Shown here: positions 1 through 64,000 of the stretch, piece by piece
Position numbering within the stretch: position 1 is the first letter of the stretch
Layout: the number at the start of each line of letters is the position of its first letter
Origin: a plasmid
Strand: one strand, 5' to 3'
Length of the DNA stretch: 64,000 nt
Sequence record: NZ_CP072388.1
Made by a program: the position numbers and the translations under genes
Notes under the pieces: generated by a model
Databases searched by the model: none
Told to the model about the DNA's origin: nothing
Seen by the model: the letters and a program-made list of their open reading frames with translations, nothing else

Positions 1-958
1 CGTCGTCCTGGCCCCAGCCATGGATCGCGCCCAGGTGCTGACCTGGGCAGCCCGGGCCGAGGCCGGCTCCGAGCACCCGCTCGCCCGACCCATCCTGGAG
101 GCAGCAGCCGCGGAGGGGCTGGCCACGTCGGGGCTGCCCGAGTTCACCGAGCCCGTGCCTGGCAAGGGCATCACTGCCACCATCGGCGGGCGCCGGGTCC
201 TCATCGGCAACGTGGCGCTGCTGGAGCAGTACGGCGTCGCGGACACTGTTGGCGCCGGGCAGGCCGCTGAGGAGCTCGCCGCAGCGGGCAGGACGGCGAT
301 GATCGTGGCCGTGGAGGATGCGGTGGCTGGTGTGGTCGCGGTGGCTGATGAGGTCCGTCCCGACGCGGCGCAGATGGTCGCCCGTCTGCACGACGCCGGG
401 GTGAAGAAGGTGGTCATGCTCACCGGTGACGCCCCGCTGGTGGCGAAGGCAGTTGGTGCGGCGACCGGGGTCGATGAGGTCCGCGCCGGCCTGCTGCCCG
501 AGGACAAGCTCGACGCGGTCGCGGACCTGCAGCGTCAGGGTCACGTCGTGGCCATGGTCGGTGACGGCGTCAACGACGCCCCGGCCCTGGCCACCGCCGA
601 TATCGGCGTAGCCATGGGTGCGGCCGGCTCGGCCGTGGCCGTAGAGACCGCCGACATCGCCCTCATGGGCGACAACCTGCTCAAGCTCCCCGAAGCGATC
701 GGCCTGGCCCGGCGCACCGTGAACAACATGCGCCAGAACATCACCATCGCCCTGATCACCGTGGCCGTGCTGCTGGCCGGAGTGCTGCTCGGCGGAGTGA
801 CCATGTCCATCGGGATGCTCGTCCACGAAGCCTCGGTCCTGGTCGTGATCGTCAACGCCATGCGCTTGCTGCGCCGCCACCAGGACACCACCAGCACCAC
901 GGCGACACCTTCCGCGCCAGCCACCGCCGCACCGATCCCAGCTGCGGTCCGGTCCTGA
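1..958 (+). CDS. Heavy-metal translocating P1B-type ATPase, C-terminal fragment (5' part lies upstream of window)
   Basis: Open frame to window edge. MVGDGVNDAPALATADIGVAMG hinge motif, C-terminal TM helices, stop at 956-958. Confidence 0.85.
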   Translation, partial: VVLAPAMDRAQVLTWAARAEAGSEHPLARPILEAAAAEGLATSGLPEFTEPVPGKGITATIGGRRVLIGNVALLEQYGVADTVGAGQAAEELAAAGRTAMIVAVEDAVAGVVAVADEVRPDAAQMVARLHDAGVKKVVMLTGDAPLVAKAVGAATGVDEVRAGLLPEDKLDAVADLQRQGHVVAMVGDGVNDAPALATADIGVAMGAAGSAVAVETADIALMGDNLLKLPEAIGLARRTVNNMRQNITIALITVAVLLAGVLLGGVTMSIGMLVHEASVLVVIVNAMRLLRRHQDTTSTTATPSAPATAAPIPAAVRS

Positions 959-1054
959 CCCTCTACCCCGGGCGGGACGCCTCATCCACCGTCCCGGCCA
1001 GGCGCGGATGTATCACCGCCGGGTAAGCCCGGCACAACCACAACAGGAGGAATC

Positions 1055-1486
1055 ATGAGTAACGAAGAACACTTCACCATCGAGGGCAACGTCGAGCACT
1101 TCACCATCGCGCGGGTCGCCCAGGACAATCCCGACTTCCGCCGGGTGCTGTGGACCGGCCAGCACGCCCAGATCGTCATCATGACGATCTCCGCCGGTGG
1201 CGAGATCGGTGAGGAGGTCCACGAGCACACCGACCAGATCCTGACCTTCGTCAGCGGGGCCGGTCAGGCCGACCTCAACGGCCATACCCACCCGATCGAG
1301 GCCGGTGACCAGTGCGCCGTCCCCGCCGGCGCCCGGCACAACTTCCGCAACACCGGCGACGAGCCGCTCGTGCTCTACACCATCTACTCCCCGCCCGAGC
1401 ACGCGGCCGACGGCGCCTACCCCACCAAGGAAGAAGCCGACGCCGCCGAGGCCGCTGGCCAGGACGAACCTCCCACCGCCGCCTGA
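1055..1486 (+). CDS. Cupin-domain protein
   Basis: 143 aa; RBS aggagg 8 nt upstream; two His-containing cupin motifs (GEEVHEHTDQ...PAGARHNFRNTG). Confidence 0.7.
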   Translation: MSNEEHFTIEGNVEHFTIARVAQDNPDFRRVLWTGQHAQIVIMTISAGGEIGEEVHEHTDQILTFVSGAGQADLNGHTHPIEAGDQCAVPAGARHNFRNTGDEPLVLYTIYSPPEHAADGAYPTKEEADAAEAAGQDEPPTAA

Positions 1487-1573
1487 CCGGCCATCCCCGC
1501 GCAGCGAACTCAGCGGCTGTTGGCCGCACCTGTCTCACCCGCTTCGAACACACAGCAGAAGGAGAAGAACCCC

Positions 1574-2488
1574 ATGTCCAAGGTGTACGTATTCACCGAC
1601 TTCGGCGGCCCCGAGACCCAGGCACTCATCGACCGTCCAGCGCCGCAGCCCGGCCCCGGTGAGCTCGCCGTCCGGGTCCGCGCCGCCGGTGTCAACCCCG
1701 TCGACTACAAGATCCGCGCCGGCCGCTACCGTCGGGACCAGCCGTTGCCGGCCCCCATGGGTCAGGAGGTCTCCGGTGTCGTCACCGCCCTCGGTGAGGG
1801 AGTCGAAAGCTTCGCCGTGGGCGACGAGATCCTCGGCCCTGTGGTCCCGGACTACGGCGCCTTCGCCGAGGACACCCTCGTGCGCGCTACCGATGCCGTG
1901 GCCAAGCCGGACGAGATCGCCTTCGCCGACGCGGCCACCATCCCCGTCGCCGGGGCCACCGCCTACGACGCCACCCACCAAATCGAGCTCGAGCCCGGCC
2001 AGCAGCTCCTCATCCTCGGGGCCGGCGGCGGTGTCGGACTCATGGCCGCCCAGATCGGCAAGGTCCACCAGTTCACCGTCATCGGCATCGCCTCGCAGGC
2101 CAAGCGCGAGATCGTTCAAGCCACCGGAGCAACGTTCATCCCCTCCGGTGCAAATGTCGCCGACCAGGTGCGCCAGATCGCCCCCGAGGGGGTAGACCTG
2201 ATCCTGGACCTCGTCGGTGGCGATGCCCTGCGTCAGGTCGCCGGACTCGTCACCGACCCGGCCAGGATCATCTCCGCCGCCGACCCCGACACCGTCACCG
2301 AGCTCGGCGGCAGTCCCCTGAAGCGCACCACCGAGGCACTGGAGAAGATCACCGGCGTCATCGAATACAACCTCGTCGACCCCAACGTCTCGGCCCTCTA
2401 CCCGCTGGAGGATGCGGGCGAAGCCATTGCTGCGGTCGAGAGCGGCCACGCCACCGGCAAGATCGTCATCCAGCCTCACAACGCCTGA
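1574..2488 (+). CDS. NADPH:quinone oxidoreductase / zinc-type medium-chain dehydrogenase
   Basis: MSKVYVF...GELAVRVRAAGVNPVDYKIRAG plus GAGGGVG Rossmann motif. Start moved to ATG 1574 behind RBS gaaggagaag. Confidence 0.8.
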   Translation: MSKVYVFTDFGGPETQALIDRPAPQPGPGELAVRVRAAGVNPVDYKIRAGRYRRDQPLPAPMGQEVSGVVTALGEGVESFAVGDEILGPVVPDYGAFAEDTLVRATDAVAKPDEIAFADAATIPVAGATAYDATHQIELEPGQQLLILGAGGGVGLMAAQIGKVHQFTVIGIASQAKREIVQATGATFIPSGANVADQVRQIAPEGVDLILDLVGGDALRQVAGLVTDPARIISAADPDTVTELGGSPLKRTTEALEKITGVIEYNLVDPNVSALYPLEDAGEAIAAVESGHATGKIVIQPHNA

Positions 2489-2620
2489 CGCGGGTTGACC
2501 GGTTGCGCATGTGAAGCACCTGGGCCGGGCCCGGTAGCACCGCGAGCACCCTCGTCATCGGCGTCAGCTGACCCGGCCGCCACACAACCCCGATAGAACC
2601 CCGCCATATAACGGCGCAAG

Positions 2621-2645
2621 TGTCAGATCCCGAAGTCGCGTGCAC
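2621..2645. repeat. Transposon terminal inverted repeat (IRt side): tgtcagatcccgaagtcgcgtgcac
   Basis: Starts TGTCA, 17/25 identical to the Tn5053 IR. Followed by a second related repeat (gcaagttcggtgctgcgtgcat) that is a candidate extra TniA-binding site. Confidence 0.55.
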
Positions 2646-2695
2646 AGGTGACCTGCAAGTTCGGTGCTGCGTGCATGGGAGTGTGAGCTGCCGGC

Positions 2696-4438
2696 GTGTC
2701 CGTACCCGTACGCACGACCGGCACGTTGTTCCATAGTCCTGTGCACGACGAGGCGGTCGATGAGGATCGCGTTGCCGAGCGAGATCTGCTGACCGTCCCG
2801 GATGAGGTGTGGGCGGTGGCGGTGCGCCGGGCGGAGGTGATCGCCCCGCTCGCCGAGGCGGGCCGGGCCGGTGGCGAGGCGGTGGACAGCGCGGCCGAGC
2901 TCCTGGGTGTCTCGCGGCGTCAGGTGTACGTGCTGCTGCGCCGGTGGCGCGAGGGCGGTCGCGTGGTTTCGGCCCTGGTCCCAGGCCGTTCGTCCGGCGG
3001 CCGCGGCGGGCGGCGACTGCCGGCCGACGTGGAGGCGATCCTCGCGGAGGTGCTGCCCCGGGAGTACCTGACCAGGCAGCACAGGACCACCGCGGCGGTC
3101 CACCGCGAGATCGTCCGGGCCTGTCGGCGGCGCGGGTTGCCGGCACCCTCGCGCGGCGCCGTCGAACGGCGGATCGCCGGGCTGGACCCGCAGGCTGCCG
3201 CGACGGCGCGGGAGGGCCCGGACGGGGCCCGGTCCCTGGCGTCGGCCGGCGGGCAGGTGCCGCCGGTGAGCGGGGTGCTGGAGCAGGTGCAGATCGACCA
3301 CACCGTCGTGGATTTGGTCGTGGTCGACGAGCGGCACCGCCTGCCGATCGGGCGGCCGTACGTGACGGTCGGGATCGACGTCTTCTCCCGGTGCATCGTC
3401 GGGCTGGTGATCACGTTGGAGGCGCCCTCGGCGCTGTCGGCGGGGCTCTGTCTGGCGCACATGGTCACCGACAAGCAGGCCTGGCTCGAGCGCCTCGGGA
3501 CCGAGGCCGCCTGGCCGATGGCCGGCAAGCCCGGCGAGCTGTACCTGGACAACGCCGCGGAGTTCAAAAGCGAGGCACTCCGGCGCGGGTGCGAGGAGCA
3601 CGGCATCAAGTTGCGCTACCGCCCGCCGGGGCGTCCGCACTACGGCGGCATCGTCGAGCGGGTCGTGGGCACGCTGATGGAGATGGTCCACGAGCTGCCG
3701 GGCACGACGTTCTCCAACCCGGCCCAGCGCGGCAGCTACGACTCCGACGCCAAGGCGGTCCTGACGCTCGCGGAGCTGCAGCGATGGCTGGCGCTGGCGG
3801 TGGCGAGCTACCACGGGCAGGTCCACGGCACGACGCGGCAGACCCCGCAGGCCCGCTGGGCCGCCGCCACTACCGGGGCGGCACCGATGACGGTCACCGA
3901 CGAGACGGCGTTCCTGGTGGACTTCCTGCCGGTGATCCGCCGGTCCCTGACCCGCACCGGGTTCGTCATCGACCACGTGCACTACTTCAGCGACGCGCTC
4001 AAGCCGTGGATCGCCCGCCGCGACCGGCTGGACCGGTTCGTGATCCGCCGCGACCCGCGCGACATCAGCCGCATCTGGGTGCTCGACCCCGAGGGCGGGG
4101 CCTACCTGCCGGTGCCCTACCGGACCCTGTCACGCCCGGCGGTGAGCGCGTGGGAGCATCGTGCCGCGCTCGAGCGGCTGCACGCCGAGGGACGGGCACA
4201 GGTCGACGAGGACGCGTTGTTCCGGATGGTCGAGCAGATGCGCACGATCACCGAGACCGCCCGGGCCACCACGCGCAGGGCCCGCCGTGACGCCGAACGA
4301 CGCCACCGCAACCCGCCGGCGGCCGCCGCACCGCCGACCATGCCTGCGTGCCCGCCCGAGGACGTCCCGGCGGGCCGACAAGCAGAGGACCGGATGGACG
4401 CCGACGCGGTTCCGTTCGAGGTGATCGAGCAGTGGTGA
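2696..4438 (+). CDS. tniA: Transposase TniA (DDE, Mu/rve-like)
   Basis: 580 aa. LPDEVWAVAVRRAEVIAPL, QIDHTVVDLVVVD, LYLDNAAEFKSEALRRGCEEHGIKLRYRP and C-terminal FEVIEQW all typical of Tn5053 TniA. Confidence 0.9.
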   Translation: MSVPVRTTGTLFHSPVHDEAVDEDRVAERDLLTVPDEVWAVAVRRAEVIAPLAEAGRAGGEAVDSAAELLGVSRRQVYVLLRRWREGGRVVSALVPGRSSGGRGGRRLPADVEAILAEVLPREYLTRQHRTTAAVHREIVRACRRRGLPAPSRGAVERRIAGLDPQAAATAREGPDGARSLASAGGQVPPVSGVLEQVQIDHTVVDLVVVDERHRLPIGRPYVTVGIDVFSRCIVGLVITLEAPSALSAGLCLAHMVTDKQAWLERLGTEAAWPMAGKPGELYLDNAAEFKSEALRRGCEEHGIKLRYRPPGRPHYGGIVERVVGTLMEMVHELPGTTFSNPAQRGSYDSDAKAVLTLAELQRWLALAVASYHGQVHGTTRQTPQARWAAATTGAAPMTVTDETAFLVDFLPVIRRSLTRTGFVIDHVHYFSDALKPWIARRDRLDRFVIRRDPRDISRIWVLDPEGGAYLPVPYRTLSRPAVSAWEHRAALERLHAEGRAQVDEDALFRMVEQMRTITETARATTRRARRDAERRHRNPPAAAAPPTMPACPPEDVPAGRQAEDRMDADAVPFEVIEQW

Positions 4439-5346
4439 ACAACGACCTGGCCCCGGCCGACCTGGACCACCTGCACGACAGCGCCCGGGCGCTGGCCCGG
4501 CTCCCGGCCGAGGAACGGGTCCGGCACGTGCGCGCGGACCGGTGGATCGGCTACTCCCGTGCCACCGCGGCCCTGGACCGCTTGGAGACGTTGTACGCGT
4601 GGCCCGGCCGGCAACGGATGCCCAACCTGTTGCTGGTCGGCCCGACGAACAACGGCAAGTCCATGATCATCGAGAAGTTCCGCCGCCTCCACCCGCCCAC
4701 CTCACACGCGGACCGGGAGGAGATCCCGGTCCTGGTCGTGCAGATGCCCTCCGAACCGTCGGTGATCCGGTTCTACGTCGCGCTGCTCGCCACGCTCGGG
4801 GCACCGCTACGCCCGCGTCAGCGCCTGGCCGACATGGAGCCGATGGCGTTGGCGCTGCTGCGAGCCGCGGGAGTACGCGTGCTGGTCATCGATGAGCTGC
4901 ACAACGTCCTCGCCGGGCGGTCCGACACCCGCCGGGAGTTCCTCAACCTCATCCGCTTCCTCGGCAACGAGCTGGGCATCCCGCTGGTTGGGGTCGGCAC
5001 CCGCGAGGCATACCTGGCCATCCGCTCCGACGACCAGCTCGAGAACCGCTTCGAACCCTTCACCCTGCCCCGGTGGGAACCCGACCAGGAGACACGGTCG
5101 CTGCTGGCCAGCTTCGCCGCCGCCTTCCCGCTGCGCCGCCGCTCGACCATCGCCACCGAGGAGATGACCCGCTACCTGCTGACCCGCAGCGAGGGCACCA
5201 TCGGCGAGCTCACCCACCTGCTCGTCGACGCCGCCGTGGCCGCGATCGAGTCCGGCGAGGAGGCCATCAACCAACGCGCCCTCCTCATGGCGCCCTACGC
5301 CGGCCCCACGGAACGACGCCGGATGTTCGAACGCGAGCTCGCATGA
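4435..5346 (+). CDS. tniB: Transposition ATPase TniB (AAA+)
   Basis: GTG start overlaps tniA stop (GTGA). Walker A GPTNNGKS; DHLHDSARALARLPAEERVRHVRADRWIGY typical of TniB. Confidence 0.9.
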   Translation: MNNDLAPADLDHLHDSARALARLPAEERVRHVRADRWIGYSRATAALDRLETLYAWPGRQRMPNLLLVGPTNNGKSMIIEKFRRLHPPTSHADREEIPVLVVQMPSEPSVIRFYVALLATLGAPLRPRQRLADMEPMALALLRAAGVRVLVIDELHNVLAGRSDTRREFLNLIRFLGNELGIPLVGVGTREAYLAIRSDDQLENRFEPFTLPRWEPDQETRSLLASFAAAFPLRRRSTIATEEMTRYLLTRSEGTIGELTHLLVDAAVAAIESGEEAINQRALLMAPYAGPTERRRMFERELA

Positions 5347-6641
5347 CCCGTCGATGGCCGCTGCACCCGCCACCGGGCGACGGAGAGGCGCTGTCCTCCT
5401 GGCTCAACCGACTGGCCGAGATCTACGGGCTCAGCGTCGAGGAACTGATCCGGCACGACCTTCTCCCGCCGGGCGCCGACCCGATAATCTACGACGGCGG
5501 TGCCCTGGACCTGGACCCGCCACCCGGAGTGCTCACCGCCCTCCACCGGCGCACCGGAGTGCCCCTGGGCGAGCTGCGCCAGATGACGATCGCCGGCTGG
5601 GCGCCCTGGCTCCTCGACACCCTGGACGTCGAACCGGAGGCCGGGGCGGCGCTCGACACCTACCTCCACCAGGACTCGGTGCTCCTCACCGCCAAGGAAC
5701 GCCCCCGCCGGCAGGTGCCCGGCTGGCGCGCCTGGCTGCCCTCGGACCTCAGACGCGAACCGATTCGCCGGGCCTGCCCGACCTGCCTGAGCACCACCAC
5801 GGCCGGCACCCCCGGCTTCACCCTGGTCTCCCAGTTGCCGCTCACGCTCAGCTGCTCGCAGCACGGCTGCCGCCTCGAACCCGCCTTCGGCGCCCTCGGC
5901 GGCTTCGTCGCCTGGGCGAAGCAGGACACGAATGCCACCGCCGCACCGGTCCCGGTCGTCGCCATGGACGCGCTCACCCACGAAGGTCTGCACACCGGCC
6001 TCGTCACCCTGCCCCGCCGCCGAGTGCACGTCGGGATGTGGTTCCGTCTCCTACGCACCCTGATCGACGAGCTCTCCACCCCCGTCTCGATGCTGCGCGT
6101 CCGTTCCCGGCACACCATGCAGCACCTCTGGCACGTGACCGGTCATCCGCCGCGGGCCGGCATGGCGGGCCCCTGGCGCCCCTACGAGGCGCTGCCGTGG
6201 CCGCAGCAGCGAATGCTCCTCGAGGCCGCCGCCACCACCCTGCAACTGGTCGAGGCCGGCGACGTGACCGCCCACGGCACCCTCGGCCATCTCCTGACCC
6301 CCGAGCCCTACCGGCCCGTTCCCGACGGCAGCACACCGCCCCAGCGCCGCCGTGACCACTGGCAGGAGATCAAGGACGAGATGAACCGAGCCATCGCCCG
6401 CGCCCAGCGCGACCCCGCCGCCGCCCGCCAGCTGCTGGCCACTCTCACCGCCCTGACCCGCAGCGAGACCACATTCCGGCGCACCCGCGAGGACCTGGTC
6501 GCCCTCGGCGTCCCCGAACGCCACCTCCCACGAACCCGGGACGATGTGCACGCCCGTGACGCTCCACCCGTCCAAGAGTGCGCGCTCGTCACATCCGAAG
6601 CGACGGCACCTTTGCACGACGTAGAATACGTGACCGGTTAA
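5343..6641 (+). CDS. tniQ: TniQ transposition targeting protein
   Basis: ATG overlaps tniB stop (ATGA). MTRRWPLHPPPGDGEALSSWLNRLAEIYGL typical TniQ N-terminus with zinc-finger cysteines (C..C...C..C). Confidence 0.8.
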   Translation: MTRRWPLHPPPGDGEALSSWLNRLAEIYGLSVEELIRHDLLPPGADPIIYDGGALDLDPPPGVLTALHRRTGVPLGELRQMTIAGWAPWLLDTLDVEPEAGAALDTYLHQDSVLLTAKERPRRQVPGWRAWLPSDLRREPIRRACPTCLSTTTAGTPGFTLVSQLPLTLSCSQHGCRLEPAFGALGGFVAWAKQDTNATAAPVPVVAMDALTHEGLHTGLVTLPRRRVHVGMWFRLLRTLIDELSTPVSMLRVRSRHTMQHLWHVTGHPPRAGMAGPWRPYEALPWPQQRMLLEAAATTLQLVEAGDVTAHGTLGHLLTPEPYRPVPDGSTPPQRRRDHWQEIKDEMNRAIARAQRDPAAARQLLATLTALTRSETTFRRTREDLVALGVPERHLPRTRDDVHARDAPPVQECALVTSEATAPLHDVEYVTG

Positions 6642-6719
6642 GTGACACATCTCCTCCGGAGAATCCTCCGGATGCGGACTGTCACGTAATCGGTCGAATA
6701 AGTGATGGAGGTGACGGCG
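6642..6719. promoter_or_regulatory. Probable res (resolution) region between tniQ and tniR
   Basis: Only non-coding gap in the tni module. Contains short dyads (tcctccgga/gaatcctccgga, tgtcacgtaat). Position matches res of the Tn402 family. Confidence 0.35.
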
Positions 6720-7334
6720 ATGCTCGTCGGATACATGCGTGTCTCGAAGGCCGACGGGTCCCAGACCACCGACCTGCAACGCGACGCCCTCCTCGCCGCC
6801 GGCGTCGAGCCCGACGCCCTGTACGAGGACAAGGCCTCCGGCAAGAAGGACGACCGCCCCCACCTCGCCGCCTGCCTGAAGGCCCTTCGCGCCGGCGACA
6901 CCCTGGTGGTCTGGAAGCTCGACCGCCTCGGCCGCGACCTGCGCCACCTGGTGAACATCGTCCACGACCTCACCCAGCGCGGCATCGGCCTGAAGGTCCT
7001 CACCGGCCAGGGCGCCGCCATCGACACCACCACCGCCTCCGGCAAGCTCGTCTTCGGCATCTTCGCCGCCCTGGCCGAGTTCGAGCGTGAGCTCATCTCC
7101 GAACGCACCATCGCCGGCCTGGCCGCCGCCCGCGCCCGCGGCCGCAAAGGCGGACGCCCCTACAAGATGACCCCCGCCAAGCTCCGCCTCGCCATGGCCT
7201 CCATGGGACAACCCGACACCAACGTCACCGACCTGTGCAAGGAGCTCGGTATCACGCGCCAGACCCTGTACCGGCACGTGTCTCCCACCGGGGAGCTACG
7301 TCCCGACGGGCGAAAGGTCCTCCCCGGCAACTGA
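6720..7334 (+). CDS. tniR: Serine recombinase / resolvase TniR
   Basis: MLVGYMRVSKADGSQTTDLQRDAL with catalytic Ser, C-terminal HTH. RBS ggaggtg upstream of ATG 6720. Confidence 0.85.
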   Translation: MLVGYMRVSKADGSQTTDLQRDALLAAGVEPDALYEDKASGKKDDRPHLAACLKALRAGDTLVVWKLDRLGRDLRHLVNIVHDLTQRGIGLKVLTGQGAAIDTTTASGKLVFGIFAALAEFERELISERTIAGLAAARARGRKGGRPYKMTPAKLRLAMASMGQPDTNVTDLCKELGITRQTLYRHVSPTGELRPDGRKVLPGN

Positions 7335-7464
7335 ACCGGCCGGCCCAGCGGCTGGTAGGCGGACACCAGCTGTGCCCTTCGTTGTCATCCCTGGTCGACT
7401 CGCCCGGGCGCGCGGCGATCGATGCCAGTCCTACACGAAGTCAAGTTCTGATAGTTTCTGCCAC

Positions 7465-7854
7465 TTAGAGGTAGCGGCAGACCTGGTCTGGGGCGCAGGT
7501 GGCGGGGTCGGCGGTGGTGGCTGTGTCCCGCAGCTCCGCGACGGTCTGGCGCAGTGCCTGCAGATCGGCGATCTGCCGGTCGAGGTCGACCACGCGGGTG
7601 CTGAGCAGGCCGGCGACGTGTGCGCACGGGGCCTCGCCGGCGTCGCGGATGGCCAGGATCTGGCGCAGCTGGGCGAGGCTGAGCCCCGCGGTGCGGCCGC
7701 GGCGGATGAAGTCCAGCCGGCCCATCACGTCCTGGCCGTAGTCGCGGTACCCGCCCGCGGTGCGCTCTGGCGTGGGGAGCAGCCCCTGGTCCTCGTAGAA
7801 GCGCAGCGTCTTCGTCGTCGTCCCGGCCGCCGCCGCGACCTCACCGATCCGCAT
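7465..7854 (-). CDS. merR: MerR-family metal-responsive regulator (mercury MerR-like, 3 conserved Cys)
   Basis: MRIGEVAAAAGTTTKTLRFYEDQGLL HTH. Cys at ~77, 120, 126 like MerR C79/C114/C123. Divergent from merA. Confidence 0.8.
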   Translation of the reverse strand: MRIGEVAAAAGTTTKTLRFYEDQGLLPTPERTAGGYRDYGQDVMGRLDFIRRGRTAGLSLAQLRQILAIRDAGEAPCAHVAGLLSTRVVDLDRQIADLQALRQTVAELRDTATTADPATCAPDQVCRYL

Positions 7855-7881
7855 CCATCTCTCCTTCGTGTGCCGCCGGAC

Positions 7882-7914
7882 TTGACCTTCCCCTGCACTG
7901 GAAGGTCCAGTCTG
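7882..7914. promoter_or_regulatory. mer operator/promoter: -35 TTGACC with 8-bp dyad gaccttcc-N8-ggaaggtc in the spacer
   Basis: Perfect dyad between the -35 and -10 elements in the merR/merA divergent intergenic region. This is classic MerR operator geometry. Confidence 0.5.
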
Positions 7915-7955
7915 GTCCTGTCGCCACCTCGGCGGCAACGAGCGGGAGGGATCAG

Positions 7956-9389
7956 ATGGGACACACCGAGGTCGACCTCGCGGTCATCGGTTCGGGTGGC
8001 GGCGCCTTCGCGGCCGCGATCGCGGCGACCAACCTGGGCAAGCGGGTCCTCATGGTGGAGCGGTCGACGATCGGGGGGACGTGCGTGAACACCGGCTGCA
8101 TCCCCTCCAAGGCGCTGATCGCCGCGGCCGAGGCCCACCACGTGGCGCTGGACTCGGGCCGGTTCCCCGGCATCGCCACGTCCGCCGCCCGTGCGGACAT
8201 GTCCGGGCTGGTCGGCGGCAAGCGGGCGCTGGTGGAGACCATGCGGGCGGAGAAGTACGTCGACCTGGCCGCCGAGTACGGCTGGGAGCTGCGCCAAGGC
8301 GACGCCACCTTCGCCGCCACGGCGGACGAGCCGCTGCTCGAGGTGACCGGTCCGGACGGCACGGTCGAGACGGTGCGCGCCGCGCACTACCTCGTGGCCA
8401 CCGGCTCCACGCCGTGGGCGCCGCCCATCGCCGGGCTCGAGACCATCGACTACCTGACCTCGACGACGGCGATGGAGCTCGATGAGGTGCCCGACACGCT
8501 CCTGGTCCTCGGCGGCGGCTACGTCGCACTGGAACAGGCCCAGCTCTTCGCGCGGCTCGGCTCGCAGGTCACCATGCTGGTCCGCTCCCGCCTGGCCTCC
8601 GGGGAGGAGCCCGAGGTCTCCAAGGCGCTGCTCGGGGTGTTCGCCGACGAGGGCATCCGGGTCGTGCGCCGGGCGACCGTCTCGGCCCTGCGCACCGACG
8701 ACGCCACCGGCGAGGTGGTCGCGACCGCCACGGTCTCGGGCGGGGTCGAGGAGTTCCGCGCCGCCAAGGTGCTGGTCGCGACGGGCCGTCGCCCCGTCAC
8801 CGACGGACTGAACCTGGACGCCGTGGGCGTGAGCACCGGCGAGCTGGGCGAGGTCATCGTCAACGGCCACCTGGCCAGCACCAACCCCCGAATCTGGGCG
8901 GCCGGGGACGTCACCGGGCACCGGGAGTTCGTCTACGTCGCCGCCTCCCACGGCACCCTCGTGGTCGAGACCGCCTTCGCCGGCGCCGGCCGGGAGGTCG
9001 ACTACCGCCACCTGCCCCGGGTGGTGTTCACCAGCCCCGCCGTCGGTGCGGTGGGGATGACCGAGCGGGAGGTCGTGGCCGCCGGGATTCCGTGCGACTG
9101 CCGCGTGCTGCCGCTGGAGTACGTCCCCCGCGCCCTGGTCAACCGGGACACCCGTGGCTTCGTCAAGGTCGTCGCCCACGCGCACACCGGGCAGATCCTT
9201 GGCCTGACCGCGGTCGCCAAGGACGCCGGCGAGCTGGCCGCCGCCGGCGTGTACCTCCTCGAAGCCGGCATGACCGTCGACCAGGTCGCCCACATGTGGG
9301 CGCCCTACCTGACCATGGCCGAGGGCATCAAGCTCGCCTGCCAGTCCTTCACCACCGACGTCTCCAAGCTCTCCTGCTGCGCCGCCTGA
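7956..9389 (+). CDS. merA: Mercuric reductase MerA (core enzyme, no N-terminal HMA domain)
   Basis: GGTCVNTGCIPSK redox-active disulfide, FAD/NAD Rossmann motifs, C-terminal vicinal Cys pair (KLSCCAA). Confidence 0.9.
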   Translation: MGHTEVDLAVIGSGGGAFAAAIAATNLGKRVLMVERSTIGGTCVNTGCIPSKALIAAAEAHHVALDSGRFPGIATSAARADMSGLVGGKRALVETMRAEKYVDLAAEYGWELRQGDATFAATADEPLLEVTGPDGTVETVRAAHYLVATGSTPWAPPIAGLETIDYLTSTTAMELDEVPDTLLVLGGGYVALEQAQLFARLGSQVTMLVRSRLASGEEPEVSKALLGVFADEGIRVVRRATVSALRTDDATGEVVATATVSGGVEEFRAAKVLVATGRRPVTDGLNLDAVGVSTGELGEVIVNGHLASTNPRIWAAGDVTGHREFVYVAASHGTLVVETAFAGAGREVDYRHLPRVVFTSPAVGAVGMTEREVVAAGIPCDCRVLPLEYVPRALVNRDTRGFVKVVAHAHTGQILGLTAVAKDAGELAAAGVYLLEAGMTVDQVAHMWAPYLTMAEGIKLACQSFTTDVSKLSCCAA

Positions 9390-9435
9390 CCACAACCGCC
9401 GCAGACCCGCGGCACCAATAGGAAGGGATTTCCCC

Positions 9436-10110
9436 GTGAACGATGAAACCAAAACCCTCACCGAGCGACTGGCCACACAGGACTCCGGCCTGGAGACCTG
9501 GCTCTGGCTGCCGCTGCTCCGCCTCCTCGCCTCCGGCGCCCCGGTCGAAGTCGCCGACCTGGCGGCTGCCACCGGCCGGCCGGCCGAGGAGGTCCGCCAG
9601 GCGCTGGCCGCTGTTCCCGACACCGAGTACGACGAGGACGGGCGCATCGTGGGTCTCGGACTGACCCTGCGGCCGACCCGCCACCACTTCGCTGTCGACG
9701 GCCGGCAGCTGTACACCTGGTGCGCGCTGGACACCCTGATCTTCCCTGCGCTCCTCGACAAAGCGGTGACGATCGAATCGCTCTCCCCGACGACGCGGAC
9801 CCCGGTGCGGGTGCACGCCGGGCCGGACGGAGTCACCAAGGTGGAGCCGCCCACCGCGGTGGTCTCCCTGGTCAACCACCCCGCCGACATGTCCTCGGTG
9901 CGTTCGGCGTTCTGCAACCAGGTCCACTACTTCGCCTCCGCCGAGGACGCCCGGCCCTGGCTCGAGAGGCACCCCGACGCCGAGGTAACTGCCGTCAAGG
10001 ACGCCTACCGGCTCGCCCTCGCCATGACCACGAACATGCTCGACGAGCACACCCCGGTCGGCCACGACATCCCCCGCGACACCACCGGCCAAAACTCCCG
10101 GTGCTGCTGA
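9436..10110 (+). CDS. merB: Organomercurial lyase MerB
   Basis: WCALDTL (Cys/Asp) and AFCNQVHYF (Cys) correspond to the MerB catalytic C96/D99/C159 triad. Confidence 0.85.
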   Translation: MNDETKTLTERLATQDSGLETWLWLPLLRLLASGAPVEVADLAAATGRPAEEVRQALAAVPDTEYDEDGRIVGLGLTLRPTRHHFAVDGRQLYTWCALDTLIFPALLDKAVTIESLSPTTRTPVRVHAGPDGVTKVEPPTAVVSLVNHPADMSSVRSAFCNQVHYFASAEDARPWLERHPDAEVTAVKDAYRLALAMTTNMLDEHTPVGHDIPRDTTGQNSRCC

Positions 10111-10122
10111 GCTGCTGCCACC

Positions 10123-10154
10123 CGGGGCCGGGGCCGGGGCCGGCCCCGGCCCCC
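10123..10154 (+). terminator. GC hairpin formed by a (GGGGCC)n / (GGCCCC)n palindrome after merB
   Basis: cggggccggggccggggccggccccggccccc immediately follows the merB stop. A stable stem is evident but there is no T-tract. Confidence 0.4.
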
Positions 10155-10339
10155 AGCGAGGAGAGGGACCTGCGCTCTCTTCGACGGAAGAACGGGACCC
10201 GGAAATCCCTCCTCGGCACTGCTGCGCCGGGCCGGCCGCACCGCGCCGGAAGTTGGACCGGTTGCGCGCGGGCCGCGGGCCAGGGAAGGCGCGGTGCGGA
10301 TCGCCAGCGCCGGCACAACGCCCTGCTCGTGACCATCGG

Positions 10340-11689
10340 CTACAGCTCGAGGCGCTGGAGGGCCTGGAGGTAGCCCTCGTTGTAGGTGGGGAACTGGGCG
10401 ACCTGGTCCAGGAGCCGGTCCACCGGTATCTGCTCACGGACGGCCAGCGCGGCGGTGTGGATCCACTCACTGGCCTGGGGGCCGAGCGCCCAGGCGCCGA
10501 CGAGCACCCGGCGGTCGCGGTCGGCGAGCACACCCAGGTGCCCGCGCGGGTCGCGTTCGTAGGTCCACGGCCTAGCGATCGCGTCAGCGAGGTCGACCTC
10601 CGTGGACGCCACCGGCAGGCCCCGGTCCCGGGCCTGCCGGCTGGTCATCCCCACCGCGGCGATCTCCGGGTCGGCGAACACCACCCGGGGGATGCCGTCG
10701 TACCGGGCCGTGCGCGACCTGCCCAGGATGTTGTCAGCCACCACACGGGCCTGGTACTTCGCGACGTGCGTGAACAGCATGACGCCGGTGACGTCTCCCA
10801 GTCCCCAGACGCCGGCGCCCGCGTGGCACTTATCGTCGACGACGAGCTCGCCTCTCTCGCCGACCTGCACCCCGACCGTGTCCAGCCCGAGGTCGGCGGT
10901 GCGTGGGCGCCGCCCGGCGCCCACGACGATGACATCGCAACGCACCTCGCCGCCCCCGTCGACTTCCACCACCGTGTCCTGGCCTTCGCGCCGGACCCGG
11001 GCGGCGGTGGCACCGGTGCGCACGTCGATGCCCTCATCCCTGACGTACCGCTCGGTGAGTTCTCCGACGCGCGGGTCCTCCCGAGGCAACAGCCGCTCAG
11101 TCTGTTCGAGGATGGTGACCTCGGCGCCGTACCGGTGCAGGAACAGGCTCAGCTCCACGCCGACGGCGCTGCCGCCGACGATCACCACGCGGTCGGGAAT
11201 CTCGGTCAGCGTGGTGGCCTCGCGGTTCGTCCACACCGGCGCCTGGTCCAGCCCCTCGATGGGCGGGACGACGGGATCGGACCCGGTGGCGACGACGATG
11301 TGCTCGGCCGTCAGCCGCTGCCCTTCGACATCCACCGAGCCCGGAGCGGTGATCCGGGCGGCGCCCTTGATTACGGTGGCGCCGGACTTCTCGTAGCCGC
11401 TGACCTGCTTGCTGTCATCGAGGTGGCGGATCATGTAGTCGCGGTAGTCGCGCGTGGCCGGCCAGTCCAGCCCGGCACCGTCCACCCCCGCGGCCCGGTC
11501 GACTCCGCCCTTGGCCTCCGGAGGGCGCAACACCGTCTTGGAGGGGATGCATGCCCAGTACGCGCACTCCCCACCGATGAGCTCACGTTCAACGACGGCG
11601 ACCCGCTTGCCCGCCTCCAGCAGCTTGCTGGCAACCACCTCACCCCCCGGGCCCATCCCGATGACAATGGCATCAAATCGATCATCCAT
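10340..11689 (-). CDS. Class-I pyridine nucleotide-disulfide oxidoreductase (MerA-like / dihydrolipoamide dehydrogenase family)
   Basis: GGECAYWACIPSK CxxxxC redox centre, two Rossmann motifs (GMGPGG, GGSAVG), dimerisation domain. No C-terminal CC pair. Confidence 0.75.
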   Translation of the reverse strand: MDDRFDAIVIGMGPGGEVVASKLLEAGKRVAVVERELIGGECAYWACIPSKTVLRPPEAKGGVDRAAGVDGAGLDWPATRDYRDYMIRHLDDSKQVSGYEKSGATVIKGAARITAPGSVDVEGQRLTAEHIVVATGSDPVVPPIEGLDQAPVWTNREATTLTEIPDRVVIVGGSAVGVELSLFLHRYGAEVTILEQTERLLPREDPRVGELTERYVRDEGIDVRTGATAARVRREGQDTVVEVDGGGEVRCDVIVVGAGRRPRTADLGLDTVGVQVGERGELVVDDKCHAGAGVWGLGDVTGVMLFTHVAKYQARVVADNILGRSRTARYDGIPRVVFADPEIAAVGMTSRQARDRGLPVASTEVDLADAIARPWTYERDPRGHLGVLADRDRRVLVGAWALGPQASEWIHTAALAVREQIPVDRLLDQVAQFPTYNEGYLQALQRLEL

Positions 11690-12093
11690 CCGTTGACCTC
11701 CTCTTCAGGGGTGGCGACGTGCACCGACTCAACGGCCGGCTGCACAACGGCCCACCCTCGCACCAGCCGTCTGAAACGGTGAGCGTAAGACGCGCTAGGC
11801 CATCAGGCCCATCAGGCCTACACGTGCACCGATGGCTTCGGCCGGCGGCACCCGGCCGGCATAGGCGCAGCCGTCGTCGACACCCGAGCGGGGGAAGTGG
11901 GCCCTCTGGCGGACTTCTCCGCTGGCCATCACGTGGTGGGCGTGCGCAAGGCACTCAAGACGGAGGATGGCGAGGTCGGTCCCGAGAGAAGAGAAGCCAG
12001 AGCCCGCCAGGTGCCCCAATGACCTGCCCTGGACCCCAGTATCGCCGCTAGTGGGGCCGGGCCAGCCGATCCTGAAGTCAACTTCGGACATCC

Positions 12094-12118
12094 GTGCAGG
12101 CGACTCCGAACATTGACA
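12094..12118. repeat. Transposon terminal inverted repeat (IRi side): gtgcaggcgactccgaacattgaca
   Basis: Reverse complement matches the left IR at 17/25. Ends ...GAACATTGACA, compare Tn5053 ...GAAAATGACA. Confidence 0.55.
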
Positions 12119-12146
12119 GCGACCGCCTCGACACGCCGAGACAACA

Positions 12147-12206
12147 TGTCGCAGAACTAGTGTCCGGAAACCCCCGGTGTCGCAGAACGCGGTCCGGGGG
12201 TTTTCG
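12147..12206. promoter_or_regulatory. res-like site upstream of resolvase: 2x TGTCGCAGAAC direct repeats interleaved with ccggaaaccccc / gggggttttcg inverted arms
   Basis: Seen directly in sequence, 15-75 nt upstream of the serine recombinase start. The arrangement is typical of Tn3-family res subsites. Confidence 0.45.
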
Positions 12207-12220
12207 CTACCGTCGCGGCC

Positions 12221-12802
12221 ATGGCACACGTCTACGGGTATGCCCGGGTCTCCACCACGGCGCAGAACCTCGACGCCCAGGTCGACGCCCTCACCGGCAC
12301 CGGCGGCGTCGACGAGCGCGACGTCGTCGTGGAAAAGGCCTCCGGGCGCCGTGAGGACCGGCCCGAGCTCGCCCGACTGCTCGCCGGGCTACGCGAGGGA
12401 GACACGCTCGTCGTGACGAAGCTCGACAGGCTCGGCCGCTCGGCCGCGCACGTCGCACGCCTCGTGCGCGACCTCGACGACCGCGGCGTCACGCTCCGGT
12501 CGCTGTCGGAGACGATCGACACCTCGAGCGCGACCGGGCGGCTCATGGTGCACGTACTCGCCGCCGTCGCGCAGATGGAAGCCGACCTCGCCCGCGAACG
12601 CACCCTCGACGGCCTCGCGGCCGCGCGCGCCCGGGGCAGGGTCGGCGGCCGCCCGAGCGTCATGACGCCGGACCGTGTCGCGGCCGCGCGCGTAGCGCTG
12701 GCCGGCGGCCAGTCACGCGCGGCCGTCGCGCGCGCACTCGGTGTCTCCCGAGACACCCTGTACCGCCACCTCGCCACGATCACGGCTGGGGGTGCCTCAT
12801 GA
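12221..12802 (+). CDS. Serine recombinase (resolvase/invertase family)
   Basis: MAHVYGYARVSTTAQNLDAQ catalytic Ser motif, C-terminal HTH (SRDTLYRHL). Confidence 0.85.
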   Translation: MAHVYGYARVSTTAQNLDAQVDALTGTGGVDERDVVVEKASGRREDRPELARLLAGLREGDTLVVTKLDRLGRSAAHVARLVRDLDDRGVTLRSLSETIDTSSATGRLMVHVLAAVAQMEADLARERTLDGLAAARARGRVGGRPSVMTPDRVAAARVALAGGQSRAAVARALGVSRDTLYRHLATITAGGAS

Positions 12803-13974
12803 GCGATTCCGGTTCCGTCTTCGGCCCTGGGCCGCGTCACGATGCCTCGCCGGCCTCGCACCGGGAGTCCTCAGCTCAGTTCCTCGAGCGCGTCGCCGGG
12901 GACTACTGGCAGGCGGTGCGCGACCTCCTCGACGACTGGCTAGGCCGCGTGCCGCCACCGGAGCGGCGCGATCTGATGGGCCGCCTCCGGCGCGCAGAGG
13001 ACCACACCTTCCGGGCGGCGTTCCTCGAGCTCTACCTGCACGAGTCGCTGGTCCAGTCGGGCTTCGACGTGGAGTTTCATCCCGAGGTGCCGGGCGTCCG
13101 TCGACGGCCAGACTTCCTCGCCCTCTCCACGAGCTCGACGTTCTACCTCGAGGCGCGGTCGCCGAGCACGGCCACGAACAAGCGAGCGAGTGCCGGGCGG
13201 GTTGGTGACGTCCACGACGCGCTCAACAGGGTCGACAGCCCGAACTTCTGGCTCTGGATCGATGTCGAAGCAGAGGGCGGCCGACCTCTCGCCACCAAGG
13301 GTCTACGGGCACAGCTCGAGGGCTGGCTCGCAGGCCTCGACCCGGACAGCGAGACCTCCCACGAGGAGCTGCCGTCCTACCACTGGGAGCGGGAAGGTTG
13401 GCAGATCAGGTTCCGCGCCCTGCCCAAGAGTCCTGCCGCGCGGGGGAGCGGAACCGGGCTGCGTCCCCTCGCGGTCTACGGGGGAAGTCATGCGGAGTGG
13501 GTCGACGACGCCGGCGTGCTCAAGGACGCACTGTCCGACAAGGGCAACGCGTACGGATTACCGGAACACGGCCTCGTCGTCGCGATCGGGACCTCGTTCT
13601 TCTCGCGCGACGACTTCGGCGTCAAGAACGCGCTATACGGCCCCGAGCAATGGGTGCTTGATCGCGAGGGCCGCGAGTTCGTCGAGGTCACCAGGGGACC
13701 CGGTGGGTACTTCCATGCTGGCAACGGTCAGTGGGCGCACCAGCACGTGTCCGGGGTCTTGATCGTGAACAACCTCCACCACTGCGGGATCCCCCAGCAG
13801 AGACCGACCTTCTGGGCCAACCCACAAGCGAGCCGCGAGGTGGTGGCGCTAGATGCCTGGGACGTCGTCGCGTTGCGCGACGGTCACCTCGAGCGAACGC
13901 ACGCCGCCGTCGGCCACCGTGAGCTCTTCCAGCTTCCCGAACCGTGGCCCCCGGGCGAGGCGTTCCCGAAGTAG
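12799..13974 (+). CDS. Hypothetical protein, possible PD-(D/E)xK-like nuclease fold (uncharacterised)
   Basis: ATG overlaps resolvase stop (ATGA). Motif E..PDFLAL...YLEAR resembles a degenerate PD-(D/E)xK. No other recognisable domain. Confidence 0.45.
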   Translation: MSDSGSVFGPGPRHDASPASHRESSAQFLERVAGDYWQAVRDLLDDWLGRVPPPERRDLMGRLRRAEDHTFRAAFLELYLHESLVQSGFDVEFHPEVPGVRRRPDFLALSTSSTFYLEARSPSTATNKRASAGRVGDVHDALNRVDSPNFWLWIDVEAEGGRPLATKGLRAQLEGWLAGLDPDSETSHEELPSYHWEREGWQIRFRALPKSPAARGSGTGLRPLAVYGGSHAEWVDDAGVLKDALSDKGNAYGLPEHGLVVAIGTSFFSRDDFGVKNALYGPEQWVLDREGREFVEVTRGPGGYFHAGNGQWAHQHVSGVLIVNNLHHCGIPQQRPTFWANPQASREVVALDAWDVVALRDGHLERTHAAVGHRELFQLPEPWPPGEAFPK

Positions 13975-13984
13975 GGTCCTCGCC

Positions 13985-14236
13985 GTGGTGTACCCGTCGC
14001 GTCCCGTGCTCGAGGTGTTGCCGCAGTTCCGCGGTGACCTCAAGAACGGCTACAACCGATTCCAGCGCGACAGGTTCGACCGGTTCGTGGCCGAGCAGTA
14101 CGTCGCGGGGCGGTCGCTGCGCGAGATCGGGGAGCTGACCGGGCGCACGCAGACGGCCGTGCGCGCCAGCCTCGACCGCACGGGCACGCCGCGGCGCGGA
14201 CGGGGTGCGCAGCGCGTGTCCGAGGGGGCCCGGTGA
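13985..14236 (+). CDS. Small HTH-containing protein (start uncertain)
   Basis: RSLREIGELTGRTQTAVRASLDR helix-turn-helix. Stop overlaps the next gene start (ATGA). Confidence 0.35.
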   Translation: MVYPSRPVLEVLPQFRGDLKNGYNRFQRDRFDRFVAEQYVAGRSLREIGELTGRTQTAVRASLDRTGTPRRGRGAQRVSEGAR

Positions 14237-14703
14237 CGGCGAGCGGGATGACCTCGTCGCAGCTCGCGGCGGAGTTCGGGGTGACGCGCGCGGCGGTGAA
14301 CAAGGTGTTGCGTTCGACGTACGGCCCGGCCGAGGGCGCTCGGCGGCTCCTCAACGATCAGCAGGTGGCCGAGGTGCGCGCACACTTCGCCGCGGTCGCG
14401 GCACGGCGCGCCGCCCGTGAGCAGCCGCGCACGTGCGTGGTCGAGGAGTGCGAGCGGCCGGGGATCGGCGAGCGCGGGTGGTGCACGTCGCACCGGGAGC
14501 GGTGGCGCCGGGCGGGCACGTTCGAGGCCGGCAGGCCAGGCGCGAACCAGCTCGCCAAGACGCACTGCCCCCAGGGGCACGAGTACTCGCCCGAGAACAC
14601 GTTCTCGTACCCCTCGGAGCCCGGGCGGCGGCGCTGCTTCACCTGCCGGCACGGACGCCCACCCGAGCCCGCCGACAGCACGCCGGAGGCGCCTGCCGGT
14701 TGA
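14233..14703 (+). CDS. HTH + HNH-type zinc-ribbon DNA-binding protein (actinophage-like)
   Basis: N-terminal HTH (SSQLAAEFGVTRAAVNKVL). CVVEECERPGIGERGWCTSHRERWRRAG plus a second C/H cluster. A paralog lies at 60279-60605. Confidence 0.55.
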   Translation: MTASGMTSSQLAAEFGVTRAAVNKVLRSTYGPAEGARRLLNDQQVAEVRAHFAAVAARRAAREQPRTCVVEECERPGIGERGWCTSHRERWRRAGTFEAGRPGANQLAKTHCPQGHEYSPENTFSYPSEPGRRRCFTCRHGRPPEPADSTPEAPAG

Positions 14704-14775
14704 CGGCCTGAACGCGCGGGCGCGCGGGAGGGTGCCGGCGAGGCGTGAGGTCGCGGGCCGGGTGATCGTGAGGGT

Positions 14776-15018
14776 GTGGGCGTCTCCTTGCCGCTGTCAC
14801 CGTCGGTCGCGGTCGCGGTCGCGGTCGCGCTGGCTCGGGCGGTGGAGCCTGACCCGGAGCTGGTGCGCGCGCTGGTGCAGGCGTGTGCGACGGCGTGCGC
14901 GGCGTGCGGGGCTGAGTGTGAGCAACACGCGCAGATGCACGAGCACTGCGCGGTGTGTGCGCGGGCGTGCCGGTCATGCGAAGAGGCGTGCCGGACGCTG
15001 CTGGCCGCGCCGGGATGA
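14776..15018 (+). CDS. Cys-rich four-helix-bundle copper-binding protein (DUF326 repeats), short form or N-terminally truncated
   Basis: ACATACAACGAECEQHAQMHEHCAVCARACRSCEEAC matches the DUF326 CxxxC repeat pattern. In-frame stop at 14746 limits the N-terminus. Confidence 0.5.
   Translation: MGVSLPLSPSVAVAVAVALARAVEPDPELVRALVQACATACAACGAECEQHAQMHEHCAVCARACRSCEEACRTLLAAPG
14805..14828. repeat. (GGTCGC)4 hexanucleotide tandem repeat inside the DUF326 ORF
   Basis: Encodes the VAVAVAVA tract. Potential slippage site. Confidence 0.5.
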
Positions 15019-15256
15019 GCCCCGTAGAGAGCGGTCCGGCACGCTGGCAGGTACGAAGGCAAGAGTACGGAAGTCCGTCGGGCGACACCTTGGCGGGCGA
15101 GGCCTGGCGGCGCACTGCACGGTCATGTGAAGCCGACGCCCCGCCTGTCTGTGTCGCGGACTCGCTTCACGAGCGAGTCGGGGTAGCGGTCTGGGTGACG
15201 CCAGCAAGGGTGCTTCTCCTGGACGTTCATCCGATCGTGCTTTCATCCACGCGGGG

Positions 15257-16508
15257 CTAGGGCGTGTCTCCCAATGCGTTCGCGGCGTCGCTCGCGGTCT
15301 CTAGGCTTGCCGCCATGGGTCTGAAGCGGTGGTTCGCAGAGCGCCGAGCACGACGGTTGGCGACGCTCCCGGGCGATTGTCCCGAGTGTGGGCATCGTTG
15401 GGACGAGCATGCGGGGTCGGGCAACGACTGCGACGGGGTGTGCGGTGAGTGTGCGTACGAGCTCGAGCACGGTCGGCGGATTTCGGACGCTCCCCTGTGT
15501 CGACGGCAGTGGGTGCGGTCAGCGCAGGGCGCGAGTCCAGATGAGGCAGGCCGATAGAACGACAGCAGCGCGGTAGGTGATGGCGAGCTTGTCGTACCGG
15601 GTGGCGAGTCCGCGCCATTGCTTGGTATGCGCGAAGGAGCGTTCGACGATGTTGCGTTGCTTGTACAGCTCGGCGTCGAGGGCGGGTGGCCGCCCGCCGG
15701 CTGAGCCCTTGTGCAGGCGGGCCGCGGCGGAGTCCTTCTTCTCGGGGACGACGGCCTTGATCCCACGGGCGCGCAAGTGCTTTCGGATCGGACCGGTCGC
15801 ATACGCCCGGTCTGCCAGGACGGCGTCAGGAGTGGTGCGCGGACGGCCCGGCCCGAGCCGCGGGACCCGGATGTCGGCGAGCACCTCGACCAGCATGGCG
15901 CCGTCGTTGCGCTGTCCGCCAGTGATGACCACCGCCAGCGGGCGCCCGCGCCCGTCGACGGCATGATGGATCTTGGAAGTCAGCCCGCCGCGCGAGCGTC
16001 CTATGCCGTGACCTGCAGGTTCACGCTTGCCGCCGAGCGAGCTGTAGACGAACCCGATAGGCGGGCCCGTGTGATTCGCTCCTGCCCCCTGTGTCCTGAT
16101 CAGGGCGCGTCGTGTTCGTCGCGTGCTGGTGGGCGCGGTTGATCGTGGCGTCCACGCTCACGGTCCAGTCGATCTTCCCTTCGGCGTCCGCAGCCGCCAG
16201 AAGCGCAGCCAGAACCATGTCCCACGTGCCATCGTCGGCGTACCGGCGGTGTCGCTTCCAGACCGTCTTCCAAGACCCGAAGTGCTCCCGAGGCAGGTCT
16301 CGCCACGGGATTCCGGTCCGATACCGGTAGATGATCCCCTCGACCACCTTCCGGTTGTCCCAGAAGGGATGCCCACGCCGGCCCAAGCTCGACGGCAGCA
16401 GCGGCTCAATCTGCTCCCACTGCGCATCCGTCAGCGACTGAAACCAGGACGACGTCACTCGCTGAGCATGCCCCGCCTCTGCTCACGGATATGGGAGACA
16501 CGCCCTAG
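15257..16508 (-). mobile_element. IS5-family insertion sequence (IS427-group-like), 1252 bp including CTAG ends
   Basis: Perfect terminal IRs (ctagggcgtgtctccca at 15257-15273 with reverse complement at 16492-16508). Flanking CTAG (or TA) direct duplication. Two-frame transposase inside. Confidence 0.8.
15519..16458 (-). CDS. IS427-group transposase OrfA/OrfB (two frames, probable -1 frameshift near 16035-16070)
   Basis: OrfA: LTDAQWEQIEPLLP...GIIYRYRTGIPWRDLPREHFGSWKTVWKRHRRY. OrfB frame reads GGLTSKIHHAVDGRGRPLAVVITGGQRNDG...YKQRNIVERSFAHTKQWRGLATRYDK (DDE_Tnp_1_2). Confidence 0.8.
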
Positions 16509-17125
16509 GGCGTCTGACAGCTTCGCAGAGCGGTGCCGGTGAAGTCCGGGACGGGACGTGTGTCAGCTTGTTCGGAGGTGGTGGCGAGGCCGTTCTCCTC
16601 GATGTCAGTGATGAGCCAGTCCATCTCGGCGATCTCGCGCTTCTGAGCCTCGCTGATCTCCACCGCGAGCTCGCACACCCGGACATCCGAGATCTGTGCG
16701 CGTTCCGAGCGGGTGATGGCCAAGGAGTGGTGCGGGATCATCGCCCGCATGAACGCGGTGTCGCCGACGGTGATCTGGCTGCGGTCCAGTGCCGCGCCGC
16801 CCACCAGCAGGACGAGGCTCGCCGCGACGATCGCGATGTTGGCCTTGGTGTTCTTGTACATGTTGAGCATCCAGCCGAGCATGATCAGCCCCATGGTGCC
16901 GCCCATGGTGACGGCCATGAAGACCCGGCTTTGGCTGAAGCGGACGTGGCCCCACTCCCAGGAGCCGACGAACATCACCCAGTACATGACCACCATTGCG
17001 GTGAGGATCATCGCCGCGAACCGCAGGTACATGCCGCGCATCTGGCGTGCGTGTTGGTCGTCCTGCTTTGGCTCCTGCGAGTGCTGCTGATCGTTCTGAG
17101 CGTTGGCATCGTGCCGAGCATCCAT
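16505..17125 (-). CDS. DUF305-domain protein (copper-resistance associated)
   Basis: FMRAMIPHHSLAI and REIAEMDWLI motifs. Stop codon TAG lies inside the IS target duplication. Confidence 0.7.
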   Translation of the reverse strand: MDARHDANAQNDQQHSQEPKQDDQHARQMRGMYLRFAAMILTAMVVMYWVMFVGSWEWGHVRFSQSRVFMAVTMGGTMGLIMLGWMLNMYKNTKANIAIVAASLVLLVGGAALDRSQITVGDTAFMRAMIPHHSLAITRSERAQISDVRVCELAVEISEAQKREIAEMDWLITDIEENGLATTSEQADTRPVPDFTGTALRSCQTP

Positions 17126-17502
17126 CGAAGGGCACCTCCTTGTACGTCACGACGCAGGTTCCGGTCGTGCCGGGCTCCGTCTGAAGCGCGTGGTCGGTCC
17201 TACGGTTCATGTAGCAACCCGTCCTGGGCAGCAGGGACCCTCGACGCTACGAGCCGCTTCTGGTACTCGCAGCCAGGCAACGCTGGCCGACGCTATTTCG
17301 TAGGCTCGGTGGTTGGGGGGCGGTGCGTGACGGCGTGTGCGGGGCCATGCGTGAAGATGGAGGCACGAGTCCAGCATGGTGTGCGTGCAAGCACGACGGG
17401 TGCGCGATGAAGCATGCCGGGCGGTGCTCACCGTGCTGGGATCAGGGGCGGAGGAGCCCGGTCGTGGAACTTCTCCGGAGCGGTGGTTAGGCTTACGCGG
17501 AC

Positions 17503-17946
17503 ATGCATCTGATGGCCGCTTTCCGTTCGCTGCTCGCTGGGCGCCGGCGAGGATTTTCGGGTGCCCTGCTGATCGCCGCGCTGCTGCTGGGTGTCGTGAC
17601 GATGCATGCGATGAGTGGGTCGCCCAACGCCCACTTCGGGCCGGCGGCAGCGATCATGTCCAGCGCGGATCACGACGCGGCGGCCCCCATCCACTCCCAC
17701 GACTTGGCGGCTCAGGGGACGAGCGAGAACCACGAGCAGGGCGGCTGCGTCGACTGCGGCGGGCACGAGATGGCATCGGCCATGTGTCTGATGGTCTTGG
17801 TCGTGCTGCTCGCCTTTGCCCGGCCCGGCACCGGCCTCCTGGCGCGCCTGGCCCCCGTGTGGTCACGCCTCCTCGAGCCGGGCCGGGCGCGTCCTCACTA
17901 CGGCTCCGCGCCGTCGCTGCATCTTCTCGGGATCTCTCGGACGTAG
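17503..17946 (+). CDS. Small His/Cys-rich membrane protein, DUF6153-like (start uncertain)
   Basis: N-terminal TM helix then HxxxH...HSHD...GGCVDCGGHE pattern. Sits between two DUF305 genes. Confidence 0.35.
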   Translation: MHLMAAFRSLLAGRRRGFSGALLIAALLLGVVTMHAMSGSPNAHFGPAAAIMSSADHDAAAPIHSHDLAAQGTSENHEQGGCVDCGGHEMASAMCLMVLVVLLAFARPGTGLLARLAPVWSRLLEPGRARPHYGSAPSLHLLGISRT

Positions 17947-18040
17947 GAACCGCACGCCGTCGACGCTTCCGCGTCGACCGTTTCGCCCCCTTCCAGGGGC
18001 GCGTGTGGTTGCTGAGTACCGAGTTGAGAGGTCCATTCCC

Positions 18041-18670
18041 ATGAAACTGAAGCGTGTGCTTGCGCCAGCGATCGCGCTGGTGACCGTCGTGAGTCTCGCG
18101 GCGTGCTCGAACGACGACGACCCCGGGAACGGGATGGCGTCGATGACTCCCATGGCGGAGGCCCAGGAGCGTGAGCGCTCGGGTGAGGGCGACGTGTTCA
18201 ATCAGCAGGACATGATGTTCGCCCAGATGATGGTTCCCCACCACGAGCAGGCGATCGAGATGTCCGACGTCATCTTGGCCAAGGACGGCGTGGACGCCCA
18301 GATCACGGGCCTGGCGAACCAGATCAAGGACGCACAGGGGCCCGAGATCGAGCAGCTGAATACCTGGCTTGAGGAGTGGGGCTCGCCGATGCCCGAGTCC
18401 GACTCGATGGATCACGAGTCCATGGGCCACGGGTCCATGGACGGGATGATGAGCGAAGAGGACATGCAGGCCCTGCAGGACGCGCAGGGTGCCGAGGCAG
18501 GGCGGCTGTTCCTCGAGCAGATGATCGTTCACCACCAGGGTGCCATCGAGATGGCGCAGACCGAGGTGGACGATGGCAAGCACGAGGACGCTGTCGCGAT
18601 GGCGCAGCAGATCGTCGAGACCCAGCAGGACGAGATCTCCACCATGGAAGACCTGCTCGCCTCGATGTGA
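18041..18670 (+). CDS. DUF305-domain lipoprotein
   Basis: Lipobox LAAC. Two MMVPHHEQAIEM / MIVHHQGAIEM repeats. RBS gagagg upstream of ATG 18041. Confidence 0.8.
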   Translation: MKLKRVLAPAIALVTVVSLAACSNDDDPGNGMASMTPMAEAQERERSGEGDVFNQQDMMFAQMMVPHHEQAIEMSDVILAKDGVDAQITGLANQIKDAQGPEIEQLNTWLEEWGSPMPESDSMDHESMGHGSMDGMMSEEDMQALQDAQGAEAGRLFLEQMIVHHQGAIEMAQTEVDDGKHEDAVAMAQQIVETQQDEISTMEDLLASM

Positions 18671-18734
18671 TCCCTCCCCGCGGGGGTGCGCGTGGCTGCG
18701 CACGCCCGCGGGCCCTTGCCGAAGGACTGCCTTG

Positions 18735-19673
18735 ATGAACCCTGCCCTGATGAGGTGGGGGAGCGGGTGGGTAGCAGCGGGAACCGTGCTGCTGTTGGCT
18801 GCCTGCACCTCCACGCCACCGCCGACGCCTACCGTCACGACGCTGGCGACCCAGGACCTGCCGGACTTTGGACACGTGCACGACGTTCAGGTCACCCAGG
18901 CCGATCACACCATCTTGATCGCGACCCATACCGGGGTCTGGACCATCACCGACCCGTTCCACGACGAGCCCGGACAGCTCGAGCGGGCCGGCGAGGGCCG
19001 CCAGGACACGATGGGCATGACGGTCGCCGTCGACGGCACCGTCTACGCCTCTGGCCACCCCGCACCCGGGGAGCAGTCGGACCTCAAGACGCCCAACCTC
19101 GGGCTGATCCGCAGCACCGACGGTGCCGCGACCTGGGAGCAGGTCTCCCTCACCGGCGAAGTCGACTTCCACGCGTTGAGCACCGCGACGACCGGTGGCG
19201 GCGCCGTGCGCGTCGTCGGTCTGGACTCGGCTACCTCACGACTGCTGATCAGCGACGACTCCGGGCGAAGCTGGACGCCTGGCGCAACCGTGGAGGCCCG
19301 CGACGTGCACGTCATGGGCGCCGCCCCGGACACCATCGTGGCCACCACACCGGCGGGACTGCAGCTCAGCCGTGACGGTGGGCGGACCTTCACCGTGGAT
19401 CGGGATGCGCCGGTCCTGGCGCTCGTTGATGCCGGGCTGGGCGGGACGCTGGTCGGGATCGACCCCCAGGGCGTCGTCTGGACCGGCTCACCCGGCTCGC
19501 AGGACTGGACCGAGCACGGCACCACGCCCAGCGGTGTCCAGGCCATGACGTACGTGCCCGACGACAGCCCCGGCAACCAGCCGTGGATTCTCGTCGCCAC
19601 GGACACCGGCCTGTTCACCAGCCGTGATCTGGGTGCCAGCTGGGATCCGGTGCTCGGCCAGGAGTCCGGGTGA
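18735..19673 (+). CDS. BNR/Asp-box beta-propeller lipoprotein
   Basis: Lipobox LAAC. Four Asp-boxes (STDGAATW, SDDSGRSW, SRDGGRTF, SRDLGASW). Confidence 0.7.
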   Translation: MNPALMRWGSGWVAAGTVLLLAACTSTPPPTPTVTTLATQDLPDFGHVHDVQVTQADHTILIATHTGVWTITDPFHDEPGQLERAGEGRQDTMGMTVAVDGTVYASGHPAPGEQSDLKTPNLGLIRSTDGAATWEQVSLTGEVDFHALSTATTGGGAVRVVGLDSATSRLLISDDSGRSWTPGATVEARDVHVMGAAPDTIVATTPAGLQLSRDGGRTFTVDRDAPVLALVDAGLGGTLVGIDPQGVVWTGSPGSQDWTEHGTTPSGVQAMTYVPDDSPGNQPWILVATDTGLFTSRDLGASWDPVLGQESG

Positions 19674-19986
19674 CGCCCGGCCCGCCCGAACACCACGCGC
19701 CCGACGCACAAGACCACACCAGCCGCCCCGCCCCGACCGTGCCCGCACGGCCGGGCCCCAGGGGCATTCAAACTCCTCGCGGAACGACCCGTGAGGGATC
19801 CAAGGGGGCGCCGAGCCCTGTCACCTCTTGGAGCACACCACCAACACCCGTGACAGGGACGGGGGAACCACTCAACCGGGCACCACGGTGCCCTCGGGGT
19901 GAAGCCGCACCACAGCCACCGGCGCGGCCGGGTCACTCTCCGATCCGAACCCGACAGCTCACCCCGCAGGCGCGAAGGAGAACACC

Positions 19987-20778
19987 ATGACCGCAAGAAA
20001 CCCGGGACGTCACCGCGCGTCTCGCCGGCCCATCACGCCCCTGACCCCGATCGCGCGTGCCGCCCAGGAGGCAACGGCCAGCGCCGCCCGCAGGGGCGCC
20101 TTGCTCGCCGCCGGCTCTGGCCTGCTGGTCTCGGCATTCGCCGTACCAGCAAGCGCAGCACCGAGCACCGACCACCCCAAGGTGTCCGGCGCCGACCTGA
20201 GCGCACTGACCGAGCCGGCCCGCCAGGCGCTCAGCGCCGCACCGGCGATCACCGTCTCGGCCGACGCGTCGTTCGCGATCGAGCAGGCGCCGGTGACGGT
20301 CACCCCCGCACCGGAACCCGAGCCCGAGCCCGAGCCGGAGCCGGTGCGTCAGGAGCGCGCGACACGCAGCCAGGACCGCACGCCCACCCAGGCAGAGACC
20401 AGCACCGCGCAGGGGCAGACACCCGTCGCCGCCCCGCCGTCCGCAGCCGGCTCGAGCGTGGTCAGCGTCGCGATGCGCTACCTCGGCGTGCCCTACCAGT
20501 GGGGCGGAACCACCCCGGCCGGGTTCGACTGCTCCGGCTTCACGTCCTACGTCTACGCCCAGGTCGGCATCAACCTGCCCCGCACCTCCTCCGAGCAGCG
20601 GTACGCGGGCACCGTGATCTCCCGTGAGCAGGCACAACCCGGTGACCTGGTCTGGAGCCCGGGCCACATCGGCATCTACGCCGGGGACAACATGCAGGTC
20701 GAGGCTCCCTCGCCCGGCAAGACCGTCCGGTACGGGCCGATCTGGCAGTCCAACCCGACCTACATCCGCGTCGGATGA
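19987..20778 (+). CDS. NlpC/P60 (C40) peptidoglycan endopeptidase, secreted
   Basis: Signal peptide. GVPYQWGGTTPAGFDCSGFTSYVYAQ...GHIGIYAG catalytic Cys/His. (PE)n linker. Confidence 0.85.
   Translation: MTARNPGRHRASRRPITPLTPIARAAQEATASAARRGALLAAGSGLLVSAFAVPASAAPSTDHPKVSGADLSALTEPARQALSAAPAITVSADASFAIEQAPVTVTPAPEPEPEPEPEPVRQERATRSQDRTPTQAETSTAQGQTPVAAPPSAAGSSVVSVAMRYLGVPYQWGGTTPAGFDCSGFTSYVYAQVGINLPRTSSEQRYAGTVISREQAQPGDLVWSPGHIGIYAGDNMQVEAPSPGKTVRYGPIWQSNPTYIRVG
20311..20343. repeat. (CCCGAG)n tandem repeat encoding the PEPEPEPEPEP linker in the NlpC/P60 protein
   Basis: ccggaacccgagcccgagcccgagccggagccg. Confidence 0.5.
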
Positions 20779-20788
20779 CACGCGAAGG

Positions 20789-20811
20789 GCCCCACCAGCC
20801 TGGTGGGGCCC
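20789..20811 (+). terminator. Perfect 11-bp stem hairpin GGCCCCACCAG-c-CTGGTGGGGCC after the NlpC/P60 stop
   Basis: Reverse complement verified by eye. Ten nt after the stop codon. No U-tract, which is common in high-GC Gram-positives. Confidence 0.5.
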
Positions 20812-20820
20812 TTCACCTAC

Positions 20821-20845
20821 CCATATACCCCTAGGGGGTATATGG
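20821..20845. promoter_or_regulatory. CsoR-type operator-like palindrome CCATATACCCC-TAG-GGGGTATATGG upstream of copB
   Basis: AT-flanked C/G-tract dyad, 50 nt upstream of the ATPase start. Resembles actinobacterial CsoR boxes (ATATACCC-N-GGGTATAT). No csoR gene is present in the window. Confidence 0.45.
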
Positions 20846-20895
20846 TGGTGGATCTGATCCCGGTCCACCGGCACGAAAGGGAAAGAGGGTCGGCC

Positions 20896-23145
20896 ATGAC
20901 GTCCCAGGGGCACCACGACGAGCACGGGCCGAGCGCGGCCCACCAGCATCACGGCGACCCGCGTCTCGTCGCCGCGCGCGACAGCGCGGCGACGCATGGG
21001 TCGCCCCACCATGCTGATCACGGTGCAGGGGACACCCATCGGGAGCGCACAGGGCCCCCCGCATCGGCGCCACACAACCACGACCAGCACCACGGCGGGC
21101 ATGGCAGTGGGCACGGGGGTCATGGTGATCATGTCGGGCAGTTCCGCCGGCTGTTCTGGATCATGCTCGTTCTCGCAGTCCCGGTCGTGGCCACCTCGAG
21201 CATGTTCGCGATGGTGCTCGGGTACGAGTTGCCCGACGTGCCGGGTCTGGGCCTCATCTCACCGGTGCTCGGCACGGTGATGTACGTGTGGGGCGGGCGC
21301 CCGTTCCTCACGGGTGCCGTCTCGGAGATCCGGGCGCGCAAGCCCGGGATGATGCTGCTCGTCGGTCTGGCGATCACCGTCGCGTTCGTCGCGTCGTGGG
21401 GCGCGAGCCTGGGCCTGCTCGACCACCAGCTCGAGTTCTGGTGGGAGCTGGCGCTGTTGATCGTGATCATGCTGCTCGGCCACTGGATCGAGATGCGCTC
21501 TTTGGCGCAGACCACCTCGGCCCTGGACTCCCTGGCCGCGTTGCTGCCCGACGAGGCCGAGCGGGTCGAGGGCGACCAGGTCGTCACCGTGGCGCCCGGC
21601 GACCTGCGCGTGGGGGACGTCGTCGTGATCCGCCCCGGTGGCCGGGTGCCGGCCGACGGCGAGATCGTCGACGGCACCGCGAGCATGGACGAGTCGATGA
21701 TCACCGGCGAGTCGCGCACTGTGCGACGCAGCACCGGTGAGCCCGTCGTGGCCGGCACGGTCGCAACCGACTCGGGTCTGCGTGTCCGGGTGAGCGCGGT
21801 CGGGCAGGACACCGCGTTGGCCGGCATCCAGCGCCTGGTCACCGAGGCGCAGAGCTCCAGCTCCCGCGCCCAGCGCCTTGCCGACACCGCGGCCGGATGG
21901 CTGTTCTGGTTCGCCCTGGTCGCCGCGGTCCTCACCGCGGCGACCTGGACCCTCCTCGGGCTCCCCGATGCTGCGGTGATCCGCACCGTGACCGTCCTGG
22001 TCATCGCGTGCCCGCACGCCCTGGGCCTCGCGATCCCGCTGGTGGTGTCCATCGCGACCGAGCGCGCGGCACGCGGCGGCGTGCTCATCAAGGACCGGCT
22101 CGCGCTGGAGAGCATGCGCACCGTCGACACCGTGCTGTTCGACAAGACCGGCACACTGACCAAGGGCGAGCCCACCGTGACCGCGGTCGAGACCACCGAC
22201 GGCCACGACGCCGACGAGGTCCTTGCACTGGCCGCGGCCGCGGAGTCCGACTCCGAGCACCCGCTCGCCCGGGCCATCGTGCGCGCCGCGCACCACAAGG
22301 GCCTGCCCGTCGCACCCGCGCAGGACTTCCAGTCCTCCCCGGCCGTGGGCGTACGTGCGACCGTCTCGGGTCGCAGCATCGAGGTCGGCGGGCCCAACCT
22401 CCTGCACGAACGGTCCGCTCACGAGCTCGCGGTCGCCGATCAGTGGCGCGAGTCGGGCTCCATCATCCTGCACGTCCTCCTCGACGGGCAGGTCGCCGGG
22501 GCGCTGCGCCTGGCCGACGAGATCCGGCCAGAGTCCCGCGAGGCGGTGACCGCGCTGCACCAGCGGGGCGTGCAGGTCGTGATGATCACCGGCGATGCCG
22601 AGGCCGTGGCCGCCTCCGTCGCGCACGAGCTCGGCATCGAGCGGTACTTCGCCGGCGTGCGGCCCGAGGACAAGTCCGCCAAGGTCCAGCAGCTGCAGGA
22701 CGAAGGCCGCAAGGTCGCCATGGTCGGGGACGGGGTGAACGACGCACCCGCGCTCGCGCAGTCGGACGTCGGCATCGCGATCGGCGCCGGGACCGACGTC
22801 GCGATCGCTTCAGCCGGGGTGATCCTGGCCAGTGACGATCCTCGCTCGGTGCTGTCGGTGATCGAGCTGTCGCGCGCCAGCTACCGCAAGATGAAGCAGA
22901 ACCTGTGGTGGGCCGCCGGCTACAACCTCATCTCCGTCCCGCTCGCCGCCGGCGTGCTCGCTCCCGTCGGCTTCGTCATGCCGATGTCCGTCGGCGCCCT
23001 GCTCATGTCCGCCTCGACCGTCGTCGTCGCTCTCAACGCCCAGCTCCTGCGGCGCCTGGACCTACGCCCCGAGACCAGCACCCGGGCCATCCTCGGAGAG
23101 GCCAGCACGGGCACCGCGACCGAACGGCAGGACGCGAACGCATGA
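20896..23145 (+). CDS. copB: Copper-exporting P1B-3-type ATPase (CopB-like: His-rich N-terminus, CPH motif)
   Basis: N-terminus GHHDEHG...HQHHG...HNHDQHHGGHGSGHGGHGDH. TM6 motif IACPHALGLAIP (CPH, not CPC). DKTGTLT, GDGVNDAPAL. RBS aagggaaagaggg. Confidence 0.9.
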   Translation: MTSQGHHDEHGPSAAHQHHGDPRLVAARDSAATHGSPHHADHGAGDTHRERTGPPASAPHNHDQHHGGHGSGHGGHGDHVGQFRRLFWIMLVLAVPVVATSSMFAMVLGYELPDVPGLGLISPVLGTVMYVWGGRPFLTGAVSEIRARKPGMMLLVGLAITVAFVASWGASLGLLDHQLEFWWELALLIVIMLLGHWIEMRSLAQTTSALDSLAALLPDEAERVEGDQVVTVAPGDLRVGDVVVIRPGGRVPADGEIVDGTASMDESMITGESRTVRRSTGEPVVAGTVATDSGLRVRVSAVGQDTALAGIQRLVTEAQSSSSRAQRLADTAAGWLFWFALVAAVLTAATWTLLGLPDAAVIRTVTVLVIACPHALGLAIPLVVSIATERAARGGVLIKDRLALESMRTVDTVLFDKTGTLTKGEPTVTAVETTDGHDADEVLALAAAAESDSEHPLARAIVRAAHHKGLPVAPAQDFQSSPAVGVRATVSGRSIEVGGPNLLHERSAHELAVADQWRESGSIILHVLLDGQVAGALRLADEIRPESREAVTALHQRGVQVVMITGDAEAVAASVAHELGIERYFAGVRPEDKSAKVQQLQDEGRKVAMVGDGVNDAPALAQSDVGIAIGAGTDVAIASAGVILASDDPRSVLSVIELSRASYRKMKQNLWWAAGYNLISVPLAAGVLAPVGFVMPMSVGALLMSASTVVVALNAQLLRRLDLRPETSTRAILGEASTGTATERQDANA

Positions 23146-23588
23146 GCGATCAGTCTCCTAGCGCCCGCGCGCAGAAGCCGGCGCGCGGCGCGCGGCGCGT
23201 CGTCCCCGGTCTCACGGCCTGTCGCCTGTGCGCCGGCGAGACCCTCGGTCAGGCAGACACCCACCCCGGTGGTCAGCTCGAACGCGTGTGCGCCATCGCG
23301 GCCAGCGGCGACGCACGCCTGACCGTCGTGGACTGCCTCGACGCCTGCGAACGCGGCGACGTCCTCGTCGCCCGACCCGTGCCTGCCGTGCGCGCCGCGC
23401 AACCGCCGATCTGGTTCGAACGCCTCGCGGGCGACGGGCTCACCACCGAGCTGCACAGCTGGCTTCGAGCAGGCGGGCCCGGCGTGGCGCCCCTCCCTGC
23501 CCGACTGAGCACTCACGTCATCCATCCGCAGCAGCCGCTGTCCGCCGAGGAAGCGCTCACCCGCGCGGACGCCAGCATCGGGGCGTAG
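23142..23588 (+). CDS. Cys-rich metal-binding protein, DUF1636/ferredoxin-like (tentative)
   Basis: ATG overlaps copB stop (ATGA). CRLCAGE...C...DCLDACERGDVLV cysteine pattern. Confidence 0.4.
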   Translation: MSDQSPSARAQKPARGARRVVPGLTACRLCAGETLGQADTHPGGQLERVCAIAASGDARLTVVDCLDACERGDVLVARPVPAVRAAQPPIWFERLAGDGLTTELHSWLRAGGPGVAPLPARLSTHVIHPQQPLSAEEALTRADASIGA

Positions 23589-23846
23589 CACGGCGGGCAA
23601 CACGTGGAAGGTTGCTGGGGGAACCGGTGTGGGACGAGATCGACCTGGCGGCGGCGCGAGCGTGTGCCCGCGCCCTCGTCGAGGGCGCCGGCAGGAGTCC
23701 ACCGTGCGCCCGTCGAGTGTTGATGTGGTGCTCTCGTTGCCTGGACGGGAGGCAGTGACCTAGTCTGGTGGTAGCTCGCTGCAGTAGCGGCGGGAAGTGA
23801 GCCCGAGACCCTTCCGGACGGTTGTGGCGCTCGGGCTTCGCGCTTT

Positions 23847-24365
23847 CTACAGGTCGATGACTTCCTCGATGAGCGGCTGGGCGCGCCGGCGCCAGTCCCC
23901 GCCCCGGGCGTATGCCCAACCGACGGCGTCGGGCACTGCGAGAAGCGGTTCCTGGGCAGCGCGCTGGTGCTGGTAGCGCAGGGTTTCGGCGCAGCCATGG
24001 GCCCGTGTGAGCGTCGCGAGTTCTCGCCGATCTCGGGCGTCGAGGGTCTCGTCGGACTCGAGACAGAGCATCATGTGACCGTCTCGGGCGATGTCGGCGA
24101 CCAGGCGGTCCAGGCAGTGACGTCGGCGGTCGAGGTCGGTCTTGAAGCCCGTCCCCGCCTGGTAGATGGTCGCTCTGAATCCGTGGCGTTCGAGCTCGGT
24201 GAGGATGACTCGGCGGCGCCCGTCTCCCTCGCTCTTCATGTGAAGCCGGCGTTGCCCCGGTAGGACGAGTGTTCGGATGGTCTTGCGCGCGGCCACGAGG
24301 TCGTGTGGTGCGACGACGCTGGCGATGAGGAGGTAGTCGCGGCTCTTCGACTCGTCGACGAACAC
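23847..24365 (-). CDS. Hypothetical protein (N-terminal MFVDES acidic motif)
   Basis: 172 aa, coding-like composition. Last gene of the minus-strand gene string. No confident domain. Confidence 0.4.
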   Translation of the reverse strand: MFVDESKSRDYLLIASVVAPHDLVAARKTIRTLVLPGQRRLHMKSEGDGRRRVILTELERHGFRATIYQAGTGFKTDLDRRRHCLDRLVADIARDGHMMLCLESDETLDARDRRELATLTRAHGCAETLRYQHQRAAQEPLLAVPDAVGWAYARGGDWRRRAQPLIEEVIDL

Positions 24366-24373
24366 GTGGCCCG

Positions 24374-25291
24374 TCAGCGCTCGGCCCTCCGCGCAGTAGT
24401 CGTTCTCAGGCGGGGGCCAGGGGCGGCACCGCGGCGCCCGGGTACTGCCGCCGAGAGAAAGCCGCGTCGACGGGCGGCGGCGACCCAGTCTCGAACCGTG
24501 GCTTCTGGACGATCGAAGTGCTGGGCGAGACGCCTGGTGAGACCGGTGCCAGCGGCGGCTTCCCTGAGGTAGGCCCGTGCCACCTCGTCGAGCAGCTCAT
24601 CGGACAGCTCGGGTCGACCTCGCCGTGTCTCGGCGGCGGCCTTGTTCGCGGATTCGAGCACTCGCACCTCCTGAGCGGTGAGCTCATCCGGGGTGCGCCA
24701 GCTGCCCATGAGGACCTGGATCCCTTCTTCACGCCAGTCGTCCTCGGCCAAGGCCTTCTGCGCTTCGGCCAGGATCAGGCCGAGCGGGATCCTCCGCAGC
24801 AGGTCGCTGGTGACGAGGGGCCGTTCGCTGTGCTGCTCCTCCTCGCTGACTTCGTCGCCCTGCACGGTCTCGTCGTCCTCGTCGTCGGTGTAGCCCCAGC
24901 GGGAGCGAAAGAGCTCGAGCTCAGCGATCTCGAGCCCGCGACCGCGGTTGATGAAGACCCCATAGACGAGCACCGGTAGCTCGACGCTCGTGTAGAGGAA
25001 GTCACTGACGTACCCCGGTCCGCGGGAGCGCTCCTTCATGTACAGCTCGAGCCGATAGCGCGGCCAGGTGGACTCGTCGTCAGGGTCGACGTCGCCAGGC
25101 TCTCGCTCACGCGCGACGTTGACGAACGACTGCTTCCACAGATCGAGGAGTTGTCGCATCCGGTCGCGGTCGTAGGACAGGTCGCGAACCAGGGGGTGAT
25201 CGGCGCGAAGGCGTCGCTCGCCTTCGGGCGCGTCCGGGTTCTCGAAGTCCTCAGCTGTGAACTCGTCCCTGGGCGCCATGCCTTCGAGCAT
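24374..25291 (-). CDS. Hypothetical protein with acidic central region and C-terminal HTH
   Basis: 305 aa. DDEDDETVQGDEVSEEE acidic stretch. C-terminal RRLAQHFDRPEATVRDWV helix-turn-helix. Confidence 0.45.
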   Translation of the reverse strand: MLEGMAPRDEFTAEDFENPDAPEGERRLRADHPLVRDLSYDRDRMRQLLDLWKQSFVNVAREREPGDVDPDDESTWPRYRLELYMKERSRGPGYVSDFLYTSVELPVLVYGVFINRGRGLEIAELELFRSRWGYTDDEDDETVQGDEVSEEEQHSERPLVTSDLLRRIPLGLILAEAQKALAEDDWREEGIQVLMGSWRTPDELTAQEVRVLESANKAAAETRRGRPELSDELLDEVARAYLREAAAGTGLTRRLAQHFDRPEATVRDWVAAARRRGFLSAAVPGRRGAAPGPRLRTTTARRAER

Positions 25292-25442
25292 AGGCGCGAC
25301 GGTCCGCGAACCATCGCGTTAAACCGTCCGACTTTCGCCGCGCGACATCTCGTACGGGTGGCGGTCGCGCGCTGCGTACGGGTGCTGGATGGCCTCTTCG
25401 TGACTCGCTAGACGCGCTCGCTGAGCTTCCGGAGATGACGGG

Positions 25443-25823
25443 TCAGCGGGACTTGAGCATGGTGATGAACTCGTCGGCCATCGCCAGCTTGGCGGCGAGA
25501 TCTGCACGGCGTTGCTCGGCGACGTCGAGGTAGGTGGTGAGCCGTCGGGGCAGTTGTGCGTCGTTGTCTCCGCTGGCGAGGCGGTCGGAGATCTCGAGCA
25601 GGTCGGCCATCTCTTCGAGGGTGAATCCGAGTGGCTTCATGCGTCGTACGACGAGCAGTCGCTGGACGTCCTTCTCGGTGTAGAGGCGGAAGCCTCCGTC
25701 GCTGCGGGCAGAGGGTGGGACGAGGCCGACCTCGTCGTAGTGGCGAAGGGTGCGTAGGGACAGGCCGGTGCGCGCCGCGACGGCGCCGATGTGCAAGGTG
25801 GCCGGTTCGCCTGGGTCGGTCAT
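25443..25823 (-). CDS. MerR-family transcriptional regulator (paralog 1)
   Basis: LHIGAVAARTGLSLRTLRHYDEVGLVPPSARSDGGFRLY. ATG overlaps the helicase stop (ATGA). Confidence 0.8.
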   Translation of the reverse strand: MTDPGEPATLHIGAVAARTGLSLRTLRHYDEVGLVPPSARSDGGFRLYTEKDVQRLLVVRRMKPLGFTLEEMADLLEISDRLASGDNDAQLPRRLTTYLDVAEQRRADLAAKLAMADEFITMLKSR

Positions 25824-27919
25824 ACGGACAGTGTCTCGTGGACGGGGTGAGTCGTCGCCAGGTCCTGTACGCGGGAGAACGGCTGCTCGTTGGGCTGGGG
25901 TTCGAGGATCTCGGGCGGCAGCGGTCGCTCGTGGAGGATGGTGAGACGGCTGACTGCTCGGGTGAGCGCGACATAGAGGTGGCGCAGCCCGACCCCGGGC
26001 CGGGAGTGCCCGCCCGTGGCCGGAGCCGCTACCACGGCGGCCGGTTCGATGACGACGACGTGGTCGTACTCGAGGCCCTTGGCGAGGTCGGCCTGGACGA
26101 GCTCGACCCGGTCGTGCGACGGGAGCACGGGGCGCAGGAGCGCGAGGTCGGCAGCGGTCGCGATGACCCCCACGAGCCCTTCCTCATCGAGCGCCGCGAG
26201 GACGGTCGCGTGAACCTCTCGGACGAGGTCGTCGGTATGGACGACGTCCGTGGTGCCGTCGGTGCGGACGGAGCGGGTGGGTGAGACCGGAACGCCGAGG
26301 TGCGGCAGGATCCGGTTGGCGAGCTCGAGCACCGTTGCCGGGACGCGGAATCCGGTCGTGAGCTCGGTGCGCTCGGCGTCGGGGCGATCCAGGTGGTGCA
26401 TCTGCGTCGGCCAGTCGCGGGCAGCCCAGGCGGTGGTGCCCTGGGCGAGGTCGCCGAGCACCGTGAGCGCCCCGGTCCGGCAGCGCCGGGCGAAGGCGCG
26501 ACACTGCATGGGGGACAGGTCCTGGGCCTCGTCGACGACGACGTGCCCGTAGGTCTGGTCGGTGTCGCGCGGGACGAGATGGGCCTGGAGCTCCTCGAGC
26601 ACGAGCGCGTCGGCCGGGCTGAACCGGAAGACACCCCCAGAGCGGCGCAAGAGCTCGGCCTCGTCGTCGGTCAGCAGGTCGGCGCAGGCGCGGGCACGGA
26701 AGTCGTCGTCCGTGTAGAGCTTGCGCAGCACCTGCTTCGCGGTGAGGCGTGGCCAGACCTGGTCGAGAGTCTGCTTGAAGCTGGGGTGACGCCGGATCTC
26801 GGCGGTGAAGCGGCTGTCCGGGGTGCGGTGATACCGCTGCTCATGCTGGAGCAGGACCTGGTGGAGGAGGGTGTGCTCGAGAGTCTTGCGCGCGCTGTTC
26901 CAGGTGCGCGACGTCGCCCGCGTGCGGTCGATCGCGCGCGAGACGTCGTCTGGTTCGAAGGTCCAGCGTGTGCCGGCGTGGGTGATGACGACCGGGTCGT
27001 GCAGCTGCCCGACGTGGCTCCAGACGGCGCGCTGGCACACGGTAGCCATGCGGGCGTCGTGCTTGATCAGCGCGGTCTGGAGCGAGTCGCTGCCGGGGGC
27101 CGAGCCCGCGCCGGTCAGGTCGTCGACGGTGGTCTGACGCACGGAGGCCTCCCCGAGGGCGGGTAGGACGGCGGAGATGTAGCGCAGGAAGCCGTCGTTG
27201 GGTCCGACGACGAGCATCGGGTGGGCGCGGAAGTGACGCGGGTAGGTGTACAGGAGCCAGGCGGCACGGTGTAGGCCGACGGCGGTCTTGCCGGTTCCAG
27301 GGGCGCCTTGGATGCATAGGGAGGCGTCGGGGCCGCGGCGGATCAGCTCGTCCTGCTCGGGCTGGATGGTCGCGACGATGTCGCGCATCGGACCGGTGCG
27401 AGGTCGTTCGATCTCGGCGGCGAGCAGATCGGAGTGCACCTCTTGGCCGCGGCGCAGGTCTTCGTCCTCGAGGCTGGTCAGGGTGGTTCCCTGGAACCCG
27501 AACCTGCGCCGGCGCAGGACCTCGAGGCGGTGGTGCGCCGAGGCACGGTAGAAGCGCTCGGCGATGGGTGCACGCCAGTCGATGACCAGGGCGGTCGAGG
27601 GGTCGTCCTCGTCGCGGACGTGGCGCCGGCCCAGGTGGTAGTCCTCGCCGGAGTCGAGCCACAGGCGGGCGAAGAACAGCGGCACGTCACGGTGCGCGAG
27701 GTCCTCCAGGCGGGTGTCGCGGTACTGCGCGATGGAGAACGCGAGGCTGTGGTCGGGCCCGGCGTCGTCGGCGTAGCGGTTCTTCTTGCCCTCGAGGTAG
27801 TCGGCCTGGAAGGTGTCGACGGCGTCGAGGGTCGCGCTGCGCATGGCGTCGATCGCGGCGCGGGCGCGGTCGTGGTGGCGGGCCTCTGACCGGAGCCTGG
27901 GGTCGTCGCTGTGGGGCAC
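25820..27919 (-). CDS. HelD-like (helicase IV / UvrD-family) RNA-polymerase-associated helicase
   Basis: Walker A GAPGTGKTAVGLHRAAWLLY. N-terminal HelD-type domain (PLFFARLWLDSGEDYHLGRRHV). C-terminal UvrD 2B/2A motifs (VVVIEPA...LYVALTRAVSRL). Start set to GTG 27919 behind ggaagg. Confidence 0.75.
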   Translation of the reverse strand: MPHSDDPRLRSEARHHDRARAAIDAMRSATLDAVDTFQADYLEGKKNRYADDAGPDHSLAFSIAQYRDTRLEDLAHRDVPLFFARLWLDSGEDYHLGRRHVRDEDDPSTALVIDWRAPIAERFYRASAHHRLEVLRRRRFGFQGTTLTSLEDEDLRRGQEVHSDLLAAEIERPRTGPMRDIVATIQPEQDELIRRGPDASLCIQGAPGTGKTAVGLHRAAWLLYTYPRHFRAHPMLVVGPNDGFLRYISAVLPALGEASVRQTTVDDLTGAGSAPGSDSLQTALIKHDARMATVCQRAVWSHVGQLHDPVVITHAGTRWTFEPDDVSRAIDRTRATSRTWNSARKTLEHTLLHQVLLQHEQRYHRTPDSRFTAEIRRHPSFKQTLDQVWPRLTAKQVLRKLYTDDDFRARACADLLTDDEAELLRRSGGVFRFSPADALVLEELQAHLVPRDTDQTYGHVVVDEAQDLSPMQCRAFARRCRTGALTVLGDLAQGTTAWAARDWPTQMHHLDRPDAERTELTTGFRVPATVLELANRILPHLGVPVSPTRSVRTDGTTDVVHTDDLVREVHATVLAALDEEGLVGVIATAADLALLRPVLPSHDRVELVQADLAKGLEYDHVVVIEPAAVVAAPATGGHSRPGVGLRHLYVALTRAVSRLTILHERPLPPEILEPQPNEQPFSRVQDLATTHPVHETLSV

Positions 27920-27975
27920 AACCTTCCTTCCGCAGTGAGCCTGATGGTGGGTGTGTGGGGGGAGGGCGGGTGGTC

Positions 27976-28518
27976 TCAGCGGCTGTGGTCGGGGCTCGTC
28001 GCGGCCGGGACGTGGTGCGGGGGGAGCGGGTGGCCGTGATCCGTCCATCGGGCTATGGCCGGGGCGTCGCAGTGCTCGCACACGAGGGTGGGTTGGCGCC
28101 CGACTTGGGAGGTGACCGAGGCACGGCCGAGGGCCAGGACGGAGCGGTAGGTGTGGCGCACGTCGGCCGACCCGCAGGTGGCGCACCGGGGGGTCTCGTC
28201 GCGCGGCCAGGTGTGCCCGCACGTGCTGCAGGTCAGCTCGATCCCGTCCGGGCCCGGGGATCCGTGCAGCGCCTCGTGCTCGCCGCACGCGGGGCAGCTG
28301 AACTCCCTGGCCACGTCAGACGCCGTGGGCAGGTCCGGCAGGTGCAGCCACAGCTCGCGCAGGTCCTTGAAGCTGCGATCGGGCAGCCGCTGCAGGGAGG
28401 CGATCACGTGCTCGCTCGCGCCGCCGTCGCGGGCATAGGCGACGAGCTCGTCGTGGGTGGCGGGTCCGTACTGGAACAGGTCGCCGACGGCGTCAGCGAG
28501 CTGCAGGCGGGTCGTCAA
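27976..28518 (-). CDS. DUF2795-like N-domain + triple zinc-ribbon protein
   Basis: YGPATHDELVAYARDGGASEHVIASLQRLPD (DUF2795 pattern), then CPACGEHE...CSTCGH, CATCGSAD, CEHCDAP. TTG start overlaps upstream stop (TTGA). Start uncertain. Confidence 0.45.
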   Translation of the reverse strand: MTTRLQLADAVGDLFQYGPATHDELVAYARDGGASEHVIASLQRLPDRSFKDLRELWLHLPDLPTASDVAREFSCPACGEHEALHGSPGPDGIELTCSTCGHTWPRDETPRCATCGSADVRHTYRSVLALGRASVTSQVGRQPTLVCEHCDAPAIARWTDHGHPLPPHHVPAATSPDHSR

Positions 28519-28934
28519 CGGGTCTCCTGCGGGGCGGGTGCGGTGAGGTCGAAGCTGCACCACACGGTCTTGGTCCGTTCGTGGGCGCGTACTCCCCAGT
28601 CCGTCGCGAGGCGCTGGACCAGGTGCAGGCCTCGCCCGCGGGGGTTGTCGGGGTCGCGTCTGGTGGGCAACGTCACGTGGGGGGAGTGGTCGCAGACGGC
28701 GAGCGTGACCACACGGTCTTCGATCGTGACCCTGATCCATGCTGGCGGGGCAGCGTGCTCGAGGGCGTTCGCGACAAGCTCGGACCCGGTCAAGATGAGT
28801 CGCGCCTGATGTGGCTCGGGCACGTCGTGGTCGTTGAGCACGGTTCGTAGCCAGGTGCGGGCTCTGGCGAGCTCGCTCAGGGAGGATCCGAGATTCAGGC
28901 GCTCGGTATGGGCGGGGCGGCGGACGAGGATCAT
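28515..28934 (-). CDS. HATPase_c anti-sigma-factor-like Ser/Thr kinase (SpoIIAB/RsbW family)
   Basis: SELVANALEHA...GRGLHLVQRLATDWGV motifs. ATGA overlap with the upstream small ORF. Confidence 0.7.
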   Translation of the reverse strand: MILVRRPAHTERLNLGSSLSELARARTWLRTVLNDHDVPEPHQARLILTGSELVANALEHAAPPAWIRVTIEDRVVTLAVCDHSPHVTLPTRRDPDNPRGRGLHLVQRLATDWGVRAHERTKTVWCSFDLTAPAPQETR

Positions 28935-29167
28935 GCGCCGGTGCCGCCGAGCACGAGTGGGCGCTCGGTGATCCAGGCGATGGCACCGGAGACCTCGTTG
29001 ACGCGGCGGGTGATCTTGACGACCTCGCGTGCGGGCACGCGGTACTGCGACCGCCACACCCCGGGTGTCTGCGGGGTCTCGAAGATGATGTCGCGGCCGT
29101 CGTCGACGGCGCGCATCGCGCTGACCTCGACGGTCTGGTGGACGGTCTCAACACGGAAGAGCGGCAT
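28931..29167 (-). CDS. Small hypothetical protein (78 aa), first gene of the operon
   Basis: Coding-like composition. Stop overlaps the HATPase start. Confidence 0.35.
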   Translation of the reverse strand: MPLFRVETVHQTVEVSAMRAVDDGRDIIFETPQTPGVWRSQYRVPAREVVKITRRVNEVSGAIAWITERPLVLGGTGA

Positions 29168-29320
29168 CTAGCCTCCTGGTTCGAGGGCGACCGAACTGTC
29201 GCACCATATCTCTACCGTTACGTGAGTGTATGCCTCTCCCGGGCTTCTGTGAAACGCCCGGATCACAGGGGTACCGTCCTCTCGTTGCGGTAGGGTGTCG
29301 TGGTCGAACGGAGAGGTGTC

Positions 29321-29737
29321 ATGGGGTTGAACCACAAGCAGATCGGTGAGGTCGCCGAGCGCACCGGTCTGTCGTTGCGCACGATCCGGTACTACGAGGA
29401 GGTCGGGCTGATCACGCCGTCGGCGCGTTCGCACGGCGGCTTTCGCCTGTACACCGAGTCCGACATCGCGCGGCTGATGCTGGTCAAGCGCATGAAGCCG
29501 CTGGACTTCTCCCTGGAGGAGATGCGCGACCTGCTCTCGGTGCTCGACGACCTCGAGCGCGACGACGTCGAGGCGTCGGTGCGCGAGGCCGGCCTAGACC
29601 GCTTGAGCATGTACGAGACGGCCGCCGAGGAGCGGTGCGCGAGTCTGCGCACGCAGCTGGAGACGGCGCAGGAGTTTGCCGGCAGCCTGCGCCGAGAGGT
29701 GCGTCGTCAGCGTCAGGTGGTGAGCCGGTCCCGGTGA
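29321..29737 (+). CDS. MerR-family transcriptional regulator (paralog 2)
   Basis: KQIGEVAERTGLSLRTIRYYEEVGLITPSARSHGGFRLY. Same domain architecture as 25443-25823. RBS ggagagg. Confidence 0.8.
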   Translation: MGLNHKQIGEVAERTGLSLRTIRYYEEVGLITPSARSHGGFRLYTESDIARLMLVKRMKPLDFSLEEMRDLLSVLDDLERDDVEASVREAGLDRLSMYETAAEERCASLRTQLETAQEFAGSLRREVRRQRQVVSRSR

Positions 29738-31326
29738 GCGCACCGACTCTGGACCTCTCGCCGGTCGAGGTGCAGGCTGCCCGCCGGCGCAGCATCGCGG
29801 TCATCTCTCACCCCGACGCGGGCAAGTCCACGCTCACCGAGGCGTTGGCGTTGCACGCGCGGGCGATCGATCACGCGGGTGCAGTGCAGGGCAAGGGCGA
29901 GCGCGCTGGCGTGGTCTCCGACTGGCTGGAGATGGAGCAGAAGCGTGGCATCTCCATCACGTCGGCCGCGCTGCAGTTCGCCTACGGCGACGTCGTGATC
30001 AACCTGCTCGACACCCCGGGGCACGCCGACTTCTCCGAGGACACCTACCGCGTGCTGACCGCGGTCGACGCCGCCGTGATGCTGCTGGACGCGGCCAAGG
30101 GGTTGGAGCCGCAGACGCTCAAGCTGTTCGAGGTGTGCCGGCGCCGCGGGGTGCCGGTCATCACGTTCGTCAACAAGTGGGACCGCCCCGGTCGTGAGGC
30201 GTTGGAGCTGTGCGACGAGCTGGAGCAGCGCATCGACCTGCGCCCGGCCCCGATCACGTGGCCGATCGGCGAGGCGGGACGCTTCCTCGGTCTGCTGGAG
30301 CGGGCGAGCGGGCAGGTGCGCACCTACCGGCGCGCGCCCGGGGGCGCGACCCTCGCCGAGGAGGACCTGCTCTCCCCGGAGGCGGCCGTCGACCAGCTGG
30401 GCCAGGACCACGTCGACGCGCTGGAGTCCGTGCAGCTTCTCGACCCGGTCGACCGTGAGTCGTTCCTGGCTGGCGTGAGCACGCCGCTGCTGTTCGGCGC
30501 GGCGCTGACCAACATCGGGGTGCGCCAGCTCTTGGACACGATCGTCGATCTCGCTCCAGCACCTGGCGCCCGACCGGGGGTCGATGGCACGTCGCGCGAG
30601 GTGAGTGAGGCGTTCAGCGGGTTCGTGTTCAAGATGCAGGCCGGGATGGATCCTCAGCATCGCGACCACGTCGCGTTCGTGCGTGTGTGCTCCGGGGTGT
30701 TCGAGCGCGGCATGGTCGTCACGCACGAGCGCACCGGTCGACCGTTCGCGACCAAGTACGCGCTGTCGGTCTTCGGGCGCGAACGCACCACTGTCGAGCA
30801 GGCCTATCCCGGGGACGTCGTCGGGCTCGTGAACGCCAGCTCGTTGGCCGTGGGCGACACGGTCTACGACGCCGTCGGCCGACCGGTGCGCTTCCCGCCC
30901 ATGCCGATCTTCGCCCCCGAGCACTTCGTTGCCGCTCGCGCGGCCGACCCGGGCCGGTCCAAGCAGTTCCGCAAGGGCATCGCCCAGCTCGAGCAGGAGG
31001 GCGTGGTCCAGGTCCTGGTCTCCGAGGCCCGCGGTGACGCCAACCCGATCCTGGCCGCCGTCGGACCGCTGCAGTTCGAGGTCGCCGCGTTCCGCATGGA
31101 GCACGAGTTCTCCGCCCCCGTCATCGTGGACCGGCTCGACCTGTCACTCGCGCGCCAGGTCGCTCCTGAGCACCTGGGTACCGTCGAGACTCACCGCGGG
31201 GTGGAGATCGCGCGCCGGGGCGACGGGACCCCGCTCGTACTGCTGCAAGACGTGTGGCACGCCCGCTCGTTCGAGCGAGCTCACCCCGACATCCCGCTGA
31301 ATCCGCTCGTCGCGAGCGGCACCTGA
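29734..31326 (+). CDS. prfC: Peptide chain release factor 3
   Basis: G1-G4 GTPase motifs (SHPDAGKST, DTPGH, NKWD). GTG overlaps the MerR stop (GTGA). Confidence 0.9.
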   Translation: MSAPTLDLSPVEVQAARRRSIAVISHPDAGKSTLTEALALHARAIDHAGAVQGKGERAGVVSDWLEMEQKRGISITSAALQFAYGDVVINLLDTPGHADFSEDTYRVLTAVDAAVMLLDAAKGLEPQTLKLFEVCRRRGVPVITFVNKWDRPGREALELCDELEQRIDLRPAPITWPIGEAGRFLGLLERASGQVRTYRRAPGGATLAEEDLLSPEAAVDQLGQDHVDALESVQLLDPVDRESFLAGVSTPLLFGAALTNIGVRQLLDTIVDLAPAPGARPGVDGTSREVSEAFSGFVFKMQAGMDPQHRDHVAFVRVCSGVFERGMVVTHERTGRPFATKYALSVFGRERTTVEQAYPGDVVGLVNASSLAVGDTVYDAVGRPVRFPPMPIFAPEHFVAARAADPGRSKQFRKGIAQLEQEGVVQVLVSEARGDANPILAAVGPLQFEVAAFRMEHEFSAPVIVDRLDLSLARQVAPEHLGTVETHRGVEIARRGDGTPLVLLQDVWHARSFERAHPDIPLNPLVASGT

Positions 31327-31399
31327 CCCGAGGAGCACCCTGGCCTCGCACCACGCACGCCCGTCGGCCCTGAGCCCGAACGGGTTCTACGGCTGGCAC

Positions 31400-32665
31400 A
31401 TGGTCGTCTACGCCTCGATCGCCCTCGCGGCGACCGGGCCGGGACAGACCGTCGGCATCTCGTTGTTCATCGACCCGCTCATCGCCGACCTGGGCATGTC
31501 CCGGTCGACGGTCTCGACCGCGTACCTGGTCGGCACGCTCGCCGGGGCGGTCGTGCTGCCCTGGATCGGCCGGGGGCTGGACCGTCACGGCGTGCGACGG
31601 ACCCTGACCGTGATCGGCGTCGCGTTCGGCGCCATGCTTGTCGGCCTGTCGTTCGTCAGCTCGATCGCCGGGCTGACGGCCGGCTTCGTCGGGGTGCGCA
31701 TGGCCGGGCAGGGCGCACTGGGACTGACCGCGACGACCGCCGTCGCCCTGTGGTTCGACCGGCGCCGCGGCCTGGCCACCGGCATCGTCTCCGCCGTGGG
31801 TGCCGTCGGCATCTCCGCAACCCCGCTGCTGCTCGAGGGCCTGATCGCCCAGCACGGCTGGCGCACCGCCTGGCTCGTCGAAGGACTGGCGGTCTGGGCC
31901 GTCGTGCTGCCCCTGGCGCTGTTCGCCATGCGGGACCGTCCCGACGTTCTCGGCCAACGCCCCGACGGGGCCGTGCCCCCCTCGGACGGCGCCGACCTGG
32001 CGCGGCGCAGCGGGCTGACCCGAGCCGAGACGGTGCGTCACCCGTACTTCTGGCTGGTCGCCAGCGCCGTCGCGGTCTCCGGCATGCTGACCACCGCCGT
32101 CTCCTTCCACCAGATCAGCCTGCTGACCTCGCGCGGCCTGTCGCCCACCCAGGCGGCGGCCAACTTCATCCCGCAGACCGTCGCCGGGCTCCTCGCGACC
32201 CTCGCCACCGGCTACCTCATCGACCGGTTCGCGCCCCGCTGGATGACCGTGGGATCCATGGTGTCCCTCGCCCTGGCCCTGTGGTGGGGCACGCACGTCA
32301 GCCCTGGCTGGTCCGCCGTGCTCTTCGGCGCCCTGCTGGGCATCGCCGGCAACATGATCCGCGCCGTCGAGGCCGCCACCTTGCCCCGCTACTTCGGCAC
32401 CCGGCACATCGGAGCGATCCGCGGCCTGGTGGCCTCCATCAGTGTCGGCGGCACGGCCTGCGGCCCGCTGCTGTTCGCCGCCGTCTTCGACCACCTCGAC
32501 AGCTACACCCCCGCCCTGCTCGTCACCGCGGCGATCCCTATCGCCATCGCGATCTGGGCCCTAGTTGCGCCCGAACCCGACCCGCGTCGGTGGCCCAGGC
32601 GCCGGTGGCGTCCGTCACGTCCAGCCACTGAGAAGGCCCCCGAGCCAAACCTGCCCTCACGTTAG
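31400..32665 (+). CDS. MFS transporter
   Basis: 12 predicted TM helices, typical MFS loop motifs. An upstream alternative start is possible. Confidence 0.7.
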   Translation: MVVYASIALAATGPGQTVGISLFIDPLIADLGMSRSTVSTAYLVGTLAGAVVLPWIGRGLDRHGVRRTLTVIGVAFGAMLVGLSFVSSIAGLTAGFVGVRMAGQGALGLTATTAVALWFDRRRGLATGIVSAVGAVGISATPLLLEGLIAQHGWRTAWLVEGLAVWAVVLPLALFAMRDRPDVLGQRPDGAVPPSDGADLARRSGLTRAETVRHPYFWLVASAVAVSGMLTTAVSFHQISLLTSRGLSPTQAAANFIPQTVAGLLATLATGYLIDRFAPRWMTVGSMVSLALALWWGTHVSPGWSAVLFGALLGIAGNMIRAVEAATLPRYFGTRHIGAIRGLVASISVGGTACGPLLFAAVFDHLDSYTPALLVTAAIPIAIAIWALVAPEPDPRRWPRRRWRPSRPATEKAPEPNLPSR

Positions 32666-32837
32666 GGTAGAGTTATCGGCGGCTCGGTCCTTCCCTTCTT
32701 CCCGCTTTCGGGAGGGCCGAAGCCATCCACTCTTCCCCGTGCGCAGCGTCGCGTGCCCTTGTCCTGTCCATCCCCGGACCCGGTCACGTGATCTGGTCCT
32801 CGGGGCGTGCGCGCCCCTGACCTCGAAGGAACGCTGC

Positions 32838-34391
32838 GTGTCGAACGACGTCCGCGCCACCCTGCCCGATCCCGCCCCCACGCCTCAGCCCGTCACCGGT
32901 GCGCCCGAGGCGGACGAGTCCTACTCCGTGCTCGCTGCCCTGAAGTCCCCGCGCCGCCTGAAGACCGAGGTGCTCGCCGGGCTCGTCGTCGCTCTCGCGC
33001 TCATCCCCGAGGCGATCGCGTTCTCGATCATCGCCGGCGTCGACCCCCGGATCGGCCTGTTCGCCTCCTTCACGATGGCGGTCTCGATCGCCTTCCTCGG
33101 CGGGCGTCCCGCGATGATCTCCGCCGCGACCGGAGCGATCGCGCTCGTCATCGCGCCCGTCGCGCGCGAGCACGGCGTCGACTACTTCATCGCCACCGTG
33201 ATCCTCGCGGGCGTCATCCAGGTCGCCCTCGGTCTGCTCGGTGTCGCGAAGATCATGCGGTTCATCCCGCGCTCGGTCATGGTCGGGTTCGTCAACGCTC
33301 TGGCGATTCTCATCTTCCTCTCGCAGGTCCCGCACCTGCAGGACGTGCCGTGGATGGTCTACCCGCTGGTCGCCGTCGGCATCGCGATCATGGTCCTCAT
33401 GCCTCGCTGGACGAAGGTCGTCCCGGCTCCGCTCGTCGCGATCGTGCTGCTGACCGCCGCGACGGTGACGGCGGCCATCAACGTCCCGACGGTGGGCGAC
33501 GAGGGCGAGCTGCCCGACTCGCTGCCCTCGCTGTTCTTCCCGAACGTGCCGCTGACCCTCGAGACGCTGCAGATCATCGCGCCGTTCGCGCTCGCCATGG
33601 CGCTGGTCGGGATCCTCGAGTCGCTGCTCACGGCCAAGCTCGTCGACGACGTGACCGACACGCACTCGAACAAGACGCGCGAGGCCTGGGGGCAGGGCGC
33701 CGCGAACGTCATCACCGGGTTCTTCGGCGGCATGGGCGGCTGCGCCATGATCGGCCAGACCATGATCAACGTGAAGGCCTCCGGTGCGCGCACGCGCATC
33801 TCGACGTTCCTCGCCGGGGTGTTCCTGCTGATCCTCGTCGTCGGGCTCGGCGACGTCGTCGCGATCATCCCCATGGCCGCGCTGGTGGCCGTGATGATCA
33901 TGGTCGCGATCGGCACCTTCGACTGGCACTCCGTGCAGTTCGGCACTCTCAAGCGGATGCCGAAGTCCGAGACCGCCGTCATGCTCGCCACCGTCATCGT
34001 GACGGTGTGGACGCACAACCTGGCGTACGGCGTGATCGTCGGCGTCCTGGTCGCGATGGTCCTCTTCGCCCGCCGCGTCGCGCACTTCACGACCGTCACC
34101 CGCCTGGACGCATCCGACGCGGACAACCAGCGCGTCTACGCGGTCGAGGGCGAGCTGTTCTTCGCCTCCTCCAACGACCTCGTCTACCAGTTCGACTACG
34201 CCGGCGACCCGAAGCAGATCGTGATCGACATGACCAAGGCCCACGTCTGGGACGCCTCCACCGTCGCGACCCTCGACGCGATCCGCACGAAGTACGCGGC
34301 CAAGGGCAAGACCGTCACCATCGTCGGCGCCAACCCCGACACCACCGAACGCCTCGACCGGCTCGCCGGCAAGCTCGGCGCCGGACACTGA
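32838..34391 (+). CDS. SulP-family anion permease with C-terminal STAS domain
   Basis: LIPEAIAFSIIAGV SulP signature. STAS tail. GTG 32838 behind gaagga. Confidence 0.85.
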   Translation: MSNDVRATLPDPAPTPQPVTGAPEADESYSVLAALKSPRRLKTEVLAGLVVALALIPEAIAFSIIAGVDPRIGLFASFTMAVSIAFLGGRPAMISAATGAIALVIAPVAREHGVDYFIATVILAGVIQVALGLLGVAKIMRFIPRSVMVGFVNALAILIFLSQVPHLQDVPWMVYPLVAVGIAIMVLMPRWTKVVPAPLVAIVLLTAATVTAAINVPTVGDEGELPDSLPSLFFPNVPLTLETLQIIAPFALAMALVGILESLLTAKLVDDVTDTHSNKTREAWGQGAANVITGFFGGMGGCAMIGQTMINVKASGARTRISTFLAGVFLLILVVGLGDVVAIIPMAALVAVMIMVAIGTFDWHSVQFGTLKRMPKSETAVMLATVIVTVWTHNLAYGVIVGVLVAMVLFARRVAHFTTVTRLDASDADNQRVYAVEGELFFASSNDLVYQFDYAGDPKQIVIDMTKAHVWDASTVATLDAIRTKYAAKGKTVTIVGANPDTTERLDRLAGKLGAGH

Positions 34392-34422
34392 GACGTTCTC
34401 GAACTCCCTGTGGAGGACTGAC

Positions 34423-34692
34423 ATGCACTGCTACGACTGCACCCAGATGAGCCTGGACACCCCCGCCGTCGCAACCTGCTCCAGCTGCGGCGCCGCAACG
34501 TGCGGCCCCCATACGCTGGAGTCCGCAACTACGCAGACCGTCACTACGATGGGAAACCCCACGGCGCGTACCGTCAGGACGTTGACCTGCACGAGCTGCG
34601 CGCCGCGCGAGGCCACCTCGACCATCCACCGCGCCAGCGGGCGCGCGCACGCCGGACTCCACGAGCACGTCACCGTCGCTCGCACACACTGA
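34423..34692 (+). CDS. DUF2180-family zinc-ribbon protein
   Basis: MHCYDCTQ...CSSCGAATCGPH pattern. A paralog lies at 49399. Confidence 0.5.
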   Translation: MHCYDCTQMSLDTPAVATCSSCGAATCGPHTLESATTQTVTTMGNPTARTVRTLTCTSCAPREATSTIHRASGRAHAGLHEHVTVARTH

Positions 34693-34811
34693 CCCACCAG
34701 TGGCCCGGGAGAATGCGTGCCGGGCCGCGGGTCAGCCGACGATCCCCGGTTCGTCGTGGTGACGTCCCGCGCCACGACGAACCGGCCCACACCACCTGAG
34801 CGGGGAACACC

Positions 34812-36497
34812 ATGCACACCGCACCACGAGACCTGAAGCAACCAGCCGCCCCCGCGCCCGCAGCCCTGCGCATCACACCGCTGGGTGGCGTGGGGGAGAT
34901 CGGCCGGAACATGACGGTCTTCGAGCTCGACGGGCGCCTGCTCGTCATCGACTGCGGCGTGCTGTTCCCCGAGGAGCACCAGCCCGGCATCGACGTCATC
35001 CTCCCCGACTTCGCGAGCCTGGAGAACCGGCTCGACGACATCGAGGCCATCGTGCTCACCCACGGGCACGAGGACCACATCGGCGGGGTGCCCTACCTCC
35101 TGCGCCAGCGCCCGGACATCCCCGTCATCGGGTCCGAGCTGACGCTCGCCTTCGTCGCGGCCAAGCTGACCGAGCACCGCATCGACCCCGTGCTCACCCG
35201 CGTCGAGGCGGGCGACCGGCACACCGCCGGCCCCTTCGCCCTCGAGTTCATCGCGGTCAACCACTCGATCCCCGACGGGCTCGCCGTCGCGATCCGCACA
35301 CCCGCCGGGCTCGTGCTCCACACCGGCGACTTCCGCATGGACCAGTTCCCGCTCGACGGGCGCCTGACCGACCTGCGCGCGTTCGGCCGGCTCGGCGACG
35401 AAGGCGTGGACCTGCTGCTCGTGGACTCCACCAACGCCGAGGTCCCCGGCTTCACGATCTCCGAGGCCGAGCTCACGCCGGCGATCGACCAGGTCTTCAC
35501 CACCACGCCCGGGCGCGTCATCGTGTCCAGCTTCGCCAGCCACGTCCACCGCATCCAGCAGGTCCTGAACGCCTCGCACGCCCACGGACGCAAGGTCGCG
35601 TTCGTCGGCCGGTCCATGGTGCGCAACATGCGCATCGCGCGCGAGCTCGGCTACCTCGACGTCCCGCGCGGGCTCGTCGTCGACTACACCAAGACCCGCG
35701 GCATGGCACCGGAGAAGGTCACGCTCGTGTGCACCGGGTCTCAGGGCGAACCCCTGGCCGCGCTGGCCCGCATGGCGAACGAGTCCCACGAGGTCCGCGT
35801 CAGCGAGGGCGACACCGTCCTGCTCGCCAGCTCCCTCATCCCCGGCAACGAGAACGCCATCTACGGCATCATCAACAAGCTCACCGACCTCGGCGCCAAC
35901 GTCGTCCACAAGGGCAACGCCCGCGTGCACGTCTCCGGCCACGCCAGCGCCGGCGAGCTCGTCTACTGCTACAACATCCTGCGCCCCCGCAACGTCATGC
36001 CCGTGCACGGCGAACCCAAGCACCTGCGCGCCAACGGCGCCCTCGCCGAACGCACCGGCGTCGACCCCGACCACGTCCTGATCACCCGCGACGGCGTCGC
36101 CGTCGACCTCCTCGACGGCGTCGCCCGCATCGCCGGGCAGGTCCAGGCCGACCTCGTCTACGTCGACGGGCAGACCATCGGCCATGCCACCGAGGACACC
36201 CTGGCGGAGCGCCGCCAGCTCGCGGCAGCGGGCGTCGTCACCGTCCTCGCGCTCCTGCAGCCCGGCACGACCGAGCTCGCCGAACCGCTCGAGTACCTGC
36301 ACCGCGGCTCGGTGCACAGCCAGGACAGCCTCGACAAGGCCACCCGCGCCGTGCGCAAGGCACTCTCCGACGCCGCACACCGTAACCAGACCTCCGGCGA
36401 AGAGCTCGAAGAGCTCATCGCCACCACGGTCGCACGCTCCCTCGGCCGCGACGCCCGACGCGACCCCGTCGTCATCGCCTACGCCCTCGACGCCTAG
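34812..36497 (+). CDS. rnj: Ribonuclease J (metallo-beta-lactamase / beta-CASP)
   Basis: VLTHGHEDHIGG motif, beta-CASP motifs, 561 aa. Confidence 0.9.
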   Translation: MHTAPRDLKQPAAPAPAALRITPLGGVGEIGRNMTVFELDGRLLVIDCGVLFPEEHQPGIDVILPDFASLENRLDDIEAIVLTHGHEDHIGGVPYLLRQRPDIPVIGSELTLAFVAAKLTEHRIDPVLTRVEAGDRHTAGPFALEFIAVNHSIPDGLAVAIRTPAGLVLHTGDFRMDQFPLDGRLTDLRAFGRLGDEGVDLLLVDSTNAEVPGFTISEAELTPAIDQVFTTTPGRVIVSSFASHVHRIQQVLNASHAHGRKVAFVGRSMVRNMRIARELGYLDVPRGLVVDYTKTRGMAPEKVTLVCTGSQGEPLAALARMANESHEVRVSEGDTVLLASSLIPGNENAIYGIINKLTDLGANVVHKGNARVHVSGHASAGELVYCYNILRPRNVMPVHGEPKHLRANGALAERTGVDPDHVLITRDGVAVDLLDGVARIAGQVQADLVYVDGQTIGHATEDTLAERRQLAAAGVVTVLALLQPGTTELAEPLEYLHRGSVHSQDSLDKATRAVRKALSDAAHRNQTSGEELEELIATTVARSLGRDARRDPVVIAYALDA

Positions 36498-36563
36498 ACG
36501 CAGACCCCCGCGACGAGCCGAGCGAACTCCCGACGGACCCTGCGCAGCTCGAGTTACAACCTC

Positions 36564-36935
36564 TCAGCCACCGGTGGTCTCCGTGAGCGAGGTTGCCAGC
36601 TGGCTGAGCGCGCCGGGGACCAGGGAGTAGTAGGCCCATCGGCCGCGTTGCTCGCGGTGGAGCAGGCCGGCGTCGACGAGGATCTTCAGGTGGTGGCTGA
36701 CGGTCGGCTGGGCGAGGCCGATCGGCTCGGTGAGGTCGCACACGCACGCCTCGCCGCCGTCGTGCGCGGCGACGATCGACAGCAGCTGCACGCGCGTCGG
36801 GTCGCCGAGCGCCTTGAAGATGCGGGCGAGGTCGCGCGCGGTCTCGGGGTCCGCGGCGTCGCGCACGAGCGGCGCGCAGCATCCGCCTGCCGCGGGAGCG
36901 TCCGGTGCCTCGAGGGTGAGCGCGGTGGTGGTCAT
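36564..36935 (-). CDS. arsR: ArsR/SmtB-family metalloregulator
   Basis: GDPTRVQLLSIV...CVCDL...LAQPTVSHHLKIL. Confidence 0.8.
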   Translation of the reverse strand: MTTTALTLEAPDAPAAGGCCAPLVRDAADPETARDLARIFKALGDPTRVQLLSIVAAHDGGEACVCDLTEPIGLAQPTVSHHLKILVDAGLLHREQRGRWAYYSLVPGALSQLATSLTETTGG

Positions 36936-36951
36936 GCCCTCATCTTGCCAT

Positions 36952-37009
36952 GTATCGAAGTTTGTAGATACGTTGGCGTCCTATTTGTTGATCGAAGTTC
37001 GTCGATGCG
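36952..37009. promoter_or_regulatory. Candidate ArsR operator repeats in the divergent arsR/FMO intergenic region (gtatcgaag ... atcgaagttcgtcgatgcg)
   Basis: Relatively AT-rich. Repeated TATCGA(A/T)G half-sites also occur at 49364 and 52025. Confidence 0.35.
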
Positions 37010-37020
37010 AGGAGAGTGCG

Positions 37021-38436
37021 ATGAGCGTTGAGCGTGCGGACCTGCCGGTCGTGGTGATCGGTGCGGGCCCGGTGGGGCTGGCCGCGGCGGCGCACCTGCT
37101 GGAGCGCGGTCTGGAGCCGCTGGTCCTCGAGGCGGGTGACGGCCCGGGTGCGGCGATCGCGTCGTGGGGTCATGTGCGGTTGTTCTCCCCGTGGCGGTAC
37201 GACGTCGACGCCGCAGCCCGGCGCCTGCTGGACCCGACGGGGTGGGTCGAGCCGGACCCCGACACCCTGCCGACCGGTGGGGAGCTCGTCGGGCGCTACC
37301 TGGTCCCGCTCGCCGCGACGCCGCAGATCTCCGCGCGCCTGCGCACCGGGACGCGGGTCCTGGCGGTCGCGCGCGACGGCGCGGACAAGACGCGTTCCCT
37401 CGGGCGCGAGCGGCAGGGCTACCGGGTCCGCACCGTCGGCCCGGACGGGCAGGTTCAGGACGTGCTGGCGCGCGCGGTGATCGACGCGTCAGGCACGTTC
37501 TCGACGTCGAACCCGCTGGGTGTCTCCGGTCTCCCGGCGGCGGGCGAGACGGGGGCCGCAGGGTATGTCACCGGACCGCTTCCGGACGTCCTCGGGTCGC
37601 AGCGCGACCGGTTCGCCGGCCGGGACACGCTCGTCGTCGGGATGGGGCACTCCGCGGCGAACACGCTGCTGGCCCTCGTCGAGCTCTCCGAGGCCGAGCC
37701 GGGCACCACGATCACCTGGGCGATCCGCGGCGGGTCCGCGCGGCGCCTGTTCGGCGGCGGCTCCGACGACGAGCTTCCCGCCCGCGGGCTGCTCGGCACG
37801 CGCCTGCGGGCCGCCGTGGAGGCTGGGCGCCTGACCCTGCTCACCCGGGTCTCGATCGAGCGCCTCGTCCCGGGCGGGGACACCGTGCAGGTGCTGGGGA
37901 CCGCCCGTGACGGGGCGCTGAACCTCGACGTCCACCAGATCGTCAACGCGACCGGGTTCCGCCCGGACCTCGACATGCTGCGCGAGGTGCGCCTGGACCT
38001 GGACCCGGTCGTGGAGGCGCCCACGGCGCTGGCCCCGCTCATCGACCCGAACCAGCACTCGTGCGGCACGGTGCCCCCGCACGGGGAGCAGGTGCTGTCC
38101 CACCCGGACGACGGGTTCTACCTCGCGGGCATGAAGTCCTACGGCCGCGCGCCGACGTTCCTGCTCGCCACGGGGTATGAGCAGGTGCGCTCGATCGCCG
38201 CAGCGCTGGCCGGGGACCGGACCGCGGCCGACGCGGTCGAGCTGAACCTGCCCGCGACCGGCGTCTGCTCGACCGATCTGGCCCTGGAGGCCGACGGCGC
38301 GAGCGCGGGCGGGTCGTGCTGCGGAACCGCGCCGGCCGAGCCGCAGCTGGTCACCCTCGGTGTCGGGGCGCCGGCCGGTGTCGGGTTCGCGACCGGCGTC
38401 GTGCACGGCCGGTCGGGCGACGGCCAGGACGCGTGA
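37021..38436 (+). CDS. FAD/NAD(P)-binding flavin monooxygenase (ArsO-like, tentative)
   Basis: VVIGAGPVGLAAAAHLLERG Rossmann motif, second GMGHSAANTL motif. Divergent from arsR. Confidence 0.7.
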   Translation: MSVERADLPVVVIGAGPVGLAAAAHLLERGLEPLVLEAGDGPGAAIASWGHVRLFSPWRYDVDAAARRLLDPTGWVEPDPDTLPTGGELVGRYLVPLAATPQISARLRTGTRVLAVARDGADKTRSLGRERQGYRVRTVGPDGQVQDVLARAVIDASGTFSTSNPLGVSGLPAAGETGAAGYVTGPLPDVLGSQRDRFAGRDTLVVGMGHSAANTLLALVELSEAEPGTTITWAIRGGSARRLFGGGSDDELPARGLLGTRLRAAVEAGRLTLLTRVSIERLVPGGDTVQVLGTARDGALNLDVHQIVNATGFRPDLDMLREVRLDLDPVVEAPTALAPLIDPNQHSCGTVPPHGEQVLSHPDDGFYLAGMKSYGRAPTFLLATGYEQVRSIAAALAGDRTAADAVELNLPATGVCSTDLALEADGASAGGSCCGTAPAEPQLVTLGVGAPAGVGFATGVVHGRSGDGQDA

Positions 38437-38939
38437 GTCTGACCCTGCGGATCGCGACCCCCGCCGACATGGCGGGGGTCGCGCGCATCTACGACCACTA
38501 CGTGACGACGTCGACCGCGACGTTCGAGCTCACCCCACCGGGCGAGACCGTGTGGGCGGACAAGCTCGTGGCCCTGCAGGGTGCGGGCTGGCCGTTCCTG
38601 GTCGCCGACCTCGACGGCGCCGTGTCCGGGTTCGCCTACGTGGGCCCGTGGCGCCCGCGCCCGGCCTACGCCCACACGGTCGAGGACACGATCTACCTCG
38701 ACCTCGCAGCGACCGGGCGCGGGATCGGGACCCGGCTGCTCGACCAGGTGCTCACCGACGCCGCAGCGGCCGGCGCACGAGAGGTGATCGCGGTCATCGC
38801 CGACGGCGACACCGCCGCATCACTCGCCCTGCACCGTCGCGCCGGGTTCACCGACGCCGGGCGCCTGGAACGCGTGGGCCGCAAGTTCGACCGGTGGCTG
38901 GGCACGACCCTGCTGCAGAAGTCCCTGCCCCTCCCGTAA
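38433..38939 (+). CDS. GNAT N-acetyltransferase (phosphinothricin/arsinothricin acetyltransferase ArsN-like)
   Basis: GTG overlaps FMO stop (GTGA). RIATPADMAGVARIYDHYV...GIGTRLL acetyl-CoA motif. Confidence 0.65.
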   Translation: MSLTLRIATPADMAGVARIYDHYVTTSTATFELTPPGETVWADKLVALQGAGWPFLVADLDGAVSGFAYVGPWRPRPAYAHTVEDTIYLDLAATGRGIGTRLLDQVLTDAAAAGAREVIAVIADGDTAASLALHRRAGFTDAGRLERVGRKFDRWLGTTLLQKSLPLP

Positions 38940-39000
38940 CCGCCCTGCGGGCACGGCAAACATAGATCGTGCTCTATCTGTCATCCGGGCTTCCGACCTC

Positions 39001-39022
39001 GTTCACCACACGTTCACATAGA
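39001..39022 (+). promoter_or_regulatory. PHO box: two direct repeat units GTTCACCacac GTTCACAtag upstream of pstS
   Basis: Matches the actinobacterial PhoP direct-repeat-unit consensus G(G/T)TCAYY. Located 65-85 nt upstream of pstS. Confidence 0.5.
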
Positions 39023-39085
39023 CCGCGTTCTATCGATCGTGTTGGTGGATGCGGGCGGGCGAAGGTCCCGCCCCGACGAGACGGG

Positions 39086-40069
39086 ATGACTTACGTGTTC
39101 AGACTTCCGCAGCGCACCGCTGTCGTGATCGGCGCGACGGGGCTGGTGCTCACGCTCGCCGCGTGTGGTGGCCAGAGCCAGGGAGCGACCGGCGATGGCG
39201 AGACATCGGGTGGCGGGCTCAGCGGGGAGGTCGTCATCGACGGCTCCTCGACGGTCGAGCCGCTGAGCTCGGCGGCGGCCACGTTGTTCCGCGACGAGGA
39301 GCCGGGTATCAACGTCACGGTCGCCACGTCGGGCACCGGTGGCGGGTTCGAGCGGTTCTGCGCCGGGGAGACCGACATCTCCGACGCCTCGCGTCCGATC
39401 AAGGACGAGGAGATCGCGGCGTGCGAGGACAACGGTGTGGAATTCACCGAGATCGTCATCGCCAACGACGGCCTGTCGGTGGTGGTGAACCCGGAGAACG
39501 ACTGGCTGGAGTGCATCACGACCGAGCAGCTCGCGACCATCTGGGGCCCAGACTCCGAGGGCACGGTGACCTCCTGGAGCCAGGTCGACCCGGAGTTCCC
39601 GGACGAGGCGCTCGCGCTGTACGGGGCGGGCACGGACTCGGGCACGTTCGACTACTTCACCGAGGCGATCAACGGCGAGGAGGGCGCGATCCGCACGGAC
39701 TACACCCCGTCGGAGGACGACAACCTCACGGTGCAGGGCGTCTCTGGCGCGGTCGGCGCGATGGGGTTCTTCGGCCTGAGCTACGCCGAGGAGAACGCCG
39801 ACTCGATCAAGCTCCTCGCCGTGGACAACGGTGACGGGTGCGTCGTCCCGTCCAAGGAGACGGTGCAGGACGGCACGTACTCGCCGCTGGGCCGCCCGCT
39901 GTTCATCTACGTCAACAACGCGAAGTACGCCGAGAACGAGGCGCTGCGTTCGTTCGTCGACTTCTACCTCGCCAACGAGGAGGAGATCGCCGCGGACGCG
40001 CTGTTCATCGACCTGACGGACGAGCAGCAGCAGACCGCGGCGGACGAGCTCGCGAGCCTGGTCGGCTGA
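39086..40069 (+). CDS. pstS: Phosphate ABC transporter substrate-binding lipoprotein
   Basis: Lipobox LAAC. GSSTVEPL...TSGTGGGF...DISDASRPIK. Confidence 0.85.
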   Translation: MTYVFRLPQRTAVVIGATGLVLTLAACGGQSQGATGDGETSGGGLSGEVVIDGSSTVEPLSSAAATLFRDEEPGINVTVATSGTGGGFERFCAGETDISDASRPIKDEEIAACEDNGVEFTEIVIANDGLSVVVNPENDWLECITTEQLATIWGPDSEGTVTSWSQVDPEFPDEALALYGAGTDSGTFDYFTEAINGEEGAIRTDYTPSEDDNLTVQGVSGAVGAMGFFGLSYAEENADSIKLLAVDNGDGCVVPSKETVQDGTYSPLGRPLFIYVNNAKYAENEALRSFVDFYLANEEEIAADALFIDLTDEQQQTAADELASLVG

Positions 40070-40080
40070 CCGGCGCCTCG

Positions 40081-41055
40081 ATGAGCACCCCTCGTTCCAC
40101 GGTGGCCGGTCCGGTGCGTGCGCCGGGCCGGCCACCGGCCCTGACCGAGCACGGCCCGGCCATCACCCGCCGGCGCGCGCGCCGCGGTGAGGCGCTGGTG
40201 CGCCTCCTGCTGCGCCTGGCGGCCTGGTTGTCGATCCTGATCACGGTCGGCATCGTGATCTCGCTGCTGACACCCGCACTGCAGTTCTTCGCCGAGGTCT
40301 CCGTCGTGGAGTTCCTCACCGGGACTCGCTGGGCGCCGCAGTTCGCCGACCCGACCTTCGGGGTCCTGCCCCTGGTCACGGCCACGGCCTGGACGACGCT
40401 GATCGCGCTGGCGGTGGCGGTCCCGTTCGGGCTGGGCGCGGCGATCTACCTTGCCGAGTACGCGCGCCCCCGCGCCCGCAAGATCCTCAAGCCGATCCTC
40501 GAGCTGCTGGCCGGCGTGCCGACCGTGGTGTTCGGCTTCTTCGCCCTGTCGTTCGTCGCCCCGACGGTGCTGCGGGACTGGCTGAGCATCGAGGTCGGCA
40601 CGTTCTCGATCCTGGCCGCCGGGCTGGTCATGGGCGTGATGATCATCCCGACCGTCGCCTCCCTGTCCGAGGACGCCATGTCCGCGGTGCCCGCCGCACT
40701 GCGCCAGGGCTCGGCCGCGCTGGGCGCCAACCGGATGCAGACCTCGCTGCGCGTGGTCTTCCCCGCGGCGCTGTCCGGGATCGTCGCCGCGGTGGTGCTC
40801 GGCATCTCCCGTGCGATCGGGGAGACGATGATTGTCGCGATCGCTGCCGGCGCCCGGCCTCAGATGGTCACCGACCCGACCATGGAGGGCGCCACCATGA
40901 CCGGGTTCATCGCCCGCATGGCCCTGGGCGACGCCCGGGTCGGGTCGCTGGAGTACAACACCCTCTTCGCCGTGGGCCTGCTGCTGTTCGCCCTGACCCT
41001 CGTGGTCAACGCGATCAGCATCCAGCTCGTGCGCCGCTTCCGCCAGGAGTACTGA
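40081..41055 (+). CDS. pstC: Phosphate ABC transporter permease
   Basis: Six TM helices, ABC permease EAA-like loop. Confidence 0.85.
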   Translation: MSTPRSTVAGPVRAPGRPPALTEHGPAITRRRARRGEALVRLLLRLAAWLSILITVGIVISLLTPALQFFAEVSVVEFLTGTRWAPQFADPTFGVLPLVTATAWTTLIALAVAVPFGLGAAIYLAEYARPRARKILKPILELLAGVPTVVFGFFALSFVAPTVLRDWLSIEVGTFSILAAGLVMGVMIIPTVASLSEDAMSAVPAALRQGSAALGANRMQTSLRVVFPAALSGIVAAVVLGISRAIGETMIVAIAAGARPQMVTDPTMEGATMTGFIARMALGDARVGSLEYNTLFAVGLLLFALTLVVNAISIQLVRRFRQEY

Positions 41056-41963
41056 TGGCCCTGCACACCCCCGCCGTGGCGACCCAGCAAGCTCGCCTGG
41101 CCACCGGTAACCGGTCCAAGGAACGCACCCCGACCTCGGTGCTCTTCCTGGCCCTGCTGTGGATCTCGCTGTTCGTCGCGTTCGCCACCCTCGTCGCGCT
41201 GATCGTCACGACGATCGCCCAGGGCGCCGACCGGCTCGACTCGCGCCTGTTCACCGAGTACCCGTCCTCGCGGCCCGAGGAGGCCGGGGCGCGCCCCGCG
41301 ATCCTGGGGTCGCTGTGGGTGATCGGCACCACCGCCGCCCTCGCGATCCCGCTCGGGGTCGCCGCGGCCGTGCACCTGGAGGAGTTCGCCGACCGGCGCC
41401 ACTGGTTCAACCGGTTCATCGAGCTCAACATCCAGAACCTGTCGGCCATCCCGTCGATCATCTACGGCATGCTCGCGATCGGGACCCTGGCCTTGATCGG
41501 CGTCGGGAACAAGAACATCGTGATCGGCGGCGCGCTCGCCCTGGCGCTGCTCATCCTGCCCGTCATCATCATCGCCACCCGTGAGGCGTTGCGCGCCGTC
41601 CCGCGCGAGCTGCGCCACGGGTCGCTCGCTCTAGGCGCGACCGAGCTGCAGACCACCTGGCGCATCACGTTGCCCGCCGCGGTCCCGGGCATCGCCACCG
41701 GCACGATCCTGGCCCTGTCCCGCGCGCTCGGCGAGGCCGCGCCGCTGCTGCTGCTGGGTGCCCTGGTGTTCATCTCCTTCGACCCCAACGGGCTGCTCTC
41801 GGGCTTCACCACCATGCCGATCCAGATCTATGGCTGGACCAACGCACCCCAGGCCGGGTTCCACGAGCTCGCGGCCGCGACCTCGATCCTGCTCGTGGGG
41901 ATCCTGCTGGCCATGAACGCGCTGGCCATCATCATCCGCAACCGCTACCAGCGCCGCTGGTGA
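41055..41963 (+). CDS. pstA: Phosphate ABC transporter permease
   Basis: ATG overlaps the pstC stop by 1 nt. Typical PstA topology. Confidence 0.85.
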
Positions 41964-41986
41964 GACCACCCGAGGACCACCCCACC

Positions 41987-42868
41987 ATGACCACCACCGG
42001 CACCTCCGCGAAGGCCACCATGTCCTCCAGCACCCAGATCTCCACTCGCCCCGCCCACAGCGAGCACCGCGAGATCCCTGCCGAGCCCAACCCGGTCCTG
42101 CAGTGCGAGGACGTCGACGTCTACTACGGCTCCTTCCGCGCCGTGCGCGACGTGTCCCTGGCGTTCGGGCACAACGAGATCACGGCCCTCATCGGCCCGT
42201 CCGGGTGCGGGAAGTCCACCATCCTGCGCTCCTTGAACCGGATGAACGACCTGGTCGAAGGCGCGCGCGTGACCGGGTCCGTACGGTACTGGGGCCAGGA
42301 CATGTATGGCGCCGGCGTGGACCCGATCGAGGTGCGCCGCCGCATCGGGATGGTCTTTCAAAAGCCCAACCCGTTCCCGAAGTCGATCTACGACAACATC
42401 GCCTACGGCCCGAGAGTCACGGGGATGAAGGTCGCGTCGATGGACGACCACGTCGAGCAGGCACTGACCCGCGCCGCCCTGTGGGACGAGGTCAAGGACA
42501 AGCTCAAGCAGTCCGCCTACGGCCTGTCCGGTGGGCAGCAGCAGCGCCTGTGCATCGCCCGCACGATCGCCGTCGAGCCCGACGTGATCCTCATGGACGA
42601 GCCGTGCGCGTCGCTCGACCCCATCGCGACCATGCGCATCGAGACCCTCATGACCGAGCTGCGCGACCTGTACACGATCGTCATCGTCACCCACAACATG
42701 CAGCAGGCGGCCCGCGTCGCCGACCGCACCGCGTTCTTCACCGCCGCCGTCGACGAGACCACCGGTGACCGCACGGGCGAGCTCGTCGAGTTCGACCACA
42801 CCGCGAAGATCTTCGAGAACCCGGCCGACCAGCGCACCGAGGACTACATCACCGGACGCTTCGGCTGA
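41987..42868 (+). CDS. pstB: Phosphate ABC transporter ATP-binding protein
   Basis: GPSGCGKST Walker [14 protein letters not shown] signature, VYYGSFRAV. Confidence 0.9.
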
Positions 42869-42888
42869 CCACCCACCAGGAGCCGACG

Positions 42889-43644
42889 ATGACCGTCACC
42901 CTTCCCCCGCGCGGTCCCAGCACCCAGCGCGAGGCCACCGCGCTCGGGCCCCAGACCGTGCGCGCCGTCCTCGTCGACCCCACGTTCGACCCTCGCGAAG
43001 GGCTCGTGACCGCGATGCGCGAGCAAGGCATCACGCTCGAGCCCGTGAGCGACCCGCTGCGCGGCCTCGCCCGCGCCTCGCTCGCACACACCCGCGCCGT
43101 CGTGGTCAGCGCAGCGGTGGCCGACCCGATGCTCAGCGCCTTCGTCGCCGTGGTGCGCGACGAGCTCGACCTGCCCGTCCTGCTCGCCCACCGGGCCGGC
43201 GACGCCGACCGGCTCGGCGGCGCGGTGCTCGCCGGGGCCCGGCCCGTCGTCGACCAGCCCTACCAGCCCGCGCGCATGGCCGCGACCCTGCTCGGCCTCG
43301 CCGGGAACCAGGAACCAGGGATCGTGCGCGTCGGATCGCTCGAGCTCGACCCGGACGCCTACGACGCACGCCTGCACGGACGCGGCATCGACCTGAGCAC
43401 GCTGGAGTTCGAGGTCCTGCACGAGCTGGCGACCCACCCCGACCACGTGATCCCGCGCGAGCGGTTCACCCACCGCTACTGGCCGCGTTCACCCGACCCG
43501 GACGGAACCCTGGCCGCGGTCATCTCCCGCCTGCGCCGCAAGCTCGACGCCCATCACCTCGCCGGCGCCATCCACACCGTGCGCGGGATCGGCTTTCGCC
43601 TGGAGAGCGCCGTCCTCGCCGCATACTCACACCCAAACCCATAG
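42889..43644 (+). CDS. Atypical OmpR/PhoB-type response-regulator-like protein
   Basis: C-terminal winged helix (LSTLEFEVLHELATHPDHVIPRERF...GIGFRLE). N-terminal receiver-like domain lacks a clear phospho-acceptor Asp. Occupies the usual phoU position. Confidence 0.55.
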   Translation: MTVTLPPRGPSTQREATALGPQTVRAVLVDPTFDPREGLVTAMREQGITLEPVSDPLRGLARASLAHTRAVVVSAAVADPMLSAFVAVVRDELDLPVLLAHRAGDADRLGGAVLAGARPVVDQPYQPARMAATLLGLAGNQEPGIVRVGSLELDPDAYDARLHGRGIDLSTLEFEVLHELATHPDHVIPRERFTHRYWPRSPDPDGTLAAVISRLRRKLDAHHLAGAIHTVRGIGFRLESAVLAAYSHPNP

Positions 43645-43665
43645 ACGTCGATCTATCATGATGGG

Positions 43666-44079
43666 GTGGCGAGCCGACTCCTCGACCGGGACGTGAGCGC
43701 GACCGTCGCCGTCGCGGCGTCGGCCGAGCAGACGTGGCGTGCGCTCCTGGTCGTCCTGGGGATCGACGCCGAGGTACCGGGTGTGCCGGCGGCCTACGGG
43801 GCCATGGCCGGGCGTGTGCGCGACGCTGTGCCGGGGGACGGCTTGGTGGTGCGTGGCCGTCTGGGCGCGCGCACGTACGAGTTCTCCGCCCATCTCGTCG
43901 CCCGCGGTGTGTGGTGCGACCTGACGGTGGACGCAGCCCCGGACGACCTTGTCGGGGCAGTAGAGGGCGGGCGCTGGCGGCACCACCTGGCCCGGCGTCG
44001 GGTCCGGCAGCTCGTGCGAGATCTGGTGACCGATGTCGCGCGCACGGCGGGTAGCGGCGCCGGTCCGGTCTCGCGCTGA
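43666..44079 (+). CDS. Possible SRPBCC/START-fold small protein
   Basis: Weak. Composition is coding-like with no diagnostic motif. Confidence 0.25.
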   Translation: MASRLLDRDVSATVAVAASAEQTWRALLVVLGIDAEVPGVPAAYGAMAGRVRDAVPGDGLVVRGRLGARTYEFSAHLVARGVWCDLTVDAAPDDLVGAVEGGRWRHHLARRRVRQLVRDLVTDVARTAGSGAGPVSR

Positions 44080-44093
44080 GAGGCTGCCCGGCT

Positions 44094-45005
44094 TCAGGGG
44101 GTGATCTCGCGTACGAGGTCGTGCACGCGCGCGGTGATGTCGTCGACGATGCGCACGACGTCCTGAAGTGGGCGACCGGAAGGGTCCTCGACGGTCCAGT
44201 CGACGTAGCGCCGGCCAGGGAAGACCGGGCAGGCGTCGCCGCAGCCCATGGTGACCACGACGCCTGAGGCGCGCACGACCTCGTCGGTGAGGGGGCGGGG
44301 AAACTCGGTCAGCGCGTCGAGGCCGCGTCGCGCGAGCTCGGTGCGCACGACGGGGTCGATCGAGGCGGCGGGCACCGACCCGGCAGTGCGCACGCGCACC
44401 TGGTCGCCGGCGATCGAGCGCAGCACCGCGGCGGCGATCTGGGACCTGCCGGCGTTGCGCACGCACACGAACAGCACGTCCTGGCGCGGCGCGAGGCCGT
44501 GCCGGTCGAGGGTGAGGGCGGCGAGCCGGTCGGCGGCGAAGCGCGCGGTGAGCGCGGGCAGGTGGCGGCGCACGGTGGCGCGGGCGGCGAGCAGGTCGTA
44601 GCTGTCGGTGACGAACCGGGCGACGGTCTCGGGCGCGAGGACGTCGGTGTAGGTGGCGCTCAGGTCGGCGGTGATCCGTCGCAGGAGGCGGTCGTGGTCC
44701 CCGGGTGGGACGTGCGCGGCGCCGGACCGGTCCGGCGCGCCGATCGCGGCGCCGCCGAATCGGGCCAGGGCGTCCGGGGTCGGGCGGTATCGCGCGTCGG
44801 GGCCGTGTCCGACGCGGACCAGGACACCGACGTCGCTCATGGCCTGCAGGTGCGCGCCGACGGCGTCGAGGGCGCCACCGGGTCCGGCCAGGTCTCGGGC
44901 GCGGGGCTGTCCACTCGGGTCGGTGATGATCAGGGCCAGGAGCCGCAACCTGTCGGGATCGGCCATCGTGGCGGCCTGGGCGGCGCGCAGGTCGTCCGGG
45001 CTCAT
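44094..45005 (-). CDS. ArsR-HTH / LMW-PTP arsenate reductase fusion protein (ArsRC)
   Basis: N-terminal LRLLALI wHTH. C-terminal VLFVCVRNAGRSQ...TMGCGDACP (ArsC/LMW-PTP). Confidence 0.75.
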   Translation of the reverse strand: MSPDDLRAAQAATMADPDRLRLLALIITDPSGQPRARDLAGPGGALDAVGAHLQAMSDVGVLVRVGHGPDARYRPTPDALARFGGAAIGAPDRSGAAHVPPGDHDRLLRRITADLSATYTDVLAPETVARFVTDSYDLLAARATVRRHLPALTARFAADRLAALTLDRHGLAPRQDVLFVCVRNAGRSQIAAAVLRSIAGDQVRVRTAGSVPAASIDPVVRTELARRGLDALTEFPRPLTDEVVRASGVVVTMGCGDACPVFPGRRYVDWTVEDPSGRPLQDVVRIVDDITARVHDLVREITP

Positions 45006-45024
45006 CGGGGCACGCCCCGCCCGG

Positions 45025-45381
45025 TCAGCGCAGCAGGTCCGCGATCGCGTGCAGACGGACGGGGACGATGGAGTACCAGACCTCGCGTCCCACGGGGTCG
45101 CGGGTGACGATGCCCGCCTCGGTCATCACCTTCAGGTGGTGGGACACGGTGGGCTGGCGCAGGCCGAGCGCGCGGGTCAGGTCCGCGACGCGGGCACGGG
45201 CATCGGCGCTGTGGTGGATCAGGCTCAGCAGCTGTAGGCGGGTGGGGTCGGAGACGACCCGCAGCAGCGTGGCGGTGTCCTCGGCCTGCTCGCGGCTCAG
45301 CGTCGTGCGCAGGGCGGGCCCCGGCGCGCGTTCGGCCCGCCCCTGCAGGGGCGGGGACGACTCGCTTGCCGGGGCGCTCAC
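45025..45381 (-). CDS. arsR: ArsR-family regulator
   Basis: LLRVVSDPTRLQLLSLI...LGLRQPTVSHHLKVM. Confidence 0.8.
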   Translation of the reverse strand: MSAPASESSPPLQGRAERAPGPALRTTLSREQAEDTATLLRVVSDPTRLQLLSLIHHSADARARVADLTRALGLRQPTVSHHLKVMTEAGIVTRDPVGREVWYSIVPVRLHAIADLLR

Positions 45382-45403
45382 CCATCGAGGATAGCCGTCC
45401 GCG

Positions 45404-45844
45404 TCAGGCGGCCGGGGTGGGCGCGACCGGCGTGACGCCGAGCTCGCCCAGCAGGGTCAAGACACGGCCGCGGATCTCGTCGCGAATGGGGCGCACAGAC
45501 TCGATGCCCTGCCCTGCCGGGTCGGCGAGCTCCCAGTCCTCGTAGCGCTTGCCGGGGAAGATCGGGCAGGCGTCGCCGCAGCCCATGGTGATGACGACGT
45601 CGGACGCCTGGACGGCCTCGGTGGTGAGGACCTTGGGCTGCTCGGCGCGGATGTCGATGCCCTCTTCGAGCATGGCCTCGACGGCGACGGGGTTGATCTG
45701 GTCCGCCGGGGCCGAGCCGGCGGAGCGGACCTCGACGGCGCCGCCGGACAGTGCGCGAAGGTAGCCGGCGGCCATCTGGGATCGGCCGGCGTTGTGGACG
45801 CAGACGAACAGGGCTGACGGCTTCGCGGTGGTGGTGTCGGTCAT
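45404..45844 (-). CDS. arsC: Arsenate reductase, LMW-PTP type
   Basis: ALFVCVHNAGRSQMA...ITMGCGDACP. RBS aggaga. Confidence 0.85.
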   Translation of the reverse strand: MTDTTTAKPSALFVCVHNAGRSQMAAGYLRALSGGAVEVRSAGSAPADQINPVAVEAMLEEGIDIRAEQPKVLTTEAVQASDVVITMGCGDACPIFPGKRYEDWELADPAGQGIESVRPIRDEIRGRVLTLLGELGVTPVAPTPAA

Positions 45845-45870
45845 GGCGTTCTCCTGGTTGCTGGTGGATC

Positions 45871-46881
45871 TCAGGCGATGGTCAGGGTCAGGTCGGGCAG
45901 CAGGTCGGCGAGCAGGCCCCGTACTCGCTCGTCGAGGTCGTCGCGGATCGCGGCGACCCCTGCGGGGGAGGCCAGGGCGGGGTCGCCGACGAGCCAGTCC
46001 TCGTACCTCTTGCCGGGCAGCACGGGGCAGACGTCGCCGCAGCCCATGGTGATGACGACATCGGCGGCGCGGACGGCGTCGTCGGTCAGGGGCTTGGGGA
46101 AGGCTTCGTCGTCGTCGGTGCCGAGCTCGGTCAGGGCCTCGAGCACCCCGTCGTGGATGTCGGCGGCAGGCGTGGACCCGGCGGAGCGGACCACGACGCG
46201 GTTCCCGGCGTAGTGCTGCAGCAGGGCGGCGGCGAGCTGGGAGCGTCCGGCGTTGGCGACGCAGACGAACAGCACTTGCGGTCGGGCGTCGCCGGAGCGG
46301 GTGAGGTCGGCCAGTCTCTGGCGGGCGAACCGTGCGGTGAGCGGCACCAGGTGGGCCGAGACCTTCGCCGAGCGGGCCAGGTCGGTGTAGGACTCGCGGA
46401 CCACGCGTTGCACGACGTCGAACCGGACGTCGGGAAACGCTCCGGCGAGGTCCTCGGCGAGGTGGTCGAGCGCCGGGTCGACGTCGTCCAGCCCCGCCAG
46501 GACGGCCGCACCGTGTGCAGAGCCCAGCGCGGCCGGGGCGAACGAGTCGAGCAGCGTCGTCACCGCGGCCTTGTAACCGCCGGTGATGCGGTACCAGACC
46601 CAGGTGCCGCGCCGTTCGGAGGTCAGCACGCCGACGTCGCGCAGCACCTTGAGGTGGTGCGACACGGTGGGCTGTGACACGTCGGTGAGGGCGGCGAGGT
46701 CGCACACGCACGCCTCCCCGGCGGGTGCGGTCGCGATGAAGGACAGCATCCGTAGCCGCAGCGGCTCGGCGAGGGCCTTGAGCGTGGTGGCGACGGCGCC
46801 GGCGACCTCGGTGCCGATCGCGTGGGACTCGATCTGCGGGGCGCAGTCCGGGTCCGTGACAGTCAAGGGTGTGGTGGTCAT
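45871..46881 (-). CDS. ArsR-HTH / unknown middle domain / LMW-PTP arsenate reductase fusion (ArsRC, second copy)
   Basis: CVCDL...PTVSHHLKVL wHTH. ~100 aa linker domain. VLFVCVANAGRSQ...TMGCGDVCP. Confidence 0.75.
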   Translation of the reverse strand: MTTTPLTVTDPDCAPQIESHAIGTEVAGAVATTLKALAEPLRLRMLSFIATAPAGEACVCDLAALTDVSQPTVSHHLKVLRDVGVLTSERRGTWVWYRITGGYKAAVTTLLDSFAPAALGSAHGAAVLAGLDDVDPALDHLAEDLAGAFPDVRFDVVQRVVRESYTDLARSAKVSAHLVPLTARFARQRLADLTRSGDARPQVLFVCVANAGRSQLAAALLQHYAGNRVVVRSAGSTPAADIHDGVLEALTELGTDDDEAFPKPLTDDAVRAADVVITMGCGDVCPVLPGKRYEDWLVGDPALASPAGVAAIRDDLDERVRGLLADLLPDLTLTIA

Positions 46882-47984
46882 GACCTCACCTCTTCCAGCT
46901 CGGGTGTTCGAGTCGTGGGGGCGTAGGGGTCGACGGCGAACCAGCGGCGCGCGAGCCACAGGGAGACGTAGACGAGGCCGACGAGGACGGGGACCTCGAT
47001 GAGCGGGCCGACGACGCCGGCCAGGGCCTGACCTGACGTGGCGCCGAACGTGCCGATGGCGACGGCGATCGCGAGCTCGAAGTTGTTGCCCGCAGCGGTG
47101 AAGGCGAGCGTCGTGGAGCGTGCGTAACCGAGCGCGAGCATCTTGCCGACGACGATGCCGATGCCCCACATGGCGGCGAAGTACACCAGCAGCGGCAGCG
47201 CGATGCGGGCCACGTCGAGCGGGTGGGAGGCGACGGCCTCGCCCTGCAGGGCGAAGAGCAGCACGATCGTGAACAGCAGTCCGTACAGCGCCCACGGCCC
47301 GACCTTCGGCAGGAACCGGTCCTCGTACCAGGTGCGGCCCTTGGCGCGTTCGCCGACCAGGCGGGAGGCGAACCCGGCGGCCAGCGGGACACCGAGGAAG
47401 ACGAGGACGTTGAGCGCGATCTGCCCGACCGAGACGTCGAGGCCCTGGGTGTCCAGACCGAGCCATCCGGGCAGCACGGTGAGGTAGAAGTAGCCGAGCA
47501 GCGAGAACGCGACGACCTGGAAGGCGGAGTTGATCGCGACCAGCACCGTGGCCGCCTCCCGATCCCCGCACGCGAGGTCGTTCCAGATCACGACCATCGC
47601 GATGCAGCGGGCCAGGCCGACGATGATCAGCCCTGTGCGGTACTCGGGCAGGTCGGGCAGGAAGGCCCAGGCAAGGGCGAACATCAGCGCGGGACCGACC
47701 AGCCAGTTCAGTACCAGCGAGGAGACCAGGAGCCTCTTGTCGCCGGTGACCGCGCCGACGCGGTCGTAGCGGACCTTGGCCAGGACCGGGTACATCATGA
47801 CGAGCAGGCCGAGCGCGATCGGGACCGAGATCCCGCCGACCTCCATCGCCGTGAGCACCTCGGACAGGGCGGGGACGAACCGGCCCAGGACGAGACCGGC
47901 GACCATCGCGAGGCCGATCCACAGCGGCAGCCACCGGTCCAGCGTGGACAGGCGCCCGCGCGTGGCGGTCGTGGGGTCGCTCAC
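46878..47984 (-). CDS. acr3: Arsenite efflux transporter ACR3 family
   Basis: Ten TM helices. ACR3 signature stretches (LNWLVGP, ARCIAMV). GTG overlaps the trxA stop. Confidence 0.9.
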   Translation of the reverse strand: MSDPTTATRGRLSTLDRWLPLWIGLAMVAGLVLGRFVPALSEVLTAMEVGGISVPIALGLLVMMYPVLAKVRYDRVGAVTGDKRLLVSSLVLNWLVGPALMFALAWAFLPDLPEYRTGLIIVGLARCIAMVVIWNDLACGDREAATVLVAINSAFQVVAFSLLGYFYLTVLPGWLGLDTQGLDVSVGQIALNVLVFLGVPLAAGFASRLVGERAKGRTWYEDRFLPKVGPWALYGLLFTIVLLFALQGEAVASHPLDVARIALPLLVYFAAMWGIGIVVGKMLALGYARSTTLAFTAAGNNFELAIAVAIGTFGATSGQALAGVVGPLIEVPVLVGLVYVSLWLARRWFAVDPYAPTTRTPELEEVRS

Positions 47985-48304
47985 GCGAGGACCTCCTCGA
48001 TCTCGGCGACCAGCGCCTGCTTCGGGCGTGCGCCGACGACGGACTTCACCAGCTGGCCGTCGGAGTAGAAGTTCAGCGTCGGGATCGACACGACGCCCGC
48101 CGCCGCCACGGTCTTCGGGTTGGCGTCGGCGTCGAGCTTGGCGATCGTGAGCCTGCCCTCGTACTCCTGCGCGAGCTCGGCCAGGATCGGGGCGACCTGG
48201 CGGCACGGGCCGCACCACGTGGCCCAGATATCCACCAGCACAGGCACTTCGGAGGCCAGGACCACCTCGTCGAAGGTGTCGTCGGTGACGGTCACGGTGC
48301 TCAT
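47981..48304 (-). CDS. trxA: Thioredoxin
   Basis: WATWCGPC active site, 107 aa. Confidence 0.9.
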
Positions 48305-49323
48305 CGGATCTCCTCCAGCGCCAGGGGCAGCTCGTCGGGGTTCGGGGTCTCGGGCGTGCCGGCCAGGTTCGCAAGGCCGGCGGCGTCGGCGAGCTCGGTG
48401 AGGTAGGCCTGGGCGTCCAGGGCGGCGGAGGCGCCGGTCCCGGCGGCCGTGATGGCCTGCCGGTAGGTGTGGTCGACCACGTCGCCGGCGGCGAACACGC
48501 CCGACAGGTTGGTGCGGGTGGAGCGGCCCTGGACCAGGATGTAACCGTCGTCGTCGAGGTCGACCTGGCCCTTGACCAGGTCGGTGCGCGGCTCGTGGCC
48601 GACGGCGACGAACAGGCCCGTCGCGGGCAGCTCGCGCTCGGCGCCGGTCACGGTGTCGCGCAGCGTCAGGCCCTCGACCTTGTTCTCTCCGCCGATCGCG
48701 GCGACCTCGCTGTTCCAGGCGAACTCGATCTTCGGGTCGTTCAGGGCGCGGTCGGCCATGATCTTCGACGCACGCAGCTCCCCACGGCGGTGCACGACGG
48801 TGACCTTGGACGCGAACCGGGTGAGGAACGTGGCCTCCTCCATCGCGGAGTCCCCGCCGCCGACGACCGCGATGTGCTGGTCGCGGAAGAAGAACCCGTC
48901 GCAGGTGCCGCACCAGGACACCCCGCGCCCGGACAGCCGCTCCTCCTCGGGCAGGCCGAGCTTGCGGTAGGCGGACCCGGTGGTCAGGATCACCGCCCGG
49001 GCCCGGTAGGTGTCGCCGCTGCCGGTGTGGAGCGTCTTGACCGGGCGGTCCAGCTCGAGGGACGTCACGTCGTCCCACACGATGCGCGCCCCGAACTTCT
49101 CGGCCTGGGCCCGCATGGCGTCCATGAGCTCAGGGCCTTGGATGCCGTCCGCGAACCCGGGGAAGTTCTCCACCTCGGTCGTGGTCATCAGCGCGCCACC
49201 GGCGGTGACCGAGCCGGCGACCACCACCGGCGCCAGGCCGGCACGGGCGGCGTAGATCGCCGCGGTGTACCCGGCGGGGCCCGACCCCACGATCACGATC
49301 TCCTGAACCTCTTGCATCGACAT
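48301..49323 (-). CDS. trxB: Thioredoxin-disulfide reductase
   Basis: [16 protein letters not shown] redox centre, GGGDSA NADPH motif. Confidence 0.9.
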
Positions 49324-49343
49324 GCCTCTATGTTGACACCGGT

Positions 49344-49386
49344 CGATGCAGCGCGCAAGGTGGATATCGATGAACGTCGATGCAAC
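49344..49386. promoter_or_regulatory. Candidate ArsR operator repeats (tcgatgca ... atatcgatgaacgtcgatgca) in the trxB/DUF2180 divergent region
   Basis: Shares the TATCGATG motif with 36952 and 52025. Confidence 0.35.
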
Positions 49387-49398
49387 AGGAAGTGGATC

Positions 49399-49656
49399 AT
49401 GAACTGTTACGAGCACGCGCAGGAAGGCCGCGAGACGGTCGCCGTGGGGGTCTGCCCGCGCTGTGGCGCCGCGGTCTGCGCCGAGCACGCGGGGGAGTGT
49501 CGGGTCGAGATCGTTCGGAGCAACGGTGTCGGGTCGCCGACCCTCGGGCAGCACCGGGTCGTGTGCTGCGACCGGTGCCGCGCCTCTGGAGCTTGTGCCG
49601 GCGTGTGGCGGGCGGGCGTCGACGGCGCGCGTGAGCCGGCTGGTCGCGGCGTGTAG
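49399..49656 (+). CDS. DUF2180-family zinc-ribbon protein (paralog 2)
   Basis: MNCYEHAQ...[16 protein letters not shown] aggaag. Confidence 0.5.
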
Positions 49657-49705
49657 CGCTCAGTTCACCGTGCTCGGAAGAAGCCCTGGTGGGTCGCCGG
49701 GGCGG

Positions 49706-50926
49706 TCATGCAGCGTTTGGGCGGTGCACCCCGGTCGACAGGGCGATGAGTGCCGCGAGGGCGGCGGACGCGGCAAGGACCGCGAACGTCGCCGGGTAGG
49801 AGCCGGTGGCGCCGGTGAACGCGGCGGCCGCCCAGGGCGCCAGTGCCATCGCGAGCGTGGTGGGGGCGTTGAGGATCCCGAACAAGACGCCGTACGAGCC
49901 CGATCCCCACCGGTCGCTGATCGCGGTGGACTGCAGCAGCGTGAATGCGCCGCGCGCCACGCCGAGGGCGACGGCGGCGGCGATGAGCGCGGTGGCCGGT
50001 CCGTCGAGCAGCCCGACGATGGCGATCGTCAGGGCCGAGGTGCCGAGGAGCGCGCTGGCGCGGACGGGTGGTGTGGTGCGCGCGGCGAGCGATCCGTACG
50101 CGATGCGCCCCAGGAGCTGACCCGCGCCGGACAGGCCGAGCGCCCACGCGGCCGCAGCCGCTGTCAGGCCGCGCCAGGTCAGCATCGGCACCAGATGGAT
50201 GGTGGCGGCGAACATCGCGAACGCGCCCAGCGCGGTGGCGCAGGTCAGGGCGAGGAACGCTCGAGAGCGCGCGATCGTTCGCCACCCGCCTCCGCCGTGT
50301 GCGTGCTGGGCGGTCTCGAGGGGCGGCCAGGGTGCGCGCAGGCCGATTGCGTGCGCGGGGATGGTCGTCAGGGCGAGCAGGACGGCCAGGAAGAGGTAGG
50401 TCTGGCGCCATCCCGCGTGCTGGACCAGGGCGGCGGTCAGGGGCGCGAAGATCGTGCTCGCGAGCCCTGCCACCAGGGTCAGCACGAGCAGGGCCCGGGT
50501 CCGCGCGGGCCCGTACCAGCGGGTGATCGCGGTGAACGCCGGGGCGTAGAGCACCATCGACTGGGCGACGCCGACCATGACCCAGGCGGCGAGGAACCAA
50601 CCCAGGGACGGGGCAAGCGCGACGGCGATCACGGCGACGCTCGCCAGGACGGACCCAGTGGTCATCACCGCCCGGGGACCGTGGTGATCGATGCGTCTGC
50701 CCACGAGCACGCCCGCGCCGGCTGCGACGACCAGGGCCGCGGAAAACGCGGCCGTCGCGCTGGCTGGCGACCAGCCGGTGTCGGCCGTGATGGCCGGCAA
50801 GGCGACCGGGAAGGAGTAGTACAGGACGCCCCACCCCACGACCTGGGTCAGGCACAAGGCCGCGAGGGTGCCGCGTGGGCCGGTGCGCAGACCGGCGTCG
50901 CCTCGGCCCCTCTGCGTGGTGGTCAC
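49706..50926 (-). CDS. MFS transporter (ars-associated, ArsK/ArsJ-like candidate)
   Basis: 12 TM helices, MFS. Embedded in the ars cluster. Confidence 0.7.
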   Translation of the reverse strand: MTTTQRGRGDAGLRTGPRGTLAALCLTQVVGWGVLYYSFPVALPAITADTGWSPASATAAFSAALVVAAGAGVLVGRRIDHHGPRAVMTTGSVLASVAVIAVALAPSLGWFLAAWVMVGVAQSMVLYAPAFTAITRWYGPARTRALLVLTLVAGLASTIFAPLTAALVQHAGWRQTYLFLAVLLALTTIPAHAIGLRAPWPPLETAQHAHGGGGWRTIARSRAFLALTCATALGAFAMFAATIHLVPMLTWRGLTAAAAAWALGLSGAGQLLGRIAYGSLAARTTPPVRASALLGTSALTIAIVGLLDGPATALIAAAVALGVARGAFTLLQSTAISDRWGSGSYGVLFGILNAPTTLAMALAPWAAAAFTGATGSYPATFAVLAASAALAALIALSTGVHRPNAA

Positions 50927-52005
50927 GACCGAGTCAGCGTACGCACGGTGCGTGCGTGCGCGCTGACCGCCGCGGCGACGTGGGCGGCGTCGCGGTGCAC
51001 GCCGCGCAGCGTGTTCGAGGCGAACGAGCGCTGCAGCTCCAGCCCCACGAACCCCAGTCCCGGCCGGGCGAGCGAGATCCCGCCGCGCTGGCGCGGCATA
51101 CCGCGCTCGTCCAGCAAGGCCAGGTCACCGAGGTAGTCCAGCGCGGGCCGGTACCCGGTGGCCAGCACGAGGGCGTTGACGCGTTCGCGTGCCCCGTCTG
51201 CCCACACCACCCCGTCCTGGTCGACCGCGCTGAACATCGCGCGCGAGTCCACGGTGCCGTTCGCCAGCGCCTCGCGATAGCTGCCGGCGTCCAGGACCAG
51301 CGGCCCACGCACCACGCGTCGAAGCACCGCCGGGGGGAAGCGGTCGAAGCCGGTGACGCGGAACCAGAAGTGCACGTCCCGCCCCAGCGGGCGCTGGGTC
51401 GCGAACACGACGGGCTGGCGCGTCGCGAGGGTCACGTCGCTCACTTGCGCGAGCTCGTGCGCGATCTGCACCCCCGAGTTCCCGCCACCGACGACCACGA
51501 CGCGCTCCCCGGCGAACGACGAGGGATCGCAGTACTGGGCCGCGTGCACCACCCGGCCCGTGAAGTGCTCCAGCCCAGCAACGCTCGGACGCACAGGGTT
51601 GGCGAACGACCCCGTCGCCGCGATCACCCCGCTCGCGTCGAGCTCGACCCCGTCGCCCGTGCGCACCACGAACCCGGTCCCCGCCGGCTCGACCCCCACC
51701 ACCCGGGTTCCCGTCCGCACCTCGACCCCGAGGTGGTCGGCGTACCGGTGCAGGTGCTCGACCACCTCGTCCCGCGCCGGGTACCGGTCCGGGTCCCCCC
51801 CGAAGCCGAACCCGGGGAAGCCGCTGTACCGGGCCGGGGAGAACAGCCGCAGGCTGTCGTAGTACGACGGCCACGACCCCACCGGTCGGTCGCCCGCCTC
51901 CAGCACGAGCGGCTCGAGACCTCGCTCGCGCACGGCCCTGGCCGCGGCCAGGCCCGACTGGCCGGCACCGCTGATGATCACGGGGAGCGTCGTTGACGTC
52001 GTCAC
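50923..52005 (-). CDS. FAD/NAD(P)-binding oxidoreductase (ArsO-like flavin monooxygenase family)
   Basis: IISGAGQSGLAAARAV and VVGGGNSGVQIA dinucleotide motifs. Divergent from arsR. Confidence 0.7.
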   Translation of the reverse strand: MTTSTTLPVIISGAGQSGLAAARAVRERGLEPLVLEAGDRPVGSWPSYYDSLRLFSPARYSGFPGFGFGGDPDRYPARDEVVEHLHRYADHLGVEVRTGTRVVGVEPAGTGFVVRTGDGVELDASGVIAATGSFANPVRPSVAGLEHFTGRVVHAAQYCDPSSFAGERVVVVGGGNSGVQIAHELAQVSDVTLATRQPVVFATQRPLGRDVHFWFRVTGFDRFPPAVLRRVVRGPLVLDAGSYREALANGTVDSRAMFSAVDQDGVVWADGARERVNALVLATGYRPALDYLGDLALLDERGMPRQRGGISLARPGLGFVGLELQRSFASNTLRGVHRDAAHVAAAVSAHARTVRTLTRS

Positions 52006-52015
52006 ATCCGTAACG

Positions 52016-52063
52016 TATCGATGATTCGCAATATGTCAATACGACGATGGATCGAGATACGCT
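52016..52063. promoter_or_regulatory. Candidate ArsR operator (cgtatcgatg ... cgatggatcgagatacg) in the divergent intergenic region
   Basis: GTATCGATG plus an inverted GATACG, 6-bp arms. Confidence 0.35.
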
Positions 52064-52069
52064 CCAGGG

Positions 52070-52399
52070 ATGAGCACGCCGACAAGCCGCCCAGCGGTCG
52101 TGGAAGCTGCGCCGCTCGCGCTGGCCGAGGCGACGCACGACTTTCTCAGCGCGTTGGCGAGCCCCACACGCCAGCGTGTCCTGCTGCTGTTCGCGCGCGG
52201 CGGCGAGCTCGCGGTCGGGGAGGTGGCCGAACGTGCAGGCATCAGCCAGCCCACTGCATCCCAGCACCTGCAGATCCTGCGCCGTGGTGGCATTGTGACC
52301 TCGCGCCGCCAAGGCCGGGTCGTGCTCTACCGCGCCGACCGCGACGGCGTGGCGCGTGCGCTGAGCGACCTGCAGGCCTATCTCCAAGCGTGCTGCTGA
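52070..52399 (+). CDS. arsR: ArsR-family regulator with C-terminal Cys pair
   Basis: LASPTRQRVLLLF...GISQPTASQHLQIL. Ends QACC. Confidence 0.8.
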   Translation: MSTPTSRPAVVEAAPLALAEATHDFLSALASPTRQRVLLLFARGGELAVGEVAERAGISQPTASQHLQILRRGGIVTSRRQGRVVLYRADRDGVARALSDLQAYLQACC

Positions 52400-52426
52400 G
52401 CACCTGGAGGTCGTCGCGCCGCTCGC

Positions 52427-54955
52427 TCAGCCGTCTGGGTCCGAGCTCGCACGTTCCGCCCTGATGGCTGAGGGCGGCCCCGTAGGCGAGAGCTGGGCGA
52501 CCTCCTGCCTACGGGTTCGCAGGTGCCTGAGACTCTCTTCCAGGGCCGCAACCTCTCCGAGCCAGACTCGCTCGCGCGCCTCTCGCAGCCGGGCTTCGGC
52601 GTTCACGGTCATCTCGTCGAGGCGGCCGGCCTGTGCGGGGTCGACCTTGAGGAAGCGGCATCGGGTGCAGGCGTGCTCGTGCACGCACGGGGTGCCGTAC
52701 GGGCGGCGGCAGTCGCCGAGGGCGACCTTGCGCAGCAGGAAGTGTTGCTCGAACTCGTTCCACTCGTCGGGGGTGGCCGTGCGCAGCTCTTCCTCGGGGC
52801 GGGTGTGCCGGCGTCGCTCGACGAAGGCGTGGTGGGCCTGGATGACGTGCTCGGGGAAGACGGCTGTGTAGCCGCGGGTCGTGTCGAGGTTCAGATGCCC
52901 CAGGAGCGTGGAGACGATGTGCAGCGGGAGGCCTGCGCCGACGAGGTCGGTGGCGAACAGGCGTCTGAAGTCGTGCGGAGTGAACCGTACGGGGGTCTCG
53001 CCGTCGTGGATCCCTGCTCGGTCGGCGACCTGGTGCAGGAGCGTGCGCACGTACTGGGCGGAGAGCACGCTCTGCCGGGAGCCGATCCTGCGGGCGAACA
53101 GGTGGGGGAGCGGGTCGCTGAACACCTTCTCGTTCGGGTCGTACCGGACCGACAGGGGGACGCTCGGGCTGCCGCCGCGTGCGCGGCGTTGGACCTCGAC
53201 AAGGACCTTGACCAGGTCGGGGCTCATCGGGACGAGGCGTTCGGCGTCGGTCTTCGACGGGACGATGTGCAGCAGCGGCACGATGGTGTTGGTGGTCGGC
53301 GCGACGTAGTGCCGCAGGGACAGCTGCGTGAGCTCGAGGAGCTCTTCGATCCGCACTCCCGTCTCGCGCAACGACTCGACCACGGCCCATGCCCAGAAGC
53401 TGTCGGCCTCCAGGCGAGAGATGCACACCAGGCCGCGTTGCGCCGGTGGGATGCGGGCGTGCTCGGCGATCTCGACGATCCGGGCCCAGACCTGGTTGCG
53501 CGCAGCTCGGTTCGAGTGGAGGGGCGGGTCGTGGCGTTCGTAGGTGATGCCATCGACGGTGAACCGCTCGCCGTGACCGGCCGTGACGGCTGCGGCCAGC
53601 AGCCGGCTCCCGTCCTCTCGTAGCGCGTGGGCGGCGGCGGTGAACCGTGGAAGGTGCGGGGTGAGTGTCCGGGTACGTGCTTGCATGCGCGAGCGTCGTT
53701 GACGGTTGGCCTTCGACGCGCTCCGGGACTCGTGTCGTGGGACGGGGCAGGGCGCGACCCAGTAGGCCCAGCGTTCGGGCTCCTCGTGGGACCACTCGGC
53801 CAGGTCGCGGTAGAGCGCGCGTACCGAGAAGAACACCGACGCCACGTCGCGACGCGGGTGTCCGTCAAGAGTCGTGGCGAGCCGCTCACGCCACCGAACA
53901 GCGACCGCCGGAGCCAGACGCAAGTCGGCCTGATCCGGATTCAGGGCGAGGACCTGTCCCCAGAAGAGGCGCACCAGCCGATACGACAGGCCTTCCAACG
54001 ACCCGTAGTCCAGGCTCGCGCGCAGCTCGCCGAGGTAGTCGACCAGCAGGTCCAGAACCCCTGAGTGCGGGAGGCCGTACCGGGCGACGAGGGTCTGGAC
54101 GGAGTGCTGGCGAGAGTTCCCGGCTGCCGCCCAGGCGGCCCGTAGCGTCGGCGGTTCACCGGCGAGGGGCCCCAGCGCGACCAGGAGCTCCCAGGCCAGG
54201 TGCTCCTTGTTGTGCCGCTGGGAGGTACGCACGACGTCGGCGTAGGCGAGCAGATCGTCGCCCGTGAGCCGTCCCAGGCGCTTGCCGGTGCGGATCAGGA
54301 CTCGCGCCAGGCAGGTCTCGGCGTTGCGGCGCGCGAGCTCGGGCGCGTGCTCATAGGCGGACAGTGCCCGTAGCCGGACCATGGCGTCGGGTTCGGCGGT
54401 GTCGAGGAACCGGGCTGACGGGGCGCGCCGGTAGTGCGCGGCTCGCAGCAGCCAGGAGTAGGAGGGCCGCACCGTGCGCGCCTCGATGAGCGACATCACG
54501 GCGATCGAGACGAGCTTCCTGTGCACGCCGGTCTGGAGAGCGACGGCATCGATGCCGCCGTTCGGTGCGGCGTCCAAGCCGCTGGAGATCCACCGTTCCT
54601 CCCACGTCGATCCCGGGTGCTGGGCGAGCCAGGTCAGCACCCTGCGTACGGCACGGTCGCGGGCACGCTGAGCTTTCGGGAGCGGCTGTGAACGGCCGGA
54701 CAGGTAGGACTCGACCCAGGTGCAGGTTGCCTCCACATCGAGGGTCTGCACGTGCGCGAGCTCGTGGTCGGGCTCTCGCAGTGGCGGCAGTAGGGCGGTG
54801 TCGTAGGCGGGCCGACCGCGCGTCCTGCCGTCCTTGGAGTGCATCGGGTCCGGTGCAACGGCCGCACGAAGGACCCGGGTGCGCCGTCTCGTCTCGGCTG
54901 CCTGTGCGCGCGAGGGCAACCTCGGGTCGAGCGCCACCTCGCCGGTGCCGCTCAC
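52427..54955 (-). CDS. Large tyrosine recombinase (Tn554 TnpB-like / phage-integrase family, 842 aa)
   Basis: C-terminal catalytic domain with R...HDFRRLFATDLVGAGLPLHIVSTLLGHLNLDTTRGY (His-x-x-Arg, Tyr). Long N-terminal extension. Confidence 0.75.
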   Translation of the reverse strand: MSGTGEVALDPRLPSRAQAAETRRRTRVLRAAVAPDPMHSKDGRTRGRPAYDTALLPPLREPDHELAHVQTLDVEATCTWVESYLSGRSQPLPKAQRARDRAVRRVLTWLAQHPGSTWEERWISSGLDAAPNGGIDAVALQTGVHRKLVSIAVMSLIEARTVRPSYSWLLRAAHYRRAPSARFLDTAEPDAMVRLRALSAYEHAPELARRNAETCLARVLIRTGKRLGRLTGDDLLAYADVVRTSQRHNKEHLAWELLVALGPLAGEPPTLRAAWAAAGNSRQHSVQTLVARYGLPHSGVLDLLVDYLGELRASLDYGSLEGLSYRLVRLFWGQVLALNPDQADLRLAPAVAVRWRERLATTLDGHPRRDVASVFFSVRALYRDLAEWSHEEPERWAYWVAPCPVPRHESRSASKANRQRRSRMQARTRTLTPHLPRFTAAAHALREDGSRLLAAAVTAGHGERFTVDGITYERHDPPLHSNRAARNQVWARIVEIAEHARIPPAQRGLVCISRLEADSFWAWAVVESLRETGVRIEELLELTQLSLRHYVAPTTNTIVPLLHIVPSKTDAERLVPMSPDLVKVLVEVQRRARGGSPSVPLSVRYDPNEKVFSDPLPHLFARRIGSRQSVLSAQYVRTLLHQVADRAGIHDGETPVRFTPHDFRRLFATDLVGAGLPLHIVSTLLGHLNLDTTRGYTAVFPEHVIQAHHAFVERRRHTRPEEELRTATPDEWNEFEQHFLLRKVALGDCRRPYGTPCVHEHACTRCRFLKVDPAQAGRLDEMTVNAEARLREARERVWLGEVAALEESLRHLRTRRQEVAQLSPTGPPSAIRAERASSDPDG

Positions 54956-56151
54956 GGTGTCCAGCCGAGCAGCTCACGCACGGCCGCCGCGTCGTAGTCG
55001 GGCTCGACAGCAGCAGGTGGCGGCTTGGGGCGGGAGAAGTGCTCGAGCACCTTGGCCAACACGTCCTCCATCCGGGGCTGGGTGTAAATCGTCGTGGTGA
55101 AGATGTTCACGTGGCGAAGGACCGTCTGGACGTCGACCAAGGTGAATGCCGGGTCGGCCAGCAGGCGCTCGGCGGCCGTGTGCCGCAGGTCGTGCAGCGT
55201 CCAGTTCGATCCGATCCCGCGTTGCGCGCGCGAGAACATGGCCCGAGCCGCGTGGTAGGTCAGTGGTCTGAGTGCCGCCCCGGTGCGCGTCCACCAGACC
55301 CGATCGCCGGGTGCCGCCGGCTGACCTTCGCGCATGTACAGCGCCAGCCACACGAACGCGTCCGGGCTCGCCGGGACGCGTTCTGGCGCGCGGCTTCCCT
55401 TGGTGACGACGGTGATCGTGTGCTCCCCGAAGTCGTAATCTCCGTGCCGCAGCTCCAGCAGCTCGGTTGCCCGCACGCCGCTGGAGAGCCAGAACGACAG
55501 CAGCGCTCGGTCACGGTGACACGTCAGCGCGTCGAAGATCTGGTCGACGTACTCGTCAGGGATGCCGCGCCAGCCGATCCTGGGTACCCGCTGGCGGTAC
55601 GGCGCCCGGGCATGCCGGCGAAATTCACGCATCGGGTCCTGGTGGGCGTTGACGCGGCCCCTGCCGGAACGCTGGGCGGGGACAGGGTTCACCAGCGGAC
55701 CCAGATCCGCGGCGAGCGCAAAGTCGTAGAACCCGGCCAGCACCGAAAGTTGGTGGTTGATCGTGCGCGGAGCAAAGCCTGTCGCGGGACTCGCCCTGCC
55801 GGTAACCATGTTGATCTCGGCGCCACGCTCTCCGCGTCGTAACGCGGTCGCCGTCGGTGCCGCCCGTAAGTACTCCACGAAGGCGCGCACGTCGACACGC
55901 TCAGCACGCTCCCACGCCACGAGCCGCTGGTGGAGGAACCGGAACCACCGGAGCAAGTCGTAGGCGTAGCTGCGGACCGTCGCGGGACTGCAGTCCGACG
56001 CAGACAGATCACGCAGGTACAAGGAGGCTGCTGCGTGCTCGAGATCGGGGAACACGACCCGGAACGGCAGGCCGGAGTCGCACTCCACGACCCGGCCCAC
56101 GGCGCCCGTCACGCGCGACAGCGTCCCATGACGCACACCGCACGTCACCAC
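54952..56151 (-). CDS. Tyrosine recombinase / integrase (Tn554 TnpA-like)
   Basis: HDLRHTAAERLL...LRHVNIFTTTIYT catalytic motifs. Stop overlaps the start of the large recombinase. Confidence 0.8.
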   Translation of the reverse strand: MVTCGVRHGTLSRVTGAVGRVVECDSGLPFRVVFPDLEHAAASLYLRDLSASDCSPATVRSYAYDLLRWFRFLHQRLVAWERAERVDVRAFVEYLRAAPTATALRRGERGAEINMVTGRASPATGFAPRTINHQLSVLAGFYDFALAADLGPLVNPVPAQRSGRGRVNAHQDPMREFRRHARAPYRQRVPRIGWRGIPDEYVDQIFDALTCHRDRALLSFWLSSGVRATELLELRHGDYDFGEHTITVVTKGSRAPERVPASPDAFVWLALYMREGQPAAPGDRVWWTRTGAALRPLTYHAARAMFSRAQRGIGSNWTLHDLRHTAAERLLADPAFTLVDVQTVLRHVNIFTTTIYTQPRMEDVLAKVLEHFSRPKPPPAAVEPDYDAAAVRELLGWTP

Positions 56152-56184
56152 TCGATCTAGGAAGTTCAGTCAACGTGCCGGTGC

Positions 56185-57063
56185 GTGCTCGTGCGCGACG
56201 ACGCGGGCGTGAGCCTGTGGTCGCGGCGTGGCACCGACCTGACGGCGACGTTCCCGGAGATCGCGGCCGCGGCCGCGGAGCAGGTCGCGCCGGGGGCCGT
56301 GCTCGACGGTGAGCTCGTGGTCTGGACCGGGGGCCGGCTCGACTTCGAGGTCTTGCAGGAGCGGATGGGCCGCGGCGCGCGCAGCGCGGCCGCGCACGCC
56401 CGGCGCCGGCCCGCGTCGTTCGCGCTGTTCGACGTCCTCGCCGTCGACGGGCGCGACGTGCGCGGGCGGCCGCTGCGCGAGCGGCGCGCGCTGCTCGAGG
56501 AGGCCGCGACGTCGTGGCGCCCGCCGCTGAACCTGTCCCCGGTGACCGGCGACGTCGACGAGGCGCGCGAGTGGTTCGAGACGTACACGGTGGCCGGTGT
56601 CGAAGGCTTGGTCGTCAAGGGCGCCGGCGAGGCGTACCGGGGCGGGGAGCGGGCCTGGTTGAAGGTCAAGCACCGGGCCACGCTCGACGTCGTGTGCGCC
56701 GCGGTGATCGGCACCATGACCCAGCCGCAACAGGTCGTAGCCGGCCTGCCGATCGACGGCGAGCTGCGCATCGTCGGGCGCACCGGCCCGCTCACGCCGA
56801 CGGCGCGCCGCGCTCTCGCCGTCCACCTGCGACCGCCAGCAGGGGAGCACCCCTGGCCGGCGCAGGTGGCACCGGGTGCGTTCGGCCGGTTCAACGCCGA
56901 CCGCTCCGAACCGGTCACGCTCACGCGGGTCGAGCCGCTCGTCGTCGAGGTCAGCGCCGACGCCGCCTGGTCAGGCCGGTCTTTCCGCCACGCCCTACGT
57001 CTGCTCCGCGCCCGCCCGGACGCCGAGGTCTCCGCCGTGGAACCGCCACGTCGGGGCCAGTGA
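56185..57063 (+). pseudogene. 5'-truncated ATP-dependent DNA ligase (LigC/LigD ligase-domain fragment lacking motif I)
   Basis: Motifs III LDGELVV, IV EGLVVK, V WLKVK present. KxDG adenylation motif absent. In-frame TAG at 56158 immediately upstream. Abuts the recombinase gene start. Confidence 0.6.
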
Positions 57064-57438
57064 TCGACCCTATGGGCTTGCGGCTGGGCCCCGCCCGAGC
57101 GTGCTCGGGCGGGGCCCCGTCGCTACGGCTGTTCGCCGCCGGCTTCCGTGCCGACCGTCGAGCTCTGGCTACCGGTGATGGGGCTCAGGCACTGGGCGAG
57201 GTCCGGCGCCTGGGTGGGGCCGCCGAACCCCAGAAGCGAGAGCGCCAGGAGGACGATCGCGACGTTGCTGTAGGAATCAGCGGGCCGCTGATCAGGGGGG
57301 ATGGACATGGACACCTTCCTTGTAGGAAACGAGGGAGGTGGCCAGCCATGCGAACGCTCGCACGCAGGGAGTGGCCTCGTGGTGTGCAGCGCTCAGCGCG
57401 ACGCTGGCTGTAGTGCCGAGCACTACAGGCAGTGATGG

Positions 57439-57480
57439 GTTGAACACGTCACCGCGAGGCTTGGCCCTGACGTGTTCAAC
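57439..57480. repeat. Perfect 13-bp inverted repeat GTTGAACACGTCA-N16-TGACGTGTTCAAC
   Basis: Seen directly. Lies in a lower-GC, ORF-poor stretch. Confidence 0.5.
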
Positions 57481-58773
57481 ATGTCAGGATGAGTCGTCAA
57501 ACGACTGACAGCACGCATGGCTAGCCACCGAGTGAGCCGATATGCAGTTGTCGACGAGGGCCGGGTCAGTTGCAGCTGCCCGGCTCTTCGTCTGTCCGGC
57601 GGGACCTCGAAGGAGACCGGTGGAACTTCGTATGTGTAAGCCTGTCGGTGGCCCCTAGCGGACGGCTACACAGTACTTGAGTGAGCCCACCGGCTGAATG
57701 GCGTGACACCACGCTTTCGATATCGGATACGGCGTTCGACTGGTCGGAAGTGAGTGATCGTCTGCCGGGTGCCTCGCTCGGTACGTAGGTGAGCTGTCGC
57801 CCGTGGTGCACGAGGTGGTCGTCGTAGATGTGCACTTCACCCCGCCGGCCCGCACGAAGTCGCCAGGCCTAAAGGCTGGGGTGCGCTGTGACGATGCCGA
57901 GGGGCGCGTGTACGGAGCGCTGTTGAACGGCACGCCGCGGAACAGGTCGGCTGTGCGGTGGTAGTGCTGGCAGCGTCGGCGGGGATGTTGCGGATCTGCC
58001 CGATCACTCGCGCAAGGTGGTCGACGTGGCGGCCGTCCGGCATCGGCCACGAGGCCGCGGGCGGCTGCAGGCCGAGATGAGCTCGCAGGCGGCGTCCGCT
58101 CACTCGTCCCAGAAGCTCACGCCGCGCTCCTGCAGCCAGCACACACCACCTGACTCACCACGCAGGAACCACATCAGCTCGTGCGGCAGGGAGACTCCGG
58201 GTGCACGAGTTCGGCGTCTGTGTCGGAGCGCCCCGACATAGTTCGTCAGAGTCCCAACTAGGAGGCGCAGCAGTGATTGTCCATGGCACCTACCAAGCCG
58301 TGCCACAGCCCGGGCAGCCTGCGGACGGGCCCGTGCGCGAGGCCACCGTCGAGGCTGCCACCTACGAGGTGGCTCGTGCCATGCTCGACGAGCAGGTGCA
58401 GGACGGCGAACGACTCATCGGAATCCGGGTCGAGGGCCGCGCCGACGAGCACCCGTAGGCGCGGCCGCGTCAGCGCCGCTCGACGGCGTCGGCCCACAGC
58501 CAGGCCCAGCCCTCGCGTCCGGCCGGGGACACGTACCTGATGTGGACCTGGCGACCGGCCCATGCGATGGCCTCGCCGTCGACGTGCGCCTCGCCGCTCT
58601 GGCGCTGGGTAATCCATGCCCGCACGGGGATGCCCTCCGGCGGCCGCACGATCGGCACGCCGCGGCGCGCGAGCTCGGGCGCCTCCTCGGCGTGGTCGCG
58701 CAGCGGCACCGTCTCGATGCCGGACGGCCACCCGCCCACCGGTGGACGTCGACGAGATCCCACCCCCCAACGT

Positions 58774-58790
58774 TAGAACATATGTTCGAG
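58774..58790. promoter_or_regulatory. LexA/SOS box-like palindrome tAGAACATATGTTCGAg
   Basis: Perfect GAACATATGTTC dyad. Matches actinobacterial SOS box TCGAAC-N4-GTTCGA in all but one arm base. ~20 nt upstream of the ImuA/SulA-like ORF. Confidence 0.5.
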
Positions 58791-58810
58791 TCAGGCCGCA
58801 TACTGGGAGG

Positions 58811-59518
58811 GTGAGTGCGACCGCCGCGGACGCGTTGGAGGTGGCTCGCGCGGCCTTGCACCGTGCCGAGCTGCGCACCGGCGTGCGCACCCTGCGCCCG
58901 GCCGTCGTCGACGTCGACGACACGCCCCGGCCCCTTGGCGCGCTGTTCGACGAGGGGCGCCTGCCCGCCGGGGCGGCGAGCGTCGTGGCCGGGTCGACGA
59001 GCCTGCTCCTGGCCCTGCTCGCGATGTCGCAGGGGCCGGCGGACTGGGTCGCGTTCGTCGGCATGCCCGACCTCGGGGTGCTCGCCGCGGCCGACGCCGG
59101 CGTCGACCTTGACCGGGTCGCGCTCGTGCCGCGCGTGGGGCACGACGGCGCGACCGTGCTCGCCGCGCTGCTCGACGGCTTCGCATACGTCGCGGTCGGG
59201 CCGGGCGTCGCGCTGACAGCGGCCGAGCGCCGGCGCCTGCTCGCCCGCGCCCGAGAGCGCGGCGCGGGGCTGGTGACCACGCGCCCGTGGGAGCAGGCCG
59301 CCGTGCGGCTCGAGGTGGCCGCGCACCGCTGGTCCGGCGTCGACCGGGGCGGGCGGTACCTGCGCCGCTGCGAGCTCGACGTCGAACGCACCACCCGCGG
59401 CGCCACCGACCGGTGGACCCTGACCCTGCCCACACCCGCCGGCCCGCTCGTCGACGCGATCGCGGGGGAGGCCCGACCCGCCCGCGCGCAGCGCGGCGCG
59501 CTGCGCCTCGTCAGCTAG
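58811..59518 (+). CDS. ImuA/SulA-family (RecA-fold) SOS-associated protein; start uncertain, possibly leaderless
   Basis: SLLLALLAMSQGPADWVAFVGMPDLGVLAAADAGVDLDRVALV resembles the ImuA/SulA core (RW.LWI.PP...AA.GVDL.R.L.V). Confidence 0.45.
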   Translation: MSATAADALEVARAALHRAELRTGVRTLRPAVVDVDDTPRPLGALFDEGRLPAGAASVVAGSTSLLLALLAMSQGPADWVAFVGMPDLGVLAAADAGVDLDRVALVPRVGHDGATVLAALLDGFAYVAVGPGVALTAAERRRLLARARERGAGLVTTRPWEQAAVRLEVAAHRWSGVDRGGRYLRRCELDVERTTRGATDRWTLTLPTPAGPLVDAIAGEARPARAQRGALRLVS

Positions 59519-59530
59519 AGCGGACGCGCG

Positions 59531-60181
59531 TCAGGCGGTGGTGTCGACGACGAGGGTGCCGGGGTGGGCGGCCGCGTACGCCTCGGCTGCGCCGACCGCA
59601 GCAGCCTTGCTGCCGTTGATGACCCGCTGGAAGTCGGTCACCAGCTTGTTCGGCATGGTGGTGTACCCCGTCACCCGCATGCTGGTGGCGTCGACCTGCC
59701 CCGCCGGGATGATGACGATGACACGGAGGCCGGCTGCGTCGAACGCGACGGCGACCTCGGTCAGCTGGTCACCCTGGGCAAACACGGCCTCCACGTCGGA
59801 GGGGGCACCGTCGATGGCGTGGGCGTCGGCGACCGCGACCTCCGGGGCCGTGCCGTCGACGACGACGCCGGTGCCGTCACCGTTCGGCGAGACATACACG
59901 CGCGCGCCCGCTGCACGGGCGGCGTCGACCAGGTCGGCCGGGACCGTCTCGCCGACGCCGGTGGGCACGACCGGCTCCGGGGCGGGCGGCTCGGTCGGCT
60001 CTGGCGACGCGGCGGGCGTGGCCTCCGCCGTCGCGGTGGGGCTCGAGGTAGCCGCCGGCTCGCCGGCGTCGGTCTCGCCCGGCCCGAGGACCAGAACTGC
60101 GGCGGCGCCTGCGGCGAGGACGCTGGCGGCGACGAGAGTGGCGGTGCGGGCACGGGCGCGGCGGGTGTTCGTGGTGCTCAT
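59531..60181 (-). CDS. Secreted hypothetical protein (signal peptide, Pro/Thr/Ala-rich linker)
   Basis: N-terminal RRARARTATLVAASVLAAGAAAVLVLG signal-like segment. 216 aa. Confidence 0.5.
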   Translation of the reverse strand: MSTTNTRRARARTATLVAASVLAAGAAAVLVLGPGETDAGEPAATSSPTATAEATPAASPEPTEPPAPEPVVPTGVGETVPADLVDAARAAGARVYVSPNGDGTGVVVDGTAPEVAVADAHAIDGAPSDVEAVFAQGDQLTEVAVAFDAAGLRVIVIIPAGQVDATSMRVTGYTTMPNKLVTDFQRVINGSKAAAVGAAEAYAAAHPGTLVVDTTA

Positions 60182-60278
60182 CGGCGCTACCTATGCGCTG
60201 AGCAGCAGGAACACGCGGGCCCCGGACCCCGCGGCCTGGTGGGCGGCGAGCTCGCCGGGGCGTTCGTACGCTCCGAGC

Positions 60279-60605
60279 ATGCCGCGCACGCTCACGCCCG
60301 CGGAGCTCGCTGCGGAGGTTGGTGTGTCGCCGTCCGCCGTGCGGTACTGGCTGCGCCACAACGTCCCGCGCGCAGCGTCCGGGGCCTGGCATATCGACGC
60401 CGACACCGCAGCGCGCGCCCGGGCGCACTTCGCTGCGACGCAGCCTGCGCGTGCACGCACCCGCGACGTCTGCCTTGTCGCGGGATGCGGACGGATGTCC
60501 GCGGCCCGGGGGATGTGCCGGATGCACTACCAGCGGTGGTACCGAACGGGGACCGCTGCGAACACGGACACCGGCTCACAGACCGGCCCGTCGGCTGCGG
60601 GCTAG
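60279..60605 (+). CDS. HTH + HNH-type zinc-ribbon DNA-binding protein (paralog of 14233-14703)
   Basis: LTPAELAAEVGVSPSAVRYWL HTH. CLVAGCGRMSAARGMCRMHYQRWYRTG. Confidence 0.5.
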   Translation: MPRTLTPAELAAEVGVSPSAVRYWLRHNVPRAASGAWHIDADTAARARAHFAATQPARARTRDVCLVAGCGRMSAARGMCRMHYQRWYRTGTAANTDTGSQTGPSAAG

Positions 60606-60614
60606 GGTCGACGG

Positions 60615-61292
60615 GTGGTGATGCGACGTGTCCGGCCGATGGACTGGGGCGCCGTCGCATGGACGCTGTCCTGGTCGTTCAACCTTGCTCGAGGTTCTGG
60701 TTCACGGCGGGTGCTCGCGGTCGCGGCGTGGCCGATCTGGGTCGTAACGGTGATGTTGCTACCGGGCTTCGTTCACGCCGACCGGAAGGTCGTTGCCCGG
60801 CTGACGCGCCGCACGACTGGCGCCATGCTGTTCGGGCTCGCCCGGGTGCTCGCGTTCGCGGTCCTGGTCGGCGTCCCGGGCGGGGTCGTGCTCGGGTGGG
60901 TCTTCACGCTGGTGCCCTGGTGGCTCAGTGTGCCGCTCCTGCTGGCTGTCGCCGGGTGGGCGGGAACGGGCGCGGTCGTGGTCCTCGCGGTCCTGATGTC
61001 GCGCCTCGAGCACGTCCAGCGCGTGGAGACCGCGGCACGTCGCGCGCAGCCTTCCGCCCAGCGCAAGGCTGACCGTGCTGCGCGGCGGCGCGCCGATTGG
61101 GCGATGGACAGCGTCGCCTCTCGGCTCCCGCGCGGCGGCCTCGCCCTGGTCGGTGAGCACGCGCGCCGTACCGTGCCGTCCGGGCAGACCATCACGGCTG
61201 AGGCTGCGACGGACCAGCACGTCGCGGTGTACCGCAGATACGGGTTCGTGCCGCTGGCCACCGCGCCCTTCAAGATGCTTGCCACCGTGTAG
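60615..61292 (+). CDS. Hypothetical membrane protein (4 TM) with cytoplasmic tail
   Basis: Hydrophobic helices then a charged tail. Immediately follows the zinc-ribbon gene. Confidence 0.4.
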   Translation: MVMRRVRPMDWGAVAWTLSWSFNLARGSGSRRVLAVAAWPIWVVTVMLLPGFVHADRKVVARLTRRTTGAMLFGLARVLAFAVLVGVPGGVVLGWVFTLVPWWLSVPLLLAVAGWAGTGAVVVLAVLMSRLEHVQRVETAARRAQPSAQRKADRAARRRADWAMDSVASRLPRGGLALVGEHARRTVPSGQTITAEAATDQHVAVYRRYGFVPLATAPFKMLATV

Positions 61293-61647
61293 CAACTGGT
61301 TCCAGACCGTTCCCGGTGGCACCCCCGTCGCGAGCGGCCATGGCCAGCGAGCGCGAGGGAGGACCACCGGGTCGCTCGTGCAACGCTCCAGCGACGCTCG
61401 AAGCGGACAAAGGTGACATAAGGTCTATTATCGGCGTGAAACCAGTGCGCGTTGCATCTGATGCCCGAACTCGCACCGCGGTGCCGTCACGGCGTCTTCG
61501 CAGGCCAGACGGCTCGTCGGTCGCCCCCATGCCCGCATCTCCACCCAGAGCCTTCTCGCGGATCCGCTGGTCACGCAGGTTTCGTGCATCGGATGCACGA
61601 TTCCGCGGAAAGGCGACGGGCCGCCCGGCACGCAGAGCCGTGGTGGC

Positions 61648-62196
61648 TCAGGCGCCCGTAGCCGTCCTCTGATAGAGGCTCGAGGCAAGGAGGCGCGATC
61701 CGTCTGGAGCAGCAACGACCACGTCCCGCACGTGGACGAAGCCCTCGCGCTCGTAGAAGCCGCGCAGTCCGGGGTTGTGGGCGGCACAGTCCAGACGGAC
61801 CAGCGGCCGGCCCCGTTTCACGGCCTGGTCTCGCGCCCACTGCAGCAGGCGACGGCCCAGACCGGCGCCGCGCCGATGCTGGGCGACCGCAAGCCGGTGC
61901 ACATACACCGCAGGCTCGTCGTCATCGCCCCATGTCTCGCGATCGGATTCGCAGAGCACGATCATCGCAGCAAGCTTCGAACCGTCGCGCACGACGTAGA
62001 GGTCGCCCCTGTCAACGTCGGCCCTGATCACTGCGTCGGGGATGTCGTCCTGCCACTGATCGATCGACCGCGCATCCAGCCACTTTCGCGCGGCGTCGAT
62101 CAGGCCTTGCGCGGCCGCGATGTCGTCGGCGTTTCCCACCTCGACCTGCAGCACTTCGTCCCTCACAGTCTGGAGGCTAGCAACGCGCGCGAGCAT
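61648..62196 (-). CDS. GNAT family N-acetyltransferase
   Basis: VHRLAVAQHRRGAGLGRRLLQWARDQA acetyl-CoA-binding motif. Confidence 0.75.
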   Translation of the reverse strand: MLARVASLQTVRDEVLQVEVGNADDIAAAQGLIDAARKWLDARSIDQWQDDIPDAVIRADVDRGDLYVVRDGSKLAAMIVLCESDRETWGDDDEPAVYVHRLAVAQHRRGAGLGRRLLQWARDQAVKRGRPLVRLDCAAHNPGLRGFYEREGFVHVRDVVVAAPDGSRLLASSLYQRTATGA

Positions 62197-62397
62197 CCTG
62201 GTTCGAGCGGCAACGCTGGCTCATAGTCAGGTCGATGAGGGCCAGCAGCTCCCGCGACGGTGTCCATCTGCAGCAGCTCTGCGGGACGGCCCGTAGCGCG
62301 CCCTCGAGCAGACCACCGGAAGCGTGCTAGTGTCCAGGCATCACGATCAGCCCGTTGCCCTATGGCGGCGGGCTGATTTTCTTGTCTCTGGAGGCTC

Positions 62398-63408
62398 ATG
62401 GGTGAGTACACCAAGCCATGGCTCTCGCTCGACGACCAGCTAGAGAGGCTTGCGAGCCGTGGGGTCGCCGTCGACCCGCGTGATCGCGCTTCGGCTTGCT
62501 TGAGAGCTGTCGGCTACTACCGGCTCACGGGTTACCTGTACCCATTCCGCTGTTCGGAACAGGTCAAGGACGCGGACGGCAAGGTCCGGACGCGCGTCCT
62601 CAGCGGCTACCGCCCTGACACGTCCATCGCACATATCGCGCGAGTGATCGACTTCGATCGACAGTTGCGCATGCTTGTCATGGACGGCGTCGAGCGCATC
62701 GAAGTCGCCCTGCGCATGCAGGCCGGGTACGTCCTCGGCCGCCGGTCTCCGTTCGCGCATCTCAACCCCGCCACCTTCCTGACCTCGTTCGTCGAGCATC
62801 AGGTGGACGGCGAGACTGGGTGGAAGACGCAGCCGAGCAAGCACGCGCAGTGGTTACAGCGTGTCGCCCAGCGCCGCGCCAGTTCCGACGAGACGTTCGT
62901 CGCCCACTTCCGTGACGAGTACGACGGACAAATGCCGATTTGGGCGCTCACCGAGATTCTTGAGCTTGGTCAGCTCGCAACCCTGTACCGCGGCCTAAAC
63001 GAGGACGACGCTCAGGAGATCGCCGAGGCCTTCGCTGTCCCGACCAAGAAACTGATGGCGAGCTGGCTAGCGAGCCTGAACTATGTACGCAACGTGGCTG
63101 CGCATCACGCGCGCCTCTTCAACCGCAAGCTCCAGAACGCGCCGGCGCGACCGCGATTGGGGCTTGTGCCGCTGCTCGACCATCTGCGCGACGAGGACAC
63201 GCCCAAGGGCGCCTTCGGGGTGTACAACGCGCTGGCCGTGATCGCCTACATGCTGCGATCCGTTGACCGCAGTTCGGACTGGTGTCACCGGCTCGTCGAA
63301 CTGTGTGGCACCTTCCCCTCGTCGCCGGACCTCACGCTTGGGGCGCTGGGCGGCCCGCGAGAATGGACGTCGCTCAACCTGTGGGAACAGACTGGCGAAC
63401 TGCAATGA
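62398..63408 (+). CDS. Abi-like (Abi_2 / AbiD-AbiF family) abortive-infection protein
   Basis: N-terminal LSLDDQLERL...GYYRLTGYLYPF motif characteristic of Abi_2. 336 aa. Confidence 0.7.
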   Translation: MGEYTKPWLSLDDQLERLASRGVAVDPRDRASACLRAVGYYRLTGYLYPFRCSEQVKDADGKVRTRVLSGYRPDTSIAHIARVIDFDRQLRMLVMDGVERIEVALRMQAGYVLGRRSPFAHLNPATFLTSFVEHQVDGETGWKTQPSKHAQWLQRVAQRRASSDETFVAHFRDEYDGQMPIWALTEILELGQLATLYRGLNEDDAQEIAEAFAVPTKKLMASWLASLNYVRNVAAHHARLFNRKLQNAPARPRLGLVPLLDHLRDEDTPKGAFGVYNALAVIAYMLRSVDRSSDWCHRLVELCGTFPSSPDLTLGALGGPREWTSLNLWEQTGELQ

Positions 63409-64000
63409 AGTTCTGACGGCGGCGCCCCGACCACTCGCCGGGGCGCCGCCCTTCATCAGACTCGCTGGGCCATGGTGCCGCCAGGGTCCCGGCGGGCCTG
63501 GTCCTTCGAGACGAACTGCCCCGAACCTCCGTCGCGGTAGACGGTGCGGCGGTTACTGGTGCCGCTGCCGACCCGTTCAGTGACCGTCTTGCTGGGCCAA
63601 CGTGCGGCAGCCGCGTTCGAACGGAACTGGCCGGTGACGGTGCTGCGCTTGATCGAGCGACCCATGGGTTCGCTCCCTTCTGGGCCTGCGGCCCGGTCAT
63701 GAAGTTCCCGGAACCGAGCCGCCCAGATCTTCCGCGTGGGAAGCAGACCTGGTTACTCTCGTGGTTCACCGCCCAGTGAGCCGCGAGAGCCCGGATCGGC
63801 ATGAGCCCGATCTGGGCTCTCCGTGCTTCAACGAGAGTCTTGCAGGTCACACCGACACGGCGCCACAAGATGTCGCTTCGTGTCGCGGTGAGCGCCCTAC
63901 ATGTTGTGGTTGCGGTCCGCTGGCTGCCCGAGGACGCCGCCGCGCATCTACACCCGACCGCATGGCCACTGCAGATCCGGGCGACGCTCTGGGCATCAGA

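Follow-up and report, generated by a model that had tools for sequence, protein, structure and literature searches.

Described relatives of the element

In the mercury transposons Tn5053, Tn502, Tn512 and Tn5058 of Pseudomonas and its relatives, the mer operon is of the proteobacterial type, containing merT and merP (with or without merF and merC) and coding for a MerA with an N-terminal domain. A much more distant relative, likened here by description, is Tn552 of Staphylococcus, which encodes a DDE transposase, an ATP-binding protein and a serine resolvase, enters plasmid res sites, lacks TniQ and carries a beta-lactamase cargo. The mer-type members, known as res-site hunters, insert into res sites with the terminal repeat IRo nearest the target resolvase, and their 5-bp direct repeats are sometimes lost (PMC7765201). 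A large-scale survey, which lists Tn552 alongside Tn5053 for terminal-repeat arrays, reported a Micrococcales-dominated Tn7-like community exchanging with Proteobacteria, with individual elements not described (PMC8649781). Tn402 (Tn5090), from the proteobacterial IncP-1 plasmid R751, carries a class 1 integron as its cargo.

The transposon studied here measures 9,498 bp and occupies positions 2621–12118 of the window, i.e., the whole 64-kb stretch of plasmid DNA that was analysed (NZ_CP072388.1), with the organisation IRt-tniA-tniB-tniQ-res-tniR-cargo-IRo. The initial annotation had proposed a Tn402-family tniABQR transposon at this place, and all of its described parts were found at their positions. 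The kind of transposon is already known, namely the Tn402/Tn5053 "res-site hunter" family, and is not a new element type. Gene order and orientation are identical to those of Tn402, whereas a mer module replaces the integron as cargo. The mer genes lie between tniR and IRo as in the Tn5053 group, from which the element is set apart, judged by the descriptions of that group, by carrying merR, a core merA, merB and a second flavoprotein gene (FDR2) without a transporter. Its host is an actinobacterium with 70% G+C, and third-position G+C (GC3) in the genes of the element is 0.88–0.96, compared with 0.72–0.85 in the genes of Tn402.

Ends of the element and transposition genes

The tni end is formed by the 25-bp inverted repeat IRt (TGTCAGATCCCGAAGTCGCGTGCAC, 2621–2645, plus strand), located by pattern match and by the start of homology, and the cargo end by the 25-bp IRo (TGTCAATGTTCGGAGTCGCCTGCAC on the minus strand, 12094–12118), which is a pattern match and also the best position-weight-matrix hit in the window. 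As in Tn402, both repeats start with TGTC and end with CTGCAC. The TGTCA-type imperfect 25-bp repeats recognised earlier were thus confirmed, although their mutual identity is 18/25 rather than the 17/25 first given; against the Tn402 ends, the identities are 18/25 with IRt and 17/25 with IRi. A degenerate end pattern, TGTSANNNYYCGRAGTCGNNTGCAC, built mostly from relatives and allowing at most two mismatches, matched the 64-kb window exactly twice, at IRt and IRo and in inverted orientation, where 0.01 matches would be expected by chance. The TGT of IRt is the exact start of homology for 17 related loci as well as for the identical copies of the element.

Across the 64 kb, the three best position-weight-matrix hits are found at the two ends of the element, the third being a putative inner TniA-binding repeat at the cargo end (12072–12093, minus strand); two tandem repeats at the cargo end are likewise seen in relatives. 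On the IRt side, 2697–2715 and 2728–2746 (plus strand, in IRt orientation) may be weakly detectable subterminal TniA-binding repeats, with scores of 8.3 and 9.8 that each rank among the 16 highest of about 128,000 positions. More distant relatives have clear repeat arrays at this position.

Gene families were assigned with Pfam and NCBIfam. On the plus strand, tniA (2696–4438) encodes a DDE transposase of 580 aa with rve, Mu-transpos_C and HTH domains in Pfam and the motifs QIDHT, YLDNAAEF and GGIVER; over residues 20–580, it is 58.5% identical to the R751 Tn402 TniA. The AAA+ regulator gene tniB (304 aa, plus strand; Pfam TniB, 262 bits) runs from 4432 (GTG) or 4435 to 5346, and its product, with Walker A GPTNNGKS and Walker B LVIDELH, shares 76.2% identity with Tn402 TniB. 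A start at 4435 gives a GTGA overlap with the tniA stop. The target-selection gene tniQ (5343–6641, plus strand, 432 aa; Pfam TniQ, 74 bits) overlaps tniB by ATGA, and the low identity of its product to Tn402 TniQ (42.3%) may reflect different target resolvases. After a 78-bp gap, tniR (6720–7334, plus strand) encodes a serine resolvase of 204 aa (Pfam Resolvase, 156 bits) with the catalytic Ser in MRVSK and 82.6% identity to Tn402 TniR. The res region (6609–6719, plus strand) covers the end of tniQ and the gap, with conserved blocks at 6609–6647 and 6680–6708; its alignment with Tn402 and four actinobacterial relatives contains 40 invariant columns, including TAAGTGACA and TGTCACnTAAnCG..CGnATAnnTGA. 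The overlapping tniA, tniB and tniQ, the res gap and the serine resolvase had all been claimed from the first reading, and all are there.

From Pfam alone, TniA would be a generic rve plus Mu-transpos_C protein, and NCBIfam holds no models for TniA, TniB and TniQ, which leaves room for a more remote transposon of the Tn7-like or Mu-like type, similar to Tn402 only in its domains and with TGTCA repeats by coincidence. Such an origin is scarcely credible in view of the 42–83% full-length identity to the Tn402 proteins with the gene order kept, terminal repeats matching those of Tn402 at 17–18 of 25 positions (up to 23/25 in relatives, by eye), a res region conserved with Tn402 and the lack of tnsA. 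Moreover, the actinobacterial clades are no closer to one another than each of them is to Tn402. The four Tni proteins thus group with the Tn402 family, as direct and essentially full-length orthologues of TniA, TniB, TniQ and TniR of R751.

Copies, relatives and target site

A near-identical copy of this Tn402-family element occurs at another locus, L084 (GCA_001570825.1), from which the window copy differs by four SNPs and one 7-bp indel (10267–10273, in the merB–FDR2 intergenic stretch) over 9.5 kb; in both copies, none of the eight genes is truncated. The L084 copy is inserted in the res site of another resolvase locus, at a position equivalent to the target of the window copy, and is bounded exactly at its IRs by a perfect 5-bp target duplication, GCGGC, so the element does occur elsewhere with a 5-bp duplication. 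The form of this insertion site free of the transposon was found in L080 and L081. The boundaries at 2621 and 12118 also hold in other independent copies: the metagenome contigs L086 and L087 both break off at the ends of the repeats (L086 corresponds to 2621–12118; L087 ends at 12118), and in L088 and L091 homology to the window ends at 12118–12121, with a different flank from IRo outward and another resolvase gene about 100 bp off.

Actinobacterial tniABQR elements from Sanguibacter, Brevibacterium, Kineosphaera, Janibacter, Microbacterium, Arthrobacter and others (L002–L073) contain the same module, with TniA identities of 58–80%, and have in common with the window element the IR consensus TGTCAATGTCCGAAGTCGTCTGCAC, 5-bp duplications and resolvase adjacency. 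The window element itself is not among them, the best TniA identity being 80%. Their cargo is unlike that of the window element: L002 does carry merR-merA, whereas L012, L014 and L049 are 4.7–4.9 kb long without cargo, and FDR2, sought in all of these elements, was absent from every one. Among the 21 relatives with both ends identified, perfect 5-bp duplications flank 8.

In the window, the cargo end of the element is followed by an external serine resolvase gene, ResX (12221–12802, plus strand, 193 aa; Pfam Resolvase, 148 bits), which starts 102 bp past IRo and encodes a protein 46–48% identical to TniR. An external resolvase gene about 100 bp past the cargo end recurs in two other contexts of the element and in 10 of the 21 relatives (start 91–125 bp past IRo), which is the res-hunting signature of the Tn402 family. 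Between IRo and ResX, positions 12119–12220 (plus strand) represent, by comparison with transposon-free sites, what remains of the ResX res region, in which the repeat TGTCGCAGAAC occurs twice (12147 and 12178). Starting at 12131 (GACACGCCGAG) and continuing to the ATG, the sequence is near-identical to the transposon-free L079, L080 and L081, the 2–3 differences all falling in the first ~17 bp, and the ~86 bp from CATGTCGCAGAAC to the ResX ATG are invariant across the window and these three sites. On this sequence evidence, ResX is taken as the resolvase whose res site the window element entered. Res-site insertion, the orientation of IRo toward the resolvase and the occasional loss of the 5-bp repeats are thus all seen for the element or its relatives. 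The seat of the element in the res site of the neighbouring resolvase (12221–12802) had been overlooked in the earlier sequence reading.

The surrounding region is a metal-resistance island that contains tyrosine recombinases and an IS element. These genes, together with a ResX-type resolvase on the IRo side in the window, L084, L090 and L082 (94% identity), could be read as signs of a larger mobile unit, in which a carrier element moves the transposon and the ResX module together and the unit between the IRs is not mobile by itself. This is very unlikely, as the ResX-type flank of L084 is only 87–88% identical to that of the window while the element is >99.9% identical, and the DNA past the resolvase gene is unrelated. 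In addition, the L088 and L091 copies adjoin a different resolvase, the breaks in L086 and L087 fall at the IRs, and the L084 duplication sits exactly there.

The 5-bp flanks of the window copy, GCAAG and GCGAC, are identical at 3/5 positions, so this copy lacks a clean duplication. The absence had been recognised in the initial annotation and is peculiar to this copy, given the duplication of its near-identical counterpart. The left flank aligns with a transposon-free site of type B (L079), whereas the right flank begins with 11 bp that match type A, the form seen in L080 and L084, and thus the junction of site types coincides with the element. Next to the L084 copy there is a palindromic res subsite, which the left flank of the window copy lacks. 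Flanks derived from two variants of the target locus suggest a rearrangement after insertion.

The mismatched flanks and the type-B/type-A junction are also compatible with a more pessimistic view, in which the element is real and its window copy is a fixed, rearranged relic that is immobile there or arrived by recombination rather than transposition. In favour of this view, family members without direct repeats after post-insertion events have been reported (PMC7765201). This view is a possible but less favoured one. Both IRs, the inner repeat, res and the four tni genes are intact in the window copy, which is essentially the L084 copy with its perfect duplication, and in the Tn402/Tn5053 family the loss of the duplication is known to be no bar to later transposition.

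Mercury cargo

The regulator gene merR (7465–7854, minus strand) encodes a 129-aa MerR-family metal-responsive regulator (Pfam MerR_1, MerR and MerR-DNA-bind) with Cys77, Cys120 and Cys126, whose closest solved structure is Bacillus MerR (4ua1, E=1e-20). It scores below the NCBIfam cut-offs of both the MerR equivalog (83 bits vs. 151 needed) and the CadR equivalog, CadR/PbrR being its best model, and its cysteine spacing is Cx5C, compared with Cx8C in proteobacterial MerR. Because of this score and spacing, its metal specificity is assigned from context. The divergent mer promoter/operator, read from the sequence at 7882–7907, consists of TTGACC followed by a perfect 8-bp dyad, GACCTTCC-N8-GGAAGGTC (7884–7907), which overlaps this −35 box. 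A simple sigma-70 scan gave no match in the promoter region, as expected of a long-spacer MerR-type promoter in a high-GC host.

Downstream, merA (7956–9389, plus strand) encodes a core mercuric reductase of 477 aa (TIGR02053, 533 bits vs. a cut-off of 454) with the redox-active CVNTGC (GGTCVNTGCIPSK) and a C-terminal CC pair in SCCAA; no HMA domain or motif was found in merA or its upstream in-frame extension. The organomercurial lyase gene merB (9436–10110, plus strand, 224 aa; NF009710, 277 bits vs. a cut-off of 193) contains WCALD and FCNQVHYF, i.e., Cys96, Asp99 and Cys159, the roles of which are as described (PMC8261052). A G+C-rich palindrome with GGGGCC repeats, read from the sequence (10124–10154), separates merB from the convergent FDR2 (10340–11689, minus strand), a class I pyridine-nucleotide disulfide oxidoreductase of 449 aa (Pfam Pyr_redox_2 and Pyr_redox_dim). 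FDR2 has the CxxxxC motif and lacks a C-terminal Cys pair; it reaches 320 bits on the MerA model, under the cut-off of 454, and its closest solved structure is MerA 5x1y. The 404-bp stretch between FDR2 and IRo holds orf98 (11795–12091, minus strand), a doubtful ORF from the public annotation with GC3 of 0.79, below that of the real genes; it has no Pfam or NCBIfam match and no homologue in related loci. Across all open frames in 7300–12118, no credible transmembrane segment was found, and merT, merP and merF are therefore absent, as had been noted before. The other parts of the proposed cargo, i.e., a Cys-triad MerR, an operator dyad, a core MerA without HMA, MerB and a second CxxxxC flavoprotein, are likewise present.

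Plasmid mer loci such as those of Pseudarthrobacter chlorophenolicus (pACHL02), Mycolicibacterium chubuense (pMYCCH.01), Rhodococcus qingshengii (pCP2) and Nocardioides sp. JS614 have the same cluster of a divergent MerR-family regulator, core merA, merB and FDR2, with 75–78% nucleotide identity in merR-merA. All seven actinobacterial plasmids examined have an FDR2 orthologue (60–65% aa identity) next to merA or merB. In these plasmid loci, FDR2 is co-directional with merA/merB, whereas it is inverted in the window element; they usually also contain genes for ArsR, CcdA, a thioredoxin-like protein and sometimes glucose-6-phosphate dehydrogenase, none of which is in the element, and they are not bounded by Tn402-type IRs. 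The cargo had been described as unlike the classic proteobacterial mer operon, which holds; yet it is an ordinary actinobacterial arrangement, second reductase included, and a typical actinobacterial mercury-detoxification gene set.

The lack of a transporter and of the MerA N-terminal metal-binding domain, the sub-cut-off MerR with CadR/PbrR as its best model, and the missing CcdA and thioredoxin-like genes could indicate that the cargo is ineffective for mercury resistance or that its two flavoproteins are the core of a different response to thiol or metal stress. This is unlikely, since MerA and MerB exceed curated equivalog cut-offs with all catalytic cysteines kept and transporter-free merR-merA(-merB) loci are common on actinobacterial plasmids; a divergent merR in Actinobacteria has also been described (PMC3466566). 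The cargo is best viewed as an actinobacterial-type broad-spectrum mercury module that is predicted to confer resistance.

Proposed mechanism and implications

The mechanism that PMC7765201 summarises for Tn5053, Tn502 and Tn402 can be proposed for the element on the basis of orthology. TniA would bind the 25-bp repeats at the termini and the subterminal repeats next to them, while TniB and TniQ would steer insertion to a res site to which a foreign serine resolvase is bound. Replicative transposition would yield a cointegrate, which TniR would resolve at the element's own res between tniQ and tniR, and the product would have a 5-bp target duplication with IRo facing the target resolvase gene. 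The MerR-family regulator would act at the dyad operator in the divergent promoter, MerB would split carbon–mercury bonds, and the core MerA would convert Hg(II), presumed to enter without a dedicated transporter, to volatile Hg(0) using NADPH. FDR2, as a conserved mer-linked disulfide reductase, may keep up the thiol pool.

Direct observations comprise the genes and their orthology, both ends, the conservation of res, the identical copies at independent sites, the 5-bp duplication in one copy and the repeated adjacency to resolvase genes. FDR2 is a recurrent, uncharacterised partner of merA and merB on actinobacterial plasmids, and the element at 2621–12118 is, with high confidence, an autonomous and recently active transposon of the Tn402/Tn5053 (tniABQ-res-tniR) family that is resident in high-GC Actinomycetota.

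Gene Organization and Family Membership

Genes in the element were called by codon-position G+C analysis together with Pfam and NCBIfam scans; the window, taken from assembly GCA_046159675.1 (contig JBJXVU010000012.1), has a G+C content of ~71%. The transposition module lies on the plus strand and consists of tniA (2696-4438; rve, Mu-transpos_C and HTH domains), tniB (4432 or 4435 to 5346; Pfam TniB, 262 bits), tniQ (5343-6641; Pfam TniQ, 74 bits) and, after a gap of 78 bp, tniR (6720-7334), which encodes a serine resolvase matching Pfam Resolvase. The overlap of the tniA stop with the tniB start and the ATGA overlap of tniB and tniQ, both described in the initial annotation, can be read directly in the sequence. 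The cargo comprises merR (7465-7854, minus strand), merA (7956-9389, plus strand; TIGR02053, 533 bits vs. a cut-off of 454), merB (9436-10110, plus strand; NF009710, 277 bits vs. a cut-off of 193), and FDR2 (10340-11689, minus strand), the gene of a second flavoprotein disulfide reductase, which belongs to class I and scores 320 bits with the MerA model, i.e., below the cut-off. GC3 is 0.88-0.96 in all of these genes, from tniA through FDR2. An Rfam scan of 1-16000 returned no RNA families, and promoter and terminator consensus scans gave no match. A GGGGCC-repeat palindrome (10124-10154) was observed between the convergent merB and FDR2 genes.

A direct comparison with Tn402 on plasmid R751 showed that TniA, TniB, TniQ and TniR are 58.5, 76.2, 42.3 and 82.6% identical to their counterparts over nearly the full length, with the same gene order and orientation, bearing out the earlier assignment of the tni proteins to this family. 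In an alignment of the window, Tn402 and four actinobacterial relatives, the ~110 bp upstream of tniR, a putative internal res, contain 40 invariant columns, with some blocks resembling resolvase half-sites. A TniA scan that sampled one genome per species yielded 75 loci, nearly all from Actinomycetota, with TniA identities of 58-80%; upstream of tniA, the homology in these loci ends exactly at the TGT of IRt, the tni-end inverted repeat. The distance from Tn402 to each of the two main actinobacterial clades is similar to the distance between the clades (TniA ~58-69%, TniR ~76-84%). Judged by these identities, the actinobacterial elements are full members of the family rather than an outgroup. 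Tn7 proper carries tnsABCDE and moves by cut-and-paste, with the TnsA endonuclease as the partner of the DDE transposase. In contrast, a TnsA partner is absent here: no extra ORF is present between IRt and tniA, and the proteins match only the families named for each gene. Overall, the element is a well-supported member of a known family, with a cargo that is ordinary for its phylum.

Three relatives from Microbacterium and Arthrobacter (L012:2941-7834, L014:9895-14832 and L049:9812-14529) carry no cargo and consist only of tniABQR between two IRs over 4.7-4.9 kb; in the actinobacterial lineage, this may be the minimal form. In two Janibacter loci (L010 and L011, ~7000-9950), a related element has a merR-merA-resolvase block directly outside its IRt and a further resolvase beyond its IRo, the cargo-end repeat, a layout which suggests nested or serial insertions around resolvase genes. 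One locus (L034), from a metagenome-assembled genome labelled Planctomycetales, encodes TniA and TniB 88% and 96% identical to those of Tn402. It probably represents a Tn402-type element of Proteobacteria, or else contamination in the binning, and not a planctomycete element.

Transposon Ends

IRt (TGTCAGATCCCGAAGTCGCGTGCAC) occupies 2621-2645 on the plus strand, and IRo (TGTCAATGTTCGGAGTCGCCTGCAC) occupies 12118-12094 in the minus-strand reading. The two repeats are identical at 18/25 positions and match the IRi and IRt of Tn402 at 17-18/25. A degenerate 25-mer derived mainly from related elements has two matches in the 64-kb window, where 0.01 are expected by chance, and both fall at IRt and IRo in inverted orientation. 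When the whole window was scored with a position weight matrix of the inner 19 bases, the top three sites were 12094-12112, 2627-2645 and 12072-12090. The third corresponds to a tandem second repeat just inside IRo (12072-12093; third-best matrix score in the 64 kb), and the same pair is found in relatives. Family members carry arrays of transposase-binding repeats inside both ends; at the tni end, the matrix gave only weak candidates for such subterminal repeats (2697-2715 and 2728-2746).

A further IR-like sequence between tniR and merR (7435-7459; CACGAAGTCAAGTTCTGATAG), which matches the inner IRo repeat at 15/21 positions, could be a relic end predating the acquisition of the cargo. However, it was treated as a chance match, since its matrix score is only 5.7 and it does not align with the ends of the cargo-less relatives.

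Other Copies and Mobility

Further copies were located by exact-protein look-ups. One of them, L084 (GCA_001570825.1), is distinguished from the window copy over 9.5 kb by four SNPs and a single intergenic indel of 7 bp. The resolvase locus beside the L084 copy is only 87-88% identical to that of the window and the DNA beyond it is unrelated, indicating that the two insertions are independent. The L084 copy has a perfect 5-bp duplication, GCGGC on both sides, so that the same element flanked by such a duplication, which the initial annotation had proposed to look for, does exist at another locus. Upstream of the resolvase gene, this insertion separates a palindromic subsite (TGTCGGA...) from two TGTCGCAGAAC repeats. 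The transposon-free version of this site is found in contigs L080 and L081, with GCCGC at the corresponding place. The only indel between the window and L084 (10267-10273) falls in the merB-FDR2 intergenic region that also holds the palindrome, ~115 bp past it.

Contig L086 consists of exactly 2621-12118 and contig L087 ends at 12118, whereas in L088 and L091 the element runs into a different flank in which another resolvase gene starts ~100 bp away. The boundaries originally placed at 2621 and 12118 are thus fixed by independent copies. A PLSDB megablast with the whole element found no full-length copy, only module-level matches of 70-78% identity. Decayed derivatives were also observed: in L082 (GCA_040686355.1) and L085 (Logan ERR226219), everything left of window position 6693 (tniABQ) is missing and an IS30-like transposase gene lies there. 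L082 additionally carries an IS481-family insertion at the site corresponding to 11799, and its IRo end and resolvase flank are only 94% identical. The element itself is clean and apparently active.

Target Choice

Members of this family transpose replicatively, preferably into res sites, with IRo nearest the target resolvase gene (PMC7765201). The present element would likewise move by way of a cointegrate that TniR resolves, and would depend on the resolvase of the target. In the window, 102 bp separate IRo from the downstream start of ResX (12221-12802, plus strand), a serine resolvase outside the element that is 46-48% identical to the element's own TniR. The L084 copy occupies the corresponding point in a resolvase locus of 88% identity, and both copies are inserted at an equal offset, 11 bp from a conserved GACACGCCGAG. 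The pattern recurs among the 21 relatives in which both ends could be paired: a resolvase starts 91-125 bp beyond IRo in 10 of them, and 8 of the 21 have perfect 5-bp duplications. This target preference, which was missed in the initial annotation, is the strongest functional signature of the element.

ResX is followed by a block (12799-14703) encoding a 391-aa protein without a Pfam family, an HTH_58 protein and a protein of 156 aa; this block recurs behind ResX in the transposon-free contigs L079-L081.

Flanks of the Window Copy

The window copy lacks a clean target duplication, as noted from the outset: its left flank is GCAAG and its right flank is GCGAC, which agree at 3/5 positions. Misplaced boundaries were considered as the cause and ruled out, since the independent copies, together with the contig ends, define each boundary exactly. 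In this family, the 5-bp direct repeats are sometimes lacking after later post-insertion events (PMC7765201). The three transposon-free contigs L079, L080 and L081 encode a ResX identical to that of the window and differ in the DNA upstream of it: L080 and L081 (type A) have the palindromic subsite, while L079 (type B) has the 3′ remnant of another gene. The left flank of the window copy (2560-2620) aligns with type B (L079:1-199). The 11 bp directly to the right of the element (GCGAC CGCCTC; within 12119-12135) are of type A, as in L080 (150-350), L081 and L084. The junction between the two types thus falls exactly at the element. The idea that L079 is simply the empty target site of this copy was also considered, and is only partly true: the left flank matches, but the 11 bp adjacent on the right are absent from it.

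From this arrangement of flank types, a change of the flank after insertion would explain the imperfect duplication. The A/B junction at the element would fit recombination, either homologous or at res, in which two copies exchanged their flanks, or an adjacent deletion on the IRt side. The flank history leaves the identification of the element unaffected.

Mercury Cargo

The closest solved structure to MerR is that of Bacillus MerR (4ua1), and the protein has cysteines at Cys77, Cys120 and Cys126. It scores 83 bits with the MerR equivalog model, below the cut-off of 151, and CadR/PbrR is the model with the highest score. The divergent promoter region contains TTGACC followed by a perfect dyad, GACCTTCC-N8-GGAAGGTC (7884-7907), a putative operator. 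A divergently transcribed merR is known in Actinobacteria (PMC3466566). In MerA, both the redox-active CVNTGC and a Cys pair at the C-terminus (...SCCAA) are present, and no N-terminal metal-binding (HMA) domain was found in the protein or in the upstream frame. MerB contains WCALD and FCNQ, i.e., the equivalents of Cys96, Asp99 and Cys159, whose roles have been described (PMC8261052).

Mercury uptake genes had been reported as absent, and in a transmembrane scan of 7300-12118 no open frame of at least 40 aa indeed has a credible transmembrane segment, as MerT/MerP, MerC, MerF, MerE or MerH would. Of the only two hydrophobic stretches there, one is the FAD-binding motif of MerA and the other belongs to an antisense frame; as no open frame has a real hydrophobic segment, no uptake protein is encoded. 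Plasmids of Nocardioides, Rhodococcus, Arthrobacter, Corynebacterium and Micrococcus carry merR-merA(-merB) with 75-78% nucleotide identity, and the gene set is not unusual for the phylum.

The Second Flavoprotein Disulfide Reductase

FDR2 has a CxxxxC motif (GGECAYWACIPSK) without C-terminal cysteines, and its nearest solved relative is a MerA. Orthologues with 60-65% identity are found on 11 actinobacterial plasmids. All seven contexts inspected (L092-L098) have the orthologue inside a mer cluster, in six of them beside or just downstream of merA/merB; in Rhodococcus ruber, it is the last gene of a divergent ArsR-TlpA-CcdA operon. This linkage to mer spans Mycobacteriales, Micrococcales and Streptomyces. 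The plasmid mer loci with FDR2 usually contain CcdA and thioredoxin-like genes too, whereas both are absent from the transposon, where FDR2 is inverted relative to merAB. The FDR2-containing clusters of Pseudarthrobacter chlorophenolicus and Rhodococcus qingshengii also have genes for a glucose-6-phosphate dehydrogenase and a GH15 protein. A literature search on mer orfIV of Streptomyces lividans gave nothing useful on FDR2.

Based on the merA/merB linkage in all seven plasmid contexts, we tentatively consider FDR2 as a possible functional part of actinobacterial mercury resistance that has gone unrecognised; it could regenerate a mycothiol-type thiol pool or hand reducing equivalents to MerA/MerB, a reading that we regard as possible but rather doubtful. 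If it is true, the transposon would be a minimal mobile package of regulator, MerA, MerB and FDR2 with no transporter. FDR2 is the sole component here that might hold something new.

Genomic Surroundings

Upstream of the element lie genes for tyrosine recombinases, a Crp-type regulator, an HMA protein, a P-type ATPase, a cupin and an alcohol dehydrogenase. Downstream, in order, are ResX, the 391-aa protein without a family, the HTH_58 protein, an IS, DUF305 proteins, a P-type ATPase, a UvrD-like helicase and release factor 3, a housekeeping gene (29350-31326). A megablast of the downstream 25 kb found no related plasmid backbone, and the context looks like a chromosomal metal-resistance island. 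The transposon is thus embedded in a metal-resistance mosaic (15257-23145 and L001:1-9800) that comprises two P-type ATPases, an HMA protein, an IS with DDE_Tnp_1, and proteins of the DUF305 and DUF4142 families, and a large tyrosine recombinase is encoded at 52427-54973.

Implications

The res-hunting strategy spread class 1 integrons through Gram-negative pathogens. The Tn402/Tn5053 res hunting operates in Actinomycetota as well, with sequence-level proof in the identical copies, the empty site, the 5-bp duplication and the repeated resolvase adjacency. In the literature searched, no Tn402-family mer transposon from Actinobacteria is individually described. However, a Micrococcales-dominated community that exchanges elements with Proteobacteria had already been noted in a large survey of Tn7-like transposons (PMC8649781). 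Since Tn402 is no further from the actinobacterial elements than these are from one another, they could plausibly act as carriers of genes between phyla, or at least mark such gene flow, here with genes for organomercurial and Hg(II) detoxification as the cargo. A weaker reading than that for FDR2 is that the actinobacterial elements could cross-mobilise defective Tn402-type elements, e.g., class 1 integrons, based on IRs up to 23/25 identical to the Tn402 IRt and a TniR identity of ~80%.

The element is a compact and intact candidate for transposition assays in high-GC hosts, and it draws attention to a conserved mer-linked reductase. No paradigm is changed: the family and the way it moves were known before, and so was the mer operon in its actinobacterial style. 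The value of the finding lies in a clean, apparently active element for experiments, the conservation of res hunting across phyla, and an unexplained mer-linked reductase.

Follow-up and report, generated by a model that had tools for sequence, protein, structure and literature searches.

A Tn5053/Tn402-family mercury-resistance transposon within a res-like region upstream of a serine resolvase gene in a Cellulosimicrobium-like actinobacterium

The transposon and its ends

The window, by which we mean the whole 64 kb stretch of DNA that was analysed, is high in G+C and identical to contig JBJXVU010000012.1 of assembly GCA_046159675.1. Its nearest relatives are Cellulosimicrobium and Oerskovia genomes, and the host of the mercury transposon is a Cellulosimicrobium-like actinobacterium (Micrococcales). 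Positions 2621-12118 hold a mercury-resistance element of 9.5 kb that belongs to the Tn5053/Tn402 family, the 'res-site hunters'. Its transposition genes tniA, tniB, tniQ and tniR follow each other in this order and on the same strand between 2696 and 7334. The first, tniA (2696-4438, + strand), is a gene call for a DDE/Mu-type transposase of 580 aa with Pfam matches to Mu-transpos_C, rve and HTH. It is followed by tniB (4432-5346, +), for an AAA+ regulator of 304 aa (Pfam TniB, E = 2.7e-78), and by tniQ (5343-6641, +), a gene call for a target-selection protein of 432 aa (Pfam TniQ, E = 2.1e-20). The last, tniR (6720-7334, +), encodes the transposon's own serine resolvase of 204 aa (Pfam Resolvase, E = 7.7e-46). 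At the nucleotide level, tniB is approximately 77% identical to TniB genes of proteobacterial plasmids. The res site of tniR itself probably lies at about 6560-6719, in a stretch with GTGAC/GTCAC motifs. The cargo consists of merR (7465-7854, − strand), merA (7956-9389, +), merB (9436-10110, +) and a gene for a second pyridine-nucleotide-disulphide oxidoreductase (10340-11689, −), all of them gene calls with Pfam matches; an ORF of 98 aa (11795-12091, −) lies between this gene and the right end of the element. In NCBIfam, neither the resolvases nor TniB, TniQ or the downstream ORFs had a family match above the cut-off.

The element is bounded by 25-bp terminal inverted repeats of the form TGTC...GCAC. 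IRt (TGTCAGATCCCGAAGTCGCGTGCAC; 2621-2645, +) opens with TGTCAGATCC and lies 75 bp upstream of tniA, in line with the use of this name for the tniA end (PMC7765201). At the cargo end, IRo (IRi in integron nomenclature) occupies 12094-12118 on the − strand and is a 25-bp Tn402-type repeat, so that the initial annotation was right to end the element at 12118. Its reverse complement reads TGTCAATGTTCGGAGTCGCCTGCAC, and none of 100 shuffles produced a match. The two ends are identical to each other at 18 of 25 positions, and each is identical at 17 of 25 to TGTCGTTTTCAGAAGACGGCTGCAC, the inverted repeat of Tn402 and class 1 integrons; a 78-nt stretch starting with it is found at 100% identity in at least 5000 plasmids. 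Just inside IRo, at approximately 12066-12090, there is a further subterminal repeat.

We then considered relatives of the transposon. A protein search with TniA retrieved no other copy of this exact element outside the source genome. The metagenome scan gave zero matches with TniQ and 72 related loci with TniA. Most of the latter have a TGTC...GCAC 25-mer about 75 bp upstream of tniA, as in the window, and both element ends are present in only three. Two complete relatives (L049 and L053) are bounded at their TGTC termini by perfect 5-bp duplications, TCGGT and TCCCG respectively, which validates our definition of the ends. In another (L052), IRo lies approximately 100 bp upstream of a different resolvase gene, in the same orientation as in the window. 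Only two of the four complete delimited elements, i.e. the window element and three metagenomic relatives, are next to a resolvase gene.

The resolvase module and its upstream region

The gene to the right of IRo (12221-12802, +) encodes a serine recombinase of the small resolvase/invertase type (193 aa). Its translation contains Pfam Resolvase (E = 2.6e-43) and HTH_7 domains and holds the catalytic-serine motif YARVST, which bears out the initial assignment of a serine recombinase gene starting at 12221. The protein is 46% identical to the product of tniR. It matches Gin invertase with an E-value of 1.8e-42, gamma-delta resolvase with 5.7e-33 and Sin with 3e-17. 'Resolvase' is here a presumed function, the sequence being nearer to Gin invertase. 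A genome scan with this protein gave 24 loci, and orthologues with 72-95% identity are present in 15 loci, in addition to two plasmids. The plasmids are pTL2A and pCPRO01, where the module is 2.4 kb from a rep gene, and their carriage of the resolvase module agrees with the earlier suggestion of a resolvase-bearing element such as a plasmid. At the megablast level, no PLSDB plasmid matches 12000-16000.

Between IRo and this gene lies a truncated res-like region (12119-12220, +, or −102 to −1 relative to the ATG). Around 20 Cellulosimicrobium/Oerskovia loci, including the two plasmids, keep it upstream of orthologous resolvases. In all close resolvase loci, homology to the window sets in at 12119-12143, directly after IRo, and runs out near the stop codon of the resolvase gene. 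The region is thus directly upstream of the recombinase gene and inherited with it across replicons, among them pTL2A and pCPRO01. Right of 12118, the DNA is no longer transposon but the conserved upstream region that belongs to the resolvase. The initial annotation had left a gap of 28 bp between the transposon and the res-like site. This gap has to be given up: the conserved block starts at 12119 and the element sits inside the site, at −102.

Several repeats make up this region. The sequence TGTCGCAGAAC has exactly two copies in the 64 kb, at 12147-12157 and 12178-12188. Together with a variant between them (TGTCCGGAAAC, 12161-12171), these direct repeats form three head-to-tail motifs (12147-12188, +; TGTCGCAGAAC/TGTCCGGAAAC/TGTCGCAGAAC) with spacings of 14 and 17 bp, which are putative accessory resolvase-binding sites. 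The second TGTCGCAGAAC is enclosed by the 13-bp arms of a dyad (+), CGGAAACCCCCGG at 12165-12177 and CCGGGGGTTTTCG at 12194-12206, which are 92% complementary in the window. Direct repeats and dyad arms had been proposed for 12147-12206 and are indeed there. Further left, an inverted pair TCGACA...TGTCGC surrounds a hypervariable 8-mer (12128-12152, +); in relatives the pair reads GCGACA...TGTCGC. All these candidate accessory subsites, the three TGTC-type motifs, the inverted pair and the dyad, are conserved. Scans for promoter and terminator consensus sequences gave no match in 11900-12400.

Sixteen loci with this resolvase or orthologues, two of them duplicates of the source contig, have the pair of TGTCGCAGAAC copies at a spacing of 31 bp; all 72 loci with transposon relatives lack it. 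This conservation is the best evidence that the repeat pair is not due to chance, better than the shuffles. The 13-bp dyad is paired in 92% of the cells across 17 loci, with four both-sided changes, and none of 500 shuffles equalled this; its RNA fold has a z-score of −3.4. Given the proximity of the two, one may ask if the transposon in fact includes the resolvase gene with its repeats and has its true end further right. Proximity is all that speaks for this. The module is found without any tni genes in approximately 20 loci and on two plasmids, the repeats are missing from all the TniA relatives, and the element already has tniR and a bona fide inverted repeat at 12094-12118. We give this possibility almost no credence. 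The repeats go with the resolvase and not with the transposon, which spares the initial annotation an objection that it had itself raised.

Uninterrupted versions of the region, which the initial annotation had suggested looking for, do exist. Two Logan contigs (L028 and L029) encode an identical resolvase protein behind an uninterrupted upstream region, and are around 99.8% identical to the window over 1.9-2.6 kb from −76 onwards. The res region is also uninterrupted in about 10 further genomes and in plasmid pTL2A. Where the transposon sits in the window, intact loci continue leftwards for approximately 45 more conserved bp, and their region spans about −150 to −10 relative to the ATG. Leftmost is a dyad of 28 bp, TGTCGCAGAACCG-AC-CGTTTCTCGGACA (−135 to −108), followed on its right by a G+C-rich variable spacer. 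Next come the inverted pair GCGACA...TGTCGC (−92 to −69), with the hypervariable 8-mer inside, the head-to-tail motifs at −74, −60 and −43 and, finally, the 13-bp dyad.

Plasmid pTL2A is informative on the role of the leftmost dyad. It carries the core AACCGACCGTTT twice, in direct orientation and 2.2 kb apart. For at least 140 bp, the DNA left of the first copy shows 100% identity to that left of the res region in L008, a chromosomal locus, and in L028, and right after CCGTTT the sequences diverge. The second copy, by the resolvase, equals L008 rightwards from AAAACCGACCGTTT and is unrelated to it leftwards. Such a switch of flank identity within a shared core of 12 bp is, as far as aligned sequences can tell, the signature of conservative site-specific recombination. 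The comparison of pTL2A site A, the pTL2A res and L008 points to a dyad-symmetric crossover site with exchange of flanks. Because flank identity between loci switches inside the core, we strongly infer a role as crossover site (site I) for the 28-bp dyad. An overlapping palindrome, GGTTCTnCGAC/GTCGCAGAACC (−146 to −124), was also considered for this role; its left half is poorly conserved, and the flank switch favours the 28-bp dyad. With site I placed there, the TGTCGCAGAAC-type repeats and the 13-bp dyad, from −92 to −10, would be accessory and/or autoregulatory binding sites. An extra core copy in direct orientation is present in L018 as well, and the more divergent orthologue on pCPRO01 retains the core, a direct-repeat pair 14 bp apart and the GGGGGTTTTCGCTAC arm.

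Neither the window nor the 7 kb further left contains the core of the crossover site. With no such site close to the resolvase gene, the window's copy of res should not be capable of recombining. Elsewhere, and we suggest this only tentatively, the module appears to exchange what lies on its left through site-specific recombination; an example would be the two-component cassette of 2.2 kb between the two directly oriented cores of pTL2A. If this is true, the module would be a hub at which transposons are caught and from which they pass between plasmids and chromosomes.

The repeats and the dyad could have a different meaning. They might be a promoter/operator, a 5'-leader hairpin or a part of a Gin/Hin-type inversion system, in which case the transposon would have landed in an intergenic region. 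Gin invertase is the closest solved homologue of the protein, and the strong RNA fold of the dyad, with its four compensatory changes, would suit a hairpin. We also counted in favour of this reading the half-sites TGTCCGGAAACC and GTAGCGAAAACC, which presumably resemble the AAACC ends of hix/gix half-sites. However, neither the repeats nor the crossover core have an inverted partner within the 64 kb, and we did not find two inverted crossover sites flanking a segment by the gene, as in Gin/Hin-type systems. The second core copies in pTL2A and L018 are direct, not inverted, and the flank switch at the 28-bp dyad follows the pattern of deletion or integration between directly oriented sites. Accessory sites of res commonly double as operators, which makes an operator reading compatible with a res site. 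Finally, three to four independent transposon ends fall in one spacer of 30 bp (see below), and this favours a structured protein-DNA target. We regard a non-res function of the region as unlikely.

Transposon ends in the res region

Placed on the intact loci, the entry point of the transposon is at −102, 6 bp to the right of the 28-bp dyad and to the left of the accessory repeats. The cargo end (IRo/IRi) points toward the resolvase gene and ends 102 bp upstream of its ATG; the insertion is in the res region with IRo nearest the resolvase gene. Elements of the Tn5053 family use the resolvase of their target, and their IRo (the non-tni end) is nearest the target resolvase gene (PMC7765201). Their insertions are mostly within the resI-resII interval and make 5-bp direct repeats, which are sometimes lost after secondary events (PMC7765201). 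The orientation, which the initial annotation had proposed to compare with published Tn5053 insertions, is the expected one, with the mer/cargo end toward the resolvase (PMC7765201).

The left flank of the transposon is unrelated to the res region. Positions 2540-2620 (+) are what is left (79 bp) of a second transposon, a Tn552-like one ('TnB'), at its right end, and are 87% identical to L004 9824-9901, where this sequence forms the right terminal inverted repeat of a complete element. The stump lacks the last 5 bp (CCACA) of the terminal repeat and directly abuts IRt. The pentamers on the two sides of the mercury transposon, GCAAG (2616-2620) and GCGAC (12119-12123), match at three positions out of five; since they differ, a single simple insertion is not demonstrated. 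A search of the window and of the 7 kb on its left side did not turn up the reciprocal junction, in which site I would lie beside IRt. The window and L028 differ at seven of the 26 positions between −102 and −77, against a divergence of approximately 0.2% downstream.

We considered two other readings of the flanks. The left flank common to the window, L004, L006 and L010 (GATAGAACCCCGCCATATAACGGCGCAAG...) was considered as an alternative res allele, and L004 and L010 as examples of the empty site. Both ideas were rejected: there is an inverted copy at L004 3204, and GATAGAACCCCGCCATATAACGGCGCAAG... is the terminal repeat of a separate transposon of 6.7 kb. An origin of the window from an L010-type junction, by simple insertion with duplication of GCAAG, was likewise discarded, as the right flank should then be GCAAGCCACAGCGACACG and was observed to be GCGACCGCCTCGACACG.

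These observations matter for the possibility that the adjacency is secondary, i.e. that the transposon inserted elsewhere and was brought next to the resolvase gene by deletion, inversion or homologous exchange, with no targeting of res. The absent 5-bp duplication, the left flank made of the stump of another transposon and the mosaic ancestry suggested by the differences to L028 are all in its favour. Yet the break is exactly at the terminal base of the inverted repeat, as transposition requires, and both the orientation and the interval correspond to the published preference (PMC7765201). L052, another family member, has the same geometry. In addition, we roughly estimate the chance of a random insertion in the correct orientation to be of the order of 1e-4, taking as hits the insertions at most about 150 bp upstream of any of a few resolvase genes in a genome of 4-5 Mb. 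A secondary adjacency thus seems to us unlikely.

We therefore consider it probable that a small serine resolvase module was there first and that a mer transposon of the Tn5053/Tn402 family moved into its res region. This is in essence what had been proposed at the outset, and the un-inserted loci, the orientation and the occurrence of the module on plasmids all agree with it. A replicative element of the Tn5053/Tn402 type (tniABQ-tniR with merR-merA-merB) would have transposed into the res region of a module that circulates on plasmids and genomic islands of Cellulosimicrobium and Oerskovia. By analogy with published work on Tn5053 and Tn402, TniQ/TniB would have directed TniA to a res occupied by resolvase, which would account for the fixed orientation and for an insertion with site I on one side and the accessory sites on the other. 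In the most economical history, the events may have taken place in two steps. First, the element would have inserted at −102 of a res that was either intact or already occupied. Later, a rearrangement would have swapped the flank on the IRt side, probably through an adjacent deletion by intramolecular transposition or through recombination between two copies of the transposon. Site I and the 5-bp duplication would have been lost in this rearrangement, with IRt ending up against the Tn552-like stump.

The mercury transposon is not alone in using this spacer. L004 contains a complete Tn552-like element (3204-9908; 6.7 kb) with a matching inverted end copy at 3204 and terminal repeats of about 36 bp that start with TGTGGC. 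Between these repeats it encodes a serine resolvase, a Mu-type transposase of 466 aa and an AAA ATPase, as expected of a Tn552-like element, and carries arsR, cadD and merA as cargo. There is no room in it for a tniQ. Tn552-like ends are found at −92, the left edge of the GCGACA/TGTCGC pair, in L004, L010 and L027 (where the end has diverged). In L006, such an end lies at about −76, in the opposite orientation, and adjoins the right arm of the inverted pair. Ends of this type have therefore hit the same 30-bp spacer at least twice (at −92 and about −76) and in both orientations. For Tn552 itself, the sin res site of staphylococcal plasmids is a known target (PMC3276174). It is conceivable, and we put it forward only tentatively, that the actinobacterial res region is a landing pad shared by two branches of the Tn7 superfamily, the TniQ-bearing Tn5053 type and the TniQ-less Tn552 type. 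If so, the elements would recognise how the resolvase-DNA complex is built, e.g. a bent spacer between crossover and accessory sites, and would not depend on a specific contact between TniQ and the resolvase.

Comparison with known systems

This locus is clearly a new example of a known behaviour and reveals no new mechanism. In Proteobacteria, the hunting of res sites accounts for the way in which class 1 integrons and mercury transposons came to be carried by plasmids and by transposons of the Tn21 type. Here, a high-G+C Gram-positive lineage with an unrelated resolvase/res module shows this behaviour with an identical orientation rule and preferred interval, and in sister genomes the spacer is also the target of a Tn552-like element. 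Micrococcales thus offer a natural series of intact sites, sites occupied by either type of transposon and a recombinant pair of sites. The series could serve for tests of what res hunters actually recognise, and could help with the annotation of metal-resistance islands in these bacteria.

The element has much in common with Tn5053, Tn502 and Tn402 of Proteobacteria: a tniA-tniB-tniQ-(res)-tniR module followed by mer cargo, 25-bp TGTC...GCAC ends with an adjacent subterminal repeat, and an insertion between crossover and accessory sites with the non-tni end toward the target resolvase gene. There are also differences. The host is a high-G+C actinobacterium, and the inverted repeats match that of Tn402 at only 17 of 25 positions. 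Tn5053 carries the transport genes merT/P/F, whereas the mer module of the window has merR-merA-merB and an extra oxidoreductase without merT/P/F. The target is an actinobacterial plasmid-type resolvase and not, as in the Tn5053 group, ParA of IncP or TnpR of the Tn21 group. Moreover, no 5-bp direct repeat survives at the window element.

The L004-type element has the same gene set as Tn552, without TniQ, and sits like it in the res of a plasmid-type resolvase (PMC3276174). It differs from Tn552 in being actinobacterial, in its cargo (arsR/cadD/merA instead of bla) and in the length of its ends (about 36 bp instead of about 120 bp). No direct repeat is evident at the L004 copy.

The closest parallel for the target site is the res of Sin and of the beta recombinase. 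The target protein is only distantly related to Sin (E = 3e-17, compared with 1.8e-42 for Gin), and its res region, with the subsites as we assign them here, is longer than that of Sin (approximately 125 bp against 86 bp) and has an extra repeat, the 13-bp dyad and the inverted GCGACA/TGTCGC pair. Res sites of the Sin type have an inverted site I and a head-to-tail site II (PMC2428073), and the layout in the intact loci, an inverted probable site I with head-to-tail putative accessory repeats, resembles this plan. Common to both is a dyad, the crossover site in Sin and the probable one here, with a spacer and then head-to-tail repeats of the binding motif, set about 14 bp from one another, ahead of the recombinase gene (PMC2428073).

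Alleles and transposons in the res spacer

We compared the res region of the target resolvase (window 12119-12220, 5' of the serine recombinase gene at 12221-12802) with that of loci encoding orthologues. In the comparison of the window with three such loci, L027, L028 and L029, alleles that are 99.8% identical between -76 and +2600 from the resolvase ATG differ at 7/26 positions in the stretch from -102 to -76 (window 12119-12145). L028 matches another orthologous locus, L008, left of -93, and the window right of -76. The 8-mer at -83 to -76 is hypervariable in all loci. Gene conversion and a second exchange point are both possible explanations for the divergence between -102 and -76.

A Tn552-like metal-resistance transposon occurs in other loci (L004, 3204-9908; L006, 6194-9927; L010, about 9860-9908; L027, 1-105; L012, 5833-9768). 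It carries arsR, cadD, merA and genes for a resolvase, a Mu-type transposase and an AAA ATPase; there is no tniQ. Its ends adjoin the same res spacer at -92 in three loci and at about -76 in L006, where the element has the opposite orientation to the copies at -92. Truncation of the L006 copy falls just 5' of the element's resolvase gene, which resembles the outcome of recombination at the element's own res. Res hunters in tandem were seen in a metagenomic contig (L052, 6700-6810 and 12213-12340): 2 bp separate the IRo (cargo-end repeat) of one Tn402-like element from the IRt (tni-end repeat) of the next, the IRo of the second lies about 100 bp 5' of a resolvase gene, and neither element has a direct repeat.

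Crossover-core copies and possible cassette exchange

Plasmid pTL2A carries two copies of the crossover core (4600-4720 and 6860-7000) in the same orientation, separated by a 2.2-kb segment encoding a histidine kinase and a response regulator. The flanks of both copies resemble reciprocal recombinants of the L008 arrangement. This arrangement suggests excision or capture of cassettes by the target resolvase module. In L018, a similar site occurs without a resolvase (3020-3100). The resolvase orthologue of this locus (9990-10180) has an internal deletion (about residues 5-32) that takes out the catalytic serine, and it ends early, after about residue 91; the res region 5' of this damaged gene is still intact.

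Surroundings of the insertion and the two resolvases

A metal-resistance island occupies the entire left half of the window. At 15519-16458 (minus strand) there is an insertion sequence of IS5 type, with DUF4096 and DDE_Tnp_1, followed by genes for DUF305, DUF6153, NlpC/P60 and P-type ATPase proteins (16505-23145). The housekeeping gene prfC (29635-31326) indicates a chromosomal location of this DNA.

The 3' side of the target resolvase (12799-14703) has a conserved-variable-conserved layout. The stop codon of the resolvase gene is overlapped by a 391-aa ORF (ATGA); this ORF has no match in Pfam or NCBIfam, and other loci have unrelated ORFs in its place. The HTH_58 gene (13985-14236) and 156-aa ORF that come next are 72-83% conserved in L004-L008.

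The cargo end of the window transposon (10340-12091) has a minus-strand gene for a second pyridine-nucleotide-disulphide oxidoreductase of 449 aa, as well as a 98-aa ORF that matched no family. No merT/merP-type transport genes were seen in the window mer module, although merB is present. At 6560-6719, 5' of tniR and overlapping the 3' end of tniQ, there are GTGAC/GTCAC-type inverted motifs. They are unlike the motifs in the target res (TGTCGC). The tniR product is 46% identical to the target resolvase, and the two recombinases probably differ in DNA specificity.

Follow-up and report, generated by a model that had tools for sequence, protein, structure and literature searches.

A putative MerR-type regulon of HelD, RF3 and RNase J genes on a Cellulosimicrobium plasmid

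HelD-family proteins release stalled RNA polymerase (reviews PMC8501993, PMC10719064), and in Bacillus subtilis the RNase J1 "torpedo" and HelD constitute parallel routes by which stalled RNA polymerase is removed (review PMC8501993). Some class II HelD proteins give resistance to rifamycins (10.1101/2021.05.10.443488; PMC10719064). Transcriptional activators of the MerR family act on dyad operators located in promoter spacers (Brown et al. 2003, as cited in PMC11481915). Here we describe a plasmid locus that places relatives of these proteins side by side; no published description of this arrangement or regulon was found in the searchable literature.

The locus lies in a stretch of 64,000 nucleotides of a Cellulosimicrobium plasmid (NZ_CP072388.1), referred to below as the window. 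The window is a mosaic and also carries a Tn402/Tn5053-like tniA/tniB pair, two resolvase genes, merA, merB and a P-type ATPase gene. An earlier note on this DNA had proposed an operon of seven minus-strand genes, here g1 to g7 (Table 1). All seven open reading frames were found, as were the three 4-nt stop/start overlaps it had listed (ATGA at 28931-34, TTGA at 28515-18 and ATGA at 25820-23). The gaps between genes amount to 56 nt for g3-g4, about 150 nt for g5-g6 and 8 nt for g6-g7. GC3 values are of the coding type in 7 of 7 frames (0.80-0.93), and the models of g1, g3 and g4 correspond to database proteins P0123, P0121 and P0001 with 100% identity and coverage. An AGGAGG ribosome-binding site precedes g1.

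Table 1. Features of the locus in window coordinates. The PWM was built from sites of these same loci, and the scores of its founding sites are therefore circular.
Feature	Coordinates	Strand	Description
g7	23847-24365	-	172 aa, DUF3800-like
g6	24374-25291	-	305 aa, C-terminal HTH-like region
g5	25443-25823	-	126 aa, MerR-family regulator, no Cys
g4	25820-27919	-	699 aa, GTG start, class II HelD-family RNA-polymerase recycling ATPase, RAE-less clade
g3	27976-28518	-	180 aa, TTG start, DUF2795 (residues 1-65) fused to double Cys4 zinc ribbon (70-175)
g2	28515-28934	-	139 aa, HATPase_c_2 (RsbW/SpoIIAB-like)
g1	28931-29167	-	78 aa, small all-beta protein (Sm/SH3-like barrel), first operon gene
Predicted operator and promoter of g1 operon, CATACACTCACGTAACGGTAGAGATAT	29206-29232	-	PWM 36-38; right arm enters TAGAGA(T) -10-like hexamer
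Weaker operator copy upstream of divergent MerR gene	29273-29299	+	PWM 19-22
MerR-family regulator, candidate operator binder	29321-29737	+	138 aa; Pfam MerR_1
Release factor 3, RF3 (prfC-type GTPase)	29734-31326	+	Start overlaps MerR stop codon
MFS transporter	31400-32665	+	Third gene of MerR-RF3 operon (gene tables)
Strongest operator copy, CCTGCCCTCACGTTAGGGTAGAGTTAT, upstream of SulP	32650-32676	+	PWM 40
SulP-family transporter, C-terminal STAS	32838-34391	+	Pfam Sulfate_transp 4.6e-51, STAS 5.1e-10
Cys-rich small protein	34423-34692	+	89 aa, three CxxC (translation); weak DUF2180 match
RNase J	34812-36497	+	Pfam RNase_J_b_CASP 7.8e-47

A palindromic element upstream of three gene units

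A palindrome of about 20 bp, CTACCCTnACGTnAGGGTAG, occupies the promoter-like site of g1 and runs into a TAGAGT-like -10 hexamer; its core, ACGTAAnGGTAGA, is invariant across three aligned intergenic regions. The only sigma-70-like match between positions 23600 and 29800 (TTCACA-17-TACACT, 29253-29225) falls at this site. The element is also present upstream of the divergent MerR-RF3-MFS operon, whose second product passes the cut-offs of two NCBIfam RF3 models (PRK00741, 582 bits against 473; prfC, 515 bits against 467), and upstream of the operon formed by the SulP/STAS gene, the Cys-rich reading frame and the RNase J gene. The pattern CGTWNSGGTAGRG has three exact matches in the window compared with 0.02 expected from shuffling, each in an intergenic region ahead of one of the three units, and the site in front of SulP came from the pattern search and had not been used to build the pattern.

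The same element recurs in related loci (designated by L numbers), where 40 sites across 11 loci yield the consensus cCTACccTCACGTtAgGGTAGAgT. The arms are complementary at 6.65 of 10 positions on average over the 40 sites, 33 of which end in a TANNNT hexamer. The dyad overlaps this hexamer and the spacer may be taken as 17-19 bp with a weakly conserved -35 region, compared with 19-20 bp in classic MerR promoters. The weaker copy upstream of the divergent MerR gene is found at the same position in L085, L081, L088, L089, L090 and L174, and the copy upstream of SulP is conserved in L085, L081, L089, L090, L093 and L174. No sites were detected in 153 loci of HelD paralogs with 41-47% identity.

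The conserved unit is wider than first noted, since it takes in the MerR-RF3-MFS and SulP-RNase J operons. At least 8 other loci combine the same genes in no fixed order and have the same palindrome ahead of each unit; in L081, L088, L090 and L174 the RNase J gene lies beside HelD or close to it. In seven loci of the g4 clade (L001, L081, L083, L088, L090, L093 and L173) HelD has its own element 75-120 nt upstream, whereas in the window and in L174 it has none of its own and stands at the end of the g1-DUF2795 operon. The string in L174 (g1-like gene, DUF2795 gene, gene for a 262-aa protein, HelD) repeats the layout of the window, and a search of the 56-nt gap upstream of g4 yielded no operator. 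Five further loci of the HelD clade (L082, L002, L091, L092 and L172) lack the island, and the element in them is absent or weak.

The neighbourhood proposed in the earlier note is conserved in part. HelD with upstream small proteins and a MerR regulator recurs in actinobacterial loci, but the HATPase gene, g6 and g7 do not recur with it. A non-random association of HelD with the small proteins and with a MerR regulator is supported by its recurrence in the independent loci L081, L088, L090, L093, L173 and L174, among which the independent observations number fewer than the loci because L081, L088 and L090 may be from closely related organisms. Neither g6 nor g7 has an operator upstream and both are absent from all related island loci; among actinobacterial plasmids, 86 carry g7 and 12 carry g6, outside the island. 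The two genes are a separate, unrelated plasmid cassette, and the proposed seven-gene operon contracts to g1-g5, which share a single promoter-like site. The frame of the 172-aa "MFVDES" protein, g7, is present as described, but its start codon is GTG.

One could argue that individually common and functionally unconnected genes have come together by chance on a mosaic metal-resistance plasmid. The mosaic character of the window (the tniA/tniB pair, two resolvases, merA, merB, a P-type ATPase) would suit this explanation, as would the unrelated passengers g6 and g7 and the lack of g1-g3 homologs in all 80 HelD loci taken from GTDB genomes. However, 78 of those 80 loci belong to other HelD clades (41-47% identity), and the recurrence of the same genes behind the same palindrome elsewhere largely refutes chance juxtaposition, which we regard as very improbable.

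The HelD protein and its small neighbours

The domain calls made in the earlier note for g2 (HATPase_c_2), g3 (DUF2795), g4 (HelD) and g5 (MerR) agree with the profile and structure matches. The HelD-type helicase g4 matches M. smegmatis HelD (6yxu_H) with E = 1.6e-67 and is colinear with it in two matched stretches (query 77-414 on chain 66-421). HelD matches with E values from 1e-67 to 1e-98 extend over the HelD-specific N-terminal half. The Walker A (GAPGTGKT) and Walker B (VVVDEAQD) motifs are invariant across an alignment of 21 clade members. With 299 bits (E = 5e-89), g4 falls below the 1051-bit cut-off of the NCBIfam model HelD_MYCSM. It belongs to the family without being orthologous to M. 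smegmatis HelD, and its relatives are named "HelD family protein" at NCBI.

It is possible to read g4 as a rifamycin-induced resistance protein of the HelR type that displaces rifamycins from RNA polymerase. Its best NCBIfam matches are indeed the HelR models (329 bits for HelR_2, and 267 bits), and it belongs to class II, as do M. smegmatis HelD/HelR and the resistance proteins cited above. The scores nevertheless fall far short of the respective cut-offs (1100 and 750 bits). Of 74 Streptomyces-type loci, 29 yielded the core CCGGnCGGAAACCGGnCGG of the rifamycin-associated element (RAE) known from HelR. No such core lies near g4, and its closest counterparts in the window have 2-3 mismatches, are located elsewhere and do not exceed chance level. 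The clade of g4 (at least 55% identity) is without the RAE and has a different palindrome, and identity between g4 and the RAE-associated paralogs of the fetched loci is only 41-47%. A HelR-type role is on this evidence quite unlikely.

The DUF2795 domain of g3 (Pfam PF11387, residues 19-57, 38.8 bits against a cut-off of 25) is predicted by AF2 to be helical, with a pLDDT of 82-93 over residues 11-60 and of 68 for residues 1-10. The triple zinc ribbon ascribed to this protein reduces to two ribbons, because four CxxC motifs (8 Cys) are present. In L085, L081 and L090 the two halves of g3 are separate adjacent genes, in frame and with a stop codon between them, and L173 contains a stand-alone double zinc-ribbon gene directly upstream of HelD and not adjacent to any DUF2795 gene. 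The zinc-ribbon half matched about 130 cluster representatives.

The assignment of g2 as a SpoIIAB/RsbW-type kinase stands as far as the fold is concerned, with 46.9 bits for Pfam HATPase_c_2 (cut-off 27.4; 3.5e-12), a match to phrog_12354 (2e-20), and a preserved N box (SELVANALEHA) and G2 box (GRGL). It does not extend to the G1 box, where DH(S/A)P stands in place of DxGxG (CDHSPH in the window, HDHAPQ in L085), or to an adjacent STAS or sigma-factor gene. The sole g2 homolog, with 44-46% identity by alignment, is encoded in L085, where no HelD was found within the approximately 2.4 kb of contig past the zinc-ribbon gene. The HATPase gene is absent from L081, L088, L089, L090, L093, L173 and L174 despite the presence of g1 and/or DUF2795 genes there, and all of these seven but L089 have HelD within the fetched sequence. 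Restriction of the gene to the window and one metagenome locus marks it as a lineage-specific insertion and speaks against the dedicated kinase/anti-sigma partner of HelD that had been proposed.

In such a partner-switching module, g2 would sequester a sigma factor or phosphorylate a partner and so gate the activity or expression of HelD. Apart from the HATPase score and the retained boxes, translational coupling of g2 to both g1 and g3 favours a module of this kind, as does the STAS domain, the usual partner fold, that the SulP transporter of this putative regulon carries. That domain is the only STAS domain detected and sits at the SulP C-terminus in the neighbouring unit, while neither a sigma-factor gene nor a free STAS gene was found in the operon or in the window regions scanned. 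Together with the altered G1 box of both homologs and the distribution of the gene, this makes an anti-sigma module unlikely.

A putative MerR-type regulon

The description of g5 as a MerR-family regulator holds (MerR_1, 64.9 bits). The protein is a paralog, with 57% identity, of the divergently encoded MerR (66.1 bits); the MerR-DNA-bind matches of the two are 35 and 31 bits, and no curated MerR subfamily cut-off is reached. Orthologs of the divergent MerR (57-83% identity) adjoin the palindromic element in every island locus. No metal-binding Cys/His and no C-terminal ligand domain are conserved in eight MerR orthologs, which end after the second helix, and hence these proteins have no obvious sensor.

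These observations lead us to favour, with moderate confidence, a reading in which g1-g5 are one transcription unit of a three-operon plasmid island controlled through the shared operator as a MerR-type regulon of recycling factors. From the arrangement of genes and elements we infer that g1-g5 are co-transcribed and that MerR binds the operator. The operator would fill the promoter spacer and overlap the TAGAGT-type -10 hexamer, a geometry typical of MerR-family regulators, and the divergent MerR and its paralog g5 would be the probable binders. MerR control would extend over a first unit of g1, the HATPase, DUF2795::Zn-ribbon, HelD and second MerR genes, a second of MerR, RF3 and MFS, and a third of SulP/STAS, the Cys-rich frame and RNase J. 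RF3 recycles release factors. The products of the island could accordingly recycle or clear the gene-expression machinery, with HelD acting on stalled RNA polymerase, RNase J on RNA and RF3 on release factors, and the g1 beta-barrel, DUF2795 and zinc-ribbon proteins may serve as accessory factors with HelD or RNA polymerase. The islands of relatives also hold genes for OtsA, an ADP-ribosylglycohydrolase and extra DUF2795 proteins, which together with the roles of HelD, RNase J and RF3 suggests a regulon of stress or recovery; it is gene content alone that points to this function.

More tentatively, we speculate that the palindrome and MerR define a hitherto unrecognised actinobacterial regulon that rescues stalled gene-expression machinery. 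The g1, DUF2795 and double zinc-ribbon proteins could then be new cofactors of RNA polymerase or HelD, and the sensor-less MerR might perceive the signal by way of another protein, perhaps g1, g2 or DUF2795, or by way of DNA topology, instead of by a small ligand. If this is true, DUF2795 would gain its first function, and a regulator of a class II HelD would be known for the first time.

The gene products also invite comparison with anti-phage defence, in which g4 would be a UvrD-like helicase related to GajB of Gabija and g5 a MerR-like (mad1) regulator. In PADLOC, g4 has partial GajB matches, the best at 1.1e-10, and g5 matches mad1 (9.3e-14); L174 adjoins NACHT and Wadjet-like genes. The GajB matches, however, cover generic UvrD motifs of 40-110 residues, far weaker than the HelD matches given above; no GajA-like nuclease was found, and the putative regulon consists of RF3, RNase J, OtsA and transporters rather than defence effectors. 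A defence role is extremely improbable.

Comparison with known systems

The putative recycling-factor regulon is closest to the class II HelD proteins, represented by M. smegmatis MSMEG_2174 (PDB 6yxu), and to HelR of Streptomyces venezuelae and M. abscessus. The g4 protein is of the same family, has the SF1 Walker A and B motifs and should bind RNA polymerase and free it from nucleic acids. As with HelR, a conserved palindrome precedes the gene and is common to other genes of the same response. The palindrome itself is different (CTACCCTnACGTnAGGGTAG instead of CCGGnCGGAAACCGGnCGG) and lies over the -10 hexamer, whereas the RAE is downstream of the transcription start site. The putative co-regulated genes are those for RF3, RNase J, DUF2795 and zinc-ribbon proteins and not for rifamycin-inactivating enzymes. 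Here a candidate regulator, MerR, is encoded alongside, while the factor that binds the RAE is unknown (PMC10719064).

Resemblance to RsbW and SpoIIAB is confined to g2, which has a HATPase_c_2 domain with both the N box and the G2 box and is of comparable length (139 aa). It differs in its degenerate G1 box, in having no STAS antagonist or sigma-factor gene adjacent, and in its presence in only two related loci.

The MerR proteins share with the activators MerR, CueR, SoxR, BmrR and TipAL an N-terminal MerR HTH and a coiled-coil dimerisation helix, a divergent and probably autoregulated gene, and a dyad of about 20 bp that would lie between the -35 and -10 regions; the half-site CTCACGT presumably resembles the tipA operator. 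Unlike those activators, they have neither conserved metal-binding Cys/His nor a C-terminal ligand domain, and the putative regulon comprises transcription and translation factors in several operons instead of an efflux or detoxification gene.

In B. subtilis the genes for RNase J1 and HelD are not reported to be co-regulated or linked. The link observed here is a genomic one only, and it includes RF3 and small proteins of unknown function in addition. The island presumably subjects HelD and RNase J to common control, which fits a shared clearing of stalled transcription complexes.

Gene models and products

The earlier note had read seven minus-strand genes linked by stop/start overlaps, and open reading frames were found exactly at the positions in the table, with the ATGA, TTGA and ATGA overlaps all present. 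The remaining gaps are 56 nt between g3 and g4, about 150 nt between g5 and g6, and 8 nt between g6 and g7. The window DNA is high-GC, and the GC3 of all seven genes is 0.80–0.93. The models of g1, g3 and g4 are identical to database proteins, that of g4 to P0001, a protein annotated on a Cellulosimicrobium cellulans plasmid contig of 146 kb; two more contigs (L086 and L087) carry the region at 99.95–99.99% identity. A terminator search by RNA folding gave no significant structure in the g3-g4 gap (z +0.5), in the g5-g6 gap (+1.0) or after g7 (-0.7), and the operon boundaries are therefore drawn from spacing and conservation only.

Features of the window and their coordinates
Feature	Position	Strand	Remarks
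Mercury-resistance transposon region	2687-12802
Mu-type transposase and TniB	2687-5346
tRNA-Val(cac)	6496-6582	minus	87 nt; ARAGORN
Resolvase	6702-7334
MerA-like reductase	7710-9389
MerB alkylmercury lyase	9313-10110
Second pyridine-nucleotide disulfide oxidoreductase	10340-11704	minus
Resolvase	12161-12802
c-di-AMP (ydaO-type) riboswitch	19829-19987	plus	54.4 bits; gathering score 38
NlpC/P60 cell-wall hydrolase gene	~19987-20778
Heavy-metal P-type ATPase	20803-23145	plus	long His-rich N-terminal extension
g7	23847-24365	minus	172 aa
g6	24374-25291	minus	305 aa
g5 (MerR)	25443-25823	minus	126 aa
g4 (HelD)	25820-27919	minus	699 aa; GTG start
g3	27976-28518	minus	180 aa; TTG start
g2	28515-28934	minus	139 aa
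g1	28931-29167	minus	78 aa; AGGAGG ribosome-binding site upstream
Element site upstream of g1	29210-29222	minus
Element site upstream of MerR	29283-29295	plus
Second MerR	29321-29737	plus	divergent from g1
Element site upstream of SulP	32660-32672	plus	not used in defining the pattern
SulP leader	32677-32837	plus	~160 nt
Cys-rich ORF	34423-34692	plus	89 aa; three CxxC motifs

The HelD protein g4 belongs to class II and matches M. smegmatis HelD (6yxu_H) at E 1.6e-67, with intact Walker A and B motifs; its NCBIfam scores, 329 bits for HelR_2 (cut-off 1100) and 299 bits for HelD_MYCSM (cut-off 1051), are both far below the cut-offs. The gene g5 encodes a MerR-family protein, to which the second MerR is 57% identical. 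Also divergent from g1 on the plus strand are genes for a genuine prfC/RF3 (582 bits; cut-off 473), for two transporters, one MFS and one SulP carrying a STAS domain, and for RNase J, together with the Cys-rich ORF. The Cys-rich ORF lies between SulP and RNase J, whereas the small gene beside RNase J in the related loci L088 and L081 encodes a DUF2795 protein. Searches of Pfam, NCBIfam, PADLOC and PHROGs gave no family match to g1, which AF2 models confidently (pLDDT 84) as a small barrel of seven strands.

The g2 product is a HATPase_c_2 protein (46.9 bits, cut-off 27.4; phrog_12354 at 2e-20). It had been described as an anti-sigma-like kinase, and the RsbW-like fold holds; it differs from RsbW in that the G1 box is missing, being degenerate in both copies (the window and the metagenomic locus L085), and in that no partner gene is adjacent.

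In g3 a DUF2795 domain (38.8 bits) is followed by four CxxC motifs, which amount to two Cys4 ribbons and not to the triple zinc ribbon proposed earlier. The gene is a fusion of what are two genes in other loci: the halves form one ORF in the window, lie in different frames in L085, and in L090 (7374-8414) and L081 (5350-6391) are ORFs in the same frame with one stop codon and some 20 nt between them. The one-ORF and two-ORF states could reflect gene fusion or stop-codon read-through. A word-based search with g3 returned only itself and one homolog, and an exhaustive HMMER search with its zinc-ribbon half found mostly proteins of 100–130 aa, or the N-terminus of proteins of 220–300 aa. Only the DUF2795 part of the structure model is confident, the zinc-ribbon part falling below pLDDT 50; the model had no Foldseek match at E<0.2, and searches of PDB sequences with g3, g6 and g7 gave no significant match.

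Elsewhere in the window, the c-di-AMP riboswitch is the sole Rfam match and lies directly upstream of the NlpC/P60 gene. The predicted tRNA-Val(cac) gene is uncommonly long for tRNA-Val and has an odd location, between the tniB-type gene and a resolvase. The P-type ATPase gene is immediately beside the end of g7.

Gene neighbourhoods of HelD relatives

The real unit is a larger island of three operons with one common predicted operator. We compared loci around members of the HelD clade (at least 55% identity). Among the matches listed from a GTDB scan with the HelD alignment, 78 of 80 loci were distant paralogs (41–47% identical) and 2 were clade members, and homologs of g1, g2 and g3 were absent from all 80. 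This negative result is misleading because of the preponderance of paralogs, and look-ups of the exact proteins of the closest relatives corrected the picture; a metagenome scan with HelD gave 5 clade members among 80 loci.

In L085, an RNase J-SulP-MFS-RF3-MerR series is divergent from g1 (63%), HATPase (46%), DUF2795 (58%) and zinc-ribbon (61%) genes, and HelD is absent from the ~2.4 kb remaining up to the contig end. In Nocardioides pakistanensis (L081), MerR-RF3-MFS-SulP is divergent from g1-like-DUF2795, and not more than a few kb away HelD(-DUF2795)-RNase J-PAP2 is divergent from otsA-DUF2795-zinc-ribbon protein-ADP-ribosylglycohydrolase; the metagenomic loci L088 and L090 have the same arrangement. 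The g1/DUF2795 and MerR-RF3-MFS-SulP units also occur in the metagenomic locus L089, whose 48-kb contig carries HelD at another place, and another metagenomic locus, L093, has DUF2795, MerR, a zinc-ribbon protein, RF3, SulP and then HelD. Phytoactinopolyspora halotolerans (L173) carries MerR-RF3-117-aa double zinc ribbon-HelD, the ribbon being 48% identical to the C-terminal half of g3, and Blastococcus (L083) carries MerR-236 aa-HelD. In the metagenome-assembled genome locus L174, MerR-RF3-MFS-SulP is divergent from g1-like-DUF2795-262 aa-HelD, all close-packed, which is the logic of the window minus the HATPase. HelD stands alone in Georgenia alba (L082), Haloactinopolyspora alba (L172), Glycomyces (L002), L091 and L092.

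The g1 and DUF2795 genes are adjacent and overlapping in most loci (L088, L089, L174). Among related loci the HATPase gene separates them only in the window and L085, and we therefore regard it as a lineage-specific insertion. The notion of a kinase module and MerR control wired to HelD survives with respect to the upstream small proteins and the MerR control; the HATPase is not a conserved partner.

A conserved protein of ~235 aa with a faint spermidine-synthase-like match is encoded within the island of other taxa, in L083 (763-1473, between MerR and HelD), L093 (1816-2523), L174 (2727-3434) and L089 (4043-4753), with 47–57% mutual identity; it is absent from the window. In L174 the island adjoins NACHT ATPase and Wadjet-like (JetD, SbcC-type) genes at 15076-22010, a defence-island neighbourhood. 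PADLOC matches to GajB and mad1 were considered as signs of a defence system and rejected as generic domain matches only.

The two downstream hypothetical genes, previously counted as operon members, have no element upstream, and their homologs are absent from every related island locus; g6 and g7 are a separate plasmid cassette. The DUF3800-like g7 occurs on 86 actinobacterial plasmids, small mycobacterial ones included, and g6 on 12 plasmids (Streptomyces, Rhodococcus, Mycobacterium), near the record start in two Rhodococcus qingshengii plasmid records. A conserved two-gene g6-g7 cassette was rejected: each g7 copy examined has a different upstream partner, and the one in Rathayibacter is not homologous to g6. 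The two genes may serve plasmid maintenance or defence.

A shared palindromic element and its candidate regulators

Alignment of the g1/MerR intergenic regions of three loci revealed the invariant sequence ACGTAAnGGTAGA. The pattern CGTWNSGGTAGRG occurs exactly 3 times in the window, compared with 0.02 expected. A scan with a position weight matrix (PWM) found 40 sites in 11 related loci, the matrix being derived from the same loci that it scored, some of which may be each other's close relatives; at the same thresholds, 153 loci with more distant HelD paralogs (~2.3 Mb) gave no site. The element is a dyad with the arms cCTACccTCAC and GTtAgGGTAGAgT, whose complementary positions average 6.65 of 10. 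A TANNNT hexamer, such as TAGACT, TAGAGT or TAGGGT, closes the right arm at 33 of the 40 sites, and a weak -35-like hexamer (TTCAAC, TTCGAC, TTTCAG or TGTGAC) lies 17–19 nt upstream of the TANNNT. In 23600-29800 only one sigma-70-like site occurs, and it coincides with the g1 element. A sigma-B/F-type promoter (GTTT-N15-GGGTA) was rejected, as GTTT is missing at the distance required; the conserved left arm likewise indicates a dyad rather than such a promoter.

The element precedes g1-like/DUF2795 operons, the MerR-RF3(-MFS) operon, SulP, otsA-DUF2795-zinc ribbon and an ADP-ribosylglycohydrolase gene. HelD has its own upstream element in L001, L081, L083, L088, L090, L093 and L173. It has none of its own in the window or L174, where it follows the g1 operon; across the g3-g4 gap of the window the PWM score reaches -6 at best. 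The leader that separates the operator/-10 hexamer from the SulP start codon contains a GC-rich hairpin partly conserved in L085, L081 and L089, with weak covariation (compensatory changes at 4 of 18 pairs in 4 sequences).

A 20-bp dyad over the spacer and -10 hexamer, with a MerR gene adjoining, is a signature of MerR-type control. Such control at promoter dyads is described by Brown et al. 2003, as cited in PMC11481915. A MerR gene lies beside the element in every island and, together with the position of the dyad, this leads us to assign both MerR proteins (g5 and the second MerR) as likely binders of the element. The MerR orthologs lack both a ligand domain and conserved Cys or His residues.

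RNase J has a role in the removal of stalled RNA polymerase (reviewed in PMC8501993), and HelD, RNase J and RF3 could together help stalled transcription and translation to recover under stress of some kind. In relatives the island adds OtsA and ADP-ribosylglycohydrolase, and this gene content points to a recovery function under stress. That HelD is grouped with RNase J and RF3 suggests that stalled complexes of transcription and translation are cleared in a coordinated way. The DUF2795, double zinc-ribbon and small beta-barrel families are uncharacterised, and the concrete genomic context found here provides testable partners for them. The location of the island on a plasmid, adjoining mercury and other metal-resistance genes, argues that the module is mobile.

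Comparison with known systems

That HelD and HelR proteins provide a route to RNA-polymerase recycling and to intrinsic rifamycin resistance has been recognised recently. We read the rifamycin-associated element (RAE) of HelR genes directly from loci L003-L080 (e.g., L015, L026, L057) as CCGGnCGGAAACCGGnCGG / GCCGnCGnCCGGnCGGAAACCGGnCGGC; of 74 Streptomyces-type HelR loci, 29 have it, 80–380 nt upstream of where the HelD match begins. We used the RAE as a negative control in the analysis of the new element, and identity of the two elements was rejected. The protein g4 belongs to the HelD family but not to HelR, as it lacks the RAE and scores below the curated cut-offs, and the MerR proteins belong to their family by domain while fitting no curated subfamily.

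The arrangement had been called unfamiliar; searches of the literature outside subscription journals on DUF2795, the motif strings and HelD with MerR turned up no description of it. The island joins two kinds of system already known, as a probable MerR-type regulon that includes a member of the HelD family, in a combination that we have not found described. Reviews of HelD treat only the RAE, the binding factor of which has not been found, and regard the control of HelD/HelR expression as an unanswered question of prime interest (PMC10719064). In the island, a HelD clade comes with a well-defined cis-element other than the RAE and with the gene of a candidate regulator next to it, which makes the control of HelD expression directly testable.
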